A stretch of DNA of 64,000 bases from Acidobacteriota bacterium (GCA_965209055.1 OZ242374.1:4704001-4768000); one strand, 5' to 3'; shown: positions 1 through 64,000, numbered from the stretch's first letter. Notes: a model not told the origin generated them from the sequence alone. Translations and numbers: made by a program.

Positions 1-775
1 CGGCTCCATGGATCCGGAGACCGTGGACGCTCTCCTGGACGACGGGACGGCGGCGGTCGTGGTCCAGTCCCCCAACTTCTTCGGCATCGTGGAGGAGATG
101 GAGGAATTGGGCCGGCTGGCTCACCGGCGCCGCGCTCTGCTGGTGGCCGTCACCACCGAGGCGCTCTCCCTGGGGCTGTTGAAACCGCCCGGCGAGATGG
201 GCGCCGACATCGTGGCCGGAGAGGGGCAGAGCCTGGGACTCCCTCTGAGCTTCGGGGGACCGTATCTGGGGCTGTTCGCCACCCGCGACCGCTACAAGCG
301 GCAGATGCCGGGCCGCCTCGTGGGCCAGACCGTGGACCGGAAAGACCGGCGTGGTTTCGTCCTGACCCTCTCCACCCGGGAGCAGCACATCCGCCGCGAG
401 AGGGCCACCTCCAACATCTGCACCAATCAGGGCCTCTGCGCCCTGGCGGTGTCCATCTTCCTGTCCACTCTGGGCAAGAACGGCATACGAGAGCTGGCCG
501 AGCAGAACCTGAAGAAGGCCCACTACCTCAGGCGAAGATTGGCCGGCCGCCTGGTCTTCTCGGGGCCCGTATTCAACGAAATGGTGCTGCGGGTGGACGA
601 CCCCGAGAGTCTCAACCAGGAGCTCTACCGGGAAGGGATCATCGGGGGCCTGCCCCTGGGAACCTGGTTTCCGTCGCGCCGGGACCAGATGCTGGTCTGC
701 GTCACCGACCAGAACACCCGGCGCCAGATCGACCGCTTCATCCGCGTTCTCCAGCAAAGCCGCGTGACCGTATGA
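1..775 (+). CDS. gcvPA: Glycine dehydrogenase (decarboxylating) subunit 1, 5'-truncated by the window edge
   Basis: Motifs QSPNFFG, LSFGGPYLG, TLSTREQHIRRERATSNICTNQ; overlaps the gcvPB start. Confidence 0.95.
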   Translation, partial: GSMDPETVDALLDDGTAAVVVQSPNFFGIVEEMEELGRLAHRRRALLVAVTTEALSLGLLKPPGEMGADIVAGEGQSLGLPLSFGGPYLGLFATRDRYKRQMPGRLVGQTVDRKDRRGFVLTLSTREQHIRRERATSNICTNQGLCALAVSIFLSTLGKNGIRELAEQNLKKAHYLRRRLAGRLVFSGPVFNEMVLRVDDPESLNQELYREGIIGGLPLGTWFPSRRDQMLVCVTDQNTRRQIDRFIRVLQQSRVTV

Positions 776-2256
776 ATCGAACCAGTCCCGTCAACAACCT
801 CAACGAGCCGCTCATCTTCGAGCAGTCCTCACCGGGGAAGGCCGCCTACAGTCTCCCTCCCCTCGACGTGGAGGACACGCCCATCGAAGAGATCCTGGAT
901 CCGGGACTGACCCGGCAGGAGGTCGGGGGATTCCCGGAAGTGAGCGAGGTGGAGATCATCCGGCACTACACCCGGATGTCGACCTGGAACTACCACATCG
1001 ACCTGGGAATGTATCCGCTGGGTTCCTGCACCATGAAGTACAACCCCCGGCTCAACGAGCGGACCGCTCGCATGGCGCAAATCGCCATGGTGCATCCCAT
1101 GCAGGAGGCTGCTCTGTCGCAGGGCAACCTGGAGCTCATCCACCGTCTCCAGGAGTGCCTGCAGGAACTCACGGGCCTGGACGCCGTCACGCTCCAGCCG
1201 GCGGCCGGGTCTCAAGGAGAAATGGTGGGGATCCTCATGGTGCGCGCCCACCATGAGGCGCAAAAACGGCAACGGCGCTACGTCCTGATCCCCGACTCGG
1301 CACACGGCACCAACCCGGCCAGCGCCGCCATTGCGGGGTACCAGGTGGTCTCGATTCCCTCCGACTCCGCCGGCAGGATCGACATCCGGATCCTGCGCGA
1401 GCGCATGAACGAAGACGTGGCCTGCCTGATGTTGACCAATCCCAACACGCTGGGGATCTTCGAGAGCCGGATCGAGGAGATCAGCCGGATCGTCCACGAT
1501 CAGGGCGGACTCATCTACATGGACGGGGCCAACTTCAACGCCCTCATGGGATATGCGCGTCCGGGGGACATGGGGATCGACGTGCTCCACCTGAATCTGC
1601 ACAAGACCTTCTCGACTCCCCACGGCGGGGGAGGTCCCGGCTGTGGAGCCGTCGCCTGCCGTGGCTTGCTCTCCCCCTATCTGCCGTTACCCGTGATCGA
1701 ACGGGACGGCAGCGGTTACCGCGCCGACTCGGATCGCCCCCATTCCATCGGTCCGGTCCACGCCTTCCACGGCAACTTCGGCATGATGGTGCGGGCTCTG
1801 ACCTACATCCTCACCTGCGGCGGGAGCGGACTGAAGCAGCTCACCGAGACCGCGGTGCTCAACGCCAACTACATCCGCGCCCGGCTTCAGGAATACTTCC
1901 ACCTTCCCTACCCGACTCCGTCCATGCACGAGGCGGTCTTCTCGGACAAGACCCTGGAGCCTTACGGAGTCAAGACACTGGACGTGGCCAAGCAGCTCAT
2001 CGACGAGGGCTTCCATCCGCCGACGATCTACTTTCCCCTGATCGTCCGGGGTGCCATGATGATCGAACCCACCGAAAGCGAGAACAAGGCGGAGCTGGAC
2101 GCTTTCGTGGACGCCATGGTCCGGATCTACCATCGAGCCCGGGAGGATGCGGACGCCGCTCATGAAGCGCCCCGCCTGGCCAAACGGACCCGGCTGGACG
2201 AGACCCGGGCCGCCCGCCGCCCGGTGCTGAGGTGGAGTCCCGGGGAGGCAGGGTAA
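772..2256 (+). CDS. gcvPB: Glycine dehydrogenase (decarboxylating) subunit 2
   Basis: YPLGSCTMKYNP, PDSAHGTNPASA, PLP-lysine motif HLNLHKTFSTPHGGGGPG. Confidence 0.96.
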   Translation: MNRTSPVNNLNEPLIFEQSSPGKAAYSLPPLDVEDTPIEEILDPGLTRQEVGGFPEVSEVEIIRHYTRMSTWNYHIDLGMYPLGSCTMKYNPRLNERTARMAQIAMVHPMQEAALSQGNLELIHRLQECLQELTGLDAVTLQPAAGSQGEMVGILMVRAHHEAQKRQRRYVLIPDSAHGTNPASAAIAGYQVVSIPSDSAGRIDIRILRERMNEDVACLMLTNPNTLGIFESRIEEISRIVHDQGGLIYMDGANFNALMGYARPGDMGIDVLHLNLHKTFSTPHGGGGPGCGAVACRGLLSPYLPLPVIERDGSGYRADSDRPHSIGPVHAFHGNFGMMVRALTYILTCGGSGLKQLTETAVLNANYIRARLQEYFHLPYPTPSMHEAVFSDKTLEPYGVKTLDVAKQLIDEGFHPPTIYFPLIVRGAMMIEPTESENKAELDAFVDAMVRIYHRAREDADAAHEAPRLAKRTRLDETRAARRPVLRWSPGEAG

Positions 2257-2284
2257 CCAGGAGGACCGAGACCCGGAGGGCCCG

Positions 2285-3283
2285 GTGGTGAGTCGTCGGA
2301 GTCGAGCTATTGTGCTCAGCGCCTGCTGGCTGATGGCGGTCCAGTTTCTCCAGGCCCAACCCTCCTCGGATCCCGTTCCCCCCTCCTTTCGGGTCCGGGC
2401 CAACTTCATCCGGGTCCCGGTCACCGTCTTCGGGCCGACGGGGAAACTCCTGACCCATCTGGAACGGGAACACTTCTCCCTGCTGGATGAGAACAGCCCC
2501 CGGGCCATCGAGAACTTCGTGCTGGACCAGGACCGCATCCACGTCGCTCTCCTGCTGGACGTGAGCGGCAGCATCCGCCACGAGTTGAAGCAGATCGCAC
2601 AAGCGGCCCTGGACTTCGCCCGTTCCTTTCAGCGAAACGACCGGTTCTCCGTCATCACCTTTTCCGACCGCGTCCAGGTGCTCCAGGACTGGACTTCGAG
2701 CATGAGGGCGGTCCGCCGGGCCCTCAGGAAGCTGGAACCGGGCTATCGGACCGCCATGTATGACGCGCTGTGGACCACCACCAACAGGCAACTGTCCCGG
2801 GTCGCCGGGAAGAAGGCCATCATCCTGCTCACCGACGGGTTGGACAACGAGAGCGGTCAAAGCTACGACCAGATCGTCCGCCGCCTGATCGCTTCCAACG
2901 TCGCCCTCTACATCATCAGCAGGACCCGCCTGATCCAGGACGAAGTAGGCCGCAGCAATCGCGTGGAATTCCTGAACCGGGTGATGTCCGAGTTGGTGAA
3001 TCCGGAAGAGGACTTCGTGGACGCCTACTTCGAGCAGAAGGAGCAGGCCATGCTCCACCTGGCCGAAGCCACCGGGGGGAGGGCCCTCTTTCCCGAGCGG
3101 CTGGAGGAGCTTACGGACAGGTATCTGGAACTGGCGCGGGAGCTCAAGAGCCAGTACGTCCTCACCTTCCGTCCTCCGCCCAGTTCGGAACAGCCCTTTC
3201 GAAGCATCCGGGTCCAATGCAGCGAACCCACCGGCAAGATCCTCCACCGCCGCCAGTACTATTGGCCGAGTCCCCGGTTCTGA
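2285..3283 (+). CDS. Secreted VWA domain protein (Acidobacteria VWFA-related type)
   Basis: Signal peptide, MIDAS motif LLLDVSGS, TAMYDAL, LLTDG, LAEATGG, ELKSQYVL. Confidence 0.85.
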   Translation: MVSRRSRAIVLSACWLMAVQFLQAQPSSDPVPPSFRVRANFIRVPVTVFGPTGKLLTHLEREHFSLLDENSPRAIENFVLDQDRIHVALLLDVSGSIRHELKQIAQAALDFARSFQRNDRFSVITFSDRVQVLQDWTSSMRAVRRALRKLEPGYRTAMYDALWTTTNRQLSRVAGKKAIILLTDGLDNESGQSYDQIVRRLIASNVALYIISRTRLIQDEVGRSNRVEFLNRVMSELVNPEEDFVDAYFEQKEQAMLHLAEATGGRALFPERLEELTDRYLELARELKSQYVLTFRPPPSSEQPFRSIRVQCSEPTGKILHRRQYYWPSPRF

Positions 3284-3303
3284 GGAATGAAGCGCCGGTC
3301 CCC

Positions 3304-3417
3304 GGAACGGCGGTTTCCAACCGCCGATCTCCCACGTAATCAAACGGCGCAAGAGCGCCGGATGAAATGAGCTCACGGCGCAACTATGATATTCCGTCCT
3401 GGAGCAGAGATCGGCGA
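3304..3417. repeat. REP pair (family 1): intact left arm plus interrupted right arm
   Basis: GGAACGGCGGTTTCCAACCGCCGATCTC at 3304-3331; GAGATCGGCG at 3407-3416 is the perfect reverse complement of 3322-3331, then the pairing breaks off. Confidence 0.7.
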
Positions 3418-3458
3418 GCGGGTCCCGGTTTGAATGGACAGGGTCGAAACACAATCAC

Positions 3459-3755
3459 TCAAGTCTTTACGGCGACGATCGCCGTGGCGCACAAATGCTG
3501 AGCGTAACGCCGGAACGTCGCGTACATCGCCCGGATGCTACGGCGCACGGAAGGGGTCTTGACCGCGTTCCAGATGATGCGAAGCGCCCGCGGCAGACCC
3601 TCGTCGCGCACGAGTCGTCTGAGCTCGAGCAAATGCATCGGGACGCTCATCTGCTTCTCGACCCTGAACCCCTGGGCGGCGAGCAATTCGCACCATCCGT
3701 TCGCCGTGAGGGGCCACGCTCCCACATGGATGGCGTCGGACAGAGCCTGGGGAAT
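3459..3755 (-). pseudogene. C-terminal fragment of a class I SAM methyltransferase-like protein
   Basis: Reads ALSDAIHVGAWPLT...PMHLLE.RRLVRDEG, resembling a methyltransferase C-terminus; no N-terminal SAM-binding motif and no plausible start. Confidence 0.55.
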
Positions 3756-3759
3756 GATT

Positions 3760-3947
3760 ATATGGCCTCACCAGCCTGCTACGCGCAATACTCGGACCGC
3801 ACGCTCAGCGATGCCCCGTCTTCTCACCGCAGCATTCGACCGATCATCGGAGCCAACCTGACCGGCTCGGGCGCCAACGGGGTATCGCGCCGAGTGCTGT
3901 CCATCGACCGGCCCCCCCTCCAATTGGAAACGCAGACCCGGAAGTAA
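3760..3947 (+). pseudogene. Degenerate C-terminal fragment of an FMN-binding (flavinylation substrate) protein
   Basis: IRPIIGANLT...VSRRVLSID resembles the (S/T)GAT flavinylation segment; ends just before a membrane protein typical of such loci. Confidence 0.45.
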
Positions 3948-3952
3948 CCGAC

Positions 3953-4432
3953 ATGACCCGATGGGAAGCCTGGTCGTTTCACACCCTGTCGATCGTTCTC
4001 TCCGTCACCGGGATACTCCTTTTCGTCATGAAGTACCTGATGGAGAACCATGACCCGTTTCAACTGGTCAACCACCCCTGGCAACCCTTGATGCTGGATC
4101 TGCATATCCTGATGGCGCCCGGCCTGGTCCTGGTCCTGGGGATGATCTGGTCGAGCCACGTCGTGGGAAACCTGCGCACCCGCTCCCGAAACAACCGGCG
4201 CACGGGGATTCTGCTGCTGGCGACGTTCCCGGTAATGGTGCTCTCCGGCTACCTGATCCAAATCCTCGTCCATCCCACCCTTTCCGTCCTGACCATTATC
4301 ATGCACGCGGTCAGTTCGTCGGTCTTCGTCATCGCCTACGTCTGGCACCAGTGGCTGACGTTGCGGATCTGGCTTCGCCGGCGCCGAAAACGCAGATTCA
4401 AGTCCCTTGCGTCTGAACTCGGGCAGCTTTGA
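3953..4432 (+). CDS. Four-TM membrane protein with conserved His residues (cytochrome b-like, flavinylation-locus associated)
   Basis: Four hydrophobic helices, HPWQP..LDLH, further His in TM segments, basic tail. Confidence 0.65.
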   Translation: MTRWEAWSFHTLSIVLSVTGILLFVMKYLMENHDPFQLVNHPWQPLMLDLHILMAPGLVLVLGMIWSSHVVGNLRTRSRNNRRTGILLLATFPVMVLSGYLIQILVHPTLSVLTIIMHAVSSSVFVIAYVWHQWLTLRIWLRRRRKRRFKSLASELGQL

Positions 4433-4852
4433 GTTGGAACGTCCGGCAGCAAAAAACCCGTTTACCGTGGAAGCGAAGCGAGATAGGAAACGGGGAAGAG
4501 CGTGCCGGCTTTCAGAAACCGGGTCTACTGCCTGTTTGTCGCGCGTTCAGCATGTCAAACATGGGGAGCCAACCACTTTACCGATTCGGCGAAGAACCTG
4601 GTAAACGTCTGAAACAGTTACTGTTTAGCAGTTCTTGACTGAGGGGCGGACGGGTTTGGGAATCGCTCCTCCTCGCAGTTTTCCTGCATTCCAGCGTTAA
4701 AGAGTTTACTGGATGTTCCACTGGAAAAGCTGGGCCGTTTTTGCCTTTTCAACCCTTGTCTCGTCATTGCGTTCCTGCTGGGTGCGGGCCGCCTCCTGAC
4801 CGAGGAGCAGCAGCGTCCCCGACTCGCCTTTGACCGGACACAGACCGTCGAA

Positions 4853-7099
4853 ATGGTGGGCCGGATCGATCACCCGCCATTTGCGCTGAAGCAGGGTCTG
4901 TATCTGGAGATCATGCCGCTGGCGGTCCAACAAGGGGGACGGGTTCTTGCCCTTCCCGGCAAGGTGGCTCTCTACGTCTACTCCCTCCCCGACGGAACCG
5001 AAACGGAGCCCTTCCTCCGATACGGAGACACACTGCGGGTCAGCACCTTCCTTGAGGATCCGCCCCACCATGGAATCCCGGGAGTAGAGGACCTGCGCCT
5101 GCGCTTCTGGCAACGAGGAATCGTGGGCGTGATGCGCGTCAAGTCACACCTCCAGGTCCGGCGCTTGGCGCCGGATGCCGGATGGGACCCCCGAAGACCG
5201 CTGTTCGCCTATGTCCGATCGTTCGAGCGCTTCTGCCGGCGGACACTGCAGCCGGAACAGCAAACCCTGGTCCTGAGCACCCTTCTGGGCCAGACCCGCC
5301 GCCTTGAGGAGGTCGATCGCATCAGCATCGAGAAACTGGGAATCTTCCACCTTTTCGCCGTCTCCGGGTTCCACGTCTCGCTGGTCTACCTGTTTCTCCA
5401 TCTCCTGTCCCGTCCCCTGGGATTGGCCGGGCGCCTCCTGGCGCTGGGCGCCGTCTGGAGCTACGTGGTGGCCGTGGGGGCTCCCATCTCCGCCATCCGG
5501 GCCGGACTCATGGCCAGTTGGATCCATCTCCTGCTGTCCCTGGGCCTCAAATCACAGTTCCTCAACGGGCTGGGAATCGCCGCCCTGATCATGCTGGGGA
5601 CCCGGCCCCAATCCCTCCATACGGCGAGTTTCCAGTTCTCTTATCTGAGCCTCCTGGCCATCGGACTCTGCGTCTTTCCGATCCATACCCGGATCCGCAC
5701 CTTGCAGCGATCCGCGTCATCCCTCTTTCTGCCCCAAGTGAGGGTCGAGCCGACGGCTCGGGGGCGGCTGGGACGGCAGATCCGGTACCGGCTGGAGGGT
5801 CTCCTGGAGCCGCTGCCCAGAACCCTGTCGAAAACCCTGGTTCCCTGGTTGGGACGCGGCTCCGAATCGGTGCTTTCACTGGTCTCGTGCACGCTCTGCA
5901 TCCAACTGTTCACCCTGCCCCTGGCCCTCTACTACTCCAACGTCTGGTGCTGGACCCATTGGCTGTCCAACCTGGTTCTGGTGCCCTGCTTCTCCCTCAT
6001 CCTTCTGGCGGCGTTCGCGCTGCTGGCCACCTTTTGGCTCCCCACGGGAAACCTCTTGTCGTGGCTGGTGGGGACGATGGCCGACCTGATCCGCGAGTTG
6101 ATGGACCTGGTGCAGCGCGTCGCCACCATTCAATACGTGCCCCACCCCACGACCGCAGAGCTGATTCTCTATTTCCTGCTCCTTGGGCTGGCTTTGATCC
6201 TGGGCCGGAGGGCGTACCACCTCCTCTGGCTGGCCCCGGTTCTTCTCTTCCTCTCCGTGACCCGGGAGCCTGCGCCCGCCACCGAAGAGCTCGAGGTCAC
6301 CCTGTTGGACGTGGGCCAGGGAGAAAGCATCCACATCTCCTATCCGGACGGCGGCGACGCGCTGGTGGATACCGGAGGACGCTGGTCGTGGAACGCGGAA
6401 CCCAGCCGCTTCGTCGGGCAGAGGCTGGTGGGACGCTATCTCTGGCACCGTAGAATCCGGAACCTCTCCTTCGTCCTCTTGACCCATCCCCACCAGGACC
6501 ACGTGCAAGGGTACGAATTCATCCGCCGCGCCTTTCCCGTGGAAAGATTGATGTTCGCGGAACCTCCGCCTGGAGAGCTGCCGGAGCAACGCCGGACCCT
6601 CAGCGACGGTCAGACCTTCTTCTTCTCGGGCGTCGAGCATCGGGTGCTCAACCCGCCCGAGAGGGGAGACCCGATATGGAACTCCTCCAGCTCCAACAAC
6701 AGGTCGGTGGTCCTGCTCCTCATATACGGGCGGTTCCGCCTGCTGTTGACGGGAGACATCGACCGGGACATCGAACGGCGATTGACTCCCAGGCTGGGAC
6801 CCACGGCGGTGCTGAAGGTGGCCCACCACGGAAGCCACTCCAGCAGCTCCTCCGGGTTCCTCTCACGGCTGAGGCCCCGAGTGGGTCTGATCTCGGCCGG
6901 ACGCAAGAACGCCTTCGGTCATCCCGCCCCAGCCACCCTGCAACGGCTCCGCCGCGCCGGAGCCCTCCCCCTCTCCACCAGCCAATGGGGCAGCTTGCGC
7001 GTGAGAACCGACGGAACAAGTTGGCAGGCTTCCCATTACCGGCGCGAGACGGACAGCTTCTGCCCCATCACCGGGGGATCCCTGGAAGAGGAGAATTAA
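4853..7099 (+). CDS. comEC: DNA internalization competence protein ComEC/Rec2 (true start possibly ~4709)
   Basis: HLFAVSGFHV, SFQFSY, LDVGQGE, metallo-beta-lactamase motif THPHQDH, LLTGD, KVAHHGS, FGHP. Confidence 0.92.
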   Translation: MVGRIDHPPFALKQGLYLEIMPLAVQQGGRVLALPGKVALYVYSLPDGTETEPFLRYGDTLRVSTFLEDPPHHGIPGVEDLRLRFWQRGIVGVMRVKSHLQVRRLAPDAGWDPRRPLFAYVRSFERFCRRTLQPEQQTLVLSTLLGQTRRLEEVDRISIEKLGIFHLFAVSGFHVSLVYLFLHLLSRPLGLAGRLLALGAVWSYVVAVGAPISAIRAGLMASWIHLLLSLGLKSQFLNGLGIAALIMLGTRPQSLHTASFQFSYLSLLAIGLCVFPIHTRIRTLQRSASSLFLPQVRVEPTARGRLGRQIRYRLEGLLEPLPRTLSKTLVPWLGRGSESVLSLVSCTLCIQLFTLPLALYYSNVWCWTHWLSNLVLVPCFSLILLAAFALLATFWLPTGNLLSWLVGTMADLIRELMDLVQRVATIQYVPHPTTAELILYFLLLGLALILGRRAYHLLWLAPVLLFLSVTREPAPATEELEVTLLDVGQGESIHISYPDGGDALVDTGGRWSWNAEPSRFVGQRLVGRYLWHRRIRNLSFVLLTHPHQDHVQGYEFIRRAFPVERLMFAEPPPGELPEQRRTLSDGQTFFFSGVEHRVLNPPERGDPIWNSSSSNNRSVVLLLIYGRFRLLLTGDIDRDIERRLTPRLGPTAVLKVAHHGSHSSSSSGFLSRLRPRVGLISAGRKNAFGHPAPATLQRLRRAGALPLSTSQWGSLRVRTDGTSWQASHYRRETDSFCPITGGSLEEEN

Positions 7100-7167
7100 G
7101 CGGCGACGTTCCTCCCGCCGGAATTCGTATACTAACCTCTGACCCCGTTCGCGAGACCCAAACCACC

Positions 7168-8532
7168 GTGTCTCAGACAACTCTCCACAAAAAGGGCCAG
7201 GCGCCGTCCAAGACCAACTCTCACCGGCTGGTCGACATCGTCGGCTGTTGGTGCGCCTTGGGCTACGGCGCCCTCGCCTACCTGGCCCGCCAGCCCGGCG
7301 AGCCCGATCTCCCCATCTTCTTCATCCTGGTAGCCTGGACCGGCCTGCCGGTCTTCGGACTCTACCTCTATTCCAGACAGCGCGGCGAACCGATTCCCAT
7401 CGGACGCATGTTCCTCTGGGCCGTAGCCTTCAGACTCTGCGGCCTCGCCGGTGGACCCTTCTTCGAGGACGACTTCCATCGCTATCTGTGGGACGGCTAC
7501 CGCTTCGCCACCGCCGGGACGCCTTACGGCGCCGCGCCGGAAGCGTTCTTTCTGGACACCAGCGTCCCGCCGGCGTTTCAGCAACTGCTGAACGGCATCA
7601 ACAACCCCGACCTGCCGACCATCTACGGACCGGTGACGCAGATCTTCTTTCTGCTGAGCTACTGGCTGCAACCAGGCAGCGTGACGGCACTGCAGTTGAT
7701 CCTGATTCTGGTCGACCTGGGCCTGATCTGGATTCTCCTCCGCATGGCGCCGACCCGGAACGTGATGCTCTACGCATGGTGCCCGCTCGTGATCAAGGAA
7801 ATCGCCTTCACGGCGCACCCGGACGGCGCCGGCGCCTGCCTTCTCATGGCGGCGGTCCTGCTCGTCCGGAACCGGCGCGCGGGAAGCGCCGCCGTCTGCC
7901 TGGGGATGGCCGCCGGCGCCAAGATATTTGCCCTGGTGCTGGCGCCGCTGGTGCTGCTGAGAACTCGTCCGCGCCACTGGCTGCTGTTCGGCGTTACACT
8001 GGCCGCGGTGTATGCTCCATTCCTCCTGACGGGCGGCACGAACCTCACCTCTTTGCAGGTGTTCGCCCGGGAGTGGGAGTTCAATTCCGCGGCATTCGGC
8101 TTGCTGGGGACGCTGTTGCCACGATTCGAGGCCCGGCTGATTCTGGGTCTGGCGTTCGCCGTCTTTTGGCTGCGCTATGCCGGCAAGTTCGCTCGAGGCG
8201 GTCGACACGCCATCCCCCGGGGCGATTGGCTCTTCGGGGCGCTGCTTGCCGTCTCTCCGGTGATCAACGCCTGGTATCTGCTCTGGTTGCTCCCGTTCGC
8301 GGCCATCTTCCCGAGCGCCTCGGCCTGGACGGCGTCGACTGCCGTCCTGCTCAGCTACGTGATCGGAATCCACTTGGGCGACTACACCCTGCAGGCGTAC
8401 CAGCAGCCGGCCTGGATCCGTTTCCTGGAATTCGGCTTGATCCTGGCGGCGTTGGCCTATGACCTGATCCGGCGCCGGGGGATCCAGGGGGAGCCCGCCC
8501 ACGACGCCCACGTGCCATGTACGAAGACCTGA
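7168..8532 (+). CDS. Polytopic membrane glycosyltransferase (GT-C, DUF2029/mannosyltransferase-like)
   Basis: EDDFHRYLWDG, INNP..PTIYGP, LYAWCPL, WEFN, WYLLW; GTG at 7168 inside the long ORF 6676-8532, preceded by TATACT at ~7129. Confidence 0.8.
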   Translation: MSQTTLHKKGQAPSKTNSHRLVDIVGCWCALGYGALAYLARQPGEPDLPIFFILVAWTGLPVFGLYLYSRQRGEPIPIGRMFLWAVAFRLCGLAGGPFFEDDFHRYLWDGYRFATAGTPYGAAPEAFFLDTSVPPAFQQLLNGINNPDLPTIYGPVTQIFFLLSYWLQPGSVTALQLILILVDLGLIWILLRMAPTRNVMLYAWCPLVIKEIAFTAHPDGAGACLLMAAVLLVRNRRAGSAAVCLGMAAGAKIFALVLAPLVLLRTRPRHWLLFGVTLAAVYAPFLLTGGTNLTSLQVFAREWEFNSAAFGLLGTLLPRFEARLILGLAFAVFWLRYAGKFARGGRHAIPRGDWLFGALLAVSPVINAWYLLWLLPFAAIFPSASAWTASTAVLLSYVIGIHLGDYTLQAYQQPAWIRFLEFGLILAALAYDLIRRRGIQGEPAHDAHVPCTKT

Positions 8533-9275
8533 CCGTCGGCGCCGTGATCCCGGCCCACGACGAAGAAGACAACATCGGCCCCGTCGTCAGATCGCTGTTG
8601 GACCTGCAGACGGAGAGCGGGCTCCAGGTGATCGACGACCTGGTGGTGTGCGACAACGCCTCCACCGACGAAACGGCGCTGCGGGCCAGACGGGCGGGCG
8701 CCCGCGTGGCACGCGAACCGACGCCCGGTTACGGAAGAGCCTGCCTGACGGCCATCGCGGCCCTGGAACCAGTGGACGTGGTCCTTTTCGTCGATGGCGA
8801 CCAGGCCTTCCACGTCCGCCAGTCGCTCGACCTTCTGGCGCCCATCGCAACCGGCGCCGACCTGGTCATCGGATCCCGGGTCCTGGGACGCATGGAGCCC
8901 GGCGCCCTGTCGATGCCGCAGATCGCCGGCAACCGAGTGGCAAGCCTGTTGATCCGGTTGTTGTGGAGGGCGAGGATCACCGATCTGGGTCCGTTCCGGG
9001 CCGTTCGTGCGGACGCATTGCGGCGCCTGGAGATGCGGGACACCGCCTACGGTTGGACCGTGGAGATGCAGGTCAAGGCGATCCAGACTAGAATGCGCAT
9101 GGTCGAGACCCCGGTGGACACGCGGCGGCGGCGCTTCGGGAAATCGAAGGTCGGAGGGACCGTCAGAGGCGTCATCGGGGCTGGCGTCGGAATTCTTTCC
9201 ATGATCTTCGGCCTTTGGATTCGCGGTTGGACGGCCGATTCGACGGCTTCGGCCCCGCGGCGGCAAGGAGAATAA
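8517..9275 (+). CDS. Family 2 glycosyltransferase
   Basis: VIPAHDEE, DNASTD, GYGRAC, FVDGD, DLGPFRA, YGWTVEMQ. Confidence 0.92.
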   Translation: MYEDLTVGAVIPAHDEEDNIGPVVRSLLDLQTESGLQVIDDLVVCDNASTDETALRARRAGARVAREPTPGYGRACLTAIAALEPVDVVLFVDGDQAFHVRQSLDLLAPIATGADLVIGSRVLGRMEPGALSMPQIAGNRVASLLIRLLWRARITDLGPFRAVRADALRRLEMRDTAYGWTVEMQVKAIQTRMRMVETPVDTRRRRFGKSKVGGTVRGVIGAGVGILSMIFGLWIRGWTADSTASAPRRQGE

Positions 9276-9281
9276 ATTCCC

Positions 9282-10157
9282 ATGAGACGGATACGCTTTC
9301 GATGCCCCTTTGCCTGTATGATGCTGCGCCGGCACGCCGCCGCAGGCTTGATCGGTCTGATCCTGATCACGGGCGCCGCGCCCGGCGAGAGCAAATTGAA
9401 GCTGCTCTCGTTCTGGGACGCGAGTGACGAATCCAATTCGTCCCAGATCGATCACGGCGCATGGCAGGAGATCCTGGACACTTACCTGCGGTCCCACAGC
9501 TCCGGCATCAATCGATTCGACTACGCCGCCTTGAAGGCCAGCGCCGGGGACACCGCGAAACTGGCCGGATACCTGTCCTACCTGCAGGAACTCGATCCCA
9601 GGACCTACTCGCGGAGGGAACAAAAGGCCTACTGGTTCAACTTCTACAATTCACTGACCGTTAAGGTGGTGGCCGACGCCTATCCCGTCGACTCCATCAA
9701 GAAAATCAGCAACAGCATGCTGGGAGGTCTGATTCCGGTCGGCCCATGGGGTGACGTACGGGCCAAGGTCCGCGGCCAGGACCTGACTCTGGACAACATC
9801 GAGCACGGCATCCTGAGGCCCATCTACCGTGATCCCCGGATTCACTATGGGGTGAATTGCGCCAGCCTGGGGTGTCCGAATCTATTGGAGACGGCTTTCA
9901 CCGCGGCCAATACCGAGACACTGTTGGATGGCGCCGCCCGCGCCTATGTGAATCATTCCCGGGGCGTCGATTTTGTCGACGACGATTTCATCGTCATCTC
10001 CAGTATCTACACCTGGTTCTCGGAGGACTTCGGCGACACCGAGGAGAACGTCCTCAAACACCTGGCGCGGTATGCGGATGATGAACTGGCGGACCGCCTG
10101 AAGAACTTCGAGGGAGCCATCGACTACGAGTACGACTGGGATTTGAACCAGCCGTAA
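9282..10157 (+). CDS. DUF547 domain secreted protein
   Basis: AYWFNFYN, TLDNIEHGILR, DPRIHYGVNCASLGCP, Y.YDW.LN C-terminus. Confidence 0.88.
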   Translation: MRRIRFRCPFACMMLRRHAAAGLIGLILITGAAPGESKLKLLSFWDASDESNSSQIDHGAWQEILDTYLRSHSSGINRFDYAALKASAGDTAKLAGYLSYLQELDPRTYSRREQKAYWFNFYNSLTVKVVADAYPVDSIKKISNSMLGGLIPVGPWGDVRAKVRGQDLTLDNIEHGILRPIYRDPRIHYGVNCASLGCPNLLETAFTAANTETLLDGAARAYVNHSRGVDFVDDDFIVISSIYTWFSEDFGDTEENVLKHLARYADDELADRLKNFEGAIDYEYDWDLNQP

Positions 10158-10166
10158 CCGGTGCTC

Positions 10167-10215
10167 GGCAGCTCGAAACCGCCGTTCCTGATCGGCCGCT
10201 GGAAACTGCCGTTTC
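10167..10215 (+). repeat. Two tandem degenerate family-1 REP arms
   Basis: 10167-10188 and 10194-10215 match the reverse complement of 3304-3325 at 19/22 and 18/22. Confidence 0.6.
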
Positions 10216-10226
10216 TGTCTGTTTCC

Positions 10227-11102
10227 TCAGAACACGTAGTTGAGGGAGACGCCGATGACGTTGGAGACGGCCGTATTGCGTCCGGCGATCACCCTGCCGT
10301 AGGACGCTCCGATGTTGGCCCGGTCCGAAACGGCGATGCTCACCGAAGGCCCGACGACATGGAAGTCTTCCTGCAGTTCGGGAAATACCATGGGTGAGAA
10401 TCCCGGGCCTCCGATCTCCAGACCCGAAGTGGAATCTTCCATCTGATAGTTGAACGCCAGTCCGAGCCGGCTTCCCACCACCACGCCGGCCGCCAGCCGG
10501 GCAAACAGATTGGGCGGAATGTCGTGGTCGCCCGAGGTTCGATTGCGATACCCGAACTCACCCGAAACGGCAAAGCCATTGTCGAAGTACTTGCCGATCA
10601 GTGTCGACAACTCGAATCCGTTGCCTCCGTCTCCCAGCGAATTGATATAGCCCGTCTCGTAACTTCCCGCCACGATGACTCCGGCGCGAAACGCGACGGT
10701 CGGGCCGTCGCCCACCACCTCGTCCAACGCGCGCCAAACCACGCCGGCATTGATGTCGGCCAAACCGCTGATGCTGGCCTGGGACGGGGGGAGGCCCGGG
10801 CCGGTGGCGTATGAACTCTGGGCTCCACCAAACCGGAAGTCCAGCGCCAGGGAGTCGGTCATACCGTAGGTCCCCTCCACCCAGACGGTCTTCTGGGAGA
10901 GATCGTGTCCGCCTCCTGGGGTCGGACTCTTCGTAGTGCTGCGGAAGAACTCGGTGGCGTTCTGAGAAACGTAGGAAACGGTGAGGGAGCCTCCTCCGGG
11001 GGCGGGAAGCCAGGGAGAGCCACCGGCGAACGCGGGTGACCCGTTGATTGCGACGGCCGCAACTGCGGCCAATATTAATAGGTGTTTTCGTTGCATTGCC
11101 AT
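10227..11102 (-). CDS. Putative outer-membrane beta-barrel/transporter-like protein
   Basis: Signal peptide, alternating amphipathic strands, C-terminal SLNYVF; AAGGAA RBS before ATG 11102. Confidence 0.65.
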   Translation of the reverse strand: MAMQRKHLLILAAVAAVAINGSPAFAGGSPWLPAPGGGSLTVSYVSQNATEFFRSTTKSPTPGGGHDLSQKTVWVEGTYGMTDSLALDFRFGGAQSSYATGPGLPPSQASISGLADINAGVVWRALDEVVGDGPTVAFRAGVIVAGSYETGYINSLGDGGNGFELSTLIGKYFDNGFAVSGEFGYRNRTSGDHDIPPNLFARLAAGVVVGSRLGLAFNYQMEDSTSGLEIGGPGFSPMVFPELQEDFHVVGPSVSIAVSDRANIGASYGRVIAGRNTAVSNVIGVSLNYVF

Positions 11103-11155
11103 GTTCCTTGGTAAAGCTCGTTGATTGGAGTCGGCCGGCGTTGAGTCCGATGCCG

Positions 11156-11527
11156 TCACAGCTTGTAACGGCGCGTCAGGAAGTAGTGAACGAGTTCCTG
11201 TTCGTCCACGCCGTCATCACACGCGACGGCCTCGGAACCCGGACAGAGGACCTGGATATTCTCGTCGTCCGGCGTACCCGGCTTGTTCGCCGAGTCGCGG
11301 GCCTCGAGGCTGTTCTTCAGGTTCTGTGCGCGGGCCCGATCGAGTTCACCCTTCTGCAGCGGACAGGAGTCGCACACCAACTTTTTGTAGGTGAGCGCCT
11401 TGCCCTTGGTGTACGCGTCCCTGGGATTGATGCCCCGGCCTGCCGCAATGGAGCCGGACGCGGACAGCGACACCGGCGCCAGCACGGCGATCATCGCCAC
11501 GACCAGCAAGCCGATCAGCTTCTTCAT
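11156..11527 (-). CDS. Small secreted protein with CxxC and two further Cys
   Basis: Signal peptide MKKLIGLL..., CDSCP, RBS GAGGAG. Confidence 0.7.
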   Translation of the reverse strand: MKKLIGLLVVAMIAVLAPVSLSASGSIAAGRGINPRDAYTKGKALTYKKLVCDSCPLQKGELDRARAQNLKNSLEARDSANKPGTPDDENIQVLCPGSEAVACDDGVDEQELVHYFLTRRYKL

Positions 11528-11598
11528 TTCAATTCTCCTCAGTAAAGGGTCGGGGTGGTTGGGAACCGCGACTCATCTGCCAAATTTGACGAAATGCA

Positions 11599-11675
11599 AT
11601 TTCGCGTCGCCTCCTTCCCACCTGGCGGACGCGAAATCAGTTTTTCAAATATATAGGGTAAACAATTATCGTTGC
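11599..11675 (-). promoter_or_regulatory. AT-rich promoter region with a Fur-like box and a leader hairpin
   Basis: GCAACGATAATTGTTTAC (minus strand, 11675-11658) resembles a Fur box; 10-bp inverted repeat 11599-11608 / 11628-11637. Confidence 0.35.
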
Positions 11676-11761
11676 GGTTGCGTGAAAAAAGTAAAGAATT
11701 CTCACGTCCCACGAAACGGAGAGCCGGTTGTCTCCTACGGGGACCTTTCCGGAGGTGACGG

Positions 11762-12454
11762 TTACGGTGTTTCGCCCAATTGCATGGCGAGCAGGCCGAA
11801 TTCGGGGATCTCTGCCGACTCTCTCAACTTGCGATGGATACAGTTCTCCTGCATGCGTTGGAACAGCTCCCGCGAGAGGTGCCTCTTGTAGATCTTCATT
11901 TCCTTCCGGACTTCGCTCCGGAGGCTCCGCAGCCGTTTCCGGTCCATTTCATCCCGGAGGACCTCCGCGACCAGGACCCCGATGTGGTTCAGATCCTGGT
12001 CGATCTGTCGCCCGTCGAGTTGCTCCCGGCCACCGACTTCCTGCCTCAGGGAGGACAACAGGCTCAAGGGTCCGTCGAAGTCTTCGGGACGCGCTTTGAG
12101 CGACGCGCTCAGACGGTCCACGTGTTCGAGAATGCGGGCGCTGTCCACTCCCCTGCCTTGGAAATCAGCGGGTTCGCTCGCTTCCTCTCCCGAGCCCACC
12201 ATGGCTCGTTGATGCTCCTCGAAAGCCTGAGTGACGGCCGGATGACAGTAGGACAGACTCCTGGGTGACGTCTTCCGCGACCGGGCGGTCTCGAAACTGC
12301 GGTCGATCCCTCGAATCACCACGTGTATGGGAATTCCGCTTTCCTTCCACAATTCGATCAGGCACCAATCCAGAGGAGGAACCAGCAGGTGCTTCTGGCG
12401 CCTCCGGATGAAGTGTTCCTCGACTTCCGTGAAGTAGTTGAAATAGTTATCCAA
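11762..12454 (-). CDS. Conserved hypothetical protein (Acidobacteria-type)
   Basis: NYFNYFTEVEEHF.RRR...LDW..IE.WKESGIP N-terminus; follows coaX in the same direction. Confidence 0.75.
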   Translation of the reverse strand: MDNYFNYFTEVEEHFIRRRQKHLLVPPLDWCLIELWKESGIPIHVVIRGIDRSFETARSRKTSPRSLSYCHPAVTQAFEEHQRAMVGSGEEASEPADFQGRGVDSARILEHVDRLSASLKARPEDFDGPLSLLSSLRQEVGGREQLDGRQIDQDLNHIGVLVAEVLRDEMDRKRLRSLRSEVRKEMKIYKRHLSRELFQRMQENCIHRKLRESAEIPEFGLLAMQLGETP

Positions 12455-12523
12455 GACGGTCCTGCCGAAGGTCCGGCGGCCTCCGCCATCGACGGCGTAT
12501 GACGGGGACCGGCTGATTTTTTC

Positions 12524-13297
12524 TCAACGCCGCCGTCCCGACATGCGCTCGTGATAGATCCGGAGCCCGCACAAGGTCAGATTCTCCTCGATCAGGTCGA
12601 TCCCCTCCGAGGCGCCCGCGATGAGGGGGGCCAGCCCTCCGGTGGCCACGACTCGCGCCCCGCCCAGTTCCTCCTTCATCCGTTTCAGAATCCCTTCCAC
12701 CAGTCCCACGTAGCCGTGGTAGAGGCCCGACTGGATGCTGCCGCTGGTGGAGGTTCCCACGACCTGCCGGGGACGGGCAATTTCGATCCGCGGGAGCTTG
12801 GCGGTCCGGGAGAAGAGTGCTTCGGCCGAGATTCCGATCCCGGCGGCGATGACCCCTCCCACGTACTCCCCCCGGGCCGAGATGGCGTCGAAGGTGGTGG
12901 CGGTCCCGAAGTCGACGGCGATGGCCGGGGCTCCGACCAGATCCAACGTGGCCAGGGCGTTGGCGACGCGGTCGGCGCCCACGTCCGACTTCGGCTGGTA
13001 CCGGATGGGCAACAGGGATTGACCCACGGGATCCACCATCAGGGGTTCGCGTCCGGCGTAGCGGAGGGACAAGGCCTTGAAACATTCATTCAGCGGAGGG
13101 ACCACGCTGCAGACGGCGACGTCCTCCACCCGGTCCATCCGGACGCCCGCCATGCGAAAGAGGTGGTCGCAGAGGGAAGCGTACTCGTCTACGGTCCGGT
13201 TCCTGCGCGTGGAGATCCGCCACGAATGCTCCAGAGTCGTTCCTTGGAACAGACCCAGGACGATGTTGGTGTTCCCGATGTCGATGACCAGCAACAT
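12524..13297 (-). CDS. coaX: Type III pantothenate kinase
   Basis: LVIDIGNTN, VGADR, VDFGTATT, GGVIAAG, VATGG. Confidence 0.95.
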   Translation of the reverse strand: MLLVIDIGNTNIVLGLFQGTTLEHSWRISTRRNRTVDEYASLCDHLFRMAGVRMDRVEDVAVCSVVPPLNECFKALSLRYAGREPLMVDPVGQSLLPIRYQPKSDVGADRVANALATLDLVGAPAIAVDFGTATTFDAISARGEYVGGVIAAGIGISAEALFSRTAKLPRIEIARPRQVVGTSTSGSIQSGLYHGYVGLVEGILKRMKEELGGARVVATGGLAPLIAGASEGIDLIEENLTLCGLRIYHERMSGRRR

Positions 13298-13344
13298 GGG
13301 GGTTTCGTGGTCCAGGCCGGGGCGGCCGAAAACGGCCGCTGACG

Positions 13345-14898
13345 TCAATGTCTGAAGTGGCGCATGCCGGTGAAGACCATCGCCATCCCGTGCTCGTCCG
13401 CCGCCTCGATCACTTCGGCGTCCCGGACCGATCCGCCGGGCTGCACCACTGCCGTGATCCCGCTGGCGGCCGCCTGGTCCAGCCCGTCCCGGAAGGGAAA
13501 GAAGGCGTCGCTGGCCATGCTGGCGCCTGCAGTCGAGCGTTGGGCTTTCTGAGCCGCCAGCCGAGCCGAGTCGACACGGCTCATTTGACCCGCACCGATT
13601 CCCAATGTCTGCCCGCCCTTGGCGAATACAATGGCATTCGACTTCACGTGCTTGGCGATGGTCCAGGCGAAGAGCAGGTCTTGGAGTTCACCCGGCTCGG
13701 GCGATCTTTCAGTCACCACCTTAAGATCTTCGGCCTTCGCCAGGGCCAGATCCGCATCCTGAAGCAGACAGGCCCCGGAAATCATCTTGAGATCGTACTC
13801 CGGGGACGATCCCGAAGACGGTTGCGGCTCGAGCAACATCACCCGGAGATTCTTCTTTTTGGCGAAGATCTCCAGAGCCCCCTGCGAGTAGGCCGGCGCT
13901 ATGATGGCCTCCACGAACAAGGTCCGGGTTGCCTCCGCCGTGGCGGAGTCCACGGGACGGTTGAAGGCCAATATGGAGCCGAACGCCGAAACCGGATCGC
14001 ACTCCAACGCCTTGAGATAGGCTTCCCGGGGATCGGCTCCCAGCGCGGCGCCGCAAGGGTTGTTGTGCTTGATGATCGTGCAACCGGTTTCTTCGAACTC
14101 GGAAACCAGGCCCCAAGCCGCGTCCAGATCCAGGTAGTTGTTGAACGAGAGCTTCTTTCCCTGGAGCTGAACCGCTCTCGCCAGTCCCTGGGGCGGACCT
14201 GCCGTGGGCCGGTAGATGGCGGCCCGCTGGTGGGGATTCTCGCCGTAGCGCAAGAGGTCCTGACGGTCCAGGGAGAGGGTCAAGGTTGCGGGAACTTCGG
14301 CTTCGGATCCGCTCTGCTCCTCCAGGTACTGAGAGATGGCCGTGTCGTAGGTTGCCGTATGCCGGAAGGCCTTACGGGCCAGGGTCAGGCGGGTGGACTT
14401 TCGCGTTTCTCCCCCATTTTCAGCCAGTTCCGCCAGCACGGACGGATAGTCGGAAGGGTCCACCACGACGGTGACGTGGGCCCAGTTCTTGGCCGCCGCG
14501 CGGACCATGCAGGGCCCGCCGATGTCGATCTGCTCGATGGCGTCCTCCAGGGTCACCCCCTCGCGGCTCACCGTCTCGACGAATGGGTAGAGGTTCACCA
14601 CGACCATGCCCAAGGGCTGGATCGAATGCCGGGTCAGCACCTCGCGATGGCTGGCCAAGTCGTGACGGGCCAGGATCCCGGCATGGATGCGGGGGTGCAG
14701 GGTCTTGACGCGGCCGTCCAGAATCTCGGGAAACCCCGTGTAGTCGGACACCGGAGTCACCTCGACGCCCGCATTCCGCAAGGCCCGGGCCGTGCCCCCG
14801 GTGGACAGGCAGCGGATTCCCAGATCGCCGAGTCCCCGGGCCAAGTCCGCCAGGCCGTCCTTGTTCGAAACACTGATGAGAGCCCATTCGATCTTCAT
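13345..14898 (-). CDS. purH: Bifunctional AICAR transformylase/IMP cyclohydrolase
   Basis: [47 protein letters not shown]. Confidence 0.97.
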
Positions 14899-15008
14899 CG
14901 CATCTCCCTGCTCGGGATGCATGTTAACAGTCCGCGGTGATAGGAGCATTCCTGTCTCCGGGGCAATTTCCGATTACCAATTCACCCATCCTGATTCATA
15001 ATGGCGGC

Positions 15009-16409
15009 GTGCCCACCGCCAATCAGACCCTGCGCCGCATCCCCTCCGTGAACCAGATCCTTCGCGGATCGGACGCGGAATCTCTTCTGGAGACTTATCC
15101 GCGCCACCTGGTCGTCGACGAGGTCCGGCAAGCTCTGGACCGGCTCCGGGACTCGATTCGCCGGAGCGATGACCCTGACCGCGCGCTGGAGTCGGGACTG
15201 GCGGATCTGGCGCCGGACCTGGGGAGGTCGCTCCGGAATCGCCTCCGCCCGTCCCTTCGTCCCGTCATCAACGCCACCGGAATCATTCTGCACACCAACT
15301 TGGGCCGCGCCCCCTTGAACGAAGAAACCGCCAAAGTCATGAAGAGCCTCTCCCAGGGGTACTCCAACCTGGAGTTCGAACTGGACCAGGGAAAACGGGG
15401 ACACCGGGACCGGCATCTGGACGAGCAGTTCCGGAGGCTCCTATCCTGCGAGGCGGCTACCGCGGTGAACAACAACGCGGCCGCCCTCTACCTCGTGCTG
15501 AGCACTCTGGCCCGCGGCCGAAAAGTCCTGGTCTCCCGGGGCGAGCTCGTGGAGATCGGCGGATCCTTCCGCATCCCCTCCATCCTGGAACAGAGCGGCG
15601 CCACGCTGAAGGAGGTGGGGACTACCAACCGGACCCGGATCGAAGACTATCGGGATGCCCTGGACAAAGAGACGGCTCTCATTCTCAGAGTCCACCCCAG
15701 CAATTTCCGGGTCGTGGGATTCAGCCGGCGCCCCGCCCTCTCCGAACTCGTCGCCTTGTCCCGGGAGGCCGGAATCCCCCTGCTCAAGGATGCCGGAAGC
15801 GGCTACCTCTTCCGGACCTCCCACGCTAGTCTGAGGACGGAGCCCGCGGTCGAAGAGATCTTGCAGGCGGGTGTGGACCTGGTCTGCTTCAGTGGAGACA
15901 AGCTCCTGGGAGGACCTCAGGCCGGCATCGTGCTGGGAAATCGTGCGCTGATCGAAGCGGTCCGCAAGAATCCTCTGGCCCGGGTCTGCCGTCTGGACAA
16001 AGCCACCTTCGCCGGACTGCAACGGACGCTCTCCCTCTACGAGCAGGGCACCTACCTGGAAAGGCTTCCGGTCTACCGGATGCTCGGGGCCTCCAGGGCC
16101 TCTCTGGAAAGCCGGGCCCGCCGGATCCGGAGGGTGTTGGACCCGGGAGCGTACCGGAGCCGGATCCTGGACGGCTTCTCCCTGACCGGCGGCGGATCGG
16201 CCCCGGAGGAAACCATTTCCACCACCTTGCTGGCGCTCCGCTCTACGGACGGCTCCTGCAACGAGTTGAGCCGGCGGCTCCGCCTCGGGTCCCCACCCGT
16301 CGTGGCCCGAATCGAGGACGATTGGGTCATCCTGGATCTGCGGACGGTGTTGCCGGAGGAAGACGAGGCTCTGGTCCGATCCCTGTCCCGGGCCGCGTCG
16401 GGAGATTGA
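15009..16409 (+). CDS. selA: L-seryl-tRNA(Sec) selenium transferase
   Basis: VINATGIILHTNLGRA, VNNNAAA, SRGELVEIGGSFRIP, FSGDKLLGGPQAG. Confidence 0.95.
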   Translation: MPTANQTLRRIPSVNQILRGSDAESLLETYPRHLVVDEVRQALDRLRDSIRRSDDPDRALESGLADLAPDLGRSLRNRLRPSLRPVINATGIILHTNLGRAPLNEETAKVMKSLSQGYSNLEFELDQGKRGHRDRHLDEQFRRLLSCEAATAVNNNAAALYLVLSTLARGRKVLVSRGELVEIGGSFRIPSILEQSGATLKEVGTTNRTRIEDYRDALDKETALILRVHPSNFRVVGFSRRPALSELVALSREAGIPLLKDAGSGYLFRTSHASLRTEPAVEEILQAGVDLVCFSGDKLLGGPQAGIVLGNRALIEAVRKNPLARVCRLDKATFAGLQRTLSLYEQGTYLERLPVYRMLGASRASLESRARRIRRVLDPGAYRSRILDGFSLTGGGSAPEETISTTLLALRSTDGSCNELSRRLRLGSPPVVARIEDDWVILDLRTVLPEEDEALVRSLSRAASGD

Positions 16410-16410
16410 A

Positions 16411-17238
16411 GTGGCCGAGAACCCTCTTGCTCCGCCCCGGGACCGGCATCTGCTCGAGTTTTTTGCCCGGCAGTACGATCTGCGCCTCCCAGGCGATCGG
16501 CTCCAATCCCTCGGCGCTCTGGCTCGGAGTTTTTCCCGGCTTCCCTACGAGAACCTGACCAAGATCATCCGGAGTTCCCGGAACGGCAAGGGACCGTCCG
16601 CACGGCGCCTCCCCGCCGAGGTTCTGGCGGATCACCGGGAGCTGGGGACGGGAGGGACCTGCTTTTCGTTGACGGCGACGCTGCTCCGCCTGGTCCGCAG
16701 CCTGGGTTTCAAGGCCCAGCCGATCCTGGCGGACCGTCACTATGGGGCAGACACCCACTCGGCGCTGCTGGTCCGGATCCGGGGGCGCCCCCACCTGCTG
16801 GACCCCGGCTATCTGGTGGTCGAGCCGGTACCGTTGGACGAGAATCGCGAAGTGGAGGTCAAAACTCCGTTCAACCGTCTTCTCCTCTCCCCGGAAGGCC
16901 CGGGAAGAATGCGCCTCTACACCCGGCAACAGGGCGGGCGGAGTCATCGGCTCACGTTCAAGACCTCGCCCGCCGATCCGGGACAGTTCCTGAAGGCCTG
17001 GGACGAATCCTTTTCCTGGGAGATGATGACCCATCCTCTGCTGACCCGGGTTGAAGGAGGAAAACAGATTTATCTCAACGGCCGGCGGTTGCAGATCCGG
17101 ACCCACACCGATGTCGTCCGGACGGAGTTGGACCGGGCAGAGCTTCACCGGCAGATCGCCGCGACCTTCGGCATCGCCCCGCCCGTGGTTCGCACGGCCC
17201 TCGCCATTTTGGACGACGCCTCCCGTGGCTCAGGTTGA
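16411..17238 (+). CDS. Arylamine N-acetyltransferase family protein
   Basis: PYENL, GGTCF (catalytic Cys), His in THSAL, Asp in LLDPGY. Confidence 0.8.
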   Translation: MAENPLAPPRDRHLLEFFARQYDLRLPGDRLQSLGALARSFSRLPYENLTKIIRSSRNGKGPSARRLPAEVLADHRELGTGGTCFSLTATLLRLVRSLGFKAQPILADRHYGADTHSALLVRIRGRPHLLDPGYLVVEPVPLDENREVEVKTPFNRLLLSPEGPGRMRLYTRQQGGRSHRLTFKTSPADPGQFLKAWDESFSWEMMTHPLLTRVEGGKQIYLNGRRLQIRTHTDVVRTELDRAELHRQIAATFGIAPPVVRTALAILDDASRGSG

Positions 17239-17782
17239 AGCGGTCGAGCCGGTCAAGCTACTGGTGGCCCTGCTCTGGGCCGACTCCCGTTCCCGGAATT
17301 CGGCGCTGGAGGATATGGAGCGCCGGTGGGGCGCCATCGACTTCAGTGGAGCCGACCACCCATTCGACGTCACCGATTACTACGAGGCGGAAATGGGACC
17401 GTCGGTGCAGAGGCGCCTGGTGAGCTTCTCCCGCATGATCCCTCCCGAGTCCCTTCCGGAGGTGAAGCTGGCGTGCAACCGGATCGAGGAGCAACTGGCC
17501 CGCCGAGGCTGCCGCCGGGTCAATCTGGACGCCGGCTATCTGGACCACAGCAAGGTGGTCCTGGCCAGCATGAAGTTCGCCGGCCAGAAGATCCACCTGG
17601 GCCAGGGTGTCTACGCCGACCTCATGAGCCGCTACCGGAAGGGCCGGTACCGGCCCCTGGAGTGGGCGTTCCCCGATTTTCGAGACGGCCGCTACGACGC
17701 GGACCTGGCCCGGATCCGGGATTTGTATATGGCCAGTCGGCGGGGAGCGGCGATTTCCAATCGCCGATCAGGGGAGGGTTAA
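17225..17782 (+). CDS. DUF4416 family protein
   Basis: TDYYEAEMG, RRVNLDAGY, FPDF; the C-terminal codons run through the REP left arm. Confidence 0.8.
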   Translation: MAQVEAVEPVKLLVALLWADSRSRNSALEDMERRWGAIDFSGADHPFDVTDYYEAEMGPSVQRRLVSFSRMIPPESLPEVKLACNRIEEQLARRGCRRVNLDAGYLDHSKVVLASMKFAGQKIHLGQGVYADLMSRYRKGRYRPLEWAFPDFRDGRYDADLARIRDLYMASRRGAAISNRRSGEG

Positions 17783-17851
17783 TGGAAGGTAGTCCCCTCC
17801 GTACACTTTCCCGATCCAATTAGGTACGCAAAGACGGGACGATTGGAAATC
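17744..17851. repeat. REP pair (family 1) interrupted by the element; attL core at 17841-17851
   Basis: Left arm GGAGCGGCGATTTCCAATCGCC (17744-17765); right arm starts GGGACGATTGGAAATC (17836-17851) and resumes at 28464 as GCCCCTCCT. Confidence 0.8.
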
Positions 17852-17901
17852 CGTTGTACTGTCCAGATGAGCTACGGGATTGGTCCTTTCTTTTCAACAG
17901 G

Positions 17902-19008
17902 TTATCCTGATTCTCCTCTCAAATTTTTCCCCTTGGTTCTTGCCCGTTGCCTGTTTGTTGCCTGTTGCGTTTGGGAGTCTTCGTTAGCCTGTGCCTCTCG
18001 AATGCTCTGGAGTGCATGCGAACTGACGTACCCGGCGTAGCGCATGGTCGTGCTGATCGCCGAGTGGCCCATCAGCTTCTGCACCGTCCTCACGTCCACC
18101 CCCTGCATCAGCCAATGGCTGCACCGGAATCGCCGCAGGTCGTGAAATCCGACCTTCAGCCCCACGCTCTCGGCAGCGCGACGTAGCGGCGTGTCGGGAT
18201 TCACCCATCTCGTCCCAGTCCGGCTGTTGACAAAGACGTAAGAGGTGTTCAAGTATCGTGGGAGCCCTGCCAGATATCCGGTGGCGTACTGCGAAAGCGG
18301 AATCTCCCTCGTCTCGTCGTTCTTGGTGAACTCCACCCATAGCAGCCGGCGGACCAAGTCCACCCGTTTCCAGGTGAGCGACAAGGCTTCGCCTTTCCGT
18401 ATCCCCGTCTCGCCGATCACCGCAACCATGGCTTGCAGGTAAGGGTTGTCCATCGCCTCGACCAGGTCGCGGAACTGTTGAACCGTCAAGGGCCGGAAGA
18501 CCTTCTTGGGTTCTTTGAGTTTGGGGAATCTCACCAGCGGGTGCGTGTCCACCTCCCCGCACTCCAGCGCGTAGGAAAACATCTTGCTGATGGCGGCGAC
18601 GGCGCGGTTCACCGTGGCCGGCTTCACCTGTTTCTTCCTCTGGGCGACGTAGCGGTGCAGGTCTTTGCGTTGGAACTCCTTCAGGGGAATGTTCCCCAGC
18701 ATGGCGTTGAGGCTCTTGAACGAACCCTCGTAGCTCCGCCAGGAGCGCATGCGAGGTTTGCAGTACTCCTCGAGAAATCGTTCGTAGAAGCTCCGGACCG
18801 TCCAGAAGGTGCGTTTCCCACCGGCGAGTTCCCGCTTGAGCTGCTTCCAAGTGCCGTCCAGGATGCTGGACTCGATTCGTGTTTGAAGCGCCTGTGCGCT
18901 CCGGTAGTTGGGGGCGTACATTCGGAGCCGACCGGATCCGTTCGGCCAGTACTTGCTGACGACGTACCGTCGTCTCCCCCGGCGATCCTTCACCTTATAG
19001 ATGCCCAT
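17902..19008 (-). CDS. Tyrosine recombinase/phage-type integrase
   Basis: Catalytic set R(GIRKGE), K(TKN), HDLRR, MGHS, TMRY; N-terminal arm-binding-like region; RBS AGGAGGAG before ATG 19008. Confidence 0.93.
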   Translation of the reverse strand: MGIYKVKDRRGRRRYVVSKYWPNGSGRLRMYAPNYRSAQALQTRIESSILDGTWKQLKRELAGGKRTFWTVRSFYERFLEEYCKPRMRSWRSYEGSFKSLNAMLGNIPLKEFQRKDLHRYVAQRKKQVKPATVNRAVAAISKMFSYALECGEVDTHPLVRFPKLKEPKKVFRPLTVQQFRDLVEAMDNPYLQAMVAVIGETGIRKGEALSLTWKRVDLVRRLLWVEFTKNDETREIPLSQYATGYLAGLPRYLNTSYVFVNSRTGTRWVNPDTPLRRAAESVGLKVGFHDLRRFRCSHWLMQGVDVRTVQKLMGHSAISTTMRYAGYVSSHALQSIREAQANEDSQTQQATNRQRARTKGKNLRGESG

Positions 19009-19246
19009 GCATCTCCTCCTTTCTGGATCCGGGTTCTTCGCCTTGGGGCGAATCGTACCACGGCTCCAGAGAATCAACGCAGGCGTTCAAGTCCACTGGG
19101 GCGAAGACGCGTCGGTGCCGACCGGCGGTGTCCGGTTCGGCTCTGGCTTGGATGACGTTCAGATCGGCCAATTTGCGAATCGTGCCGATGCCCTTGCCCA
19201 GATACTGGGCTGCGGACGCAACACTGAAAAGCCTCCGGTTGGGCAC
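18995..19246 (-). CDS. Excisionase-like HTH (MerR/HTH_17-type) protein
   Basis: LFSVASAAQYLGKGIGTIRKLAD...GRHRRVF; overlaps the integrase start. Confidence 0.75.
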   Translation of the reverse strand: MPNRRLFSVASAAQYLGKGIGTIRKLADLNVIQARAEPDTAGRHRRVFAPVDLNACVDSLEPWYDSPQGEEPGSRKEEMHGHL

Positions 19247-19352
19247 CTGGATCAGGGCGGCTGGGCGGTCGTATGCACGGACGCACCCTATACGGTCATG
19301 GAGGCGGCGTTGGGTGGTGTCCTAATTTGAAATCGGGCAGAACTACCCACTA

Positions 19353-19733
19353 TCAGTTGGTGTGGCGGTTCAGTACCGACTGATAATAGTTCTTTATCTT
19401 TTCCAGTTTGGGAAGAATGTCCCGGTCCACGACCCCACGGTCCCAGGTACGAGCCTTGTAACGTGCACAGTAGGCACTTGACTTCAGGGGGCCATAGAAG
19501 CGGACCAAATTGCGTCTCAGGTCGGGATGGGAGGCAACTACCCTCGCCCTCGTCTCGTGGCTGTGGGGGTCAAAACGACATGTTGGAATTATGTCGATGA
19601 TGGCATCGACATAATGAAGGGCCGCATATCCCGCGACAACAACCGCCCAAGTCCAGTGTGTGCGGGATTTCAACAAGTAATCCAAACACTCCTCGCACTC
19701 TTTCGCCTTCCGCAAGTGCTGTTCATAGGTCAT
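19353..19733 (-). CDS. HEPN domain protein
   Basis: H..KA, W......YAALH.VDA, H..R, Y..L.....ARY pattern of small HEPN proteins. Confidence 0.7.
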   Translation of the reverse strand: MTYEQHLRKAKECEECLDYLLKSRTHWTWAVVVAGYAALHYVDAIIDIIPTCRFDPHSHETRARVVASHPDLRRNLVRFYGPLKSSAYCARYKARTWDRGVVDRDILPKLEKIKNYYQSVLNRHTN

Positions 19734-20271
19734 TGGACAGGACTTTGAACTCGTCGGAGACAGTTACTGAGTGTGGCAGAACGTAACAGTCAAAACCGAA
19801 AATCCGATTGGAGACGATCAAGTCAGCCTCAAAATCGAAAACCTCGCCGACCTCGTCATAGTCCAGATCCTTGAAGAGAGACCAGACGACAACAGTACTG
19901 CTCCTCCGAAGATAGACCACACTGTGGGCATTCGGGAAGGTCGCAAACACGCGGTCGGCGAATGACTGCATGATGTCTTCCAAACGTGCGGCATCCCGCT
20001 GCACAACAACTTGAGTCGCTGGTTCAGTACTGAGGGAACGAACGTCTCCAGTTAGTACCGGTGCCCAACCGGAATTCCAACAGCGACCCAGATCTCCCAG
20101 GGCCATCAGGTCCAATCCATCGGCCACCTTGGGCGTTGTGCCGTCACGAACGGACTGTGGACGCTGCCACGCCTGTCCTTCAAGGAGAGCGTCCTGGCAA
20201 GATACGAATCTTGGATGGTCAACCATCACCGATCCGGTCAGGCTACGAGATGACGAGACTTGGTATTTCAT
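19723..20271 (-). CDS. Hypothetical protein with a degenerate minimal nucleotidyltransferase-like C-terminal domain
   Basis: C-terminal alpha/beta pattern VVVWSL...VFDFEADL......FDCYVLP; no GSxARG/DxD motif; coupled to the HEPN gene. Confidence 0.5.
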   Translation of the reverse strand: MKYQVSSSRSLTGSVMVDHPRFVSCQDALLEGQAWQRPQSVRDGTTPKVADGLDLMALGDLGRCWNSGWAPVLTGDVRSLSTEPATQVVVQRDAARLEDIMQSFADRVFATFPNAHSVVYLRRSSTVVVWSLFKDLDYDEVGEVFDFEADLIVSNRIFGFDCYVLPHSVTVSDEFKVLSNDL

Positions 20272-20519
20272 CAATGAACCTCTTCTTCGTCAGGACTCCG
20301 CGACACGTCCACTACATTCGAAGAACGAACCAAGAAGATCGGCTCTCCGTTGGCGTCCTTTCTGTTGAGACGGTGGATCTTGGTCGCCACCAGTTTGATA
20401 CGAACCGTTGATCCGTCCTCGCACGAATACTCGTTCCAGTCTTCGCGGACCGAGGAGAACCCAAGCTCCGTCGAGGGTTCCCATTTCCCGTCAACCATGA
20501 TTCGCGTTTTCTTAGACAC
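20271..20519 (-). CDS. Small beta-rich hypothetical protein
   Basis: EDWNEYSCEDGSTVRIK...D.NGEP.FLVRSSNVV; GGAGG RBS; TGATG overlap with the next gene. Confidence 0.7.
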   Translation of the reverse strand: MSKKTRIMVDGKWEPSTELGFSSVREDWNEYSCEDGSTVRIKLVATKIHRLNRKDANGEPIFLVRSSNVVDVSRSPDEEEVH

Positions 20520-20626
20520 TACAATCCTCCAATTTCATTAGAATCAGGTACTTACGGATTCAAGATGATTAGACGCGACCACACACCGCCAACAGTTTCT
20601 CCATCACCTCATGCAAAAGTACCACA

Positions 20627-22348
20627 CTACACAGCCTCCCCGCTAGTTGGTCGGTCGTGTCCTAGTGCGGGGGCAACGGATGCCAGCACGTCATGCAGAA
20701 GGGAATCGAGGAGACGATGGCGGGTGCCATCGGCGGTACCGATACCGGCTTCCAGCCGATGGCAGAGCACCATGAGTTCATCGACCTTGCCGACGATGCG
20801 GTGCTGCTCGGCGAGCGGCGGCAAGGGAAGCGGCAAGGCCCGGAGAATTGCCTGATTGATCTTTGGCATTGTTTTCTGCGCCCCGGTTGCGTTTTCCGAG
20901 AAGTAGTTCCTGGCCGCGGGAGATACACAAAAGAGATGTACGAATCTCAAGCTGACTTCGGAAGAAAGCCTCACGCGTATCATCAAATCCGGGAAGATGA
21001 ACTCTCCCGGCGGACCATCGTAGATCGCAGCCATGCCGACGTATTCGCGGGTATTGCCGCGCTGAAACAACAAATCGTTAGGTTGGAGCCAAAACTCCGA
21101 GTCTGGCCCGATGACCGCGTCAACTCGCTTGAAGTGGGAGATGTCAAAGGTGCCGCTTGTCGTGGCGCTAAGAGTGACTGCCCTTGGCGCATCCTCCCTT
21201 GCTGACGGGCGTGGCGACAGCCCATTCCTTGGGCCAGCAACGATTACGTGTCCTAGCTGTCCCCACGCCCAGTTGGACGGCAGCGCATACATGCCTTGGA
21301 TGGGATTGCGGCACTTGTCCGGACGCGGCGAGGACAGACGCGCAGACTTTATTCGCGCGTGAACTTCTTGACCGGAGCCCTCCTCTGGATTTGGCTCCAC
21401 GAGCTTCCCCCGCACGGCGAGGCCAAGAATCGTCTGGCGTAGATGCCTGATCTGATCGGCACGAGCGGTCAGTGCGGGCAGGGCATCGACGGCAAAGCGC
21501 GCGTGAGAACGAAACGTCGGCGCGTCGATGTCGGGTGCGTTCAGACGGGTCAGGCTGGCCTTGGTCAGCCGGTCGCGGGTGTCCTCCCGCACGGTGCGTG
21601 CTTCCTCCAACTGGTCGCAGACGGCCATGAGTTCGTCGACCTTGGCAGCTATGCGGTGCTGCTCGGCAAGGGGCGGGAGGGGAAAAGGAATGCTCAGTAA
21701 CTCTTTGAGCTTGATGCCCTTCACTGTCAGGCCAGTTCCTTCGAAACCGTGCGTCAGGAAAAAATTGTAGGTGTAGTCAACGCTCAATAGGTCCGACAGG
21801 ATAAGCGCTCGCAGGTCTTGATTAATGGCAACAGCGACCCTGTTGATCGATACCTTGCCTAGCCCCATGCGGGTCACGACAAGGAGGTTGTCCGGCTCAA
21901 TGAGGTTCGATGAACTGTTCTCAAGGCCAGCCTCTGTGATGCGGTCAATGGTGTCATCGAGATACTTGGACTTGCCAACGTCCTTGACGCTTGCCCAGCG
22001 CACCGAACCACCCCAGTATTTCCCATTGCTTTTCGAAGGTGTCCCACCTCCAAGATGCTTGACTATGACGTCGCCCAGTGCGACGAAGGACCAGCCTGAG
22101 GGCAAGTCATAAGAAGGTTCATCGACTACTTCTATCCGCTTCAGTTTCCTGATCAGTCCCGCCTTCACCAGCCGCGCCTTCTGCGCCGCCATCCGTTTCA
22201 GCAATTCCGCCGCCGGTTCATCCGACGGATCCTGCTCCACCAGCTTCCCCCGCACGGCAAGATCCAGCACGAAGCGGCGCAGACGGCCAACGGCGCCTGG
22301 TGCCTCGGCTACGCGGTCATAGAGGGCGAACAGGCGGTCGGCATTCAC
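20627..22348 (-). CDS. hsdS: Type I restriction-modification specificity subunit
   Basis: Two target recognition domains; repeated PLPPLAEQHRI..KVDELM and LAVRGKLV. Confidence 0.93.
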   Translation of the reverse strand: MNADRLFALYDRVAEAPGAVGRLRRFVLDLAVRGKLVEQDPSDEPAAELLKRMAAQKARLVKAGLIRKLKRIEVVDEPSYDLPSGWSFVALGDVIVKHLGGGTPSKSNGKYWGGSVRWASVKDVGKSKYLDDTIDRITEAGLENSSSNLIEPDNLLVVTRMGLGKVSINRVAVAINQDLRALILSDLLSVDYTYNFFLTHGFEGTGLTVKGIKLKELLSIPFPLPPLAEQHRIAAKVDELMAVCDQLEEARTVREDTRDRLTKASLTRLNAPDIDAPTFRSHARFAVDALPALTARADQIRHLRQTILGLAVRGKLVEPNPEEGSGQEVHARIKSARLSSPRPDKCRNPIQGMYALPSNWAWGQLGHVIVAGPRNGLSPRPSAREDAPRAVTLSATTSGTFDISHFKRVDAVIGPDSEFWLQPNDLLFQRGNTREYVGMAAIYDGPPGEFIFPDLMIRVRLSSEVSLRFVHLFCVSPAARNYFSENATGAQKTMPKINQAILRALPLPLPPLAEQHRIVGKVDELMVLCHRLEAGIGTADGTRHRLLDSLLHDVLASVAPALGHDRPTSGEAV

Positions 22349-23796
22349 CGCAACAGTGCCTCGGTCAAGATTCCTTTCAACTGGTCTCGTACCGATATCA
22401 CCTCGGCCTCGGCACGCGTCAACTCCTCCAGAAGCGTCTCGGGATCGCCATGATCTTCTTCCTCGGTATGAGGGTTCTTGATGTCGAGGTTGTATCCGCG
22501 CGCCGTAATCTCCTCAACAGTCACCTTCCAGGCGCGATCACCCTCCTCTCGACCCGTGCGTTCCATCCCACCCCACCAAGCAGCACAGTCCTCAAGATGC
22601 TCCAGCCGGATGGGTCGGGTCATGGAATAGGCTTTTTGGCCTTCGGGAACGAGATGTTCCCAGAACCAGATGTCCTTGGTCGGTTCGCCCTTCTCAAAGA
22701 ACAGCAAGTTTGTCCCGATCGAGGCGTAGGGACGGAACACCGAATTCGGCAGGCGCACGATGGTGTGAAGATTGCATTGCTCCATCAGTTGCTCCTTGAG
22801 CCGGGTCTTGACGCCCTCGCCGAACAGGGACCCGTCGGGTAGGACCACGGCAGCCCTGCCGCCCGGTTTCAGAAGCCGGATGATCAAAGCTAGGAACAGA
22901 TCCGCCGTCTCGCGCGTCTGGAAGTGCTTCGGGAAGTTGGACTCGATGCCGTCCTCCTCCTTGCCGCCGAACGGCGGATTGGTCAGCACAATGTCCACGC
23001 GCTCGTCCCTGCCCCAGGAGATATAGGGACGCGCCAGCGTGTTGTCGTGGCGCAGAAAGGACGGATCCTCGATGCTGTGCAGGAGCATGTTCGTAACGGC
23101 GAGCATGTGGGGAAGCGGCTTCTTCTCAACCGCCCGAAGGGAGGTTTGCATTCTTGCTTCGTCCTCGGGCCGCTTCACGTACCGTTCGCGCATGTGCCGG
23201 ACGGCGCAGGTGAGGAACCCGCCGGTGCCGCACGCCGGATCAAACAGGGTCTCCCCGGGTTTCGGGTCGATCATCCGGGCCATGAACGAGGTCACGGCCC
23301 GTGGCGTGTAGTATTCGCCCGCATTGCCGGCCGATTGGAGATCGTTCAGGATCTGCTCGTAGATGTCGCCAAAGTGCCGGCGGGCAGCCAGGTTGTTGAA
23401 GTCGATCCCGTTGATCTTGTTGACGACTTGCCGCATCAGTTGCCCGGACTTCATGTAGTTGTAGGCATCCTCGAACACGTCGCGCACGACGTTCGCGCGA
23501 GGGGCGGCACTGGGCAAGAGTTTCTTCAACTGCGGAAAGAGATCACCATTGACGAAGTCGAGCAGATCCTCGCCCGTGATGCCTTCCGGGTCGGCGGCCC
23601 AACTCCGCCACTGCAAGGAGTCAGGTAAGGGTGAACGGTATCCGTCCTTAAGTACTTCGAGCTCCCGGTCCTGATCGTCGATGATCTTGAGAAAGAACAT
23701 CCAGCACAGTTGGCTGATGCGCTGCGCATCGCCATCAACGCCCACGTCCTGGCGCATGATGTTCTGAATGGACTTGACGAGGGTGCTGACGGACAT
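22345..23796 (-). CDS. hsdM: Type I R-M N6-adenine methyltransferase
   Basis: GEYYTPR, DPACGTGGFL, TNPPFGG. Confidence 0.95.
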   Translation of the reverse strand: MSVSTLVKSIQNIMRQDVGVDGDAQRISQLCWMFFLKIIDDQDRELEVLKDGYRSPLPDSLQWRSWAADPEGITGEDLLDFVNGDLFPQLKKLLPSAAPRANVVRDVFEDAYNYMKSGQLMRQVVNKINGIDFNNLAARRHFGDIYEQILNDLQSAGNAGEYYTPRAVTSFMARMIDPKPGETLFDPACGTGGFLTCAVRHMRERYVKRPEDEARMQTSLRAVEKKPLPHMLAVTNMLLHSIEDPSFLRHDNTLARPYISWGRDERVDIVLTNPPFGGKEEDGIESNFPKHFQTRETADLFLALIIRLLKPGGRAAVVLPDGSLFGEGVKTRLKEQLMEQCNLHTIVRLPNSVFRPYASIGTNLLFFEKGEPTKDIWFWEHLVPEGQKAYSMTRPIRLEHLEDCAAWWGGMERTGREEGDRAWKVTVEEITARGYNLDIKNPHTEEEDHGDPETLLEELTRAEAEVISVRDQLKGILTEALLR

Positions 23797-23799
23797 CTC

Positions 23800-26154
23800 T
23801 TACGCGACCTCTTGATAGAGAGCGGACTGTACATCGTGCACCGCCCGCTCGAAACCGGGCTTCCCGCCGAACGCGCGGACCAGTTCCAACGGTGTGCCGA
23901 GTCGGTCGAGTGGAGCGATCCTGAGAAACTTGGCGTCGTCGATATTGAGCATACCCTCGTCCGCGTACTTGTCGAGCAACGCATCGAGCACAGCGCGGGC
24001 CTGACCTCCGTATTTCGTGAACACATCCCGCTTCTTGACGTTCTCGGCCCGCTCACGGCGGGTCAGCGGTTTGGCGTCGAAGGCGACGTGGCAGACGAGA
24101 TCGAAGGGGTCGAGATCCTTGTCCAGCTCTTGCGCGATCACTGTAAGCGGCAGGCCCTCGGCCTCCATCTCGTCAATGATCGCCTGCTTGCGCTCGGCGG
24201 CTTTCCATCGGGTCAGGAAGTCGTCAAGGCTCGCGAAGCGCCTACGCAAGGCCTTCCTCGTGAAATCGCGTAGCGACTCGGTCACCAGCTTGCCGTGCCC
24301 GTCGAGATACTGCACCCGCGCGGCGACGATGGCCACTTGGACGCCATCGACATAGATTTTCTTCTGTGGCCCCGGTGGCGGATCTACGTCGCCGTTCCCG
24401 TTCGGGCCGGGGTCCGGCCCATCGGGTGGCGCGATCGGACCGTCTTCCTCCGGCCTGTAAATCTGGACCGGCTCGCCGTCGAAGTCCGGGTCCGCGAAAT
24501 GACCGGTCGCCCCCCGGAAGTCGATGAGCGTGAAGTAGAACTTTCCTGTGTCTTCGTGAACGCGGGTACCGCGGCCGACGATCTGCTTGAACTCGGTCAT
24601 CGACCCCACCTTTCGGTCGAGTACGATCAACCGGCAAGTCTGGACATCGACGCCGGTGGATAGCAGGCGCGACGTGGTGACCAGGACAGGATATCTCGAT
24701 TCCGGGTCGATGAAGTTCCCGAGCTCGGCCTGTCCCGCAGCATCGCCACCGGTGATCCGCATGACGTAACATGAGTTGCCCTCGACGAGATCCGCGTTCT
24801 CGTTGATCAGTGCCTGGCGCATCCGCGCGGCGTGTTCCTGATCGACGCAAAAGATGATCGCTTTCTGGAAGCGGTCGCCACTCTCCTTCAGGAAAGTTGT
24901 GACCTTTTCCGCGACGAGTGTCGTCCGCTCGTCGATGACCAGAGTTCGGTCGAAGTCCGTCAAGTTGTAAATGCGATCCTTAACTGGCTCGCCGACGCGG
25001 TCGACCTTTCCCTTCTCTGGGCGGTAGCCCTCCACGTCACGATCGATATGGACCTTGACCACCTTGTAAGGCGCGAGGAAACCGTCTTGGATGCCCTGCT
25101 TCAAGGAGTAGGAGTAGACCGGCGCCCCGAAATAGGCAATGTTGGAGATGTACTTCGTCTCCTTCGGTGTGGCCGTGAGGCCGATCTGGGTTGCGGAGGA
25201 GAAGTATTCGAGGATCTCGCGCCATGCCGAATCGGCGGCGGCACTACCCCGGTGGCATTCATCGATCACGATCAGATCGAAGAACCCCGGCGTGAAATTC
25301 CGGTAGGCCTTCTGGTATTCCTCCGGCCCGGTAATCGCCTGATAGAGACCGAGATAGACCTCGTACGCGGGGTCGATACGGCGCGAGAGCTTGGTCATCT
25401 TACCGCCGAACGGGCGGAAATCGTTCGTCATCGTCTGGTCGACAAGCACGTTGCGGTCGGCGAGGAACAGAATGCGCCTCTTGCGTCGTGCCTTCATTAG
25501 CCTCCAGATAATTTGGAAGGCGGTGTACGTCTTGCCCGTACCTGTGGCCATGACGAGTAGGATACGGTCCTGCCCCTTGGCGATGGCCTCGATCGTCGCG
25601 TTGATGGCGTTGACCTGATAGTAGCGCGGCGTCTTGCCGCCGCCGTCATCGAAATAGTCTTGAAGGACGATCTCCTCTGCTTCCGGCGTCAGGCCCTTCC
25701 AGGCCCGATAGCGCGCCCACAGATCGGTGGGTGACGGAAAGTCTTCGAGAGAAAGGTTCGACTCAAGCGGTGTACTGGCCGCCGTGCGGTCGTGGAACAC
25801 GAAGCCGTCGCCGTTGGAAGAGAACGCGAAGGGAACGTTCAGGATCTCAGCGTAATCCAGAGCCTGCTGCATGCCGTCGCCGACGCTGTGGGAATTGTCC
25901 TTTGCCTCAATCACCGCGATCGGGATGTTCGGCTTGACATAGAGGACGTAATCGGCGCGTTTGCCTTTGCCGCGTGCGACCAGCTTGCCGCGCACGACGA
26001 TGCGGCCCTTTGTGAAGCTCACCTCCTCTCGAATCTGGGACATCTCGTCCCACCCGGCGTTGCGAAGGGCGGGCGTGATGAACTTCGTGCAGATGTCGCG
26101 CTCCGAGAGGCCTCTGTTGTCCATCCGGCTCAGAGGCCCCCCGTTCTGTTCCAC
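23800..26154 (-). CDS. hsdR: Type I R-M endonuclease subunit (EcoAI/EcoEI-like)
   Basis: ADY...IEAK nuclease motif, [26 protein letters not shown], EcoEI-type C-terminus. Confidence 0.95.
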
Positions 26155-26155
26155 G

Positions 26156-26344
26156 TCACTCCCGTTCCTCTGTTTCCGGTCGGGTACCAGGCATGTGGAG
26201 CGCCTTCATCGGCTCAAATTCCTCTACCGAGAACACCACGACAACCGGCCGCCGGTGCTTCGTAACCGTGAAGGGTGCGGCGCAGGCGAGGCCGATGAGG
26301 CGTCCAAAGCAGTACTTCACGTCTTTCGCGCTCAGTGTCCGCAT
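26156..26344 (-). CDS. Phd/YefM-family antitoxin-like protein, possibly degenerate
   Basis: [15 protein letters not shown].....[19 protein letters not shown]; no toxin partner; abuts hsdR. Confidence 0.7.
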
Positions 26345-26650
26345 GCCATTCCCAAAGTTGATGGCAAACGTCAATCTTGGACAATTTGGCTGACCGGAGC
26401 AAGGCGAAGTACCCACTTGGACCCTTCCCAATTCGTTATCGGACGCCAAGGTCAGCTAATCTCACTTGTCTATGGGCGTTCTGCTCCAGCGCTTCGACGA
26501 GGTCCCGGTTCCCATTCCGGATCGAGCGTTCAACCAGATCCACTTGCCACCCCGGATCAGCAAGACCGATGGCCTGCGCCGCCCCACAGAGGATTGACTA
26601 CACGGGTTGCCAGAGCCAGCCTTATTGGAGCCTTCCCGCCAGGGATAATT

Positions 26651-26752
26651 TGGACGGGAGCGACCCCCCCAAGGGGGTGTGGCGCAGATGTGAATTGCGC
26701 AACACCCCCGCGCCCGCACCGGGCAGCAAAAAGGGGGGGTCGCTCCCGTCCA
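26651..26752. other. Nested inverted-repeat structure (three-way junction)
   Basis: Perfect 20-bp inverted repeat 26651-26670 / 26733-26752 enclosing a 14-bp stem (26673-26686 / 26696-26709, one mismatch) and a 5-bp hairpin (26712-26724). Confidence 0.75.
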
Positions 26753-27567
26753 CCTCCATTTTCCCCGTGCGGCCACCCTGTGGCCGGAAATATGGCCGCA
26801 ACTGAGTGAAACGCCAAGGGATCGGGGGAGACGGATTTGTGAGTCACCGGGACCGCTTTTTGTGAATCCACCCCCTTTGTCCCATTCACATCCCGGATCG
26901 GGCGCGAGACCCTCTTTTCGCACAGCCGAAACGGCCCTCCATCAGCCTTTGCGACTGCCAAGTGCGGAACCGTCTCGGCAACCGTCTCGCAACGTTCGCA
27001 ACACTGCTCACTTGGCCCGACCCGATAGCCTCGCCTTCCGGCGCAGGTCCGCTCGAAGCCCATGGACCCCTGGATCGGTTCGGCTGTCCAGGCTCCCGAG
27101 ATTCCCCGTAGCGAGCGCGTCGGATCAATGGATGGGATCGGTCTCCAAGTCTTGAACTTCGCTGGCCTGGGAAACCGGGACCCGCCCCCGGAGATTAAGA
27201 CCACAACGGCAATCATGAGAAACGACCCTGATCGCCTTGGGCCTGATTGTTGCCGGTGGCTCTCTGGCGACGGGGGGGGCTGTTCCACGCCGTTGCGTAC
27301 CACGAAACCGTGACCGTGACGCTCATCAGGGCCTAGGGAAGTCGCTTCTCGCGGGCAGCCAACGGCCAGACGGCCACATTCTTCCCAACTCAGCCGGAGT
27401 CATCTGCCGCCAAGGCGAGGAAAGAGGTAAGGCTCTCCGCTAAAGGACCATGGGCTTGTTCAGACCTTCCCTAAAATCACGCCATCTGAACTTACCCAGT
27501 GAGCCGATTGCGGAGAAAAATACACATTTCATAGTGCGAGTCTGATCAATACCAGGAGGTAGGCATC

Positions 27568-28128
27568 ATGAGAATCCTTAGAGGCATGCGCAACAGGCGG
27601 TTTCGGAAGACGATGGCTGGGGGATTGGTCCCCTTGCTGCTCCTGGTGGTCTTGCCGGGGTGTGTCGCGCGGCACATGCCGGATTGGGAGAAGTTGGAGA
27701 ACATCCGTGACAACGCGATCACGCGGGTGGAACTGTATGAGGACAACACTCTTGGTGACGGCTCGACCAAGTACACGGGTCAGTTCTACGGGGCGTCCTC
27801 CCGGTCCATGACGATTGTGTCCACGGACGGGATGTCGCAGACGTTCCAGCGACCGGACATCCGCAAAGTGCTGGTCGAACGTGATTTCGGCAAGCGGTGG
27901 GCCGGATGGGTTGCCCTGGGCTTTGGATTGGCGCTTTGCTCAGGTTTTTTGAGTGACGATTTCGCTCCGAGTGCCCAGGTTCTATTCGGAATTGCTCTTC
28001 CTGTCGGTGTCTCCATCCCGTTTTTCATGGGCTCAAAGATGGGAGGCATTTACGAGATCCCTCCATCGCAAAGAGGAGAATGGAACCAGTATAGTGCTGG
28101 CCGACTGGAATCGAAGTCCGGCAATTAG
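27568..28128 (+). CDS. Putative lipoprotein with C-terminal membrane hairpin
   Basis: RBS AGGAGG, lipobox-like LPGC, small beta domain, two hydrophobic segments. Confidence 0.65.
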   Translation: MRILRGMRNRRFRKTMAGGLVPLLLLVVLPGCVARHMPDWEKLENIRDNAITRVELYEDNTLGDGSTKYTGQFYGASSRSMTIVSTDGMSQTFQRPDIRKVLVERDFGKRWAGWVALGFGLALCSGFLSDDFAPSAQVLFGIALPVGVSIPFFMGSKMGGIYEIPPSQRGEWNQYSAGRLESKSGN

Positions 28129-28309
28129 ATGTTTTTCCAAGGATCAACTTGTGATGAAGGTGAGTGAAGACGGGGAAGCCGTTGCCAATGGGAAACGAAT
28201 TTGTCAGGGTTCAGGGGTTGCCGAGCGTCGCTGTCCAAAGATCGATACAGCGCACGCATAATGTGTTTTGAACCTGGGGAACAAGGGAAAAGAGAAGAGA
28301 TTGTCGGCG

Positions 28310-28472
28310 TTCAGGAACCGATTCGGCTGCCTGTTTGTTGCCTGTGCAGCACGCCAAACATGGGGAGTCAACCACTTTACCGATTCGGCGAAGAACCCGG
28401 TAATCCATTGAAAACGTTAATGTTTAGTAGTTATTGACTGAGGGACGGTTGGGATTGGAAATCGCCCCTCCT
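28310..28472. repeat. Element right end (attR), shared with 4511-4673
   Basis: Ungapped alignment at offset 23799; contains the arm-type repeat, IHF-like TAATCCATTGAAA (28401-28413) and the core. Confidence 0.85.
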
Positions 28473-28499
28473 GGCGCGGACCGTTTATGATGTGGGGCA

Positions 28500-29339
28500 A
28501 TGCAAGCTACACGAAATATGCTCTCGCTGGCGGCCGGTCTGGCTTTCTCCGTCCAGCTCGGATCGTGCGGGACTGCTCCATCTGATCAGACTCCCCAGCC
28601 TCCCGAACCGGAGGCCGTCGCCGGCTGGCGGATGGTCGACCTCACTCACGCTTACGGCGGGGACACGCTCTACTGGCCCACCGACACCACCGGATTCCGG
28701 CTTGAGACGCTTGCCGAGGGACAGACGCCCGGAGGCTACTTCTACGCCGCCAGGAAATTCGCGACCGCGGAGCATGGCGGAACGCACCTCGATGCGCCCT
28801 TCCACTTCGCCAAGGGAGGCGCCACTGCAGAATCGATTCCCTTGGAGCGACTCATCCTCCCGGGGATCGTCATTGACGTCACCGCGGCGGCGGCGGCCGA
28901 TCCGGACTATCTGGTCACGCCGGCAGACATCACGGGGTGGGAGGAGAACCACGGCCGCGTGCCGGAGGGGTCGGCCGTACTGATCCGGACCGGTTGGGCC
29001 GCCCGCTGGCCTGACGCCCTCGCCTACCTCGGCGACGACACACCCGGCGAGACCGGAAACCTGCACTTTCCCGGGATCGGTGAAGCGGCGGCCCGTCTGC
29101 TGGTGCAGGAACGCGCCGTCGGGCTGCTGGGCATCGACACCGCCAGCGTGGACTACGGTCAGTCCACCGACTTCATCGTCCACCAGGTCGGGGCCGCCGC
29201 CGATGTGCCGAATCTGGAGAACGTTGCCGACCTGTCGGCATTGCCACCCCTTGGGTTCCTGCTCGCGGCGTTGCCGATGAAGATCGAAGGCGGCACCGGC
29301 GCGCCGGTGCGGATCGTCGCGCTGATCCCGCCGCGTTGA
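28500..29339 (+). CDS. Cyclase family (kynurenine formamidase-like) lipoprotein
   Basis: EHGGTHLDAPFHF, LIRTGW, GIDTASVD, LEN, GGTGAPVR. Confidence 0.9.
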   Translation: MQATRNMLSLAAGLAFSVQLGSCGTAPSDQTPQPPEPEAVAGWRMVDLTHAYGGDTLYWPTDTTGFRLETLAEGQTPGGYFYAARKFATAEHGGTHLDAPFHFAKGGATAESIPLERLILPGIVIDVTAAAAADPDYLVTPADITGWEENHGRVPEGSAVLIRTGWAARWPDALAYLGDDTPGETGNLHFPGIGEAAARLLVQERAVGLLGIDTASVDYGQSTDFIVHQVGAAADVPNLENVADLSALPPLGFLLAALPMKIEGGTGAPVRIVALIPPR

Positions 29340-29391
29340 ACTACCGAAAGATGCGAGACAGAACATTTTTTCCTTGCAAAGGAGGACGAAC

Positions 29392-29775
29392 ATGAACGCA
29401 CAACGCTTGAATCCCCCGTCTCTGCCGACGCCGGCAGCCGCGTATTCCCAGGTGGTCCGGAAAGGGACGCTCGTGATCACGGCGGGACAGATCGCCTTCG
29501 ACGCCGACAGCAATCTGGTGGGCGAAGGCGATATCGAGGCCCAGACACGGCAGACACTCGAGAACCTGAAAACGGCCCTTGAGGCCGCTGGCGCCTCGTT
29601 GGACGACGTGATCAAGGTCACCGTCTTTTTGAGCGACATGGTCTATTACCAAGGCATGAACGCCGTCTTCAACGAGTATTTCGAGGGGCGCCCTCCCGCA
29701 CGCTCCACCGTCCAGTCGGGCCTGGTCCTCCCTTCCCTGCTGGTGGAGATCGAAGCCATCGCCGTGGTGGATTGA
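29392..29775 (+). CDS. RidA/YjgF family protein
   Basis: YSQ, AGQI, QTRQTLENL, PARS, VEIEAIA. Confidence 0.92.
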   Translation: MNAQRLNPPSLPTPAAAYSQVVRKGTLVITAGQIAFDADSNLVGEGDIEAQTRQTLENLKTALEAAGASLDDVIKVTVFLSDMVYYQGMNAVFNEYFEGRPPARSTVQSGLVLPSLLVEIEAIAVVD

Positions 29776-29785
29776 CGTCCGACAA

Positions 29786-31351
29786 ATGAACCTGTTCGAG
29801 AGCAGCGGCGGGCTGGCGCCCATCGACTGGATCATCATCGTCCTCTACGCCGCCGGGACGATTGTGCTGGGGAGCTACTTCACCCGCCGGCAGACCAATC
29901 TGGAGGAGTACTTCACCGGCGGCGGCCGCATGAACCCCAAGCTGATCGGGGTGTCGCTCATGGCCACCTCGCTCAGCACCATCGCCTATCTGGCCATTCC
30001 CGGCGAGGCCATCGCCAACGGGCCGGTGGGTCTGGCCAACCAGCTGGCGCAACCCTTCATGTTCCTGGTGGTCGGTTTCGTCCTCATTCCCTATTTCATG
30101 CGCACACGGGTCATCAGCGCCTACGAATTGCTGGAGGCCCGCCTGGGTCTGGGAGTCCGGATGCTGGGCGCCGCCATGTTTCTCGTTTTCCGGCTGGTCT
30201 GGATGTCGCTACTGGTCTTTCTGGGCGCCAACGCACTGGCCATCATGATGGGCCTGGACGAATCCTGGATTCCCTGGATCACCCTGATCACGGGAATGGT
30301 GGCCGTCACCTACACCTCCCTGGGCGGGCTCCGGGCCGTTGTCATCACCGACAGTTTCCAGACCATCTTCATGTTGGGAGGCGCCATCCTGGTGATCGGA
30401 CTGGTGAGCCATCGGTTGGATGGCTTCGGCTGGTTTCCCACCTCCTGGCAACCCCACTGGGACGAGCAACCCCTGTTCAGCTTCGACCCTTCCGTCCGGA
30501 TGAGCATCCTGGGCACGGCCTTCTCCACCTTCGTCCTGGCGACCTGCGGCCTGGGGGGCGACCAGACCAAGATCCAAAGACTGATGGCCACCGTTGACGC
30601 CCGGGCCGCCCGGCAGGCCTACCTGGTCAACCAGATCGTCGGCGTGACCATCGTTCTGGTCCTCTGGATTGTGGGATTCGCCCTGATGGGGCTGGTCCGG
30701 AGCCATCCGGACCTGCTGCCTGCCGGAATGGACATCGTCCGCAATGGTGACAGTCTGTTTCCCTACTTCATCGCCCACCTGTTGCCGCCCGGGATCTCGG
30801 GCCTGGTGGCGGCCGCCATGCTGGCCGCCGCCATGTCCAGCATCGATTCCGGAGTCAACTCCATCACCGCCGTCGTCAACCGCGACTTCCTGGACCGCTT
30901 CGGGTGGTTCCCGTCCGATCCGCGGACGCAGGCGCGCTGGGCCAAGATCCTGGCCTTCGTCATCGGCGCCGTCATCGTGGGGGGGAGTTCGTACATGGGC
31001 GCCGTCCCCGGGAACATCTATGCGGTGGCCAAGAAGACCTCCGGGTTGTTGATGACACCCATGTTCGGGCTCTTCTTCTTCGCCTTCTTCGTGCCCTTCG
31101 CCCGCCCCGCCGGTGTGGCTGCGGGCGCCGTCGCGGGCATCACCACGGCGGTCCTCCTGGCCTACTCGGGACCCATCTTCGGCATGCACCCGGTGACGGG
31201 CGAGGACCCGGTGAGCTTCATCTGGATCGCCCCGGGAGCCCTGGCCGTGAACTTGGCCGTGGGCCTCTCCGTCAGCTACGTTCTGCACGTTCGGCGGAAT
31301 CGGATCCCACGCCTTCCGGACGACGGCTCCGGCCGGTGCGGTGAGAATTGA
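29786..31351 (+). CDS. Sodium:solute symporter family transporter
   Basis: SAYELLEAR, YTSLGGLRAVVITD, AAAMSSIDSGVNS. Confidence 0.92.
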   Translation: MNLFESSGGLAPIDWIIIVLYAAGTIVLGSYFTRRQTNLEEYFTGGGRMNPKLIGVSLMATSLSTIAYLAIPGEAIANGPVGLANQLAQPFMFLVVGFVLIPYFMRTRVISAYELLEARLGLGVRMLGAAMFLVFRLVWMSLLVFLGANALAIMMGLDESWIPWITLITGMVAVTYTSLGGLRAVVITDSFQTIFMLGGAILVIGLVSHRLDGFGWFPTSWQPHWDEQPLFSFDPSVRMSILGTAFSTFVLATCGLGGDQTKIQRLMATVDARAARQAYLVNQIVGVTIVLVLWIVGFALMGLVRSHPDLLPAGMDIVRNGDSLFPYFIAHLLPPGISGLVAAAMLAAAMSSIDSGVNSITAVVNRDFLDRFGWFPSDPRTQARWAKILAFVIGAVIVGGSSYMGAVPGNIYAVAKKTSGLLMTPMFGLFFFAFFVPFARPAGVAAGAVAGITTAVLLAYSGPIFGMHPVTGEDPVSFIWIAPGALAVNLAVGLSVSYVLHVRRNRIPRLPDDGSGRCGEN

Positions 31352-31369
31352 ACTCGCCGCGGAGGCGGC

Positions 31370-32998
31370 TCAGCTCCCCAGTCGGAAGGAATAGAACTTG
31401 GTGTTCCGGAACAGGAACCGGATCTTGACCTTGCGGTCTTTCAACGAGCTCAGATCCGATTGACCGCCCCAGCTCACGGTGTGAGCCAGGGCGTCGCTTC
31501 GGAGCGGATCGCAGCGGTCGGCCTCGAAGCCGGGAAGGGGCGAGCCGTTTTCGTCCAGCAGCTCGACTCGGACTTCTCCCTGGCCACCGGGATGTTGCAT
31601 CCAGCGGGATCCCTCGCGCCTCCAGACGGAAGGGTCGGAGGCGTCGGCGTTGACCACCAGACTCCCGCCCCGGCACCAGAGGGTCCGGGTCAGGACCTCC
31701 CCGGAATCGGCGCCGGCGTCCAGGGAGACGAACCCGTCGCGCCGGGCCACCGCCAGTCCGCCCGCGCCGCCGTGCAACGTCCAGGGCTGGGGCATCACTC
31801 CGTACCACCAGGCGGCCCCCCGACTTGGATATTCGGACAACGCCTCCTCGGTTCCGGGCGGCAGCGCGGCCGGCCGGTGGGCCAGGACCGACAGGTCTCC
31901 CGGCGTCAGCGAATGGGCCTCGTCCTGCCCCTGGTAGTAGACCCGGATCTCCTCCTCCAGGACCACCGGCGGACTGTAGACGTAGGCGGCGTGGGAATCG
32001 AACCGGTCCGGCATGCCGTAGGTGATGATGGGATGCCGGTTCCCGACCCGCTGCCAATCGATCCCGTCCCGGCTGAAGGCCAATTGGACGTCCACCATGA
32101 GGGAGTTGGCGTGATAAACGCTCAGGAACGCGAAATAGACGCCCCGATCCTTGAAAACGGAGGCCGTGTAGAACTGAGTGTCGAGTGGATCCTGCTCATC
32201 CGGAACCAGGACGACCTGGTTCTGGGGCAGATCCCACTTCAGGAAGTCGGGACTGGTGGACCGTCCGATGGTCCGGATGGAGACGTTGCCCATGGCCGCG
32301 ACGGGAGGTGACGGCAACGGCCGCAGGAACCCTACATACTGCTGGACCCGGTCGTCCCAGATCACCAGTCCCATGCCGATCTTCCCGTCGATGACGGGGT
32401 TCCCCTCGTAGGGGGTCCAATGGAGTCCGTCGGGCGAGAAGGCCACTCCCATGTCGCGCGACTGGTCGCCGATGCCGATGAGCGCCTTGTAACGCCTTTG
32501 GGGGTCGGGTTCCCGCCGATCGTAGAGGGAGGGCCGGTAGGGGACGGCGTTGTTCTTGCGTCCGTGACCGGGCAGGTCGATCAGGCCCAGGTCCGGCTTC
32601 TCCCACACGATTCCGTCCGTGGAGACGGCATAGGCCCGGCCGGCATGGGACCGGTCGACTCGCAGGTACTTCTCACCCGGCTTCTGGTCCCGATCGATGT
32701 AGACGTACCACATCTTGTAGAGGCGGTCTTTCTCGTCGAAGACCACGAAGTTGGGATTCGTATACTGTCCCTCCCAGGGCCGGTCCGGTCTCAAGATGGG
32801 ATTGGCGGGATGCTTTTCGAGGGGATTCAGGCGCCGGGTCACCTGGCGCATCGCCTGCACCACATGGTCGTCCACGAAGAGCTGGAACTGGCCGGCAACC
32901 TCCAGGACTTGCTCCGGCGGCGCCCCCCCTCCGCACGCTCCCAAAAGCGCAACGAGGATAATCCAGACAGTCCACTTCCCTTCCCGAGGCAATCTCAC
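31370..32998 (-). CDS. Five-bladed beta-propeller glycoside hydrolase-like lipoprotein (GH32/43 clan-like)
   Basis: QLFVDD, KHPANPIL, YAVSTDGIVWEKP, S.DG..W repeats, RRDGFVSL; GTG 32998 with RBS AAGGAG. Confidence 0.75.
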   Translation of the reverse strand: MRLPREGKWTVWIILVALLGACGGGAPPEQVLEVAGQFQLFVDDHVVQAMRQVTRRLNPLEKHPANPILRPDRPWEGQYTNPNFVVFDEKDRLYKMWYVYIDRDQKPGEKYLRVDRSHAGRAYAVSTDGIVWEKPDLGLIDLPGHGRKNNAVPYRPSLYDRREPDPQRRYKALIGIGDQSRDMGVAFSPDGLHWTPYEGNPVIDGKIGMGLVIWDDRVQQYVGFLRPLPSPPVAAMGNVSIRTIGRSTSPDFLKWDLPQNQVVLVPDEQDPLDTQFYTASVFKDRGVYFAFLSVYHANSLMVDVQLAFSRDGIDWQRVGNRHPIITYGMPDRFDSHAAYVYSPPVVLEEEIRVYYQGQDEAHSLTPGDLSVLAHRPAALPPGTEEALSEYPSRGAAWWYGVMPQPWTLHGGAGGLAVARRDGFVSLDAGADSGEVLTRTLWCRGGSLVVNADASDPSVWRREGSRWMQHPGGQGEVRVELLDENGSPLPGFEADRCDPLRSDALAHTVSWGGQSDLSSLKDRKVKIRFLFRNTKFYSFRLGS

Positions 32999-33027
32999 GG
33001 CATCTCCTTTAATTTTCAACCCGCGGG

Positions 33028-34521
33028 TCAGGCCAGAATGGGTTTCACCACCCGCGCCGGTTCGACGCCGGTCAGGCGGTGATCCAGCCCCTGATAGCGG
33101 AAGGTGAAGCGCTCGTGGTCGATGCCGAAGAGCGAAAGGATGGTGGCCTGAAAGTCGCGCACATGGACCGGGTCGCGCACGATGTTGTAGGAGAAGTCGT
33201 CGGTTTCGCCGTGGACGACGCCCCCCTTGATGCCGCCCCCGGCCATCCAGAGGCTGAAACAGCGGGGATGGTGATCCCGCCCGTAGGTCGTTTCGGTGAG
33301 CTTGCCCTGGCAGTAGACGGTGCGGCCGAACTCGCCGCCCCAGATCACCAGGGTGTCTTCCAGCAACCCTCTCTGTTTCAGGTCCTGGACCAGCCCCCAG
33401 CACCCCTGGTCCACGTCCTTGCATTGGCTGGGCATGACCTGGGGCACCTCGCGGTGCACGTCCCAACCTCGATGGTAGATCTGGACGAAGCGAACGTTGC
33501 GCTCGGCCAGACGGCGCGCCATCAGGCAACTGTACGCGAAAGTCCCGGGGACCTTCGCGTCCTCTCCGTAGAGCTTGTAGGTGCTCTCCGGTTCCTTGGA
33601 GAGGTCGGTCAGCTCCGGCACCGAGGTCTGCATCCGGAACGCCATCTCGTACTGCTCGATCCGGGACAGGGTCTCCGGGTCTCCGATCTGCTGGTGCTGG
33701 AGCCGGTTCATCTCGGCCAGAGAATCCAGCATCCGGCGGCGGACCTGGCCCGGCACGCCGTCAGGATTGTTCACGTAAAGGACCGGGTCGCCGGTGGACC
33801 GTAGCGAAACCCCTGCGAACTTGGAGGAGAGGAAGCCGGAGGTCCAGAGCTTGGCCGAAATGGCCTGCACGTTGGCTTTGGGATGGGAATGGGAGGCGTT
33901 GAGGACTACGAAAGTGGGCAGGTCCTGGTTCATGCTGCCCAGTCCATAGGCCAGCCAGGAGCCGATGCAGGGCCGTCCGGCCACTTCACGCCCGGTCTGG
34001 ATGAAGGTGATGGCCGGTTCGTGATTGATGGCCTCCGTGTGCATGGACCGGATGATGGCCAGGTCATCCACCATGCCTGCCGTGTAGGGCAGGAGCTCGG
34101 AGACCCAAGCCCCACTCTGCCCGTGCTGCTGGAACTTGAAGGCGGAGGGAACGATGGGGAACCGTTCCTGTCCCGAGGTCATGGTGGTCAGCCGCTGCCC
34201 CTTTCGAATCGAGTCGGGCAGGTCCTTGTCCAACCATTTCTCCATCTCCGGCTTGTAGTCGAAGGTCTCCATCTGGGGCGGCGCCCCGACCATGTGCATG
34301 TAGATGGCCCGCTTGGCCTTGGGAGCGAAGTGGGGCAGATGGGGAAGCCCGCCCGTCCGGTCCAGTGCGGTGGCGCCGGCGGCCCGGGTGTCCTCGCCCA
34401 GAAGCGTGGCCAGGGCGGCCAGTCCGAGACCCCGGGCGCCCCGGGCGAAGAGTTGACGGCGAGTCTCGATTCGAACCGCTTCGTCCGAAAGAATTCCGGG
34501 AGGAGTCAGATAGCAGGTCAT
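33028..34521 (-). CDS. DUF1501 domain protein (Tat-exported)
   Basis: [40 protein letters not shown]. Confidence 0.92.
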
Positions 34522-37500
34522 TTGTTCAACACCTCGTCCAGATTCATGAGCTGATTGGCCACCATGGTCCAAGCGGCGAACTCGGCCTTGGGAAGGCTCT
34601 CGTCGGCTTCGGAATCGCCCACCGAGAGGGCTTTCCCAGCCTGGTCGGGGTGGTCCGCGTAATAGCTCAGGTAATCGCTGAAAGCCTTCCGGGCCACCTC
34701 CTGCTCCGCCTCATGGAGAGAACGCGCCAAGAGATGGGAGGCCATGAAGTCGAGCCGCTGGTCCGCACCCGGCGCCGCCTGCATGGCCCGCTGGGCCAGG
34801 TGGCGGGCGGCTTCGAAAAACTGGACTCCATTGAGCGTCAGCAGGGCCTGTAAGGGGGTGTTCGTTCGCTCGCGCCGAACCGTGCATTCCTCCCGGGTGG
34901 GAGCATTGAAGACCACCAGTTGCGGCGGAGGCGCGGCCCGCTTCCAGAAGGTGTAAAGGCTCCTCCGGTAAATGTCCGATCCCGAGTCCTGCGTGTAGAA
35001 GCGGGTGTTGCTGCCCTCCATGGCCACCGCTTCCCACAGCCCCTCCGGCTGGTAGGTCTTGACGCTGCGTCCGCCGATTCGACGCTCCAGCAGTCCGCTG
35101 GCGGCCAGGGCGTAGTCCCGCACCATCTCCCCGTCCATGCGAAAACGGGGCCCCCGCGAGAAGAGGCGGTTTCCCGGATCCTTCTTGACCTTCTCGTCGG
35201 TGGCCCGGGCCGACTGCCGGTAGGTGGCCGAATCCAGCATCAGGCTGAAGAGATGCTTCACGTCCCAACCCGAATCCCGGAACTCCACGGCCAGCCAATC
35301 CAGGAGCTGCGGGTGCGTGGGCGCCTCGCCCTGGGACCCGAAGTCTTCCGACGTCCTGACCAGACCCGTTCCGAAGACTTCCTGCCAGAAGCGGTTCACC
35401 ATGACGCGGCTCGTGAGCGGGTTGTCGTCCGCCACCAGCCAACGCGCCAATCCCAGCCGGTTCCGCGGGAGGTTCGGGTCCATGGCGGGCAGAACACCCG
35501 GCGTGGCCGGCTGCACCTCATCGCCCCGCTGGTCGTACATCCCGCGGCGGAGGATGTGGGCCATGGGATCGCTTTCCGCGTTCTCCCGCATCACGTGGGT
35601 CAGACTGCTCCCGCGGAGGATCGAGCGCCGCTCGTCCTGAAGCGATTTCAAGTGCCGGGCCACCTCCCCGAACTCGGCGTGCCGGCGAACCAGAAAATAG
35701 GCCCGGAGCGCCTCCCGGTCGACGGCATTCGGCTTTGCCGCGTCCTGTTTCCGCAACGCAGTCAGCGAATCCCACTGCGCCAACAGCCGGGCTTCGGACT
35801 CCCCCACCGCCCGGTTCAGAATCCTGAACTGACGGATCGAACCGTTCAGAAAGTCGAACTTGCCGGCGGACGGCCGGTCTCCGGCGCCCAGCACCAAGGG
35901 CGTGCTGTTTTTGATCGATCCCTCCAGGACCCGGATGGCCCGGCCGAAGCCCTGGGTGGGCACAACGGTGCCGTCGAGGTAGAGGTTCATGCCCGTACGC
36001 TGGCGCAGGCCGTCATAGGTGACAATCACGTTGTGCCACTGATCCGGCACCAGCTTGTTCTCCTCGACGCCGCGGATCCCCATGTTGCGGCCATCCTTCA
36101 CCTGGAGGTTCAGCGACGGCCGGTCGCCGCTGATCTCCAAACTCCAGCCGCGGTTTTCATCATCGGGATCGACCTGCCGGGCCAGCATCATGCGGGAGCC
36201 CCCCTTCCAAAACCGGAAGGTCACGGAAAGGGTGAAGGGGCGGTCTGCCTGGAGCCCTGGGAAATCCTCGATCTCCAGGTAAGACTCATCGGGCAATTCC
36301 AGGGAAGGGATGGCGCCCGACCGATCGATTCGGGAGGAACCGGACAACGCTAGTTCTCTTTTCTCCGAACCGGCGCGGAGGTGGGGCGTCTCCCCCAGTT
36401 CCAGGGAGAAGACCTGGGAACCGTCGAATTCGTCCAGATCCAAATCGAGATCCCGGTCCGAGTCCAGCCAGCGGCGGAACTCCTCGTCCGCGGCCTGCTC
36501 GATCTGGTCCCGCTTGTCTCTGGCGGCCGGCTCTTCCTGCCTCAATTCCTCCCACCTGATGGCGTCGCTTCTGGCCGGCACGATCATCACTGGAGGCGGG
36601 TCGAAGGCGTTTCCGTCCAGGGGTTTCTGGGTCGTATTGCGGAAGAAGGCGGCCAACGAGTAGAAGTCCTTCTGGGTGATGGGATCGAACTTGTGGTCAT
36701 GGCAGGTGGCGCAGCCCACCGTCAGGCCCAGCCAGACCGTGCCGGTGGTGTCGACCCGGTCCTTGGCGTACATGACCTCCACTTCCTCCTTGATGACGCC
36801 CCCTTCGTTGGTGGTGATGTTGCAGCGATGGAAACCGGTGGCGACGAGTTGCTCCGGTGTCGGGTCCGGCAGCAGGTCGCCGGCCAATTGCTCCACCGTA
36901 AACTGGTCGAAGGGAAGGTTCCGGTTGAAGGCCCGGATGACCCAGTCGCGATAGGCCCACATCTCGCGGTAGTTGTCGATGTGCAGGCCGTGGGTGTCGC
37001 CGTAGCGGGCCGCATCGAGCCAATAGCGGCCCCGGTGCTCCCCGTAAGCTGCGGACCGCATCCGGCCGTCGACCCACCTGGAGTAAGCATCCGAAGAGGC
37101 ATCCGCCACGAACTGCTCCACCTCATGCGGGAGGGGCGGCAACCCGGTGAGGTCCAGGGAGGTCCGCCGAGCCAACGTGCGGCGGTCCGCCTCCCGGGCC
37201 GGCGTCAAGTCCTCCTTCTCGAGTCGGGCCAGGACAAAGCGGTCGATGGGATTGCGGACCCATTCCGGGGACTGGACCTGGGGGAGCGGGGGCCGGGTCA
37301 GAGGAGCGAAGGACCAGTGCTCCTCCCACGGAGCTCCCTCCTCGATCCAACGCCGCACCACCTGGATCTGATCTTCCGTCAGTTCCTTGTGGGCGTACTT
37401 GGGCGGCATCCGCAGGGCGGCATCCGGGTGAGTGATCCGCTGGTAGACGAGGCTTGACTCCGGGTCGCCTGGAGCAACCGGCGACCCCGCGGGCCGCTGG

Positions 37501-37769
37501 GAAAAGACGCCCTCCTCCAGGTCCAGTCTCAAGTCGGCCAGCCGGGCCTTGGGATCCGGGCCGTGACACTCGAAGCAGGAGTCGGAAAGGATGGGCCGCA
37601 CCTGCGACTGAAAGTCCACCGGCGCCTCGTCCCCCGCCGCGCCCGACGGCGGCGCACTCAACACCGCAACACCGGTAAGCACTGTCACCAGAACCGCTGA
37701 TACCTGTCTGAAAGACAACCTTGTAGGCAAGATAGCGCCTATTCTACACGGTTCCCCTGCGTGACTCAC
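34518..37769 (-). CDS. Planctomycete-type cytochrome c protein (PSCyt1/DUF1549/LamG/DUF1553)
   Basis: [44 protein letters not shown]; start uncertain. Confidence 0.92.
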
Positions 37770-37789
37770 TAGTTCGGAGGAAAGAGCAA

Positions 37790-38326
37790 ATGGGAATAAG
37801 GAAAGAGCGCTGTGTTGGCGGGACTAACTTGTCGGACGAACTGCGCAACATTGAAACCAGAGGCGGATCTTTCGGAGAAGGGGTTGGTTCGGCCGCGGCC
37901 ATTAGGAGCGCCATCACGCAGCCGAGGCACAAGTCCGTGTCTTGCTGCGTCGCACAATTCATCTCCAGGAACGCGGGCTGGCTGGAGGAATCCGGGACTG
38001 GAGAAGATATGATCCAATATCCCACATTGATGGATGGTGAGGCGGGGGTCTACGGTGTTTCGTTTCCCGATCTGCCGGGGATCGTCGCCATGGGAGCGAC
38101 CAAGGACGAGGCCCTGCTGCAGGCAGAACGGGCTCTTGGAAACTATGCGGTCGAAACCGAACGAGCCGGTGAAGACATGAATCCGCCGATGCGCCCGAGC
38201 AGATCGAAATCCCGACTGGGCACACCCTGGTGTCCGGTCGGATCCCCCCGTGGCGCCAGTGGAGGGTACTCGTCAAGACGAACTGGAAGTGATGGAGACG
38301 AATTTGGCAGCAGTGGCTCACAATAG
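37790..38326 (+). pseudogene. Decayed hicA-hicB toxin-antitoxin pair
   Basis: PRHKSVSCCVAQFISRNAGWL resembles a HicA C-terminus, read through into HicB-like YGVSFPDLPG.VAMGAT.DEAL (ATG 38009); apparent frameshift near 38185. Confidence 0.65.
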
Positions 38327-38409
38327 CCGAAACCGACACTCGATTGCCTTCGAGATTTGATCTCTTGTGAACCGGCTGACCTTGCCGGGCACGGGCCCGC
38401 TATAACTTG

Positions 38410-39165
38410 CTAATCCGTGACGCGGCGATAAAGCGATCTTGGATGTGAGCCACTGCCACCGGGTTCGGGGCGGGCTCCCGTGTCCTCATAGCCGAGCCAC
38501 GGCTTGGAGCTGTCTGCAACCAGCAGGAACTTCGGCAGGACGCCGGTGCTCCTGGCAATGCGATCCAGCAACCCACCTAGGTCGAAACGGTCGTAATTGC
38601 CACCAAAGCCATGATCCTGGATCACCGCCAGATACGGCGGGGGGGTACCGTCGCCCTGGCAGTACAGCGCGTCGTAGCTGGCAATCCCGTCACCGCCGAT
38701 GAACAGAATCGCAAGGCGTCGCGGTCCATGGTCTTCACCGCCGCGCTGTCGGTCCAGAACAACAAACCAACCGAACGGTTCAACCCAACTGTTCCTTGAA
38801 TGCTTGAGATCGTCTGCGGAAACGTGCGGCGTCCATCCGCCGGGCCGCAAGGCGTCCTTGGACACCTCCTCCTGATGGGCAATAGCATATCCGCGAAAGC
38901 TCTGTTCCCGGCTGTTCACGCGTGCGACAAGCGTGCCCGGGTCAACTCCGTAGTCGACGTATATGAAGGTGTGAGCGGCGTGAGACAACGCGCAGAGTTT
39001 CACCGGTTGTCCGTCATTTCCGCTACCCGGATAGTAGACGGTGCGGGCGGAGAAGAAAGTCTCACGGTCGAAGCGTGGAGGGTGGTTACCGGCAAGCCGC
39101 TCGGGCAGTGGTTCTGGGTCGCACCGCATAATATCTACGATGGTCGGTATAGGAGTTTCCTGCAT
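38410..39165 (-). CDS. Hypothetical protein with methyltransferase-like YYPGSGxD motif
   Basis: VYYPGSGNDG...FIYVDY; RBS GAGGAAAG. Confidence 0.6.
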   Translation of the reverse strand: MQETPIPTIVDIMRCDPEPLPERLAGNHPPRFDRETFFSARTVYYPGSGNDGQPVKLCALSHAAHTFIYVDYGVDPGTLVARVNSREQSFRGYAIAHQEEVSKDALRPGGWTPHVSADDLKHSRNSWVEPFGWFVVLDRQRGGEDHGPRRLAILFIGGDGIASYDALYCQGDGTPPPYLAVIQDHGFGGNYDRFDLGGLLDRIARSTGVLPKFLLVADSSKPWLGYEDTGARPEPGGSGSHPRSLYRRVTD

Positions 39166-39243
39166 GGTCGTCTTTCCTCACTGTCCTCCCCGCACCGCCG
39201 ACGCTCGGCATCTTGCGATGCGGCAGTACAGGAACGAGTCGTG

Positions 39244-39264
39244 GCAGAGAAGCTGACTGTCCCC
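39244..39264 (+). repeat. Junction motif copy 1
   Basis: GCAGAGAAGCTGACTGTCCCC, 19/21 identical to copy 3. Confidence 0.65.
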
Positions 39265-39310
39265 CTTCTCATCCTTGCAGTTGGGTGCCAAGTCCTGGCC
39301 GCCCAACCCG

Positions 39311-40054
39311 CTAACTTCGGACTCCGCTCCGTCGGCTGACGCGATTGAGCCGGTGCTCGAAGTACCGGCGGAACACTGCGTTCTCCGGATACGATGCCGG
39401 ATCAGCCCAGATTGCCCCAAGGCGGCCCACTAATCCGGCAATCCAATCCGCTGCCTGGAGAGTCTGATACCGGTGGCTTTCCAGATGGAACGGTGGCTCA
39501 ATAAGATGACGGCGCCGTTCCGTCCTCGCATACATGCTCCGTGCCGCTTCGGTTATCAGGGCAGATCGCTGATCGTGTTCGTCGAGAATCAGGACGAAAT
39601 TCCCAGGCGGACTACAATCCTCTTCGCAGAATCCGTCAATCCGCTTGATCGCCTCAAGAAATACCCGTGTGTAGAGCCTGTTCGAATTGTGCTCCCTCGC
39701 CGCCGTAGTCTTCTTGAGACCGACATAGAAGACGAATCCGCCGAGCGCTTCGATCTTGTTGAACAACCGGTTGGTGAACTTCCTGAGTTTTGCGTACCGC
39801 GTCACGTTCTTGACGGTGTAGAGGCTCGCCCCCTTCTTTTCCCATAGGGCGGGATGTTTCCCCGACCGGTTGATCTCAAAACTGAGGAGCTCGCACTTGC
39901 GCTGGAAGAACCAGGATCCGAACCCACGCACCACTTCGGAAGCGAGGGCGAAGCCCGCCAAGCCGAACACTGGACTGTCCTTGTACCTTCGGTCTCGCCT
40001 TCTGACGTAGGGGCCGAAATGTCCGAGTTCATCAAGATAAGCGAAGTACGTCAC
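39311..40054 (-). CDS. DUF3800 family (RNase H-like fold) protein
   Basis: YFAYLDELG, FVLILDE, S..YQTLQAADWIAG. Confidence 0.85.
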   Translation of the reverse strand: MTYFAYLDELGHFGPYVRRRDRRYKDSPVFGLAGFALASEVVRGFGSWFFQRKCELLSFEINRSGKHPALWEKKGASLYTVKNVTRYAKLRKFTNRLFNKIEALGGFVFYVGLKKTTAAREHNSNRLYTRVFLEAIKRIDGFCEEDCSPPGNFVLILDEHDQRSALITEAARSMYARTERRRHLIEPPFHLESHRYQTLQAADWIAGLVGRLGAIWADPASYPENAVFRRYFEHRLNRVSRRSGVRS

Positions 40055-40069
40055 CGATGGGGTCTCCGG

Positions 40070-40099
40070 AAACACGAAAGCCCGTGCCGGAGCACGGGC
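40070..40099 (-). terminator. Intrinsic terminator immediately upstream of the DUF3800 gene
   Basis: 8-bp perfect stem GCCCGTGC/GCACGGGC followed by TTTCGTGTTT on the minus strand. Confidence 0.6.
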
Positions 40100-40208
40100 C
40101 TCGGAAAGAGAGCAGGACGAGCTTGCATCTCACAAACAACTATACCTCTTCGAAGATGATCTGCCGAAAATGGTGGGAAGCGGTCCTATTTCCAGAAATG
40201 CTCGACCG

Positions 40209-41222
40209 TTAGGGAACATCTGACCAATTCGGCCAGAGTCGCTGCGTTGGCTCCTCGAACAGAATCCGGCGCAGAACATCGATCCTGTGACAATAAGAGA
40301 GACCCACGTGCAGTTTGTACAGTTCGCCGCTCTCATGGTTGTCGTTCCGTATGTGACCGGACATAATCCCTACCAAGTGGGAACGACGGTGCCTTTCCGT
40401 CACCTGGCGCTCGCCGCCCGCGAGCTTCATTGTAAGGTGGTCGAAGAAGGGATGACCTGTCGGATAGGTCATGATAGGAGCGCCCGAGCTGCCTGCAAAC
40501 GACTGCGCCTCCAACAGGTAGATGTCGTCCTTGTCTATGTCTGGCGACTGGAAGCCACCCTTGGGGTCGCTGGATATACGGCCAGATCGAAGTATGGGAT
40601 AGCCGTTCGTCCAAGGCTGTATGGAAGTAAAGGCTACCTCGGCGCCCCATGGGAGACTGCCGCACATTTGCGCATCTTCCGTGATGTTGCGAACGTCCAA
40701 CGCGTTCAGCGTGGCGCTCGTCTTCTTCAGCGATGCGGTGGTCCCAACAAGACCACGGGCGTCCCCGATTCCGATGGCGAGCAGGGCGATGTCGAGCCTG
40801 TCGTTCTTGGGAACCAAAACGCTGAAGTCTCCGCGCGGGAGAACGGCTGGCGTGAGTCGCTCCCCTTCCTCGCCGAACATCTGAACCCGGACTTCAGACA
40901 GGTTCCAGGCGTACTCGCCAGCGTGATTGTAGGCAAAATCCACAACGTGGCGACAGGTCACGAGTACGGGCAAACTGCTGCCTCCTGCGGGCTCAGGCGT
41001 GTCAGGGGGAAGTAACCGGAGCTTTTTTATCAACACGCCGAGTCGAGGGTGTGCCGCTGAGTCCAACCGGAGGAGAAACCCGGAGCCCCGACCTGACTTT
41101 ACAGCGTCATGCCTTGTGAACGACACGTCGATTGCGGTGACCAAGGAAAGGAACCTCCTTGAGATCGAGGAGTACGGTTTGACGACAACGCCACCGTTGC
41201 CTGGTTCCTTGGCGATGGTCAT
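40209..41222 (-). CDS. Stand-alone trypsin-like serine protease
   Basis: GSGFLL, VTCRHVV (His), DIALL (Asp), AGSSGAP (Ser); no signal peptide. Confidence 0.75.
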   Translation of the reverse strand: MTIAKEPGNGGVVVKPYSSISRRFLSLVTAIDVSFTRHDAVKSGRGSGFLLRLDSAAHPRLGVLIKKLRLLPPDTPEPAGGSSLPVLVTCRHVVDFAYNHAGEYAWNLSEVRVQMFGEEGERLTPAVLPRGDFSVLVPKNDRLDIALLAIGIGDARGLVGTTASLKKTSATLNALDVRNITEDAQMCGSLPWGAEVAFTSIQPWTNGYPILRSGRISSDPKGGFQSPDIDKDDIYLLEAQSFAGSSGAPIMTYPTGHPFFDHLTMKLAGGERQVTERHRRSHLVGIMSGHIRNDNHESGELYKLHVGLSYCHRIDVLRRILFEEPTQRLWPNWSDVP

Positions 41223-41504
41223 GTCCTATCTGTCCTTCTCTGAGTTGTGAAAAATGGCTCTTCACCTGGCGTGGTGGGCGGGGAGCATCCGAAGCTGAAT
41301 CATAGGGCGGGCTGGAGGGCTTTCGCAAGCGATGCGGTGTGACGGCGACGTGAGGGGGGAGGCGCGTAGGAATCGGGCGTACCGCCGACGCGACGAGGGA
41401 TCCTCTCGACCTCTCCACGCACAAAGGCTCGGTCTGGCCACCCAGGCCACGGGTACTGCTGCTGGACGGGGAGGAGTCGGACGGGCTACCTTTCAGGATC
41501 GCGC

Positions 41505-42005
41505 GGCTCATAGGAGATTGCGTGGTGAGGCTGCGGAGCGTCCGCCCGCAGCACCTGTCCCACAATGAGACGGAAAGGCAGTGACTGACATGGCCGGGAG
41601 GGACTTGCTGGACGCCGTTCTGGGCCTCGGACCGGAGTGGAAAGTCACGAAGGTGGAGCAGTCGCGGAAACCGAAGGAACTTCGAGTCGAGTTGCAACGG
41701 ACGCGACGGAGCCCGTTGAGGTGTCCTCACTGCGGCGAGGCATGCCCAGGCTACGATACGCGCCGCCGCAAGTGGCGGAACCCTGACGCATGGGGCTACA
41801 AAACCTTCATGGTCTGCATTGTCCCGCAGGTCGAATGCCCGGAGCACAGTGTGGTTACAATCCAGGTGCCCTGGGCGGAGGGGAGTTCGAGATATACTGC
41901 CCAGTTCGAGGCGGAAGTCATCGGGTGGCTGAAGGAAGCGAGCGTCAAGGCAGTTGCCGGGCGGATGCGGCTGAGCTGGAACGCGGTGGATGGAATCATG
42001 CAACG
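41505..42005 (+). mobile_element. Truncated ISL3-family insertion sequence (left end plus transposase N-terminus, 41581-42005)
   Basis: GGCTC-starting end at 41505; CPHCG zinc finger, R.WR, C.EH, VPWAE..SRYT..FE; similarity stops at the junction motif. Confidence 0.8.
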
Positions 42006-42028
42006 GAGCAGAAAAGGTAACTGTCCCC
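42006..42028 (+). repeat. Junction motif copy 2
   Basis: GAGCAGAAAAGGTAACTGTCCCC, 22/23 identical to 43320-43342. Confidence 0.8.
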
Positions 42029-42481
42029 GTCTTAGCGGTTTCCACCGTCGAAGGGTTGGCGACCGATCCGCCGTGGACGGACGCACAGTAGAGACTGATC
42101 GAGAGTGCCCCCGCTTGGCTTGAGCGGACGCATCGCGACGGCGAAGAGGTCGGCCAGGTCGCCAAGGCGATTCGCGGAATACGACCCGAGAGCATCCGTC
42201 AGCGGATACGGAAGATGCTTGATTCAAATGACCTGTCGGACTTGTGGCGGGATTGGGACGCCCTGTACGGGAAGCGGAGCCGCTTGTTCCACGGTGGCAA
42301 GAAGGACGGCGGCGAGCACCGGGGCGAACACTTGGAGGAATCCGAGCTTCACGCCTTGAGTCAAGAGGCATTGACGCTCTGTGGCAGGATCGTCCTGTCC
42401 ATGGCAAAGCGAGAATGGATTCCAGTTCCCGACCGAGCTAGCGTGCATTTCGGTGTCGATCCCCGCGAGGCCCCGGCATGA
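42029..42481 (+). pseudogene. 5'-truncated HEPN (ApeA-like) gene with an in-frame TAG
   Basis: Frame reads VLAVSTVEGLA...Q*RLIE...ESIRQRI...LYGKRSRLFHG (RX4H); TAG at 42089-42091. Confidence 0.6.
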
Positions 42482-43209
42482 GCCGGAGCGAAGAGCGCGC
42501 GCGGTTCATTGACCGCTACGATGCCCTGCGCGGAGTCACGCTGAGAATCGCCAACGAACTGACCCCCAACGGCACGCAGGTTTTTCCATGGCCTCTTCTG
42601 ACCCGAAGCTCCATCAGTTTGGGACTCGATGAGGTCGCCAGCTTGGTCTGGGAGAACGAATCTGCGCACCGCCGCGACCACCTCATCGGCGTGCATCTCG
42701 CCATGCTTGAGAGCTACCTGTACCGGCACGGATATGTCGAAACCGGCCATTTCATCAGGATACAGGCGGGGAACTACCGCGTCGCGACGGAGGAAGTGAA
42801 GCAGTCGATCATCTCGAACGGGTTCCCAATTCGGGTCGCAACGGTTTCCAGCGCAGAGGAGTTGGAGGCGGCCACTCCGTTGCGCCGTGTCAGCGACGGG
42901 GAGTACTCGCAGACGTACGAGAAGTTGTCCGAAGCGTGGGGCGGTCTCCGCCAGAAGGAGATGGCCGAGGCTATGGAGGCGAACCTGAGGTCGATCCACG
43001 AGTTGCTGCCCCGGCACAAGATCGGAGACGATTTTCGTCGAGAGCGGCGCGAACGGATGGAGCCGTTACCCCTGTATGTTCGTAACGAAATCCACCATCC
43101 GACGAAGGGGCCGTTACTGCAGACGGAGGGGTTCCAGCAGGACAAGCGCATCGGCTACGCGATCATGAAAGCGTGGTTGTCAAAGGACGACGCACGGAGA
43201 TCGCCCTGA
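42478..43209 (+). CDS. Hypothetical protein with a C-terminal HEPN-like RX4H motif
   Basis: LPLYVRNEIHHP; ATGA overlap with the upstream fragment. Confidence 0.6.
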   Translation: MSRSEERARFIDRYDALRGVTLRIANELTPNGTQVFPWPLLTRSSISLGLDEVASLVWENESAHRRDHLIGVHLAMLESYLYRHGYVETGHFIRIQAGNYRVATEEVKQSIISNGFPIRVATVSSAEELEAATPLRRVSDGEYSQTYEKLSEAWGGLRQKEMAEAMEANLRSIHELLPRHKIGDDFRRERRERMEPLPLYVRNEIHHPTKGPLLQTEGFQQDKRIGYAIMKAWLSKDDARRSP

Positions 43210-43292
43210 CCCGGGGGACTTCGCGTCGCGCAGTGCCCCCCGCCCGCCCAGCGGGGGGCGACCAAGGGTGCTGGAAGGGTTCGCGTGACCGA

Positions 43293-46200
43293 CTACAGCC
43301 TTCTGGAGACCCAGAGGGCGAGCAGAAAAGGTGACTGTCCCCTCTCACGGGTCTCATATCCTTCACGGACCCCACGGCTGAAGAGCACGTCGAGACGGGC
43401 GGTGCCTGCTTGAGAGGCGAGGGCCGACACGCCTGCTTGTGGCAGGTCGCGCAGGATGCCTCTCACCTGCCGGGTGCTGGGATCGACCAGGACGTACAGG
43501 GGGATATCCGTGTCACTGTCGAGCGTCACCGACCCACCGGGTCCGGAGAGCGTGATGCTTGCCAGGCTCGCCTCCCGACCGGGCTCAACCGGGAGGACAA
43601 TGGCGAAGGATGAGCTCCCGTCACCGTCGGCCACCTCGGGCATGGCGAAGCCGACGGAAAAGAGCTCGTCGCCGCTCCCGCTCCGGCCGGTGATCCGGTG
43701 CTCACCGGTGGCCCTGGGCAGCTTGGAGGGGGCATCGACGACGAAGGACGGGTTGAGGAAGAGTTGGCCCTCCGCATCTATCCCGCCCCATAGGAGGAGG
43801 GACTTTGCTTCCTGAGCGATCAGGCTCGCGGTCCGGGTCGGCCCTTCGTCGGAGAGGCGAAAGCGGAGCGCGTTGGCGAAGTGATAGTCGCTGATCCACG
43901 ACGGCTCGCAGTAGCCCATCACGTCCGGCCGGCTTGGCGACGCCAATGTGCCCCCGTAGCGGAAGTCGTACCCCCAGGCGCCGATCGATCCACCCGGGGA
44001 CGGAAACGCCGGGTCCGGTCCCCCTGCGCCTCCGCAGGGAGCGTGGTAGAGGTTCAAGTTGTGGCCGAGTTCGTGAGCTATGGTAAACGGGTTTAGCCTC
44101 GAGATGAACGTCCGTCCGCCGAGGCCTGCCGCCGCTCCTGCCTGGCCTACCTTGCCCGGGCGCGAAATCGTTCCCATGTAGTGGCCGCTCCCGCCTTCCA
44201 TGGCCCGAATCGCTTCCGTCTCGTCGAGTAGCGGGAAATATTCGTCGGGCGAAGTCGAAGTCATCACGGATGCGTGGGCCGTCACTTCCAGGTCTCTTTT
44301 CGGCAGCAGCGTACGAGTATTCCACAGTAGCTCATGGCCCTCCGGGTCCGCCTCCATAGCCTCGGCTGCTTCCACGGCCCCCCGATGGGGGTCTTCGCTC
44401 CAGAGGAAGGGAATCACCGTCAGGTGCAGCACGGGCATCTCCCGCACATCGACCGCCATGCGGCCCGAGTCCGGGATTCGCCTTGCCGTCAAAAGACCGG
44501 GATCCAGCGTTCCGTCCGGGTCGATCTCGACCACCATCTCAAGACCCGGACGTATGATCTCGCCGGGGATCTCGGCGTTGGACGACCGGGCCAGATCTCC
44601 CTCGTAAACCTCGGTCGGGAGGACCGCCGTCCGCGCCGGAATGTCGGCCACATGGATCTCGGTTCCGTCCACGTAGAACCGGGCTCGCACGGAAGGGACG
44701 GCCGCCGTCGTGGGACTCGCGGCGGTGACGAACACCCGGAGCAGCGCCTTCTCTCCGGCAACCAGCGGAACCGGATACTTTCGTGACTGCACCGCCTGGA
44801 CGAGGTATGCAAAAGCCGCGCTATCACTCACACAAGTCGCAACGCGCAGCCGGTCGATGCCTCCGAGCCAATCCTGGAAGCCAGGATCCGACGGTGCGCA
44901 AAGATCCGTTCCGCCGGCCAAAAACGTTCTGAGCCGGCCAAGACCAGTCAATTCGGTTGGAAGGTTCCCCGCCAGGCCGGAGTTCCCCGAGAGATTCAGT
45001 TCCGTCAGGCTCGTGAGGCTGCCGAGCTCGGGCGGTATGGGCCCGCCCAGCCGATTGCGATTGAGAATCAACTCCGTCACGCGCCCCTGATTATCAACGG
45101 TGATCCCATGCCAGTCCCTGAGAGGCCGGCTGGTCCCCCAGTTCCCGCTCTCAAACCAGTCGGGTCCGCCGGTGGATTGGTATAACGCCATCAGCGCGTC
45201 CCGCTGGGAGACCACTACTACAGCCACTCTGACCGTTAAGGATGCCGTCCGCGTCTGACCGTCGGCGCCGCGCACCGTGATTTGGTACGTCGTCGTGGTG
45301 CGCGGCGACACCCTTCGCGAGCCCGCTGCCGGGACTGTGCCGAGGTCCGGTGAGATCTCCACGCTCTCCGCATTCGTCGACGACCACGTCAACGTGGCGC
45401 TCTCGCCCAAATTAATCGAGCTCGGAGCAACCGACAGCGTCACTGTCGGCGCAGGAGCTTGGCGGCCAGTCCCGTCTTCCCGAACCGCAAGCCCAGCGGG
45501 GCGAATTGCGAATCGTCCCCCGATCGAATGAACAGCAGACCCCGAAAGTCGCTCAGGAATCCCGTATTCACCACGGCGAGCCATTCCGAAAGCGTGAGCG
45601 CGTCCTGCCGGAAGTCTCCCCGTGGGATGAACACCCCGTTCAACGGGTCGTTCCCTTCCTCGTCGCGGAGGCGCAGCTCGACGTTCGGGGCGGCATCCGG
45701 TTTGAAGAAGGCCACCCCGGAGCCGATCGCCGACGATTCCTCAACGAACAGGGCGAAACGGCTTCCCAACTCCACGGGCTTCACGCTGGCCTCGACTCCC
45801 GTCTCGTCCTGCCGGTAGGTCAACAACCCGCTGACCGACGCCGAACCGGACTCGACCTCGATCCAGCCTCGCCGGATCGTTCCCGCGCCCGCGCTCTTCA
45901 GCACCCGGCTGCCCAACGACGGGATCTCGAAGGTCGATTCAGAATCGAACAGGTCCGAGACCGCCCGGCCGTCCTGGTCGAACACGTCCAGGTGGATCTC
46001 GGCGGCGTTCACCGCGTCGATGTTGCTCAGCGCCAACTGCACGGACCAGCCGCTTCCGTCTACAAAGTCCGGGAGGTAAAAGGTCGTCTTCTTCGGCTCC
46101 TGGGTCTCATCCCGGATGGCGGGAACCGACGAGAGCGATTGGTTCCTCTTCCCGAACCGAAGTCCCAGCGGGGCGAAGGTCGATTCGTCCCCGGTCAGCA

Positions 46201-46795
46201 GCAACAGGAGACCCCGGAAGTCGCGCAGGAACTCCTTGTTGATCCCTTCCGCCGTGAACCATTCCGGAAGCGTGAGAGCCTCTTGGTGAAAGTCTCCCCG
46301 GGAGACGAACAATCCCTCCAACGGGTCGTCTCCCTCTTCGTCCCGGACCCGGAGCTGGAAGCTGGAAGAGGGATTCGGCTTAAAGACCGCCACTCAGGCG
46401 CCCACGTCGGCGGACTCCTCGACGAACAGGGCGAAACGGCCGACCAATTCGGCCGATTCCACGCTCACCTCGATCCCGGTCGTCCCCTCCCTGTAGGTCA
46501 GCAGCCCGCTGACCGAGTCCGTCCCGGTCCGGACCCGGATCCAACCCCGCCGAATGTCTTCCGTGCCCGAGCTCCTCAACACCCAGCTGCCCAGGGGCGG
46601 GACCTCGAAAGTCAATCCCGAATCGAACAGAGACTTCTCCACCTGCTCCTGAGTCTGGTTCCGGATCGAATCTTCGTACGGGGATCGAGCGTTCTCCAAC
46701 GGCTGGGCGGGTCTTTGCTCCGAATGCGCGGCCGGCAACTGCAACAAGACGAACAAGGGAACCCAGATATTCTTCATGGTGATTCGAGCATCCAC
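43293..46795 (-). pseudogene. Disrupted large secreted protein: repeat domains, Ig-like, LRR and HExxH metallopeptidase (M66-like)
   Basis: Three ORF pieces; in-frame TGA 46394-46396; frameshift near 45470; plant-type LRR (L.LNRNRLGGPIPPELGSL); IAHELGHNLNLYH. Confidence 0.75.
43320..43342 (+). repeat. Junction motif copy 3
   Basis: GAGCAGAAAAGGTGACTGTCCCC. Confidence 0.8.
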
Positions 46796-47159
46796 ATGGT
46801 CACATGGGGTTCATCTCACAAGAAACTATGAGGAACGAGGAGTTAGCAAGGAGGAAGTAATTTATTGGACAGTATATCCGAAGCAGAAAACTGTCCCCAT
46901 CCCTGCTCCGCTCGACGATGTTTCGGGTGATGCGGCGGCGATCCTTTAACAACCCCTTCCCAATCCGACGAGCCCATTGTTGTCAATGTCTGATTCGACT
47001 CCAGACCCGCTTGAATCGCTTCGAACTATTCCACGATTTTCGTTGCTCTCCTCACCGTCTTCCCAGGTAATTTTGCCACGCTCTCTAATCTCACCAACCG
47101 CCATGCGCCGCTTGATACTTGACCTGCGGGATTCTACGATTCAGCCAAACTGAGGAACG

Positions 47160-48302
47160 TTGCTCATGACCATTCTCCAAAAACGACTCCTGCTGGTTGC
47201 CGGGCTGCTCGCGGCTGCGGGACTGATCTGGGTTCCGATGGCCGGCAGCGCCGGCAGCGCCATTCCCGACATCTCGGGAAAGATCCTGACGGTGAGGGGA
47301 CCCATCGACCCGGGGATGGTGGGGCCCACCATCATGCATGAGCACGTCCTCCTCGACTATCGCGGAAGGCCGAAGGAGGGGCTTACGGCCACTGAAGCGG
47401 CTTTCTACGAGCAGCCCGTCTCCCTCAGGAACCTGAGCCGGCTGCGCTCCTGGGTCTCGCCCAACGCGGACAACCTGATTCTGGGCGACGTGGACGTGGC
47501 CATTCGCGAAGTGCTGGAGTTCAAGCGCTGGGGCGGCAGCGGGATCGTGGACTGCACCAGCATCGGACTGGGGCGCGACCCGACGGGTCTGCTGCAGGTC
47601 TCCAACGCCACCGGGCTCCACATCGTCATGGGCGCCGGCTGGTATACCCACCCCTTCCATCCAGCAGACATGGGTTCCCGGACGGTAGAGGAACTGACCG
47701 AGATCATCATCAAGGACATCACCGTTGGAGCCGAGAGCACGGCGGTCCGGTCCGGCATCATCGGTGAAGTGGGCGTGGGAAATGCACTCAATCCCAATGA
47801 ACTCAAAAGCACCCGGGCCGCCGCCCGCGCCAGCCGGGCCACCGGCGCCGCCATTTCCTTTCACCACGCCGGTCGCGGCGAGCAGAAATTCACCGTCCTG
47901 GACATGGTGGAGGCGGAGGGCGCCGATCTGAACCGGGTCATCATTGGTCACTCCAACCACATCGCCACCCAGATCCCCTACATGAAGCGCCTCTTGGAGC
48001 GGGGGGTCTACATCCAATTCGACCTCATGGGAGAGGTGATCCCCCGGCTGGGACGGATCCACGACTATGATACGGTCCGGTCCATCGTCCAACTGGTCCG
48101 GGACGGATACGCGGACCGGTTGCTCCTCTCACAGGACGTCTGCACCAAGACCATGATGAAGACGTACGGGGGCCAGGGGTTTTCCTTCGTGATGGAGTTC
48201 GTCCTGCCCGAGTTGAGACGCCTGGGAGCACCGGAGGAGGCGCTCCATCAGATCATGGTGGAGAACCCGCGCCGGGTTCTGACCTTCGCCAAGCCGGGAT
48301 AG
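47160..48302 (+). CDS. Phosphotriesterase-related amidohydrolase, secreted
   Basis: TVRGPI, MHEH, GLGRD, IIGEVG, GHS, LLSQD. Confidence 0.9.
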   Translation: MLMTILQKRLLLVAGLLAAAGLIWVPMAGSAGSAIPDISGKILTVRGPIDPGMVGPTIMHEHVLLDYRGRPKEGLTATEAAFYEQPVSLRNLSRLRSWVSPNADNLILGDVDVAIREVLEFKRWGGSGIVDCTSIGLGRDPTGLLQVSNATGLHIVMGAGWYTHPFHPADMGSRTVEELTEIIIKDITVGAESTAVRSGIIGEVGVGNALNPNELKSTRAAARASRATGAAISFHHAGRGEQKFTVLDMVEAEGADLNRVIIGHSNHIATQIPYMKRLLERGVYIQFDLMGEVIPRLGRIHDYDTVRSIVQLVRDGYADRLLLSQDVCTKTMMKTYGGQGFSFVMEFVLPELRRLGAPEEALHQIMVENPRRVLTFAKPG

Positions 48303-48354
48303 TCCGATTCGATGGGCCGCCGGCCCCTGGCCGGAGCGCCGTGACGAACCGGGA

Positions 48355-49722
48355 TCACTGCTTGATCACGGTTCCATCCCGCCGCCGAATCACGCCCCAG
48401 CCGCCGTTGTACTCTTTCCTCTCCCCCGACTCGAAACTTCCGAAGGGATACTTGCGCGCCGCCGCTTCGTCCACCTCGATACCCCAGCCGGGCTTCTCGC
48501 TGGCGAACAGGTAGCCGTTCCGGTATTCGGGGCAGCCCTGGAACACCTCCAGTTCACGCTCCGAGAAGCCGGGAAACTCCTGGATGCCGAAGTTGTAGCA
48601 GGCCAGATCCAGCGCCACGTTGCCCGCATGTCCGATCGGCGAGACGTCCCCGGGACCGTGCCAGGCGGTTCGGACACCGAAAAGCTCCCCCAGGGCCGCG
48701 ATCTTGCGGCAGGGCGTGAGGCCCCCGGCCTGGGAAATGTGGATACGGATATAGTCGAAGAGCCTCTCGGAAATGAGGGGAATCCATTCGTGAGGACTGT
48801 TGAAGAGCTCTCCCATGGCGATGGGCGTGGTGGAGTGGCGGCGGATCAGCCGGAAGTACGCGATATCCTCGGGAGAGACGGGGTCCTCCAGGAAAAAGAG
48901 GCGAAACTGCTCCACGTCCTTGCAGAGCTGGAGCGCCTGGGTGGGGGTGATCCGTTCGTGGACGTCGTGGAGCAGCTCCACTTCTTCGCCCAACTGCTTC
49001 CGGCATTCCTCGAACAGGGACAGGATCCGGCGGATATAGGGAGCCGGCTCGAAAACCGGGTCGTCGTGCAGCTTCGCCACGGGGCGTCCCCCGGAGTGGC
49101 CTCCGTATCCGGACATCCCGGGCACACCCACTTGGACCCGGACGTGGCGGACGCCATCTTCCATGAAGGCCCGGGCCTTTTCGATGACCTCCCCGATCTC
49201 GGCGCCGCTGGCATGGCGGTAGCAGTCGGCCGCCTCGCGGCATTTTCCGCCCAGGAGCTGATAGACCGGCAACCCCGCCTGGCGGCCCTTGATGTCCCAG
49301 AGGGCCATGTCCACCCCGCTGATGGCATTGTTCAGGACCGGGCCGTTCCGCCAGTAGGAGCTGTTGTAGCAGGCCTGCCAGGTGTCATCGATCCGGTCGG
49401 CCGGCTTGCCCACCAGAAACGGCTTTAGGTACTGCTCCACCGCGGGAACCACCAGGTCGGCCCGCTGCGTGAAGGTGGCGCATCCATAGCCGTAGAGGCC
49501 ATCCTGGTCGGTGAGGACCTTCACCACCACCAGACGCAGACCCCTGGGGGCGGTGGCAATGACCTGGATGTCCCGAATCCGGGGAGGCGGCATTCCCCGG
49601 GTCCTCTTCTCCACGAGTGCCCGAGCTTCGATTTCCTTCGAGGAAACGACGCCCGAGAGGGCGCCGGCAGCCAAACCGCCCAGAAGTCCACGTCTGTGCA
49701 TTTTCCGCCTCCTTACCATCAA
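48355..49722 (-). CDS. Mandelate racemase-family sugar-acid dehydratase (RspA/ManD-like), Tat signal
   Basis: YWRNGP, DMALWDIKG, LLHDVHE, FLEDP, MGE, WHGP.DVSP. Confidence 0.9.
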   Translation of the reverse strand: MMVRRRKMHRRGLLGGLAAGALSGVVSSKEIEARALVEKRTRGMPPPRIRDIQVIATAPRGLRLVVVKVLTDQDGLYGYGCATFTQRADLVVPAVEQYLKPFLVGKPADRIDDTWQACYNSSYWRNGPVLNNAISGVDMALWDIKGRQAGLPVYQLLGGKCREAADCYRHASGAEIGEVIEKARAFMEDGVRHVRVQVGVPGMSGYGGHSGGRPVAKLHDDPVFEPAPYIRRILSLFEECRKQLGEEVELLHDVHERITPTQALQLCKDVEQFRLFFLEDPVSPEDIAYFRLIRRHSTTPIAMGELFNSPHEWIPLISERLFDYIRIHISQAGGLTPCRKIAALGELFGVRTAWHGPGDVSPIGHAGNVALDLACYNFGIQEFPGFSERELEVFQGCPEYRNGYLFASEKPGWGIEVDEAAARKYPFGSFESGERKEYNGGWGVIRRRDGTVIKQ

Positions 49723-49811
49723 GACATGTTTCGCGTGTTATTCGGACTCTCGTGCCGTAGTAGACTGGGCCGGAAAACGATGCGGGAAATCCCACGCCCG
49801 ACGAGCCGAGC

Positions 49812-50789
49812 ATGAAGACCCTGAACCGGCGCCGCTGGATCTCCGGCCTGGCTCTGACGGCCGCCGCCGGGCGCAGAGGCCTGGCCGCCCCGTCCGGACC
49901 CACTGTGGTCGACGCCCATGCCCATATCTGGTCGCCGGACCTCCGGAAGTATCCTCTGGCGCCGGGCCTGATCCGGGAGAACCTCTGGTTTCCCAGCTTC
50001 ACGGTGGAAGAGCTGGTCCAGAAGGGCACGCGGGCCAGAGTGACCCGCTACAACCTGATCCAGATGACCTGCTACGGTCTCGACCACAGCTATATCCTCG
50101 ATATCATCGCCAACGATCCCACGCGGTTCGTGGGGACCGGTATCGTTCCCGCCGTCAGCGACGTTTCCCTTCCCAGCCCCGACCGCACCATGAAGGCCCT
50201 GGCCCGAGGCGGCATCTACGCGTTCCGGATCCGCGGACGATCGACCCGTCCCGCCATGCGAAGTGGCGAACGCTGGATGGACCACCCGGGCTTCGACAAG
50301 ATGTTCGCCGCCGGAGCCCGCCACGACCTCTGCCTGAGTTTCCTCATGACTCCGGCAGACCTGCCCGAGTTGGATCGCATGTGCCGGCGTTTTCCCGAAA
50401 CTCCTGTGATCATCGACCACTTTTGCCTGATCGGCAAGCAGGCCAACCGGGTGGAAGAGGAGACCCGCGCGCTGTGCCGCATGGCCCGGCACCCCCGGGT
50501 CATGCTGAAGCTGGGCGCATTCTACGCCTTGGGCAAGAAACGCCCGCCTTACCTGGACATGCTCCCGCTGATTCGCCGGTTGGTGGATGCCTTCGGCCCC
50601 GACCGGTGCATGTGGGAGAGCGACGCTCCCTTGCAGACAAAGAACGGCCATACTTTCGAGGCCGCCGTCGCCGTGATCCGGGACCACGCCGATTTCCTCT
50701 CCTCCTCGGACAAGCAGCAGATCCTGTCCGGGACGGCCGAGAAGCTCTTTTTCCACCGAAGTCCCCCAGTCTCCGACGATGCAGCTTGA
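49812..50789 (+). CDS. Amidohydrolase_2 family (lactonase-like), Tat signal
   Basis: VDAHAH, IIDH, WESD.P. Confidence 0.88.
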   Translation: MKTLNRRRWISGLALTAAAGRRGLAAPSGPTVVDAHAHIWSPDLRKYPLAPGLIRENLWFPSFTVEELVQKGTRARVTRYNLIQMTCYGLDHSYILDIIANDPTRFVGTGIVPAVSDVSLPSPDRTMKALARGGIYAFRIRGRSTRPAMRSGERWMDHPGFDKMFAAGARHDLCLSFLMTPADLPELDRMCRRFPETPVIIDHFCLIGKQANRVEEETRALCRMARHPRVMLKLGAFYALGKKRPPYLDMLPLIRRLVDAFGPDRCMWESDAPLQTKNGHTFEAAVAVIRDHADFLSSSDKQQILSGTAEKLFFHRSPPVSDDAA

Positions 50790-50845
50790 AGGTGGCGGCG
50801 GAATCGCCGGGACTTTAGAATAGGTCGGCAAAAGGAGCACCTGCC

Positions 50846-51931
50846 ATGAAACTGGGATTCTTCACCATGCCCCTGCATCCACCGGGGTCCGACTTCACCG
50901 AAACGCTGGAAAGCGACCTGGAGCAGATCATCACCCTGGACCAACTGGGGTTTCACGAGGCTTGGCTCGGCGAGCACTTCACCAGCGTCTGGGAGAACAT
51001 CCCCGCTCCCGACCTGCTGCTGGCCAGCGCCATCCCCCAGACCGAGCAGATCATCATGGGAACCGGCGTGACCTGCATGCCCAACCACAATCCCTTCGTC
51101 ATTGCCAGCCGCATCGCCCAGTTGGACCACATGTGCCGCGGAAGGTTCTACTGGGGCGTGGGCTCGGGGGGGTTTCCGGGCGACTTCGAGGTCTTCGGGT
51201 TCGATCCCAAGACCGGCGAGCAGAGGGGGATGACCCGTGACGCGGTCGACGTCGTCCTCCAGCTCTGGCAAGATCCGCGGCCCGGCCTTTACGAACACAA
51301 GCACTGGCGTTTCACCGTGCCGGAGCCTCAATCGGACATCGGCCTCCGGTTCCACCTGAAGCCCTACCAGAAACCTCACCCGCCCATCGGCGTCGCCGGC
51401 GTGTCGGTCAAATCCGGAACTCTGGTGCGGGCCGGAGAGGAGGGCTGGATTCCCATGAGCATCAACATCGTGCCGACCAGAATTCTCAAGTCCCACTGGG
51501 AGGCGGTGTTGGAAGGAGCCGCCACCACCGGACGGACTCCCGACCGGAGCCAGTGGCGCGTGGCCCGAAACGTGTTCGTAGCAGACACGACCGAGGAAGC
51601 CAGGCGGTGCGTCCTGGAAGGGACCATGGCGCGGGACTTCGAGGACTACTTCCTCCGCCTGTTGCCCAAGTGCAAGATGCTCGACCTGATGAAGACCGAC
51701 CTCGACATGCCCGACTCGGACGTGACCCCGGAATACCTGCTGGACAACCTCTGGCTCGTGGGCAGCCCCGACGACGTGGCCGAGAAGCTCCAGGCGCTTC
51801 AGGACGACCTGGGCGGCTTCGGAGTCCTGCTGGTTCTGGGTCATGAATGGGACCCGAAGGACCGCTGGGTCGAGTCCATGCGGCTTCTCCAGGAAGAGGT
51901 TTTGCCGCGGGTCAATGGAGCCGGGGAGTAA
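50846..51931 (+). CDS. Luciferase-like flavin-dependent monooxygenase
   Basis: GFHEAWLGEH, IAQLDH, KPYQKPHPP, VGSPD. Confidence 0.9.
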   Translation: MKLGFFTMPLHPPGSDFTETLESDLEQIITLDQLGFHEAWLGEHFTSVWENIPAPDLLLASAIPQTEQIIMGTGVTCMPNHNPFVIASRIAQLDHMCRGRFYWGVGSGGFPGDFEVFGFDPKTGEQRGMTRDAVDVVLQLWQDPRPGLYEHKHWRFTVPEPQSDIGLRFHLKPYQKPHPPIGVAGVSVKSGTLVRAGEEGWIPMSINIVPTRILKSHWEAVLEGAATTGRTPDRSQWRVARNVFVADTTEEARRCVLEGTMARDFEDYFLRLLPKCKMLDLMKTDLDMPDSDVTPEYLLDNLWLVGSPDDVAEKLQALQDDLGGFGVLLVLGHEWDPKDRWVESMRLLQEEVLPRVNGAGE

Positions 51932-52019
51932 AGAGATGGCTGGCAATGTCCCCACTCCCAAAAAGTGAGGCATTAGCGGAATTCCGGCGGAAGTCTGAGG
52001 ACAGCGAGGAATCGGGATC

Positions 52020-52277
52020 GTGGCACGGTTCTCATTGAAAGACTTGGGGCGGTTCGAAGAGGGCATCCTGGAGTCCATCGATCTGCCGGAGCGGGACGCC
52101 CGGCGTTTCATGGAGCTGGGCTTTCTCCCCGGTTCCGTGGTTTCAGCTGCGGGACGATCCCCGTTCGGCGACCCTCGGGTGTACCGGGTGGATGGCTCCG
52201 AAGTCGCACTGCGGCGGGAGACGGCTGCCCGCCTGATTCTGCGCCGACCCGGTTCGGCCCACCGAAAAGACCCATGA
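52020..52277 (+). CDS. feoA: Ferrous iron transport protein A
   Basis: MELGFLPG, PFGDP, VALRRE.A. Confidence 0.9.
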   Translation: MARFSLKDLGRFEEGILESIDLPERDARRFMELGFLPGSVVSAAGRSPFGDPRVYRVDGSEVALRRETAARLILRRPGSAHRKDP

Positions 52278-54163
52278 GCCAATGTCATGGGGCGACCGAG
52301 ACCGCGTCCCCTTCTGAGATCAGGCCCGGCGCCCCCTCCCGATTGCGCACCGTGGCCGTCGTGGGCCCGCCCAATACCGGGAAGTCGACCCTGTTCAACC
52401 GGCTGACGGGACTTCGCCAGCGCGTGGCCAACTATCCCGGCGTCACGGTGGAGAAACGGATCGGGCGCGCGCGCCTCCCCGGCAAGATCGAGGTCCACCT
52501 GGTCGATCTTCCCGGTATCTACAGCCTGGAGCCCCGGTCGGAAGACGAACGGGTCGCCCGGGACGTTCTCACGGGCCGCATGCCCGGCGTCTCCAGTCCG
52601 GACGCCGTCATTCTGATCCTCGATTCCACCATCCTGGGGCGTCATCTCGGGTTCGCCGCTCCCATCCTCAGCCTGGGAATTCCGACCCTCGTGGTCCTGA
52701 ACATGGCCGATTCCCTTCGGCACCGAGGCGGACGCCTCGATCTGGACGCGGTGGCGCAACAGATCGGGGCCCCCGTCGCCCTGGTCAGCGCCCGGACCGG
52801 AGAGGGCACCGAGGCGATCCGGGAGTTCCTGGTAGGAGCCCTGGCCGTCCCCGCCCCCCTGGAACTGCCGGTGATTCAGGACGTTCGCCGCTGCCGGGAG
52901 TGGTCGGCCCAGGTCGGCGAAGCGGCGGAATACCGCCCCCCGGCTCCCCCGTTGTGGACCCGGCGTTTCGACGCCGTCCTGCTCCATCCGGTGGCGGGCC
53001 TTCTCATCTTCGCCGCGGTGGTGGTCGCCGTCTTCCAGACGGTCTTCACCTTTGCCGTCCCCCTCATGGATGCCACCAACGCCATGGTTTCCACTTCCGG
53101 AGATTGGGTCCGCGCCCTGCTGCCCGACTCTTGGTTCCGCAGCCTGCTCATCGAGGGGGTCTGGGGCGGCGTGGGATCGGTGGTGATCTTCCTGCCCCAG
53201 ATCCTGCTGCTGTTCCTCTTCATCGGCGTGCTGGAGGACTCGGGCTACATGGCCCGGGCGGCGCTCATCGCCGACCGGACCATGGCCCGGGTGGGCCTGC
53301 AGGGGAAGTCCTTCATTCCGCTGCTTTCCGCCTACGCCTGTGCGGTTCCGGCCATCCTGGCCGCCCGCACCATCGAGAGCAGGCGGGACCGGATCGCCAC
53401 CATCATGATCGCGCCCTTCATGACCTGCTCGGCCCGATTGCCGATCTACACGCTGGTGATCGCCGCCTTCATCCCGGAACGCCCCGTCCTGGGCGGATTC
53501 CTGGGCACCCGGGCGGCGACCATGCTGGGCCTGTACCTGCTCGGATTCCTGGCGGCCATCTTGACGGCGTGGGCCCTCAAGTCGTCGGTGCTTCGCGGCG
53601 CGGGCGCCCCCTTCTCCCTGGAGATGCCTCCCTACCGCTTGCCCGGCCTCCAGTCGCTGGCCTTGCGCCTCGTGGACCGCACCAAGATCTTCCTGCGGCG
53701 AGCGGGGACCATCATTCTCTGCACGACCGTCGTCCTTTGGTTCCTGGCCAGCCTCCCGCTCCGGAACGGCGAAGCGCCCCCGATTGCGGAAAGCGTCATC
53801 GGCACGGTGGGGCGGACCATCGAACCGGTCATCGAGCCCCTGGGTTTCGACTGGAAGATCGGCATCGGAATCATCACCTCCCTGGCGGCCCGCGAGGTGA
53901 TCGTGGGAACGCTGGGCACCATCTACGGGATGGAAGCGGACGAGGGCTCCCGGGACCTGCAGGAGGCTCTCCAGGGAGACCTGGATCTGGGCGGGGCGGT
54001 GGCGCTGTTGATCTTCTTCACCTTCGCCATGCAATGCATGTCCACGGTGGCGGTGGTGAGGAGGGAGACCGCGGGTTGGCGCTGGCCGGTGGCGCAGTTC
54101 GCCTACATGACGCTGCTGGCCTACGTCGCGGCTTACCTGGCCAAACAGATCATCGGGCCGTGA
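52274..54163 (+). CDS. feoB: Ferrous iron transport protein B
   Basis: GPPNTGKS, NYPGVTVE, DLPG, LEDSGYMAR, CSARLP, QC.ST. Confidence 0.95.
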   Translation: MSQCHGATETASPSEIRPGAPSRLRTVAVVGPPNTGKSTLFNRLTGLRQRVANYPGVTVEKRIGRARLPGKIEVHLVDLPGIYSLEPRSEDERVARDVLTGRMPGVSSPDAVILILDSTILGRHLGFAAPILSLGIPTLVVLNMADSLRHRGGRLDLDAVAQQIGAPVALVSARTGEGTEAIREFLVGALAVPAPLELPVIQDVRRCREWSAQVGEAAEYRPPAPPLWTRRFDAVLLHPVAGLLIFAAVVVAVFQTVFTFAVPLMDATNAMVSTSGDWVRALLPDSWFRSLLIEGVWGGVGSVVIFLPQILLLFLFIGVLEDSGYMARAALIADRTMARVGLQGKSFIPLLSAYACAVPAILAARTIESRRDRIATIMIAPFMTCSARLPIYTLVIAAFIPERPVLGGFLGTRAATMLGLYLLGFLAAILTAWALKSSVLRGAGAPFSLEMPPYRLPGLQSLALRLVDRTKIFLRRAGTIILCTTVVLWFLASLPLRNGEAPPIAESVIGTVGRTIEPVIEPLGFDWKIGIGIITSLAAREVIVGTLGTIYGMEADEGSRDLQEALQGDLDLGGAVALLIFFTFAMQCMSTVAVVRRETAGWRWPVAQFAYMTLLAYVAAYLAKQIIGP

Positions 54164-54182
54164 CCCCCCGGAAACGGGACCC

Positions 54183-55574
54183 TCATCCGATGGCGTCCTG
54201 AATCCCCCTCAGCGCCGCGTTGAAGGCGGGGACACTGACGCTCAGAACGTCGTACTCGGTGAGACGGGCCACCACCAGGTCCCGGGAGGGGATCACCAGC
54301 GTGTTCTGGCCGCCGGCTCCGGCGGCATAGAAGGCATCGGCGGGGGCGTCAAAGTTGCCGGTGGTGTTGAGCCACCACATGGCGCCGTAGCGCGACTCGC
54401 TCGGTTCCCCCTCCTCGTTGAACCACGCCGGAGCCGGCGTGCGGACGAACTCCACGAACTCTTCGGGCAGGAGCCGCTTTCCCTGCCAGACTCCCCCTTG
54501 CAGGTAAAGGAGTCCAATGCGGGCCCAGTCCCGGACCGTCCCGTACTCGTAGCCGGAGAGGATGAAGTTGCCGTAGGGGTCGGTGTCCAGCACCATCCTG
54601 CGGATTCCGATCCGGTCGAAGAGGGCGCGTTGCGGGAAGGTAAGGTATTCCTCACCCCGGGCCTCCACCGCGCGGCGGACCAGGTATCCGAGCGTCAGGG
54701 GGTCGCAGTTGCGGTAGCGGCCCACGGTTCCTGGAGGAAAACGCAGCCGGCGCGAGACGGCGTACCGGAAGACGTCCAGGGCGCAGGGGTAGACATAGTA
54801 GTGGTCCGGATAGGCGCTGGAGATCCGGTAGGTCCCCTGCGGTGTCTGCTCCATCACTTCGTAGAGCGTGAAGTCGAGGCCGCTGGACATGCGGAACAGG
54901 TCCTCCATGCGGATCTCGCGGCGCGGGTCGCCCGGCGCCTGCCATTCGGGCACCGGCGCCGGCCCCGTCATCTTCAGCCGCCCGTCCTGAATGAGACGGC
55001 CCGCCAACGTGCCGGTGAGGCTCTTGCCCATGGACCAGCTCTCCAGCAGCGTGTCCTTGCGGATCCCGGACGCGTAGCGCTCGGCGATGAGGCGGCCCTT
55101 GTAGACCACCGCCAGCGACGTGGTCCGCGCTGGCGGTTCGAAGGCGAGTTCGACCGCCGCTCGCAGCTTCTCCTCATCGACCTCGGGAGGGAGGGGTTGC
55201 TCCGGCAGGAGGTCTCCCATGGGCCAGGCTTGCGTATCGGCCGGGGGCAGAGCGGTCCGCACCGGAACGGGATCGTAGAAGATGCCGTCATGTTCCCGGG
55301 GATGAACGATGCACCCCTGATCGCCGTAGAATCCGGCGCTGCGCCGATAGCCACCCGGCAGGATGGCGTGAACCCGCTTCCGGTCGTAGTCGATGACGTC
55401 GTCGAGGTGCTCCAGGTCCGACTCGGGCAGCTTCAGCAGGTCCACCGCCACGTTTCGGCTGTGCTCTCGCGCCGCCTCTTCCCCGGTTCCGGTGACAAAT
55501 ACCGCCGAACAGAGCAGTTTCGCGTAACCGGCCAGACCGATGTCGCTGGGGTCCTGATCCTTTGCTTCGTGCAT
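54183..55574 (-). CDS. Serine hydrolase (beta-lactamase-like)
   Basis: SWSMGKS (SxxK), YRN, AAGAGGQ. Confidence 0.88.
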   Translation of the reverse strand: MHEAKDQDPSDIGLAGYAKLLCSAVFVTGTGEEAAREHSRNVAVDLLKLPESDLEHLDDVIDYDRKRVHAILPGGYRRSAGFYGDQGCIVHPREHDGIFYDPVPVRTALPPADTQAWPMGDLLPEQPLPPEVDEEKLRAAVELAFEPPARTTSLAVVYKGRLIAERYASGIRKDTLLESWSMGKSLTGTLAGRLIQDGRLKMTGPAPVPEWQAPGDPRREIRMEDLFRMSSGLDFTLYEVMEQTPQGTYRISSAYPDHYYVYPCALDVFRYAVSRRLRFPPGTVGRYRNCDPLTLGYLVRRAVEARGEEYLTFPQRALFDRIGIRRMVLDTDPYGNFILSGYEYGTVRDWARIGLLYLQGGVWQGKRLLPEEFVEFVRTPAPAWFNEEGEPSESRYGAMWWLNTTGNFDAPADAFYAAGAGGQNTLVIPSRDLVVARLTEYDVLSVSVPAFNAALRGIQDAIG

Positions 55575-55646
55575 GCGAATCAGTATACGGACCCGGTGCG
55601 CAAACCGCCCCGGCCCAGCGACCGAGTGCCGCGTGCCGGAGGGAGG

Positions 55647-55675
55647 GCGTCCGGCCGCAGGACGCGGCCGGACGC
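55647..55675 (-). terminator. GC-rich hairpin after the thioredoxin-like gene
   Basis: 12-bp perfect stem GCGTCCGGCCGC/GCGGCCGGACGC. Confidence 0.5.
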
Positions 55676-55685
55676 GTCATTCAGT

Positions 55686-55922
55686 TCACTTCAGGTCGGC
55701 GATGGAGGCGCCGAAATTGATGTGATACGGCTTGCCGTCCACGACGAACGCGGGGACCGACGCCACGCCGGCCGCTTCGGCCTCGGCGATGCGGCCGGGC
55801 GTTTCGCCCAGGTGAACGACTTCCACAGAGTAGTCCTGCGGGTTGAGGGCCTGCGCGAACCGGGTCTCGGCATCGACGCAGACGGGACAGCCGGCGTGGT
55901 AGAAGGTGGCCTGTTTTGACAT
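55686..55922 (-). CDS. Small thioredoxin-like protein
   Basis: FYHAGCPVC, GV.SVPA. Confidence 0.85.
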   Translation of the reverse strand: MSKQATFYHAGCPVCVDAETRFAQALNPQDYSVEVVHLGETPGRIAEAEAAGVASVPAFVVDGKPYHINFGASIADLK

Positions 55923-55961
55923 GGTCGAGTCTCCTTTCGTGTTGATGATTGGTTCTGTGAA

Positions 55962-56615
55962 TCAGCTATTTCCCTGCTCCAGCGGCTTCACCGCCAGGAA
56001 TTGCTGCCAACGTTGCGTCCTCACGGGCTCCTCGGCCTGGATGTGGTCGCCGCAGTCGAGGCGCAGCGACACGGTGCCGAACGGCGCGTCCACAAATTCG
56101 CAATGGTGCGGCCGGAACGCATCCGCATGAACGTAGGGCTGGAAGAAGCGGCAGGTGCAGCACATCCGCTGCGGTTCGATGGAGCCTGACTCCTGCAGGT
56201 GCAGAATGACCTTGCTGAGAACGCGATGCAGAACGGTGCTCTCCGTAGGATCGAGTCCGGCCAGGGCCGCCAGCAATGTTTCGGGAAATTCGGATTGCTG
56301 CGACATGACCCGGACACCGGCGGCCGTCAGCGAGATTCTCGTGGCCCGGCCGTCATCCGGATCGGCGCTCTTTTTTACGAGGCCCTTGCGTTGGAGTGTG
56401 GAGATGGCGCGGCTTGCCGTCGCCTCGGTGATTCCGACGAGTTTGGCCAACGCCATGACTCGGTTGGGACCCCGACGTCTGAGGAATCCCAGGATGCTGA
56501 TCTGGGTGGATGTCAGGCCCGAATTTGCCGCGTTTCTCCATTGTTTCGATCTCAGGTAGAGACCCACCTGGAAGAACCCCGCGGCCACCTGCTCGACGTC
56601 ACCTGTGTCTTGCAT
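55962..56615 (-). CDS. MarR family regulator with Cys/His-rich C-terminus
   Basis: Winged HTH with DGR motif; RMCCTCRFF...HHC...RLDC. Confidence 0.88.
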   Translation of the reverse strand: MQDTGDVEQVAAGFFQVGLYLRSKQWRNAANSGLTSTQISILGFLRRRGPNRVMALAKLVGITEATASRAISTLQRKGLVKKSADPDDGRATRISLTAAGVRVMSQQSEFPETLLAALAGLDPTESTVLHRVLSKVILHLQESGSIEPQRMCCTCRFFQPYVHADAFRPHHCEFVDAPFGTVSLRLDCGDHIQAEEPVRTQRWQQFLAVKPLEQGNS

Positions 56616-56618
56616 GAG

Positions 56619-56647
56619 CAAATATATAGCAGAGCTAAATATATTTG
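56619..56647. promoter_or_regulatory. Probable MarR operator
   Basis: 9-bp inverted repeat CAAATATAT/ATATATTTG directly upstream of the marR-like start. Confidence 0.5.
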
Positions 56648-56719
56648 TCTAGCCATGCTAAGTATTTTTGTTTTCCATGCCCCGGAGCCGAACAGTTGCC
56701 TCGTGGCGTAGAATGAGGC

Positions 56720-57469
56720 ATGTCTCGCGTGCGATTTGCAAAGTTCCTGCTCGCCTTGGGCGTCTTCCTCAACTCCACCCATACCGCCATGAGCCAGGGA
56801 GCCGAAGAGTTGCTGAACCGCGCCGTGCAGGCTTCGGAACAGGGCCGGAGCTCCGAGTCCGTGGATCTGGCCTCGGATGCCCTGGTCCGGAACCCCGAGT
56901 TGGCCTATGCGTATTACCTGCGGGGCCGGGAGCACTTTCGACTGGGCAAGATCACTGAATCCGTGGCGGACCTGGAGCAGTACGTCCGGCTGCGTCCCGA
57001 CATGGAGCCTCGGCAATGGGAGCTGGGTCTTTCCTATTACTACGCCGGCCAGTTCGAAAAAGGAGCGCGGCAGTTCGAGCTGTACCAGACCTACCACGAC
57101 AACGATGTGGAAAACTCGGTCTGGCGCTACCTGTGCATCGCCCGAACCGACGGAACGGAGAAGGCACGGTCGACCCTGATGCCGATTCGCAACGACCCCC
57201 GGATTCCCATGATGGCCGTCTACGACATGTTCCGGGGAGAAGGGTCGCCCCGGAAGGTCCTGGAAACCGCCCGCGCCGGCCGGCCCGGACCGGCCCGATT
57301 GGACGGGCGCCTCTTCTACGCCCACCTCTACATCGGACTCTTCCTGCTCGCCCAAGGAGACGAGGAGGGTGGAAAAACCCACATCCTGGCGGCAGAAACG
57401 AAAAGGGTCCGCCACTACATGTGGGACGTGGCCCGCTACCAGGCGAGCCTCCTCGGCCGGCCGGATTAA
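56720..57469 (+). CDS. TPR protein (NlpI-like)
   Basis: TPR helices, GLSYYYAG, DVEN.VW, FYAHLYIG. Confidence 0.8.
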   Translation: MSRVRFAKFLLALGVFLNSTHTAMSQGAEELLNRAVQASEQGRSSESVDLASDALVRNPELAYAYYLRGREHFRLGKITESVADLEQYVRLRPDMEPRQWELGLSYYYAGQFEKGARQFELYQTYHDNDVENSVWRYLCIARTDGTEKARSTLMPIRNDPRIPMMAVYDMFRGEGSPRKVLETARAGRPGPARLDGRLFYAHLYIGLFLLAQGDEEGGKTHILAAETKRVRHYMWDVARYQASLLGRPD

Positions 57470-57509
57470 GCAACTGCAGCCCTTGGGGATTTGAGAGTCG
57501 ACCGGAGGG

Positions 57510-58730
57510 TCAGTCCCCTCGGTCCTTCCCTCGGGTCAGCCAGTCGAGGCTGAATCGGGCCAGGGTGATGGTTTCGTAGGCCGACTCGTCCCCCCGTTCG
57601 TACAGGCAGGCGACGGTGCCGTCCGGCAGAACCGCCAAGCTCGAGTAGGCGGATGGCCCTGGGTGCAGGAGGCGCGATACCGGCCACGATTCCCCCTCGT
57701 CGTAGCTGAGGCGAACGGTCATCCGGACGCGCTCGGTGGCGGCGGGATTGGAAAAGAGGAGGCGGCTGCGGCCTCCTGTGTCGGGCCAACCGTAGCGCAG
57801 CAGGCTGGCTTGGCAGACCGGCTCGGTCAACTGGGGATCGTCCTGCGGCTCCGACCACGTCATGCCGCCGTCGCTGCTCCAGGAACGGCCCCGGAGGTTC
57901 CTGCCGAAGTAGGACCGGAAGTTCAGGAGAACCCGGCCGTCAGTCAACTCGGCGACCTGGCACTCGTTGGCGTGAGGCTGGATGTTCCCTCCCAGATGCC
58001 AGCTCTTGCCGTGGTCGTCGCTGTAGATGACGTGGGAGCCGAATGCGGGCGGGGGCTCCCCGTATGAGGGAACCCCATCCTCCGGACTCGGGGCCGGGTA
58101 GGAATAGTCGCACGGGATCACCAGCCGGCCCTTGTCGGGTCCGTGTCGAAGCTGGATTCCGACGCCGGGACCGGTGGCATACCAGTCCCAGTCCGGTTTC
58201 TTGGTGGTGGCCGTGATCTCCCGAGGCGGCGCCCAGGTCTGCCCATCGTCCCCGCTGGAGGTGACCCACACGGTCCGCGTCCCCCGGGCGCCGGGCTGCA
58301 GGATCTCCCTCAGACCCTCGTCCCCCGGATTGTGGGTCAGCAAGAGCCAGATCGTCCCGGTCTCCTGGTCCACCACCGGGCAGGGATTGCCGCAGGTGTT
58401 GCCGCCGTCGTCCCAGACCACCTGCTGACGGCTCCAGGTCTCCCCTCCGTCGGTGGAACGCCGGAGCAGGAGGTCGATGTCTCCATGATCGCTACGGCTG
58501 TCCTTGCGCCCTTCGCAGAAGGCCAGGAGAGTTCCCTTCCCCGTGGTCAGGAGCGCCGGGATCCGGTACGTGTGATATCCATCCCGGCCGCTCATGAAAA
58601 GCGGTTTCTGATCCGGCGCGGCGGGCGTGGGGGGTTCCGAGCACGCTCCCCCCAGCAGCAGGACTGCGATCCCCATGACGTGGATCATCGGAGCCGGGCG
58701 GCTCAAAGGATTGGAACACCAGCTTTGCAT
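57510..58730 (-). CDS. Sialidase (GH33) lipoprotein
   Basis: YRIP motif, several Asp-boxes S.D.G..W, AYSSL, LYE. Confidence 0.9.
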
Positions 58731-58924
58731 GACCGGACCCTCCTGAGACTCCCCTGGAACGGATCGAAATTCCTTGCGGTGGCGTCGAGAATACGTCGCT
58801 GAAAGGCGGTGCCGCAAGCGTGTCCGAACCGTTGCGGCAGTTGGGAGTCTCCCCAGTTTTGGAGCAGCCGGCTGGTGGGGCGTTTGGGAATGTTCGGAAC
58901 CCTGTAGTAGTCTTGGCGGTCAAT

Positions 58925-60031
58925 ATGAAACCGACAAGAATCCTCCTCACCATCTTCTTCCTGGGTACGGCCGCGGCGGAGAAAGGGGACCAGGCGCCCA
59001 AACCGCAATACGAATGGGAGCAGATTTCGATCCCAGCCGCGTCGGCCCTGGAACCGATTCTTGAACAGTTTTCGCCCAAGAGAGCCGTCACCTACATGGA
59101 GGACGGCGCGCTGGCCTGGACCCGGAAGCGGGAGTGCATCGCGTGCCACACCAACGGCACCTATTTCGTGACGCGTCCCGCCTTGACGGGAACCCTGGGC
59201 CGTCCTCCCGCGGAACTGAGGGAGTTCGTCATCGATGAGCTCGACGAGTTGCGGGCCATGGAGCCCGAAAAACTTCGTTCCAGCGTCCGGCCGACCCAGG
59301 TCGCCTATGCGGCCCAGGGGCTGGCCGAATGGGATTCCCACGTCACTGAGGAGCTCTCCCGGGAAACCCGGGAAGCCCTGGACCTGATGCTCCAACTCCA
59401 GGATCCGGAGGGCGCTTGGAGCAACGTCGACACCTGGCCGCCGTTCGAGTCCAGCCGGTATCAGTCCGCCACCGTGGGCGCCATGGCCATGGCGGCGGCT
59501 CCCGGATGGCTGGCCTCCAACGGAGACCAGGAAGCGGTGCGAAAGACCCGGGAATACCTGAGGACCCGGGCGCCCCACGATTACGGCCGGCTCCTCCTGC
59601 TCTGGGTTTCCACCCGCTGGCCCGGTTTGCTGGAAGAAGAGAAGCAGCAGGAACTGGTGGAGATGATCTGGCGGCATCAACGGGCAGACGGGGGCTGGTC
59701 GATCCGCACTTTCGCCACTCCCGAGACCTGGGGCCGGGGAAACCGCGCCGAGAAGCTCCGGGCTGAAGAGGATTTCGAGAATCCGGCCAGCGACGGCCAC
59801 CAGACCGGACTCTGCGTCCTGGTCTTGAGACTGGCCGGGGTCCCGGCAGACGATCCCCGAATTCAACGAGCCCTCGACTGGCTGCTTTCCAACCAGCGGG
59901 AGTCGGGCCGCTGGTGGACGCGGTCCCTCAACACCGACAAGTTCCATTTCATCACCTACAGCGGCACCTGCTACCCGTTGTTGGCGCTGGATAGTTGCGG
60001 CCGTTTGGCGGTCGACCGGTCAACTCCGTGA
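58925..60031 (+). CDS. Squalene-hopene cyclase-like (prenyltransferase repeat) secreted protein
   Basis: QW-type repeats Q..DGGW and Q..SGRW, CIACH, SDGHQTG. Confidence 0.75.
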   Translation: MKPTRILLTIFFLGTAAAEKGDQAPKPQYEWEQISIPAASALEPILEQFSPKRAVTYMEDGALAWTRKRECIACHTNGTYFVTRPALTGTLGRPPAELREFVIDELDELRAMEPEKLRSSVRPTQVAYAAQGLAEWDSHVTEELSRETREALDLMLQLQDPEGAWSNVDTWPPFESSRYQSATVGAMAMAAAPGWLASNGDQEAVRKTREYLRTRAPHDYGRLLLLWVSTRWPGLLEEEKQQELVEMIWRHQRADGGWSIRTFATPETWGRGNRAEKLRAEEDFENPASDGHQTGLCVLVLRLAGVPADDPRIQRALDWLLSNQRESGRWWTRSLNTDKFHFITYSGTCYPLLALDSCGRLAVDRSTP

Positions 60032-60097
60032 CCCGCGCCGGCGTTCCCAGGATGAGAATCCCTCGATCCGCCTGTTCAAACCGTCCAGGGTTGCGTC

Positions 60098-61776
60098 GTG
60101 GGTGACTCCAAATGGACGCGCCGGCAGGCGCTGACCTCCCTCTCGGGAGGCGGACTGGCCCTGGCTTCCTGCCGGGACGAATCCCCCGTGGATACGGAGA
60201 TGAGAATCACGGCGGAGATCCTGCAAGCGGCTCAACAGGTGGTCGGGTTGGACTTCACGCTCCCGGAACGGGAGCAGATGCTGAAACGGGTCAATCAGAG
60301 CCTGGAGTTCTTCGGGAATCTCCGGGAGTTCCCGCTGGACAACTCGGTGCCTCCCGCTATTCAGTTCGATCCCATTCCCCGCGGCAACGTGCCGTATCCG
60401 CCCGCCGCGCAACCGGCCACCGCGAGAACTCCGGTCCCCGACGTGCCCGGCCGCCTGGAGGATCTGGCCTACTGGCCCCTTTCCCGATTGGCCCCGGCGG
60501 TGAAGGCCCGGAAGGTGAGCTCGGTGGATCTGACCCGCCTCTACCTGGAGCGTCTCAAGAAATATGACGAAAAGCTGGAATGCGTCCTCTCCTACACTGA
60601 GGAGCTGGCTCTGGAGCAGGCGCGGCGCGCCGACCGGGAACTGGCCAGCGGGCGCTACCGGGGGCCGCTCCACGGAATTCCCTGGGGAGCCAAGGACCTG
60701 TTGGCGGTCCGGGGATATCGAACCACCTGGGGAGCCACCTCCCATCGCGACCAGACCCTGGACCTGGACGCCACGGTGGTCCGCATGCTGGAGGAGGCCG
60801 GCGCGGTGCTCATCGCCAAGCTCAGCCTGGGAGCCCTGGCCGGGGTCGACGTCTGGTACGGCGGGCAGACCCGCAACCCGTGGAAGCTGGACGAGGGCTC
60901 CAAGGGGTCGTCGGCCGGTTCGGCCGCGGCGACGGCCACCGGCCTGGTGGGATTCTCCATCGGGTCCGAGACCATGGGATCCATCGTCTACCCTTCGGCC
61001 ACCTGCGGCGTCACCGGCCTGAGGCCGACCTTCGGACGGGTCAGCGTCACGGCGCCATGACGTTGAGTTGGAGCCTGGACAAGCTGGGACCCATCTGCAG
61101 AAGCGCCGAGGACTGCGCCCTGGTGTTCGCCGCCATCCACGGACTCGATCCCGACGACCGGACCACGCGCGACCGTCCCTTCGTCTGGCCTGTCGGAGAC
61201 CAGATGGAGGGCCTCCGGGTGGGCTACGCGGAAAAGCTTTTCCAGGAACAGGAGGACGAGGCCGCCAAGGAGAACGATGCGCGGAGCCTGGAGGACTTCC
61301 GATCCTTAGGGGTCGATCTGGTCCCGGTCGAGCTGCCGCAGCGGCCCCTTGCGCCGGAACTCATCCTCTACACCGAGGCGGCAGCCGCCTTCGACGAGTT
61401 CACCCGCAATAACCAGGACGACCTGTTGCAGGAACAGGAGGAGAACAACTGGCCCAACATGTTCCGTCAGGCCCGGTTCGTGCCGGCCGTGGAGTATATC
61501 CAGGCCAATCGGCTGCGGTCATTGTTGATGGAGGACATGGCCCAGCTCATGTCTGGAATCGACGCCTATCTGGCTCCCAGTTTCAGCTATAACGTGAGAC
61601 TCATCAACCTGACGGGACTCCCCTGCCTCGCGCTGCCCAATGGTTTCGATCCCGAAGGCCGTCCCACCAGCATCTCCCTCACCGGGCGTCTCTTCGACGA
61701 GTCCCGGATCCTGGCTCTGGGCCGCGCCTACCAGCAGGTCACCGATCATCATGCCCGGCAGCCGCCCGGGTTCTAA
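60098..61776 (+). pseudogene. Amidase signature family protein, split by a frameshift
   Basis: GPLHGIPWGAKD, GSSAGS, GSETMGSI, GLRPTFGRVS; frame switch at ~61045 restores SRHGAMTLSWSLDKLGP. Confidence 0.85.
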
Positions 61777-61821
61777 ATTGAGGGTCCGAGCCGCTTCGAC
61801 GGCATCTGAGGAATATGAGCC

Positions 61822-62811
61822 ATGCCCAATCAAGCCCACGAGAAACTCAAAAAAATCGCAGACAGGATGAAATCTGAACGGGATAGCGGGGCCATGCCTG
61901 TTGCGGAATTCACGACGGTCCGTGAGCTTCTGGGTTGGTTCAACTATTCGCGCCGAAGCGACAGGCTCATCAGGCGGATCAGGACCAAATTCGCGGAACT
62001 CGATCTCCGCACGGTCCCCGATTTCGAGCGAGAGCACATCGACGGCGATATCGCGATCGAACTGGACATGGAGGCGACGGGTGTCGGGAACGAGCCGGCC
62101 GATCCGACCGTGCGTATCCGCGTACTTCCGACGGCCCGCTGCAAACTAACGAGCGTGCAGCCGAACAACCCGCTCGCCAAAGCGACGACACTCATGTTGA
62201 TCGAGGATTTCTCACAACTGCCGGTGATGACAAACGAACGCGACGTGAAGGGCGTGGTCAGTTGGCGGTCGATCGGAACAGCCTACACGCTCGGATGCAA
62301 GAGCGACGAGGTCCGCGACTGGATGGAATCCCCTCGGGAAATAGGCATCAATGCTCCCTTGTTCAATGCGATCAAGGACATCTGGGAACATGGATACGTT
62401 CTCGTTCGAGACATCGACCGGACAATCTCAGGAATAGTAACGGCAAGTGATTTCGCCATACAGTTCGCGCAGCTTGCCCAACCGTTCCTGACCATTGGCG
62501 AAATCGAACTCCATCTGCGGAATCTCGTGAGTAAATTCACTCTCGAAGAGATGAGGAAGGAGTCCGATGATCCAAACAGACCGATCGAAGGCTCGTGGGA
62601 CCTCAACTTCGGCGCCTATTGCCGCCTGATTGAGAACCCGGATCGATGGGACAGGTTGGGATTGCAGGTCGATCGCGCCACCTTCATACACAACTTGGGC
62701 CAGATCCGGGAGTTGCGAAACGAGGTGATGCATTTCGCGCCTGACGGCCTGGACCCGGAGGAGGTCGACAAGCTGGAACGCGTTGCCATGTTCCTCCGCA
62801 TGTTGACCTGA
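61822..62811 (+). CDS. CBS-pair plus HEPN-like domain protein
   Basis: CBS motifs FSQLPV...GVVSW and GIVTASD; C-terminal IE..LR...IRELRNEVMHF (RX4H). Confidence 0.78.
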   Translation: MPNQAHEKLKKIADRMKSERDSGAMPVAEFTTVRELLGWFNYSRRSDRLIRRIRTKFAELDLRTVPDFEREHIDGDIAIELDMEATGVGNEPADPTVRIRVLPTARCKLTSVQPNNPLAKATTLMLIEDFSQLPVMTNERDVKGVVSWRSIGTAYTLGCKSDEVRDWMESPREIGINAPLFNAIKDIWEHGYVLVRDIDRTISGIVTASDFAIQFAQLAQPFLTIGEIELHLRNLVSKFTLEEMRKESDDPNRPIEGSWDLNFGAYCRLIENPDRWDRLGLQVDRATFIHNLGQIRELRNEVMHFAPDGLDPEEVDKLERVAMFLRMLT

Positions 62812-62861
62812 AGTTGCGATGCGGCTGTTTTGGGATTTCGAGTGAAACGTTGAAGAAGAAT

Positions 62862-62885
62862 GGGGGACAGGAATGTCCCCCCTCC
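62862..62885. repeat. REP-like palindrome (family 2)
   Basis: GGGGGACA-GGAA-TGTCCCCC followed by CTCC; degenerate copies at 14943-14959 and 51945-51960. Confidence 0.55.
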
Positions 62886-62892
62886 AAACGGC

Positions 62893-63581
<689 letters not shown>

Positions 63582-63585
<4 letters not shown>

Positions 63586-64000
63586 CCGGTTTCCCTCGGC
63601 GTGGCGGCTTCGGCTCCGGAGTCCAGGTGCGTGCGAAAGAAAGTGACCTGAACATCCATTTCCGGCCGAAGGTACTGATCCGGTTTCAGAACCTGGACCT
63701 TCACCTCGATCGTGGCCCGCTGCCGGTTGGCTTCCGGCGCGATCTCGTCCAACTCACATTCGTATTCCCGGGCCGGATAGGCGATAGGAGACATCTTGCA
63801 TCCGTTCTCCGGCGAGATGTTGTGAAAGTCCGACTGGCTGATATCCATCTCCACTTGCAGATCATTCAGATCCGCCAACGCCACCAGGACGGCTCCCCCC
63901 ATAAAATAAGCCGAGACCATTTCGCCGACTTCGACGACCCGCTCCAGGATCGTGCCGCTGACGGGCGCCCGGATCTCCGTTTCCTTCAATTGGGTCTGCC
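63582..64000 (-). CDS. Efflux RND membrane-fusion protein, C-terminal part (window edge)
   Basis: [35 protein letters not shown]. Confidence 0.85.

Follow-up and report, generated by a model that had tools for sequence, protein, structure and literature searches.

A tyrosine-integrase island in an Acidobacteriota genome with a REP hairpin as its probable attachment site

Positions 17852-28452 of the window (a stretch of 64,000 nucleotides from an Acidobacteriota genome, numbered from its first letter) form, with a probability of about 0.85, an integrated mobile island that has a REP hairpin as its chromosomal attachment site. We consider it equally probable that the tyrosine-integrase family landing in REPs consists of integrated islands retargeted from tRNA-Arg.

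Boundaries of the element

A preliminary description of the window, made from the sequence alone, had reported an 11-bp direct repeat bracketing an integrase/Type I restriction-modification (R-M) block, and its coordinates were confirmed. The 10,612-bp block encodes a tyrosine integrase and a Type I R-M system, and the repeat, GATTGGAAATC, lies on the plus strand at 17841-17851 and 28453-28463. The reverse complement of GATTGGAAATC occurs at 17752-17762, within an upstream palindrome, and an inverted-repeat scan pairs 17744-17762 with 28453-28471 (19 nt, 95% complementary). This palindrome and the REP split by the element together constitute a REP doublet. The features of the two junctions are as follows.

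17744-17765, no strand assigned: upstream REP palindrome GGAGCGGCGATTTCCAATCGCC, inverted partner of the element-split REP
17836-17851, plus strand: host side of attL, with the 5′ half of the target REP (GGGACGA) and the 11-bp core at 17841-17851, from the junctions and the empty-site joint
17948-17965, plus strand: first copy of the 18-nt motif TGCCTGTTTGTTGCCTGT, within the 3′-terminal part of int; a candidate site for arm-type binding by the integrase
28303-28452, plus strand: right end, conserved and serving as the P arm of attP, with copy 2 of the 18-nt motif at 28328-28345
28453-28471, plus strand: attR, with the 11-bp core at 28453-28463 and the 3′ half of the target REP (…GCCCCTCC), from the junctions and the empty-site joint

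The 11-mer occurs 104 times in the 6.08-Mb genome, and a scan of the window with at most one mismatch gave 4 matches against 1.13 expected, a number reached in 3 of 100 shuffles. Taken alone, the direct repeat is weak evidence for an element. We regard the element as real because the ends just inside both repeats are conserved and because contigs carrying the empty site were found. The repeat is 11 bp long, but the identity required for exchange is 7 bp, since class D sister elements share only TAGGAAA between their ends. In the window this 7-nt centre is TTGGAAA, at 17843-17849 in attL and 28455-28461 in attR.

Empty site

Contigs of public runs join 17840 directly to 28453, skipping 10,612 positions with 11 letters shared. 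In run X23 the joint is crossed by a single 284-nt contig with sides of 100 and 184 nt and no mismatches, which bears out the earlier claim that removal of the block rebuilds an intact REP; runs X20 (side of 30) and X19 (side of 19) gave weaker, short-sided empty-site joints. With reads of the public runs placed at 90% likeness, run X23 has zero depth in the unique cargo bins while its contig bridges the site. These contigs could represent never-occupied alleles of co-occurring strains and not products of excision.

The flanking genes are adjacent in three of eight same-genus genomes, with a spacer filled only by REPs; in the other five, the right-flank gene lies outside the 1.5 kb taken. The three empty loci carry a REP at the equivalent place, but one of different sequence. 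The circle junction (28452-core-17852) proposed for a search was not seen among the joints listed, none of which turns back on itself (19 further joints lay outside the listing), and the end coordinates contained no tandem right-end/left-end junction in the genome. Because neither a circle nor a tandem attP junction was seen, we infer, and do not observe, that the core lies within attP.

Sister elements and their REP targets

The same genome contains 27 conserved left ends and 29 conserved right ends of the element, as well as 27 integrase matches of at least 860 nt (83-92% nucleotide identity); for the roughly 27 integrase copies overall, the figure is put at 88-92%. Twenty-three left/right pairs were defined, 2.7-25 kb in length. 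In every pair attL and attR have the same 7-nt centre, and all 23 paired elements have their ends within a REP-type palindrome. The rebuilt target folds as a core hairpin in 22 of them, while the 23rd still contains the palindrome GCGATTGGAAATCGC. A perfect stem of at least 5 bp abuts the 7-nt centre in 15 of the 23 sites, versus 0.16% of random genome positions; the five D/D′ sites have an 8-bp stem with its register shifted by one. The REP family that is hit varies with the class of the core. GGGGGGACTGTTAGTCCCCCC is the target of class B in one orientation and of class C in the other, and the integrases of these two classes form one mixed clade (96/94).

The REP census gave 80 intact copies of GCGATTGGAAATCGC, 37 of GGGACTGTTAGTCCC and 15 intact copies of another targeted family, and about 496 hairpins with a shared CTCC tail are present in the genome. 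The target REPs are palindromes of 15-21 nt, often arranged as inverted doublets with a conserved spacer and a CTCC tail, and they show the defining traits of REPs and REPINs: a short GC-rich palindrome, high copy number and inverted doublets. When the associated RAYT (Y1 transposase) gene was sought, PF01797 matched weakly at two places (30.8 and 23.6 bits, with a cut-off of 23), of which one is about 580 nt from the A′ element. The ends of the 23 pairs agree with the expectation that other copies of the element end would abut REPs. Together with the empty-site contig, the census and the three relatives, they support the proposal that this integrase uses a multicopy intergenic palindrome as attB.

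The 18-nt motif is present on both arms in 23 of 23 elements, its left-arm copy lying at about +97 from the left end in 19 and occurring as a 3-mismatch variant at +86 in the other four. It is a candidate arm-type integrase-binding site, but coding constraint could account for its conservation, as one copy lies inside coding sequence.

An integrase that needed just the 7-11 bp of the core, with REPs as their commonest carriers and the stem irrelevant, is unlikely. It is true that most occurrences of the 11-mer in the genome (89 of 104) fall within intact CGATTGGAAATCG palindromes, so that a sequence-driven integrase would land mostly in REPs, and that the left stem is poor at two class A sites (5216603 and 2499713). 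However, D/D′ elements share only 7 bp between attP and attB, yet five of five lie in one type of G-rich hairpin, the 7-mer alone would be far more widespread, and no paired element (0/23) falls outside a palindrome. Moreover, an inverted repeat, GGGA/TCC, is kept around the centre of attP in every class.

We give next to no weight to a spread of the copies by segmental duplication or REP-REP homologous recombination, independently of the integrase. The outer flanks differ among all 23 pairs, the cargo is mostly different (146 singleton ORF clusters among 282 ORFs), boundaries are base-exact in every copy, the empty site is precise, and no copies sharing host flank beyond the REP halves were seen. 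In favour of such a spread are the capacity of REPs to promote recombination, as described in PMC1525189, and the clustering of several elements at 6.03-6.08 Mb.

A further trace of the family lies within the window.

4495-4664, plus strand: remnant of a second element of the family, in which a right end alone (4495-4653) adjoins GTTTGGGAATC and the 3′ half of a REP

The remnant shows 82% identity over 182 nt, and its 18-nt motif is degenerate. An independent second insertion had been placed at 3.3-4.7 kb; the solo right end beside a REP half bears this out in part, but neither an integrase nor a left end was found at 4495-4664.

The integrase

17902-19005, minus strand: tyrosine integrase, 367 aa counted from MGIYKVKDRRG

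The protein matches PF00589 (E = 1.2e-25), and its catalytic residues R203, K228, H288, R291, H314 and Y323 are invariant columns across 17 homologs. A predicted structure model (pLDDT 86) has a lambda-Int-like three-domain layout, with an N-terminal domain of three strands and a helix (residues 2-50, pLDDT 83-91), and aligns with full-length lambda Int over 342-349 columns. By this model the protein appears to be a lambda-type (three-domain) tyrosine integrase, with a predicted arm-binding role for the N-terminal domain. TM scores of 0.58/0.67 were obtained against the Tn1549 integrase (fold matches 6en2 and 6emz). The catalytic domain is somewhat similar to IntI4 (2a3v), and the integron-integrase model TIGR02249 gives 63 bits, far below its cut-off of 265.

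Probable ancestry at tRNA-Arg

17841-17878, minus strand: P′ arm of attP, homologous to the 5′ half of tRNA-Arg(TCT) by local alignment

This 38-nt tRNA-like stretch comprises the D arm, the 5′ anticodon stem and the loop position, and it ends at the core, which is located where the anticodon loop would be. The local alignment scores 56 in the window, against at most 30 for 50 shuffles, and the left ends of all 7 classes tested match the same tRNA half (scores of 45-58, shuffles at most 32). The preliminary description mentioned neither this relation to a tRNA, nor the conserved 18-nt motif that the two arms carry, nor how large the family is.

The integrases of G003 (same genus, 82%) and L017 (85%) lie directly upstream of an intact tRNA-Arg(TCT), in the same orientation, and relatives at 71% are likewise located beside intact tRNA-Arg(TCT) and (TCG). 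In L017, L041, L042, L043 and L055, the element is integrated in a tRNA gene and the gene is restored. A comparison of the boundaries of integrase homologs had been suggested earlier as a check; among more distant homologs within the order, int is followed at its 3′ end by a tRNA gene in 16 of 20. In G035, identical integrases occur at two tRNA-Arg genes that have the same 5′ half and the same upstream sequence as far as the anticodon. In the tRNA-integrated relatives, the displaced tRNA 5′ fragment expected at the far end did not turn up in the 20-37 kb covered.

In a quick tree, the tRNA-Arg integrase of G003 is sister to the REP-associated clade (99 and 92 SH-aLRT), while L017, a 165-aa fragment at tRNA-Arg, falls inside the REP clade; because of the latter, the direction of change is a matter of parsimony and not of proof. 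The lineage appears to have formerly occupied a tRNA gene and to use now a landing site of many copies. Its likeliest origin, judged from these sequences, is an anticodon-loop tRNA-Arg integrase that was retargeted to REP hairpins through changes in the attP core.

The targets could themselves be decayed tRNA genes or tRNA fragments, which would make this an ordinary family of tRNA-targeting islands. The REP hairpin does have anticodon-arm geometry and the element end is tRNA-derived, but the idea is scarcely credible: ARAGORN, with 69 calls in the genome, placed no tRNA gene in the window or at any sibling junction, the targets are short palindromes in 37-80 copies with the doublet arrangement and tail noted above, and no D or T arm exists outside the element.

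The tRNA homology also bears on whether the elements are transposons making a 7-bp target-site duplication, with a shared core that is not part of the excised element. We judge this very unlikely. The homology spans the core, with halves of the anticodon stem on both ends, so the core belongs to attP; relatives beside intact tRNA-Arg genes carry the signature of conservative site-specific recombination; and the only gene common to the whole element family is the tyrosine integrase. What would suit a transposon is the high copy number, the IS-like 2.7-kb members that contain only int and non-coding DNA, the near-identical copies at different loci (integrases are identical between A_1127390 and A_5216603, and between C_4497900 and C_6056895) and the unseen circle junction.

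Cargo

18995-19246, minus strand: 83-aa ORF overlapping the start of int; candidate excisionase
19353-20274, minus strand: two ORFs (126 aa and 183 aa) unique to the window element
20627-26154, minus strand: Type I R-M genes hsdS (20627-22348), hsdM (22345-23796) and hsdR (23800-26154), from Pfam and PADLOC
26156-26449, minus strand: 97-aa ORF whose match to the Phd/YefM antitoxin family stays below threshold (27.3 bits; cut-off 29.8)
26627-26966, plus strand: conserved non-coding module of about 340 nt
27568-28128, plus strand: 186-aa ORF with no family match, also present in one sister element

HsdR, HsdM and HsdS are encoded together and make up a complete Type I R-M system. The excisionase of the preliminary description corresponds to the 83-aa ORF, which has an HTH_17 match (E = 0.017), but this is below the cut-off, and the DNA of the ORF is conserved in only about 6 sister elements and absent from the 2.7-kb ones; comparison of the sister elements gave no credible excisionase conserved across the family. 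The label HEPN was abandoned, as 19353-19733 had no HEPN match in Pfam (E up to 1), PADLOC or NCBIfam. The module of about 340 nt occurs in most sister elements and in 66 copies genome-wide, and includes a long branched hairpin (26648-26756) preserved by compensatory changes. Family cargo is rich in defence systems (R-M types I, II, IIG and III-like, CRISPR-Cas, GmrSD, Abi), and DDE genes among the elements are occasional cargo, not family-wide.

Proposed mechanism

In the mechanism that we propose, attP would be the right end joined to the left end. Its short inverted repeat, GGGA-N7-TCCG, would derive from the tRNA-Arg(TCT) anticodon stem-loop, and the N-terminal arm domain would bind the 18-nt motif, which lies some 100-125 bp along either arm. 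The integrase would pair attP with a REP sharing its 7-nt centre (TTGGAAA here), the REP stem would supply two inverted core-binding sites, and strand exchange would take place inside the 7 bp. After such an exchange the two halves of the REP would flank the element and each junction would carry the shared core, as is observed. The asymmetric 7-nt centre would set the target family and the orientation, so that changes in the attP core would retarget the element. Ancestral integrases would have inserted at the tRNA-Arg anticodon loop, supplying the 5′ half of the tRNA. REPs would provide tens of neutral intergenic sites, in which the lineage may have multiplied to about 27 copies, mostly with defence cargo.

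More tentatively, and with greater doubt than belief, the family can be viewed as a naturally re-programmable platform in which target choice would reside mostly in attP DNA, as a 7-nt centre within an inverted repeat that resembles an anticodon arm, and not in the protein. This wider reading joins several parts. Single core changes would have walked the tRNA-Arg loop CTTCTAA to the REP loops (TTTCTAA, TTTCCAA, TTTCCTA, CTAACAG or CTGTTAG), and a core change would have flipped even the orientation on one REP family. The likeness of REPs to an anticodon arm would be what makes them usable, multiplication would be IS-like, through the 2.7-kb int-only forms, and the elements would depend on the conserved, covarying 340-nt module as a cis-acting site or an RNA, perhaps an origin of transfer or a regulator. 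If this is true, the elements are the main carriers of defence islands in these genomes.

Comparison with known systems

We found no published tyrosine integrase with REPs as attB in the literature. Islands that target tRNA genes with an anticodon-centred attP were reportedly described by Williams in 2002. The present elements resemble tRNA-targeting islands in the integrase at the junction, the crossover in a 7-nt loop with a symmetric stem and the tRNA part in attP; close relatives of this integrase are at tRNA-Arg genes, and the family belongs to the minority type, with the 5′ part supplied by the island. In contrast, no tRNA gene is occupied by the window element or its siblings, the REP that serves as target exists in tens of copies and has no more than 7-11 bp in common with the element, and the tRNA-derived arm no longer restores a gene. 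In the Islander database, as presented in PMC4383910, anticodon-centred attP sites are on record, and islands leaving a 5′ tDNA fragment are a minority (159/3919).

As in integrons, the substrates of the tyrosine recombinase are numerous imperfect palindromes that vary in sequence, but here there is no attI or cassette array, and the whole element moves, integrase included. Tn916 and Tn1549, which are also driven by an integrase and can insert at many places, accept overlaps that are not identical and favour bent, AT-rich DNA, whereas here the centre is identical at both ends in all pairs and the targets are defined GC-rich palindromes.

Insertion sequences that target REPs (IS1397, ISKpn1, IS621 and ISPpu9/10, among others), as treated by Tobes and Pareja in 2006 (PMC1525189), likewise insert specifically into these multicopy intergenic palindromes and are present several times in a genome. 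In that account they belong to the IS3, IS110, IS4, IS256 and IS5 transposase families, in contrast to the tyrosine integrase, the cargo of up to 25 kb and the conservative exchange within a shared core seen here. For phage Ms6, PMC1762012 describes that altering the 7-base loop of the attP core retargeted integration, so that in both systems small changes in a 7-bp attP loop switch the integration site. The Ms6 case, as given there, is an engineered tRNA-Ala switch, whereas the present family would have radiated naturally, starting from a tRNA gene and reaching REPs of several families.

The element in the window and its empty site

The 11-mer GATTGGAAATC occurs at 17841-17851 and 28453-28463, and its reverse complement at 17752-17762, within the palindrome 17744-17765. 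The 6.08-Mb genome holds 104 copies, 89 of them within the palindrome CGATTGGAAATCG; by itself, the direct repeat is without significance. The element (17852-28452) is bordered by a DUF4416 gene and a putative cyclase gene, and G+C falls from ~0.65 in the flanks to 0.51-0.62 within it. The following features lie between the repeat copies.

Features between the repeat copies
Tyrosine integrase (-), PF00589, E = 1.2e-25
Two ORFs (-), without any family match
hsdS, hsdM and hsdR (-), with family matches
Phd-like ORF (-), sub-threshold match

About 2 kb of chiefly non-coding DNA follow the Phd-like ORF toward the right end. ORFs 19353-19733, 19723-20274, 20271-20519 and 27568-28128 gave no match in Pfam, PADLOC or NCBIfam, and a 70-aa ORF at 19074-19286 was rejected as a real gene, being Arg/Pro-rich, unconserved and spurious in appearance.

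The empty site predicted by the preliminary description was borne out when contigs from public sequencing runs were aligned to positions 16500-29800. A joint leading from 17840 directly to 28453, which skips 10,612 nt and leaves 11 letters fitting either side, was found in three runs from two samples. In run X23 it is carried by a single 284-nt contig, with sides of 100 and 184 nt and zero mismatch, whose left side takes in DNA unique to the locus; this run has zero depth over the bins of unique cargo. In runs X20 and X19, which come from one sample, the side measures 30 and 19 nt respectively, and the cargo is also present at 100% identity. Two further X23 contigs, joining 17767 to 28453 with 36 letters between, were excluded: they fit the canonical spacer of REP doublets and may derive from other doublets. 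The empty-site joint may have arisen by excision or represent an allele that was never occupied. No circle junction was present among the contig joints listed for 16500-29800. Depth over unique cargo and flanks was 16-18 vs 23-28 in X19 and 40-50 vs 46-60 in X20; the lower cargo values hint at a mixed population, for which contig depth is too weak a basis.

The left-flank genes were found in all eight same-genus genomes. In three of them (L030, L033 and L035) these genes are separated from the cyclase gene by 51, 241 and 159 nt of REP hairpins, respectively, without the element, and a REP directly precedes the conserved stretch upstream of the cyclase gene; in the other five, the cyclase gene was absent from the 1.5 kb examined. 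The expectation that relatives lacking the element would display the rejoined REP held as to place (3/8), but the sequence of these REPs is unlike that of the window. The DUF4416 ORF itself (17051-17782) reads through the upstream REP, the palindrome encoding its final residues; the gene of relatives stops ~40 nt sooner. Runs labelled as sponge or coral-reef metagenomes contain a fifth to a third of sampled words, and the single run of this set that was aligned (X1) contains a relative at ~96% over the left flank; no habitat is deduced from this.

A family of elements with REP hairpins as targets

BLAST of the element parts against the genome recovered 27 integrase matches of at least 860 nt (83-92% identity), 27 left (integrase-proximal) ends and 29 right ends. 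A protein search gave 28 integrase matches in the source genome and 9, 2, 1, 1 and 0 in same-genus genomes; across the order, 18 of 61 genomes possess a homolog. By pairing left and right ends we defined 23 elements, ranging from 2.7 to 25 kb. The 7-nt centre of the core is the same at both junctions in all 23, and in 22 the rebuilt target forms a hairpin with the core at its centre; GCGATTGGAAATCGC is still present in the remaining one. A perfect stem of at least 5 bp adjoins the centre at 15/23 sites; of random positions in the genome, 0.16% have one. At the five class D/D' sites the stem is 8 bp long and its register is offset by one, and the window's own site has a stem of 3+3 bp around one mismatch. 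Two further left ends are degenerate and fall outside the core classes. Five family members lie within 50 kb (genome 6.026-6.077 Mb), and one, with its left end projected at 6077197, spans the end of the single contig.

Core classes of the element family (class, centre, left ends)
A (the window's element), TTGGAAA, 5
A', TTAGAAA, 1
B, CTGTTAG, 7
C, CTAACAG, 7
D, TAGGAAA, 4
D', TTGGAAA in a G-stem REP, 1

Class D junctions have just 7 bp in common, the adjacent bases being of host type on one side of the element and of element type on the opposite side, which confines both strand exchanges to those 7 bp. The cores of classes B and C are reverse-complementary and their host flanks are likewise mutual reverse complements; a single REP family therefore serves as target in both orientations. 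In a within-genome integrase tree, from which 5 of 24 integrases were omitted as interrupted or degenerate, classes A, A' and D' form one clade (100/99) and B and C are intermixed in a second (96/94), so that orientation on this REP is not decided by the protein. From the sequences, it is the asymmetric centre that appears to set orientation on the REP family shared by B and C.

The REP families were counted by motif, a 7+7+7 palindrome census being too strict to catch them.

REP families (motif, intact copies, use by the element family in this genome)
GCGATTGGAAATCGC, 80, class A
GGGACTGTTAGTCCC, 37, classes B and C
GCGATTAGAAATCGC, 15, class A'
Class D and class D' hairpins, 1 each, used
GCGGTTAGGAAACCGC, 91, unused
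GCGGTTGGGAAACCGC, 52, unused
GCGGTTGGAAACCGC, 54, unused

Some 496 genomic hairpins bear the common tail CTCC, and many REPs are arranged as inverted doublets around a conserved spacer; in the window, the target is the right-hand REP of one such doublet, with 17744-17765 as partner. RAYT-like (Y1 transposase) matches in the genome are two and weak. One of them, at 30.8 bits (L091, genome 1142970-1143203, -), is separated by ~580 nt from the left end of the A' element, which has a REP-rich flank. ARAGORN called 69 tRNA/tmRNA genes in the genome, none of them at element junctions or in the window.

The integrase and its putative arm-type sites

An uninterrupted integrase (int) ORF of 361-385 aa, starting MGIYKVKDRRG, is present in 19 of the 24 genes examined, and aligning 17 homologs revealed no variation in the catalytic R, K, H, R, H and Y columns. 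The AlphaFold model (pLDDT 86.4) contains an N-terminal three-stranded sheet plus helix. Foldseek aligned it to full-length lambda integrase (1z1g, 1z1b) over 342-349 columns; the model also resembles XerA, the Tn1549 integrase and IntI4. The integrase reached no curated NCBIfam model, and no relative of it was found among IMG/VR viral contigs.

An 18-nt motif, TGCCTGTTTGTTGCC(T/G)GT, occurs in both arms of 23/23 elements, ~97 nt in from the left end and 125 nt in from the right (17948-17965 and 28328-28345 in the window); on the left arm, four elements have a 3-mismatch variant at 86 nt. We read these copies as putative arm-type sites, though one of the two lies in coding DNA.

A 1.9-kb group II intron occupies the same int codon position, on the integrase strand, in three genes of classes B, D and A (L066:1148-3025, L079:9385-11262 and L086:1149-3026; genome ~784.2-786.1, 3708.1-3710.0 and 5306.1-5308.0 kb). 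It matches RF02005 at 160.7 bits and RF00029 at 41 bits, and the pattern looks like intron homing into int of this family. Matches at 85-88% to the initial 70-200 nt of int, covering the N-terminal arm-domain region, also occur beside other loci that have no more of this integrase (genome 2757471, 463582, 1067604, 2973864, 183624, 2679470 and 801966), often near copies of the 340-nt module described below. These loci may belong to a second integrase family that has the arm domain in common with this one.

A minimal backbone with variable cargo

Only three parts are family-wide: int, ~150 nt at the right end and a 340-nt non-coding module (26627-26966 in the window), and the smallest elements (2.7 kb) consist of int, module and ends. 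Apparent ORFs over the module differ in frame. Among its 66 genomic copies a branched hairpin (26648-26756) is kept by compensatory pairs, one pair being, for example, CG in 31, AU in 6 and UA in 3. Most family members contain the module, a single element sometimes having several copies in both orientations, and it also occurs away from elements. No Rfam family fits it in a search of 17000-29500 with E up to 1, the matches to Plastid-psbJ-5 (31 bits against 53) and SNORD57 being at chance level. An HTH-like ORF upstream of int (83 aa, 18995-19246 in the window) is kept in only ~6 siblings.

Cargo was scanned with 155 cluster representatives (ORFs of at least 100 aa from 25 loci, by simple ORF calling) together with the window ORFs.

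Cargo of the element family
Type I R-M, at least 3 elements
NotI-like endonuclease with D12 methylase
MmeI-like type IIG enzyme
Type III-like Mod/Res pair
Methylase-Mrr
GmrSD, two
AbiTii with Abi-alpha
Cas1-Cas4-Cas3-GSU0053-GSU0054 set (Cas3-like), in the 21-kb element B_3925222 (L080:4649-9981, L081:143-2778)
Three adjacent tyrosine-recombinase genes of other types, one with Arm-DNA-bind_3, in element C_3394724 (L077:6056-9897)
LRR, fibronectin-III and pentapeptide proteins; transposases

Recognisable defence genes are carried by about 9-10 of 25 elements, which makes the earlier label of a defence-island family a fair one. No transfer or capsid genes were among the cargo scanned. The three-integrase block of C_3394724 adjoins a Type I R-M system and may be a nested element.

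Evidence for a tRNA-Arg ancestry

On the integrase strand, the ~40 nt from the int stop to the junction show homology to tRNA-Arg(TCT) of this genome, namely to its 5' half: they correspond to the acceptor-stem end, the D arm and the 5' anticodon stem, with the core at the anticodon-loop position. In all seven classes tested, local alignment scored 45-58, and shuffled queries reached 32 at most. The left end of the element appears to be a relic of tRNA-Arg. When attP was rebuilt by script, an inverted repeat GGGA-N7-TCC(G/C) was kept in every class.

Relatives of the integrase are found beside intact tRNA genes. In G003, a genome of the same genus, a lone integrase (82% identity) is followed by an intact co-oriented tRNA-Arg(TCT), and the sequence between them is that of the REP-borne elements; locus L017, with an integrase 85% identical over 165 aa, is arranged likewise. 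Relatives at 71% identity adjoin tRNA-Arg(TCT) and tRNA-Arg(TCG). The genome G035 (L041, L042, L046; ~4.55 and ~5.13 Mb) has identical integrases upstream of both genes, which do not differ from each other in upstream DNA or 5' half as far as the anticodon. At its tRNA-Arg(TCG), a second integrase (47% identity) converges from the 3' side, so that both sides of this gene are occupied. Among 20 homologs from the order (38-82% identity), the 3' end of int adjoins a tRNA gene in 16: 4 co-oriented tRNA-Arg, 3 convergent tRNA-Arg, 2 tRNA-Thr and 7 convergent tRNA-Leu, with none in the remaining 4. Near the tRNA-integrated relatives of G003 and G035, a right-end homolog at the far end and a displaced tRNA fragment were absent within 20-37 kb.

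In a quick maximum-likelihood tree the G003 integrase and the REP-associated clade are sisters (SH-aLRT 99 and 92), the fragment L017 falling within that clade; the relatives at 71% on tRNA-Arg, and those on tRNA-Leu and tRNA-Thr, form clades outside. Rows L003 and L009 of this tree are ORF-extraction artefacts (wrong or extended frame), to be disregarded, and L005 and L013 were left out as too short. The tRNA-Arg-borne relatives probably represent the ancestral state. Other genomes of the genus show int followed by the tRNA-like stretch and further REP variants, with loops CTTCCAG, TTTCTAG, TTTCCTA, CTTTTAG and CTTTCAG. On the integrase strand, the loop goes from CTTCTAA (tRNA-Arg) to TTTCTAA (A', one change) and TTTCCAA (A, two changes).

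ARAGORN also called seven tRNA-Leu(TAA) genes in the source genome, one of them inside element B_2095940 (L070:8959-9045), where Rfam tRNA agrees at 59.8 bits; distant homologs of the integrase adjoin tRNA-Leu genes.

Comparison with known systems

Tyrosine integrases of genomic islands are regarded as users of single-copy sites, above all tRNA genes. On the comparisons made here, the element family probably consists of integrase islands that descend from tRNA-Arg integrators and now have REP hairpins as attachment sites. The lineage appears to connect tRNA-Arg integrators with descendants on several REP families, at ~27 copies in one genome. If this mechanism is true, integrase specificity can evolve through small attP changes, REPs can be safe harbours for defence islands, and closely related integrase/attP pairs with differing short targets are open to experimental comparison. 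The family may also help to account for the restriction-modification and CRISPR load of these uncultured genomes.

Several elements of this scheme have precedents. Anticodon-centred attP sites are recorded, as is a minority of islands leaving a 5' tRNA fragment (PMC4383910), and alteration of the 7-base loop in the Ms6 attP core retargeted integration (PMC1762012). REP-specific insertion is recorded for five families of transposase-type insertion sequences (PMC1525189). A tyrosine integrase with a REP as attB was not found in a full-text search of a literature collection with few subscription journals. In the accessible literature, REPs are landing sites for transposase-type insertion sequences only; here their user appears to be a tyrosine integrase.
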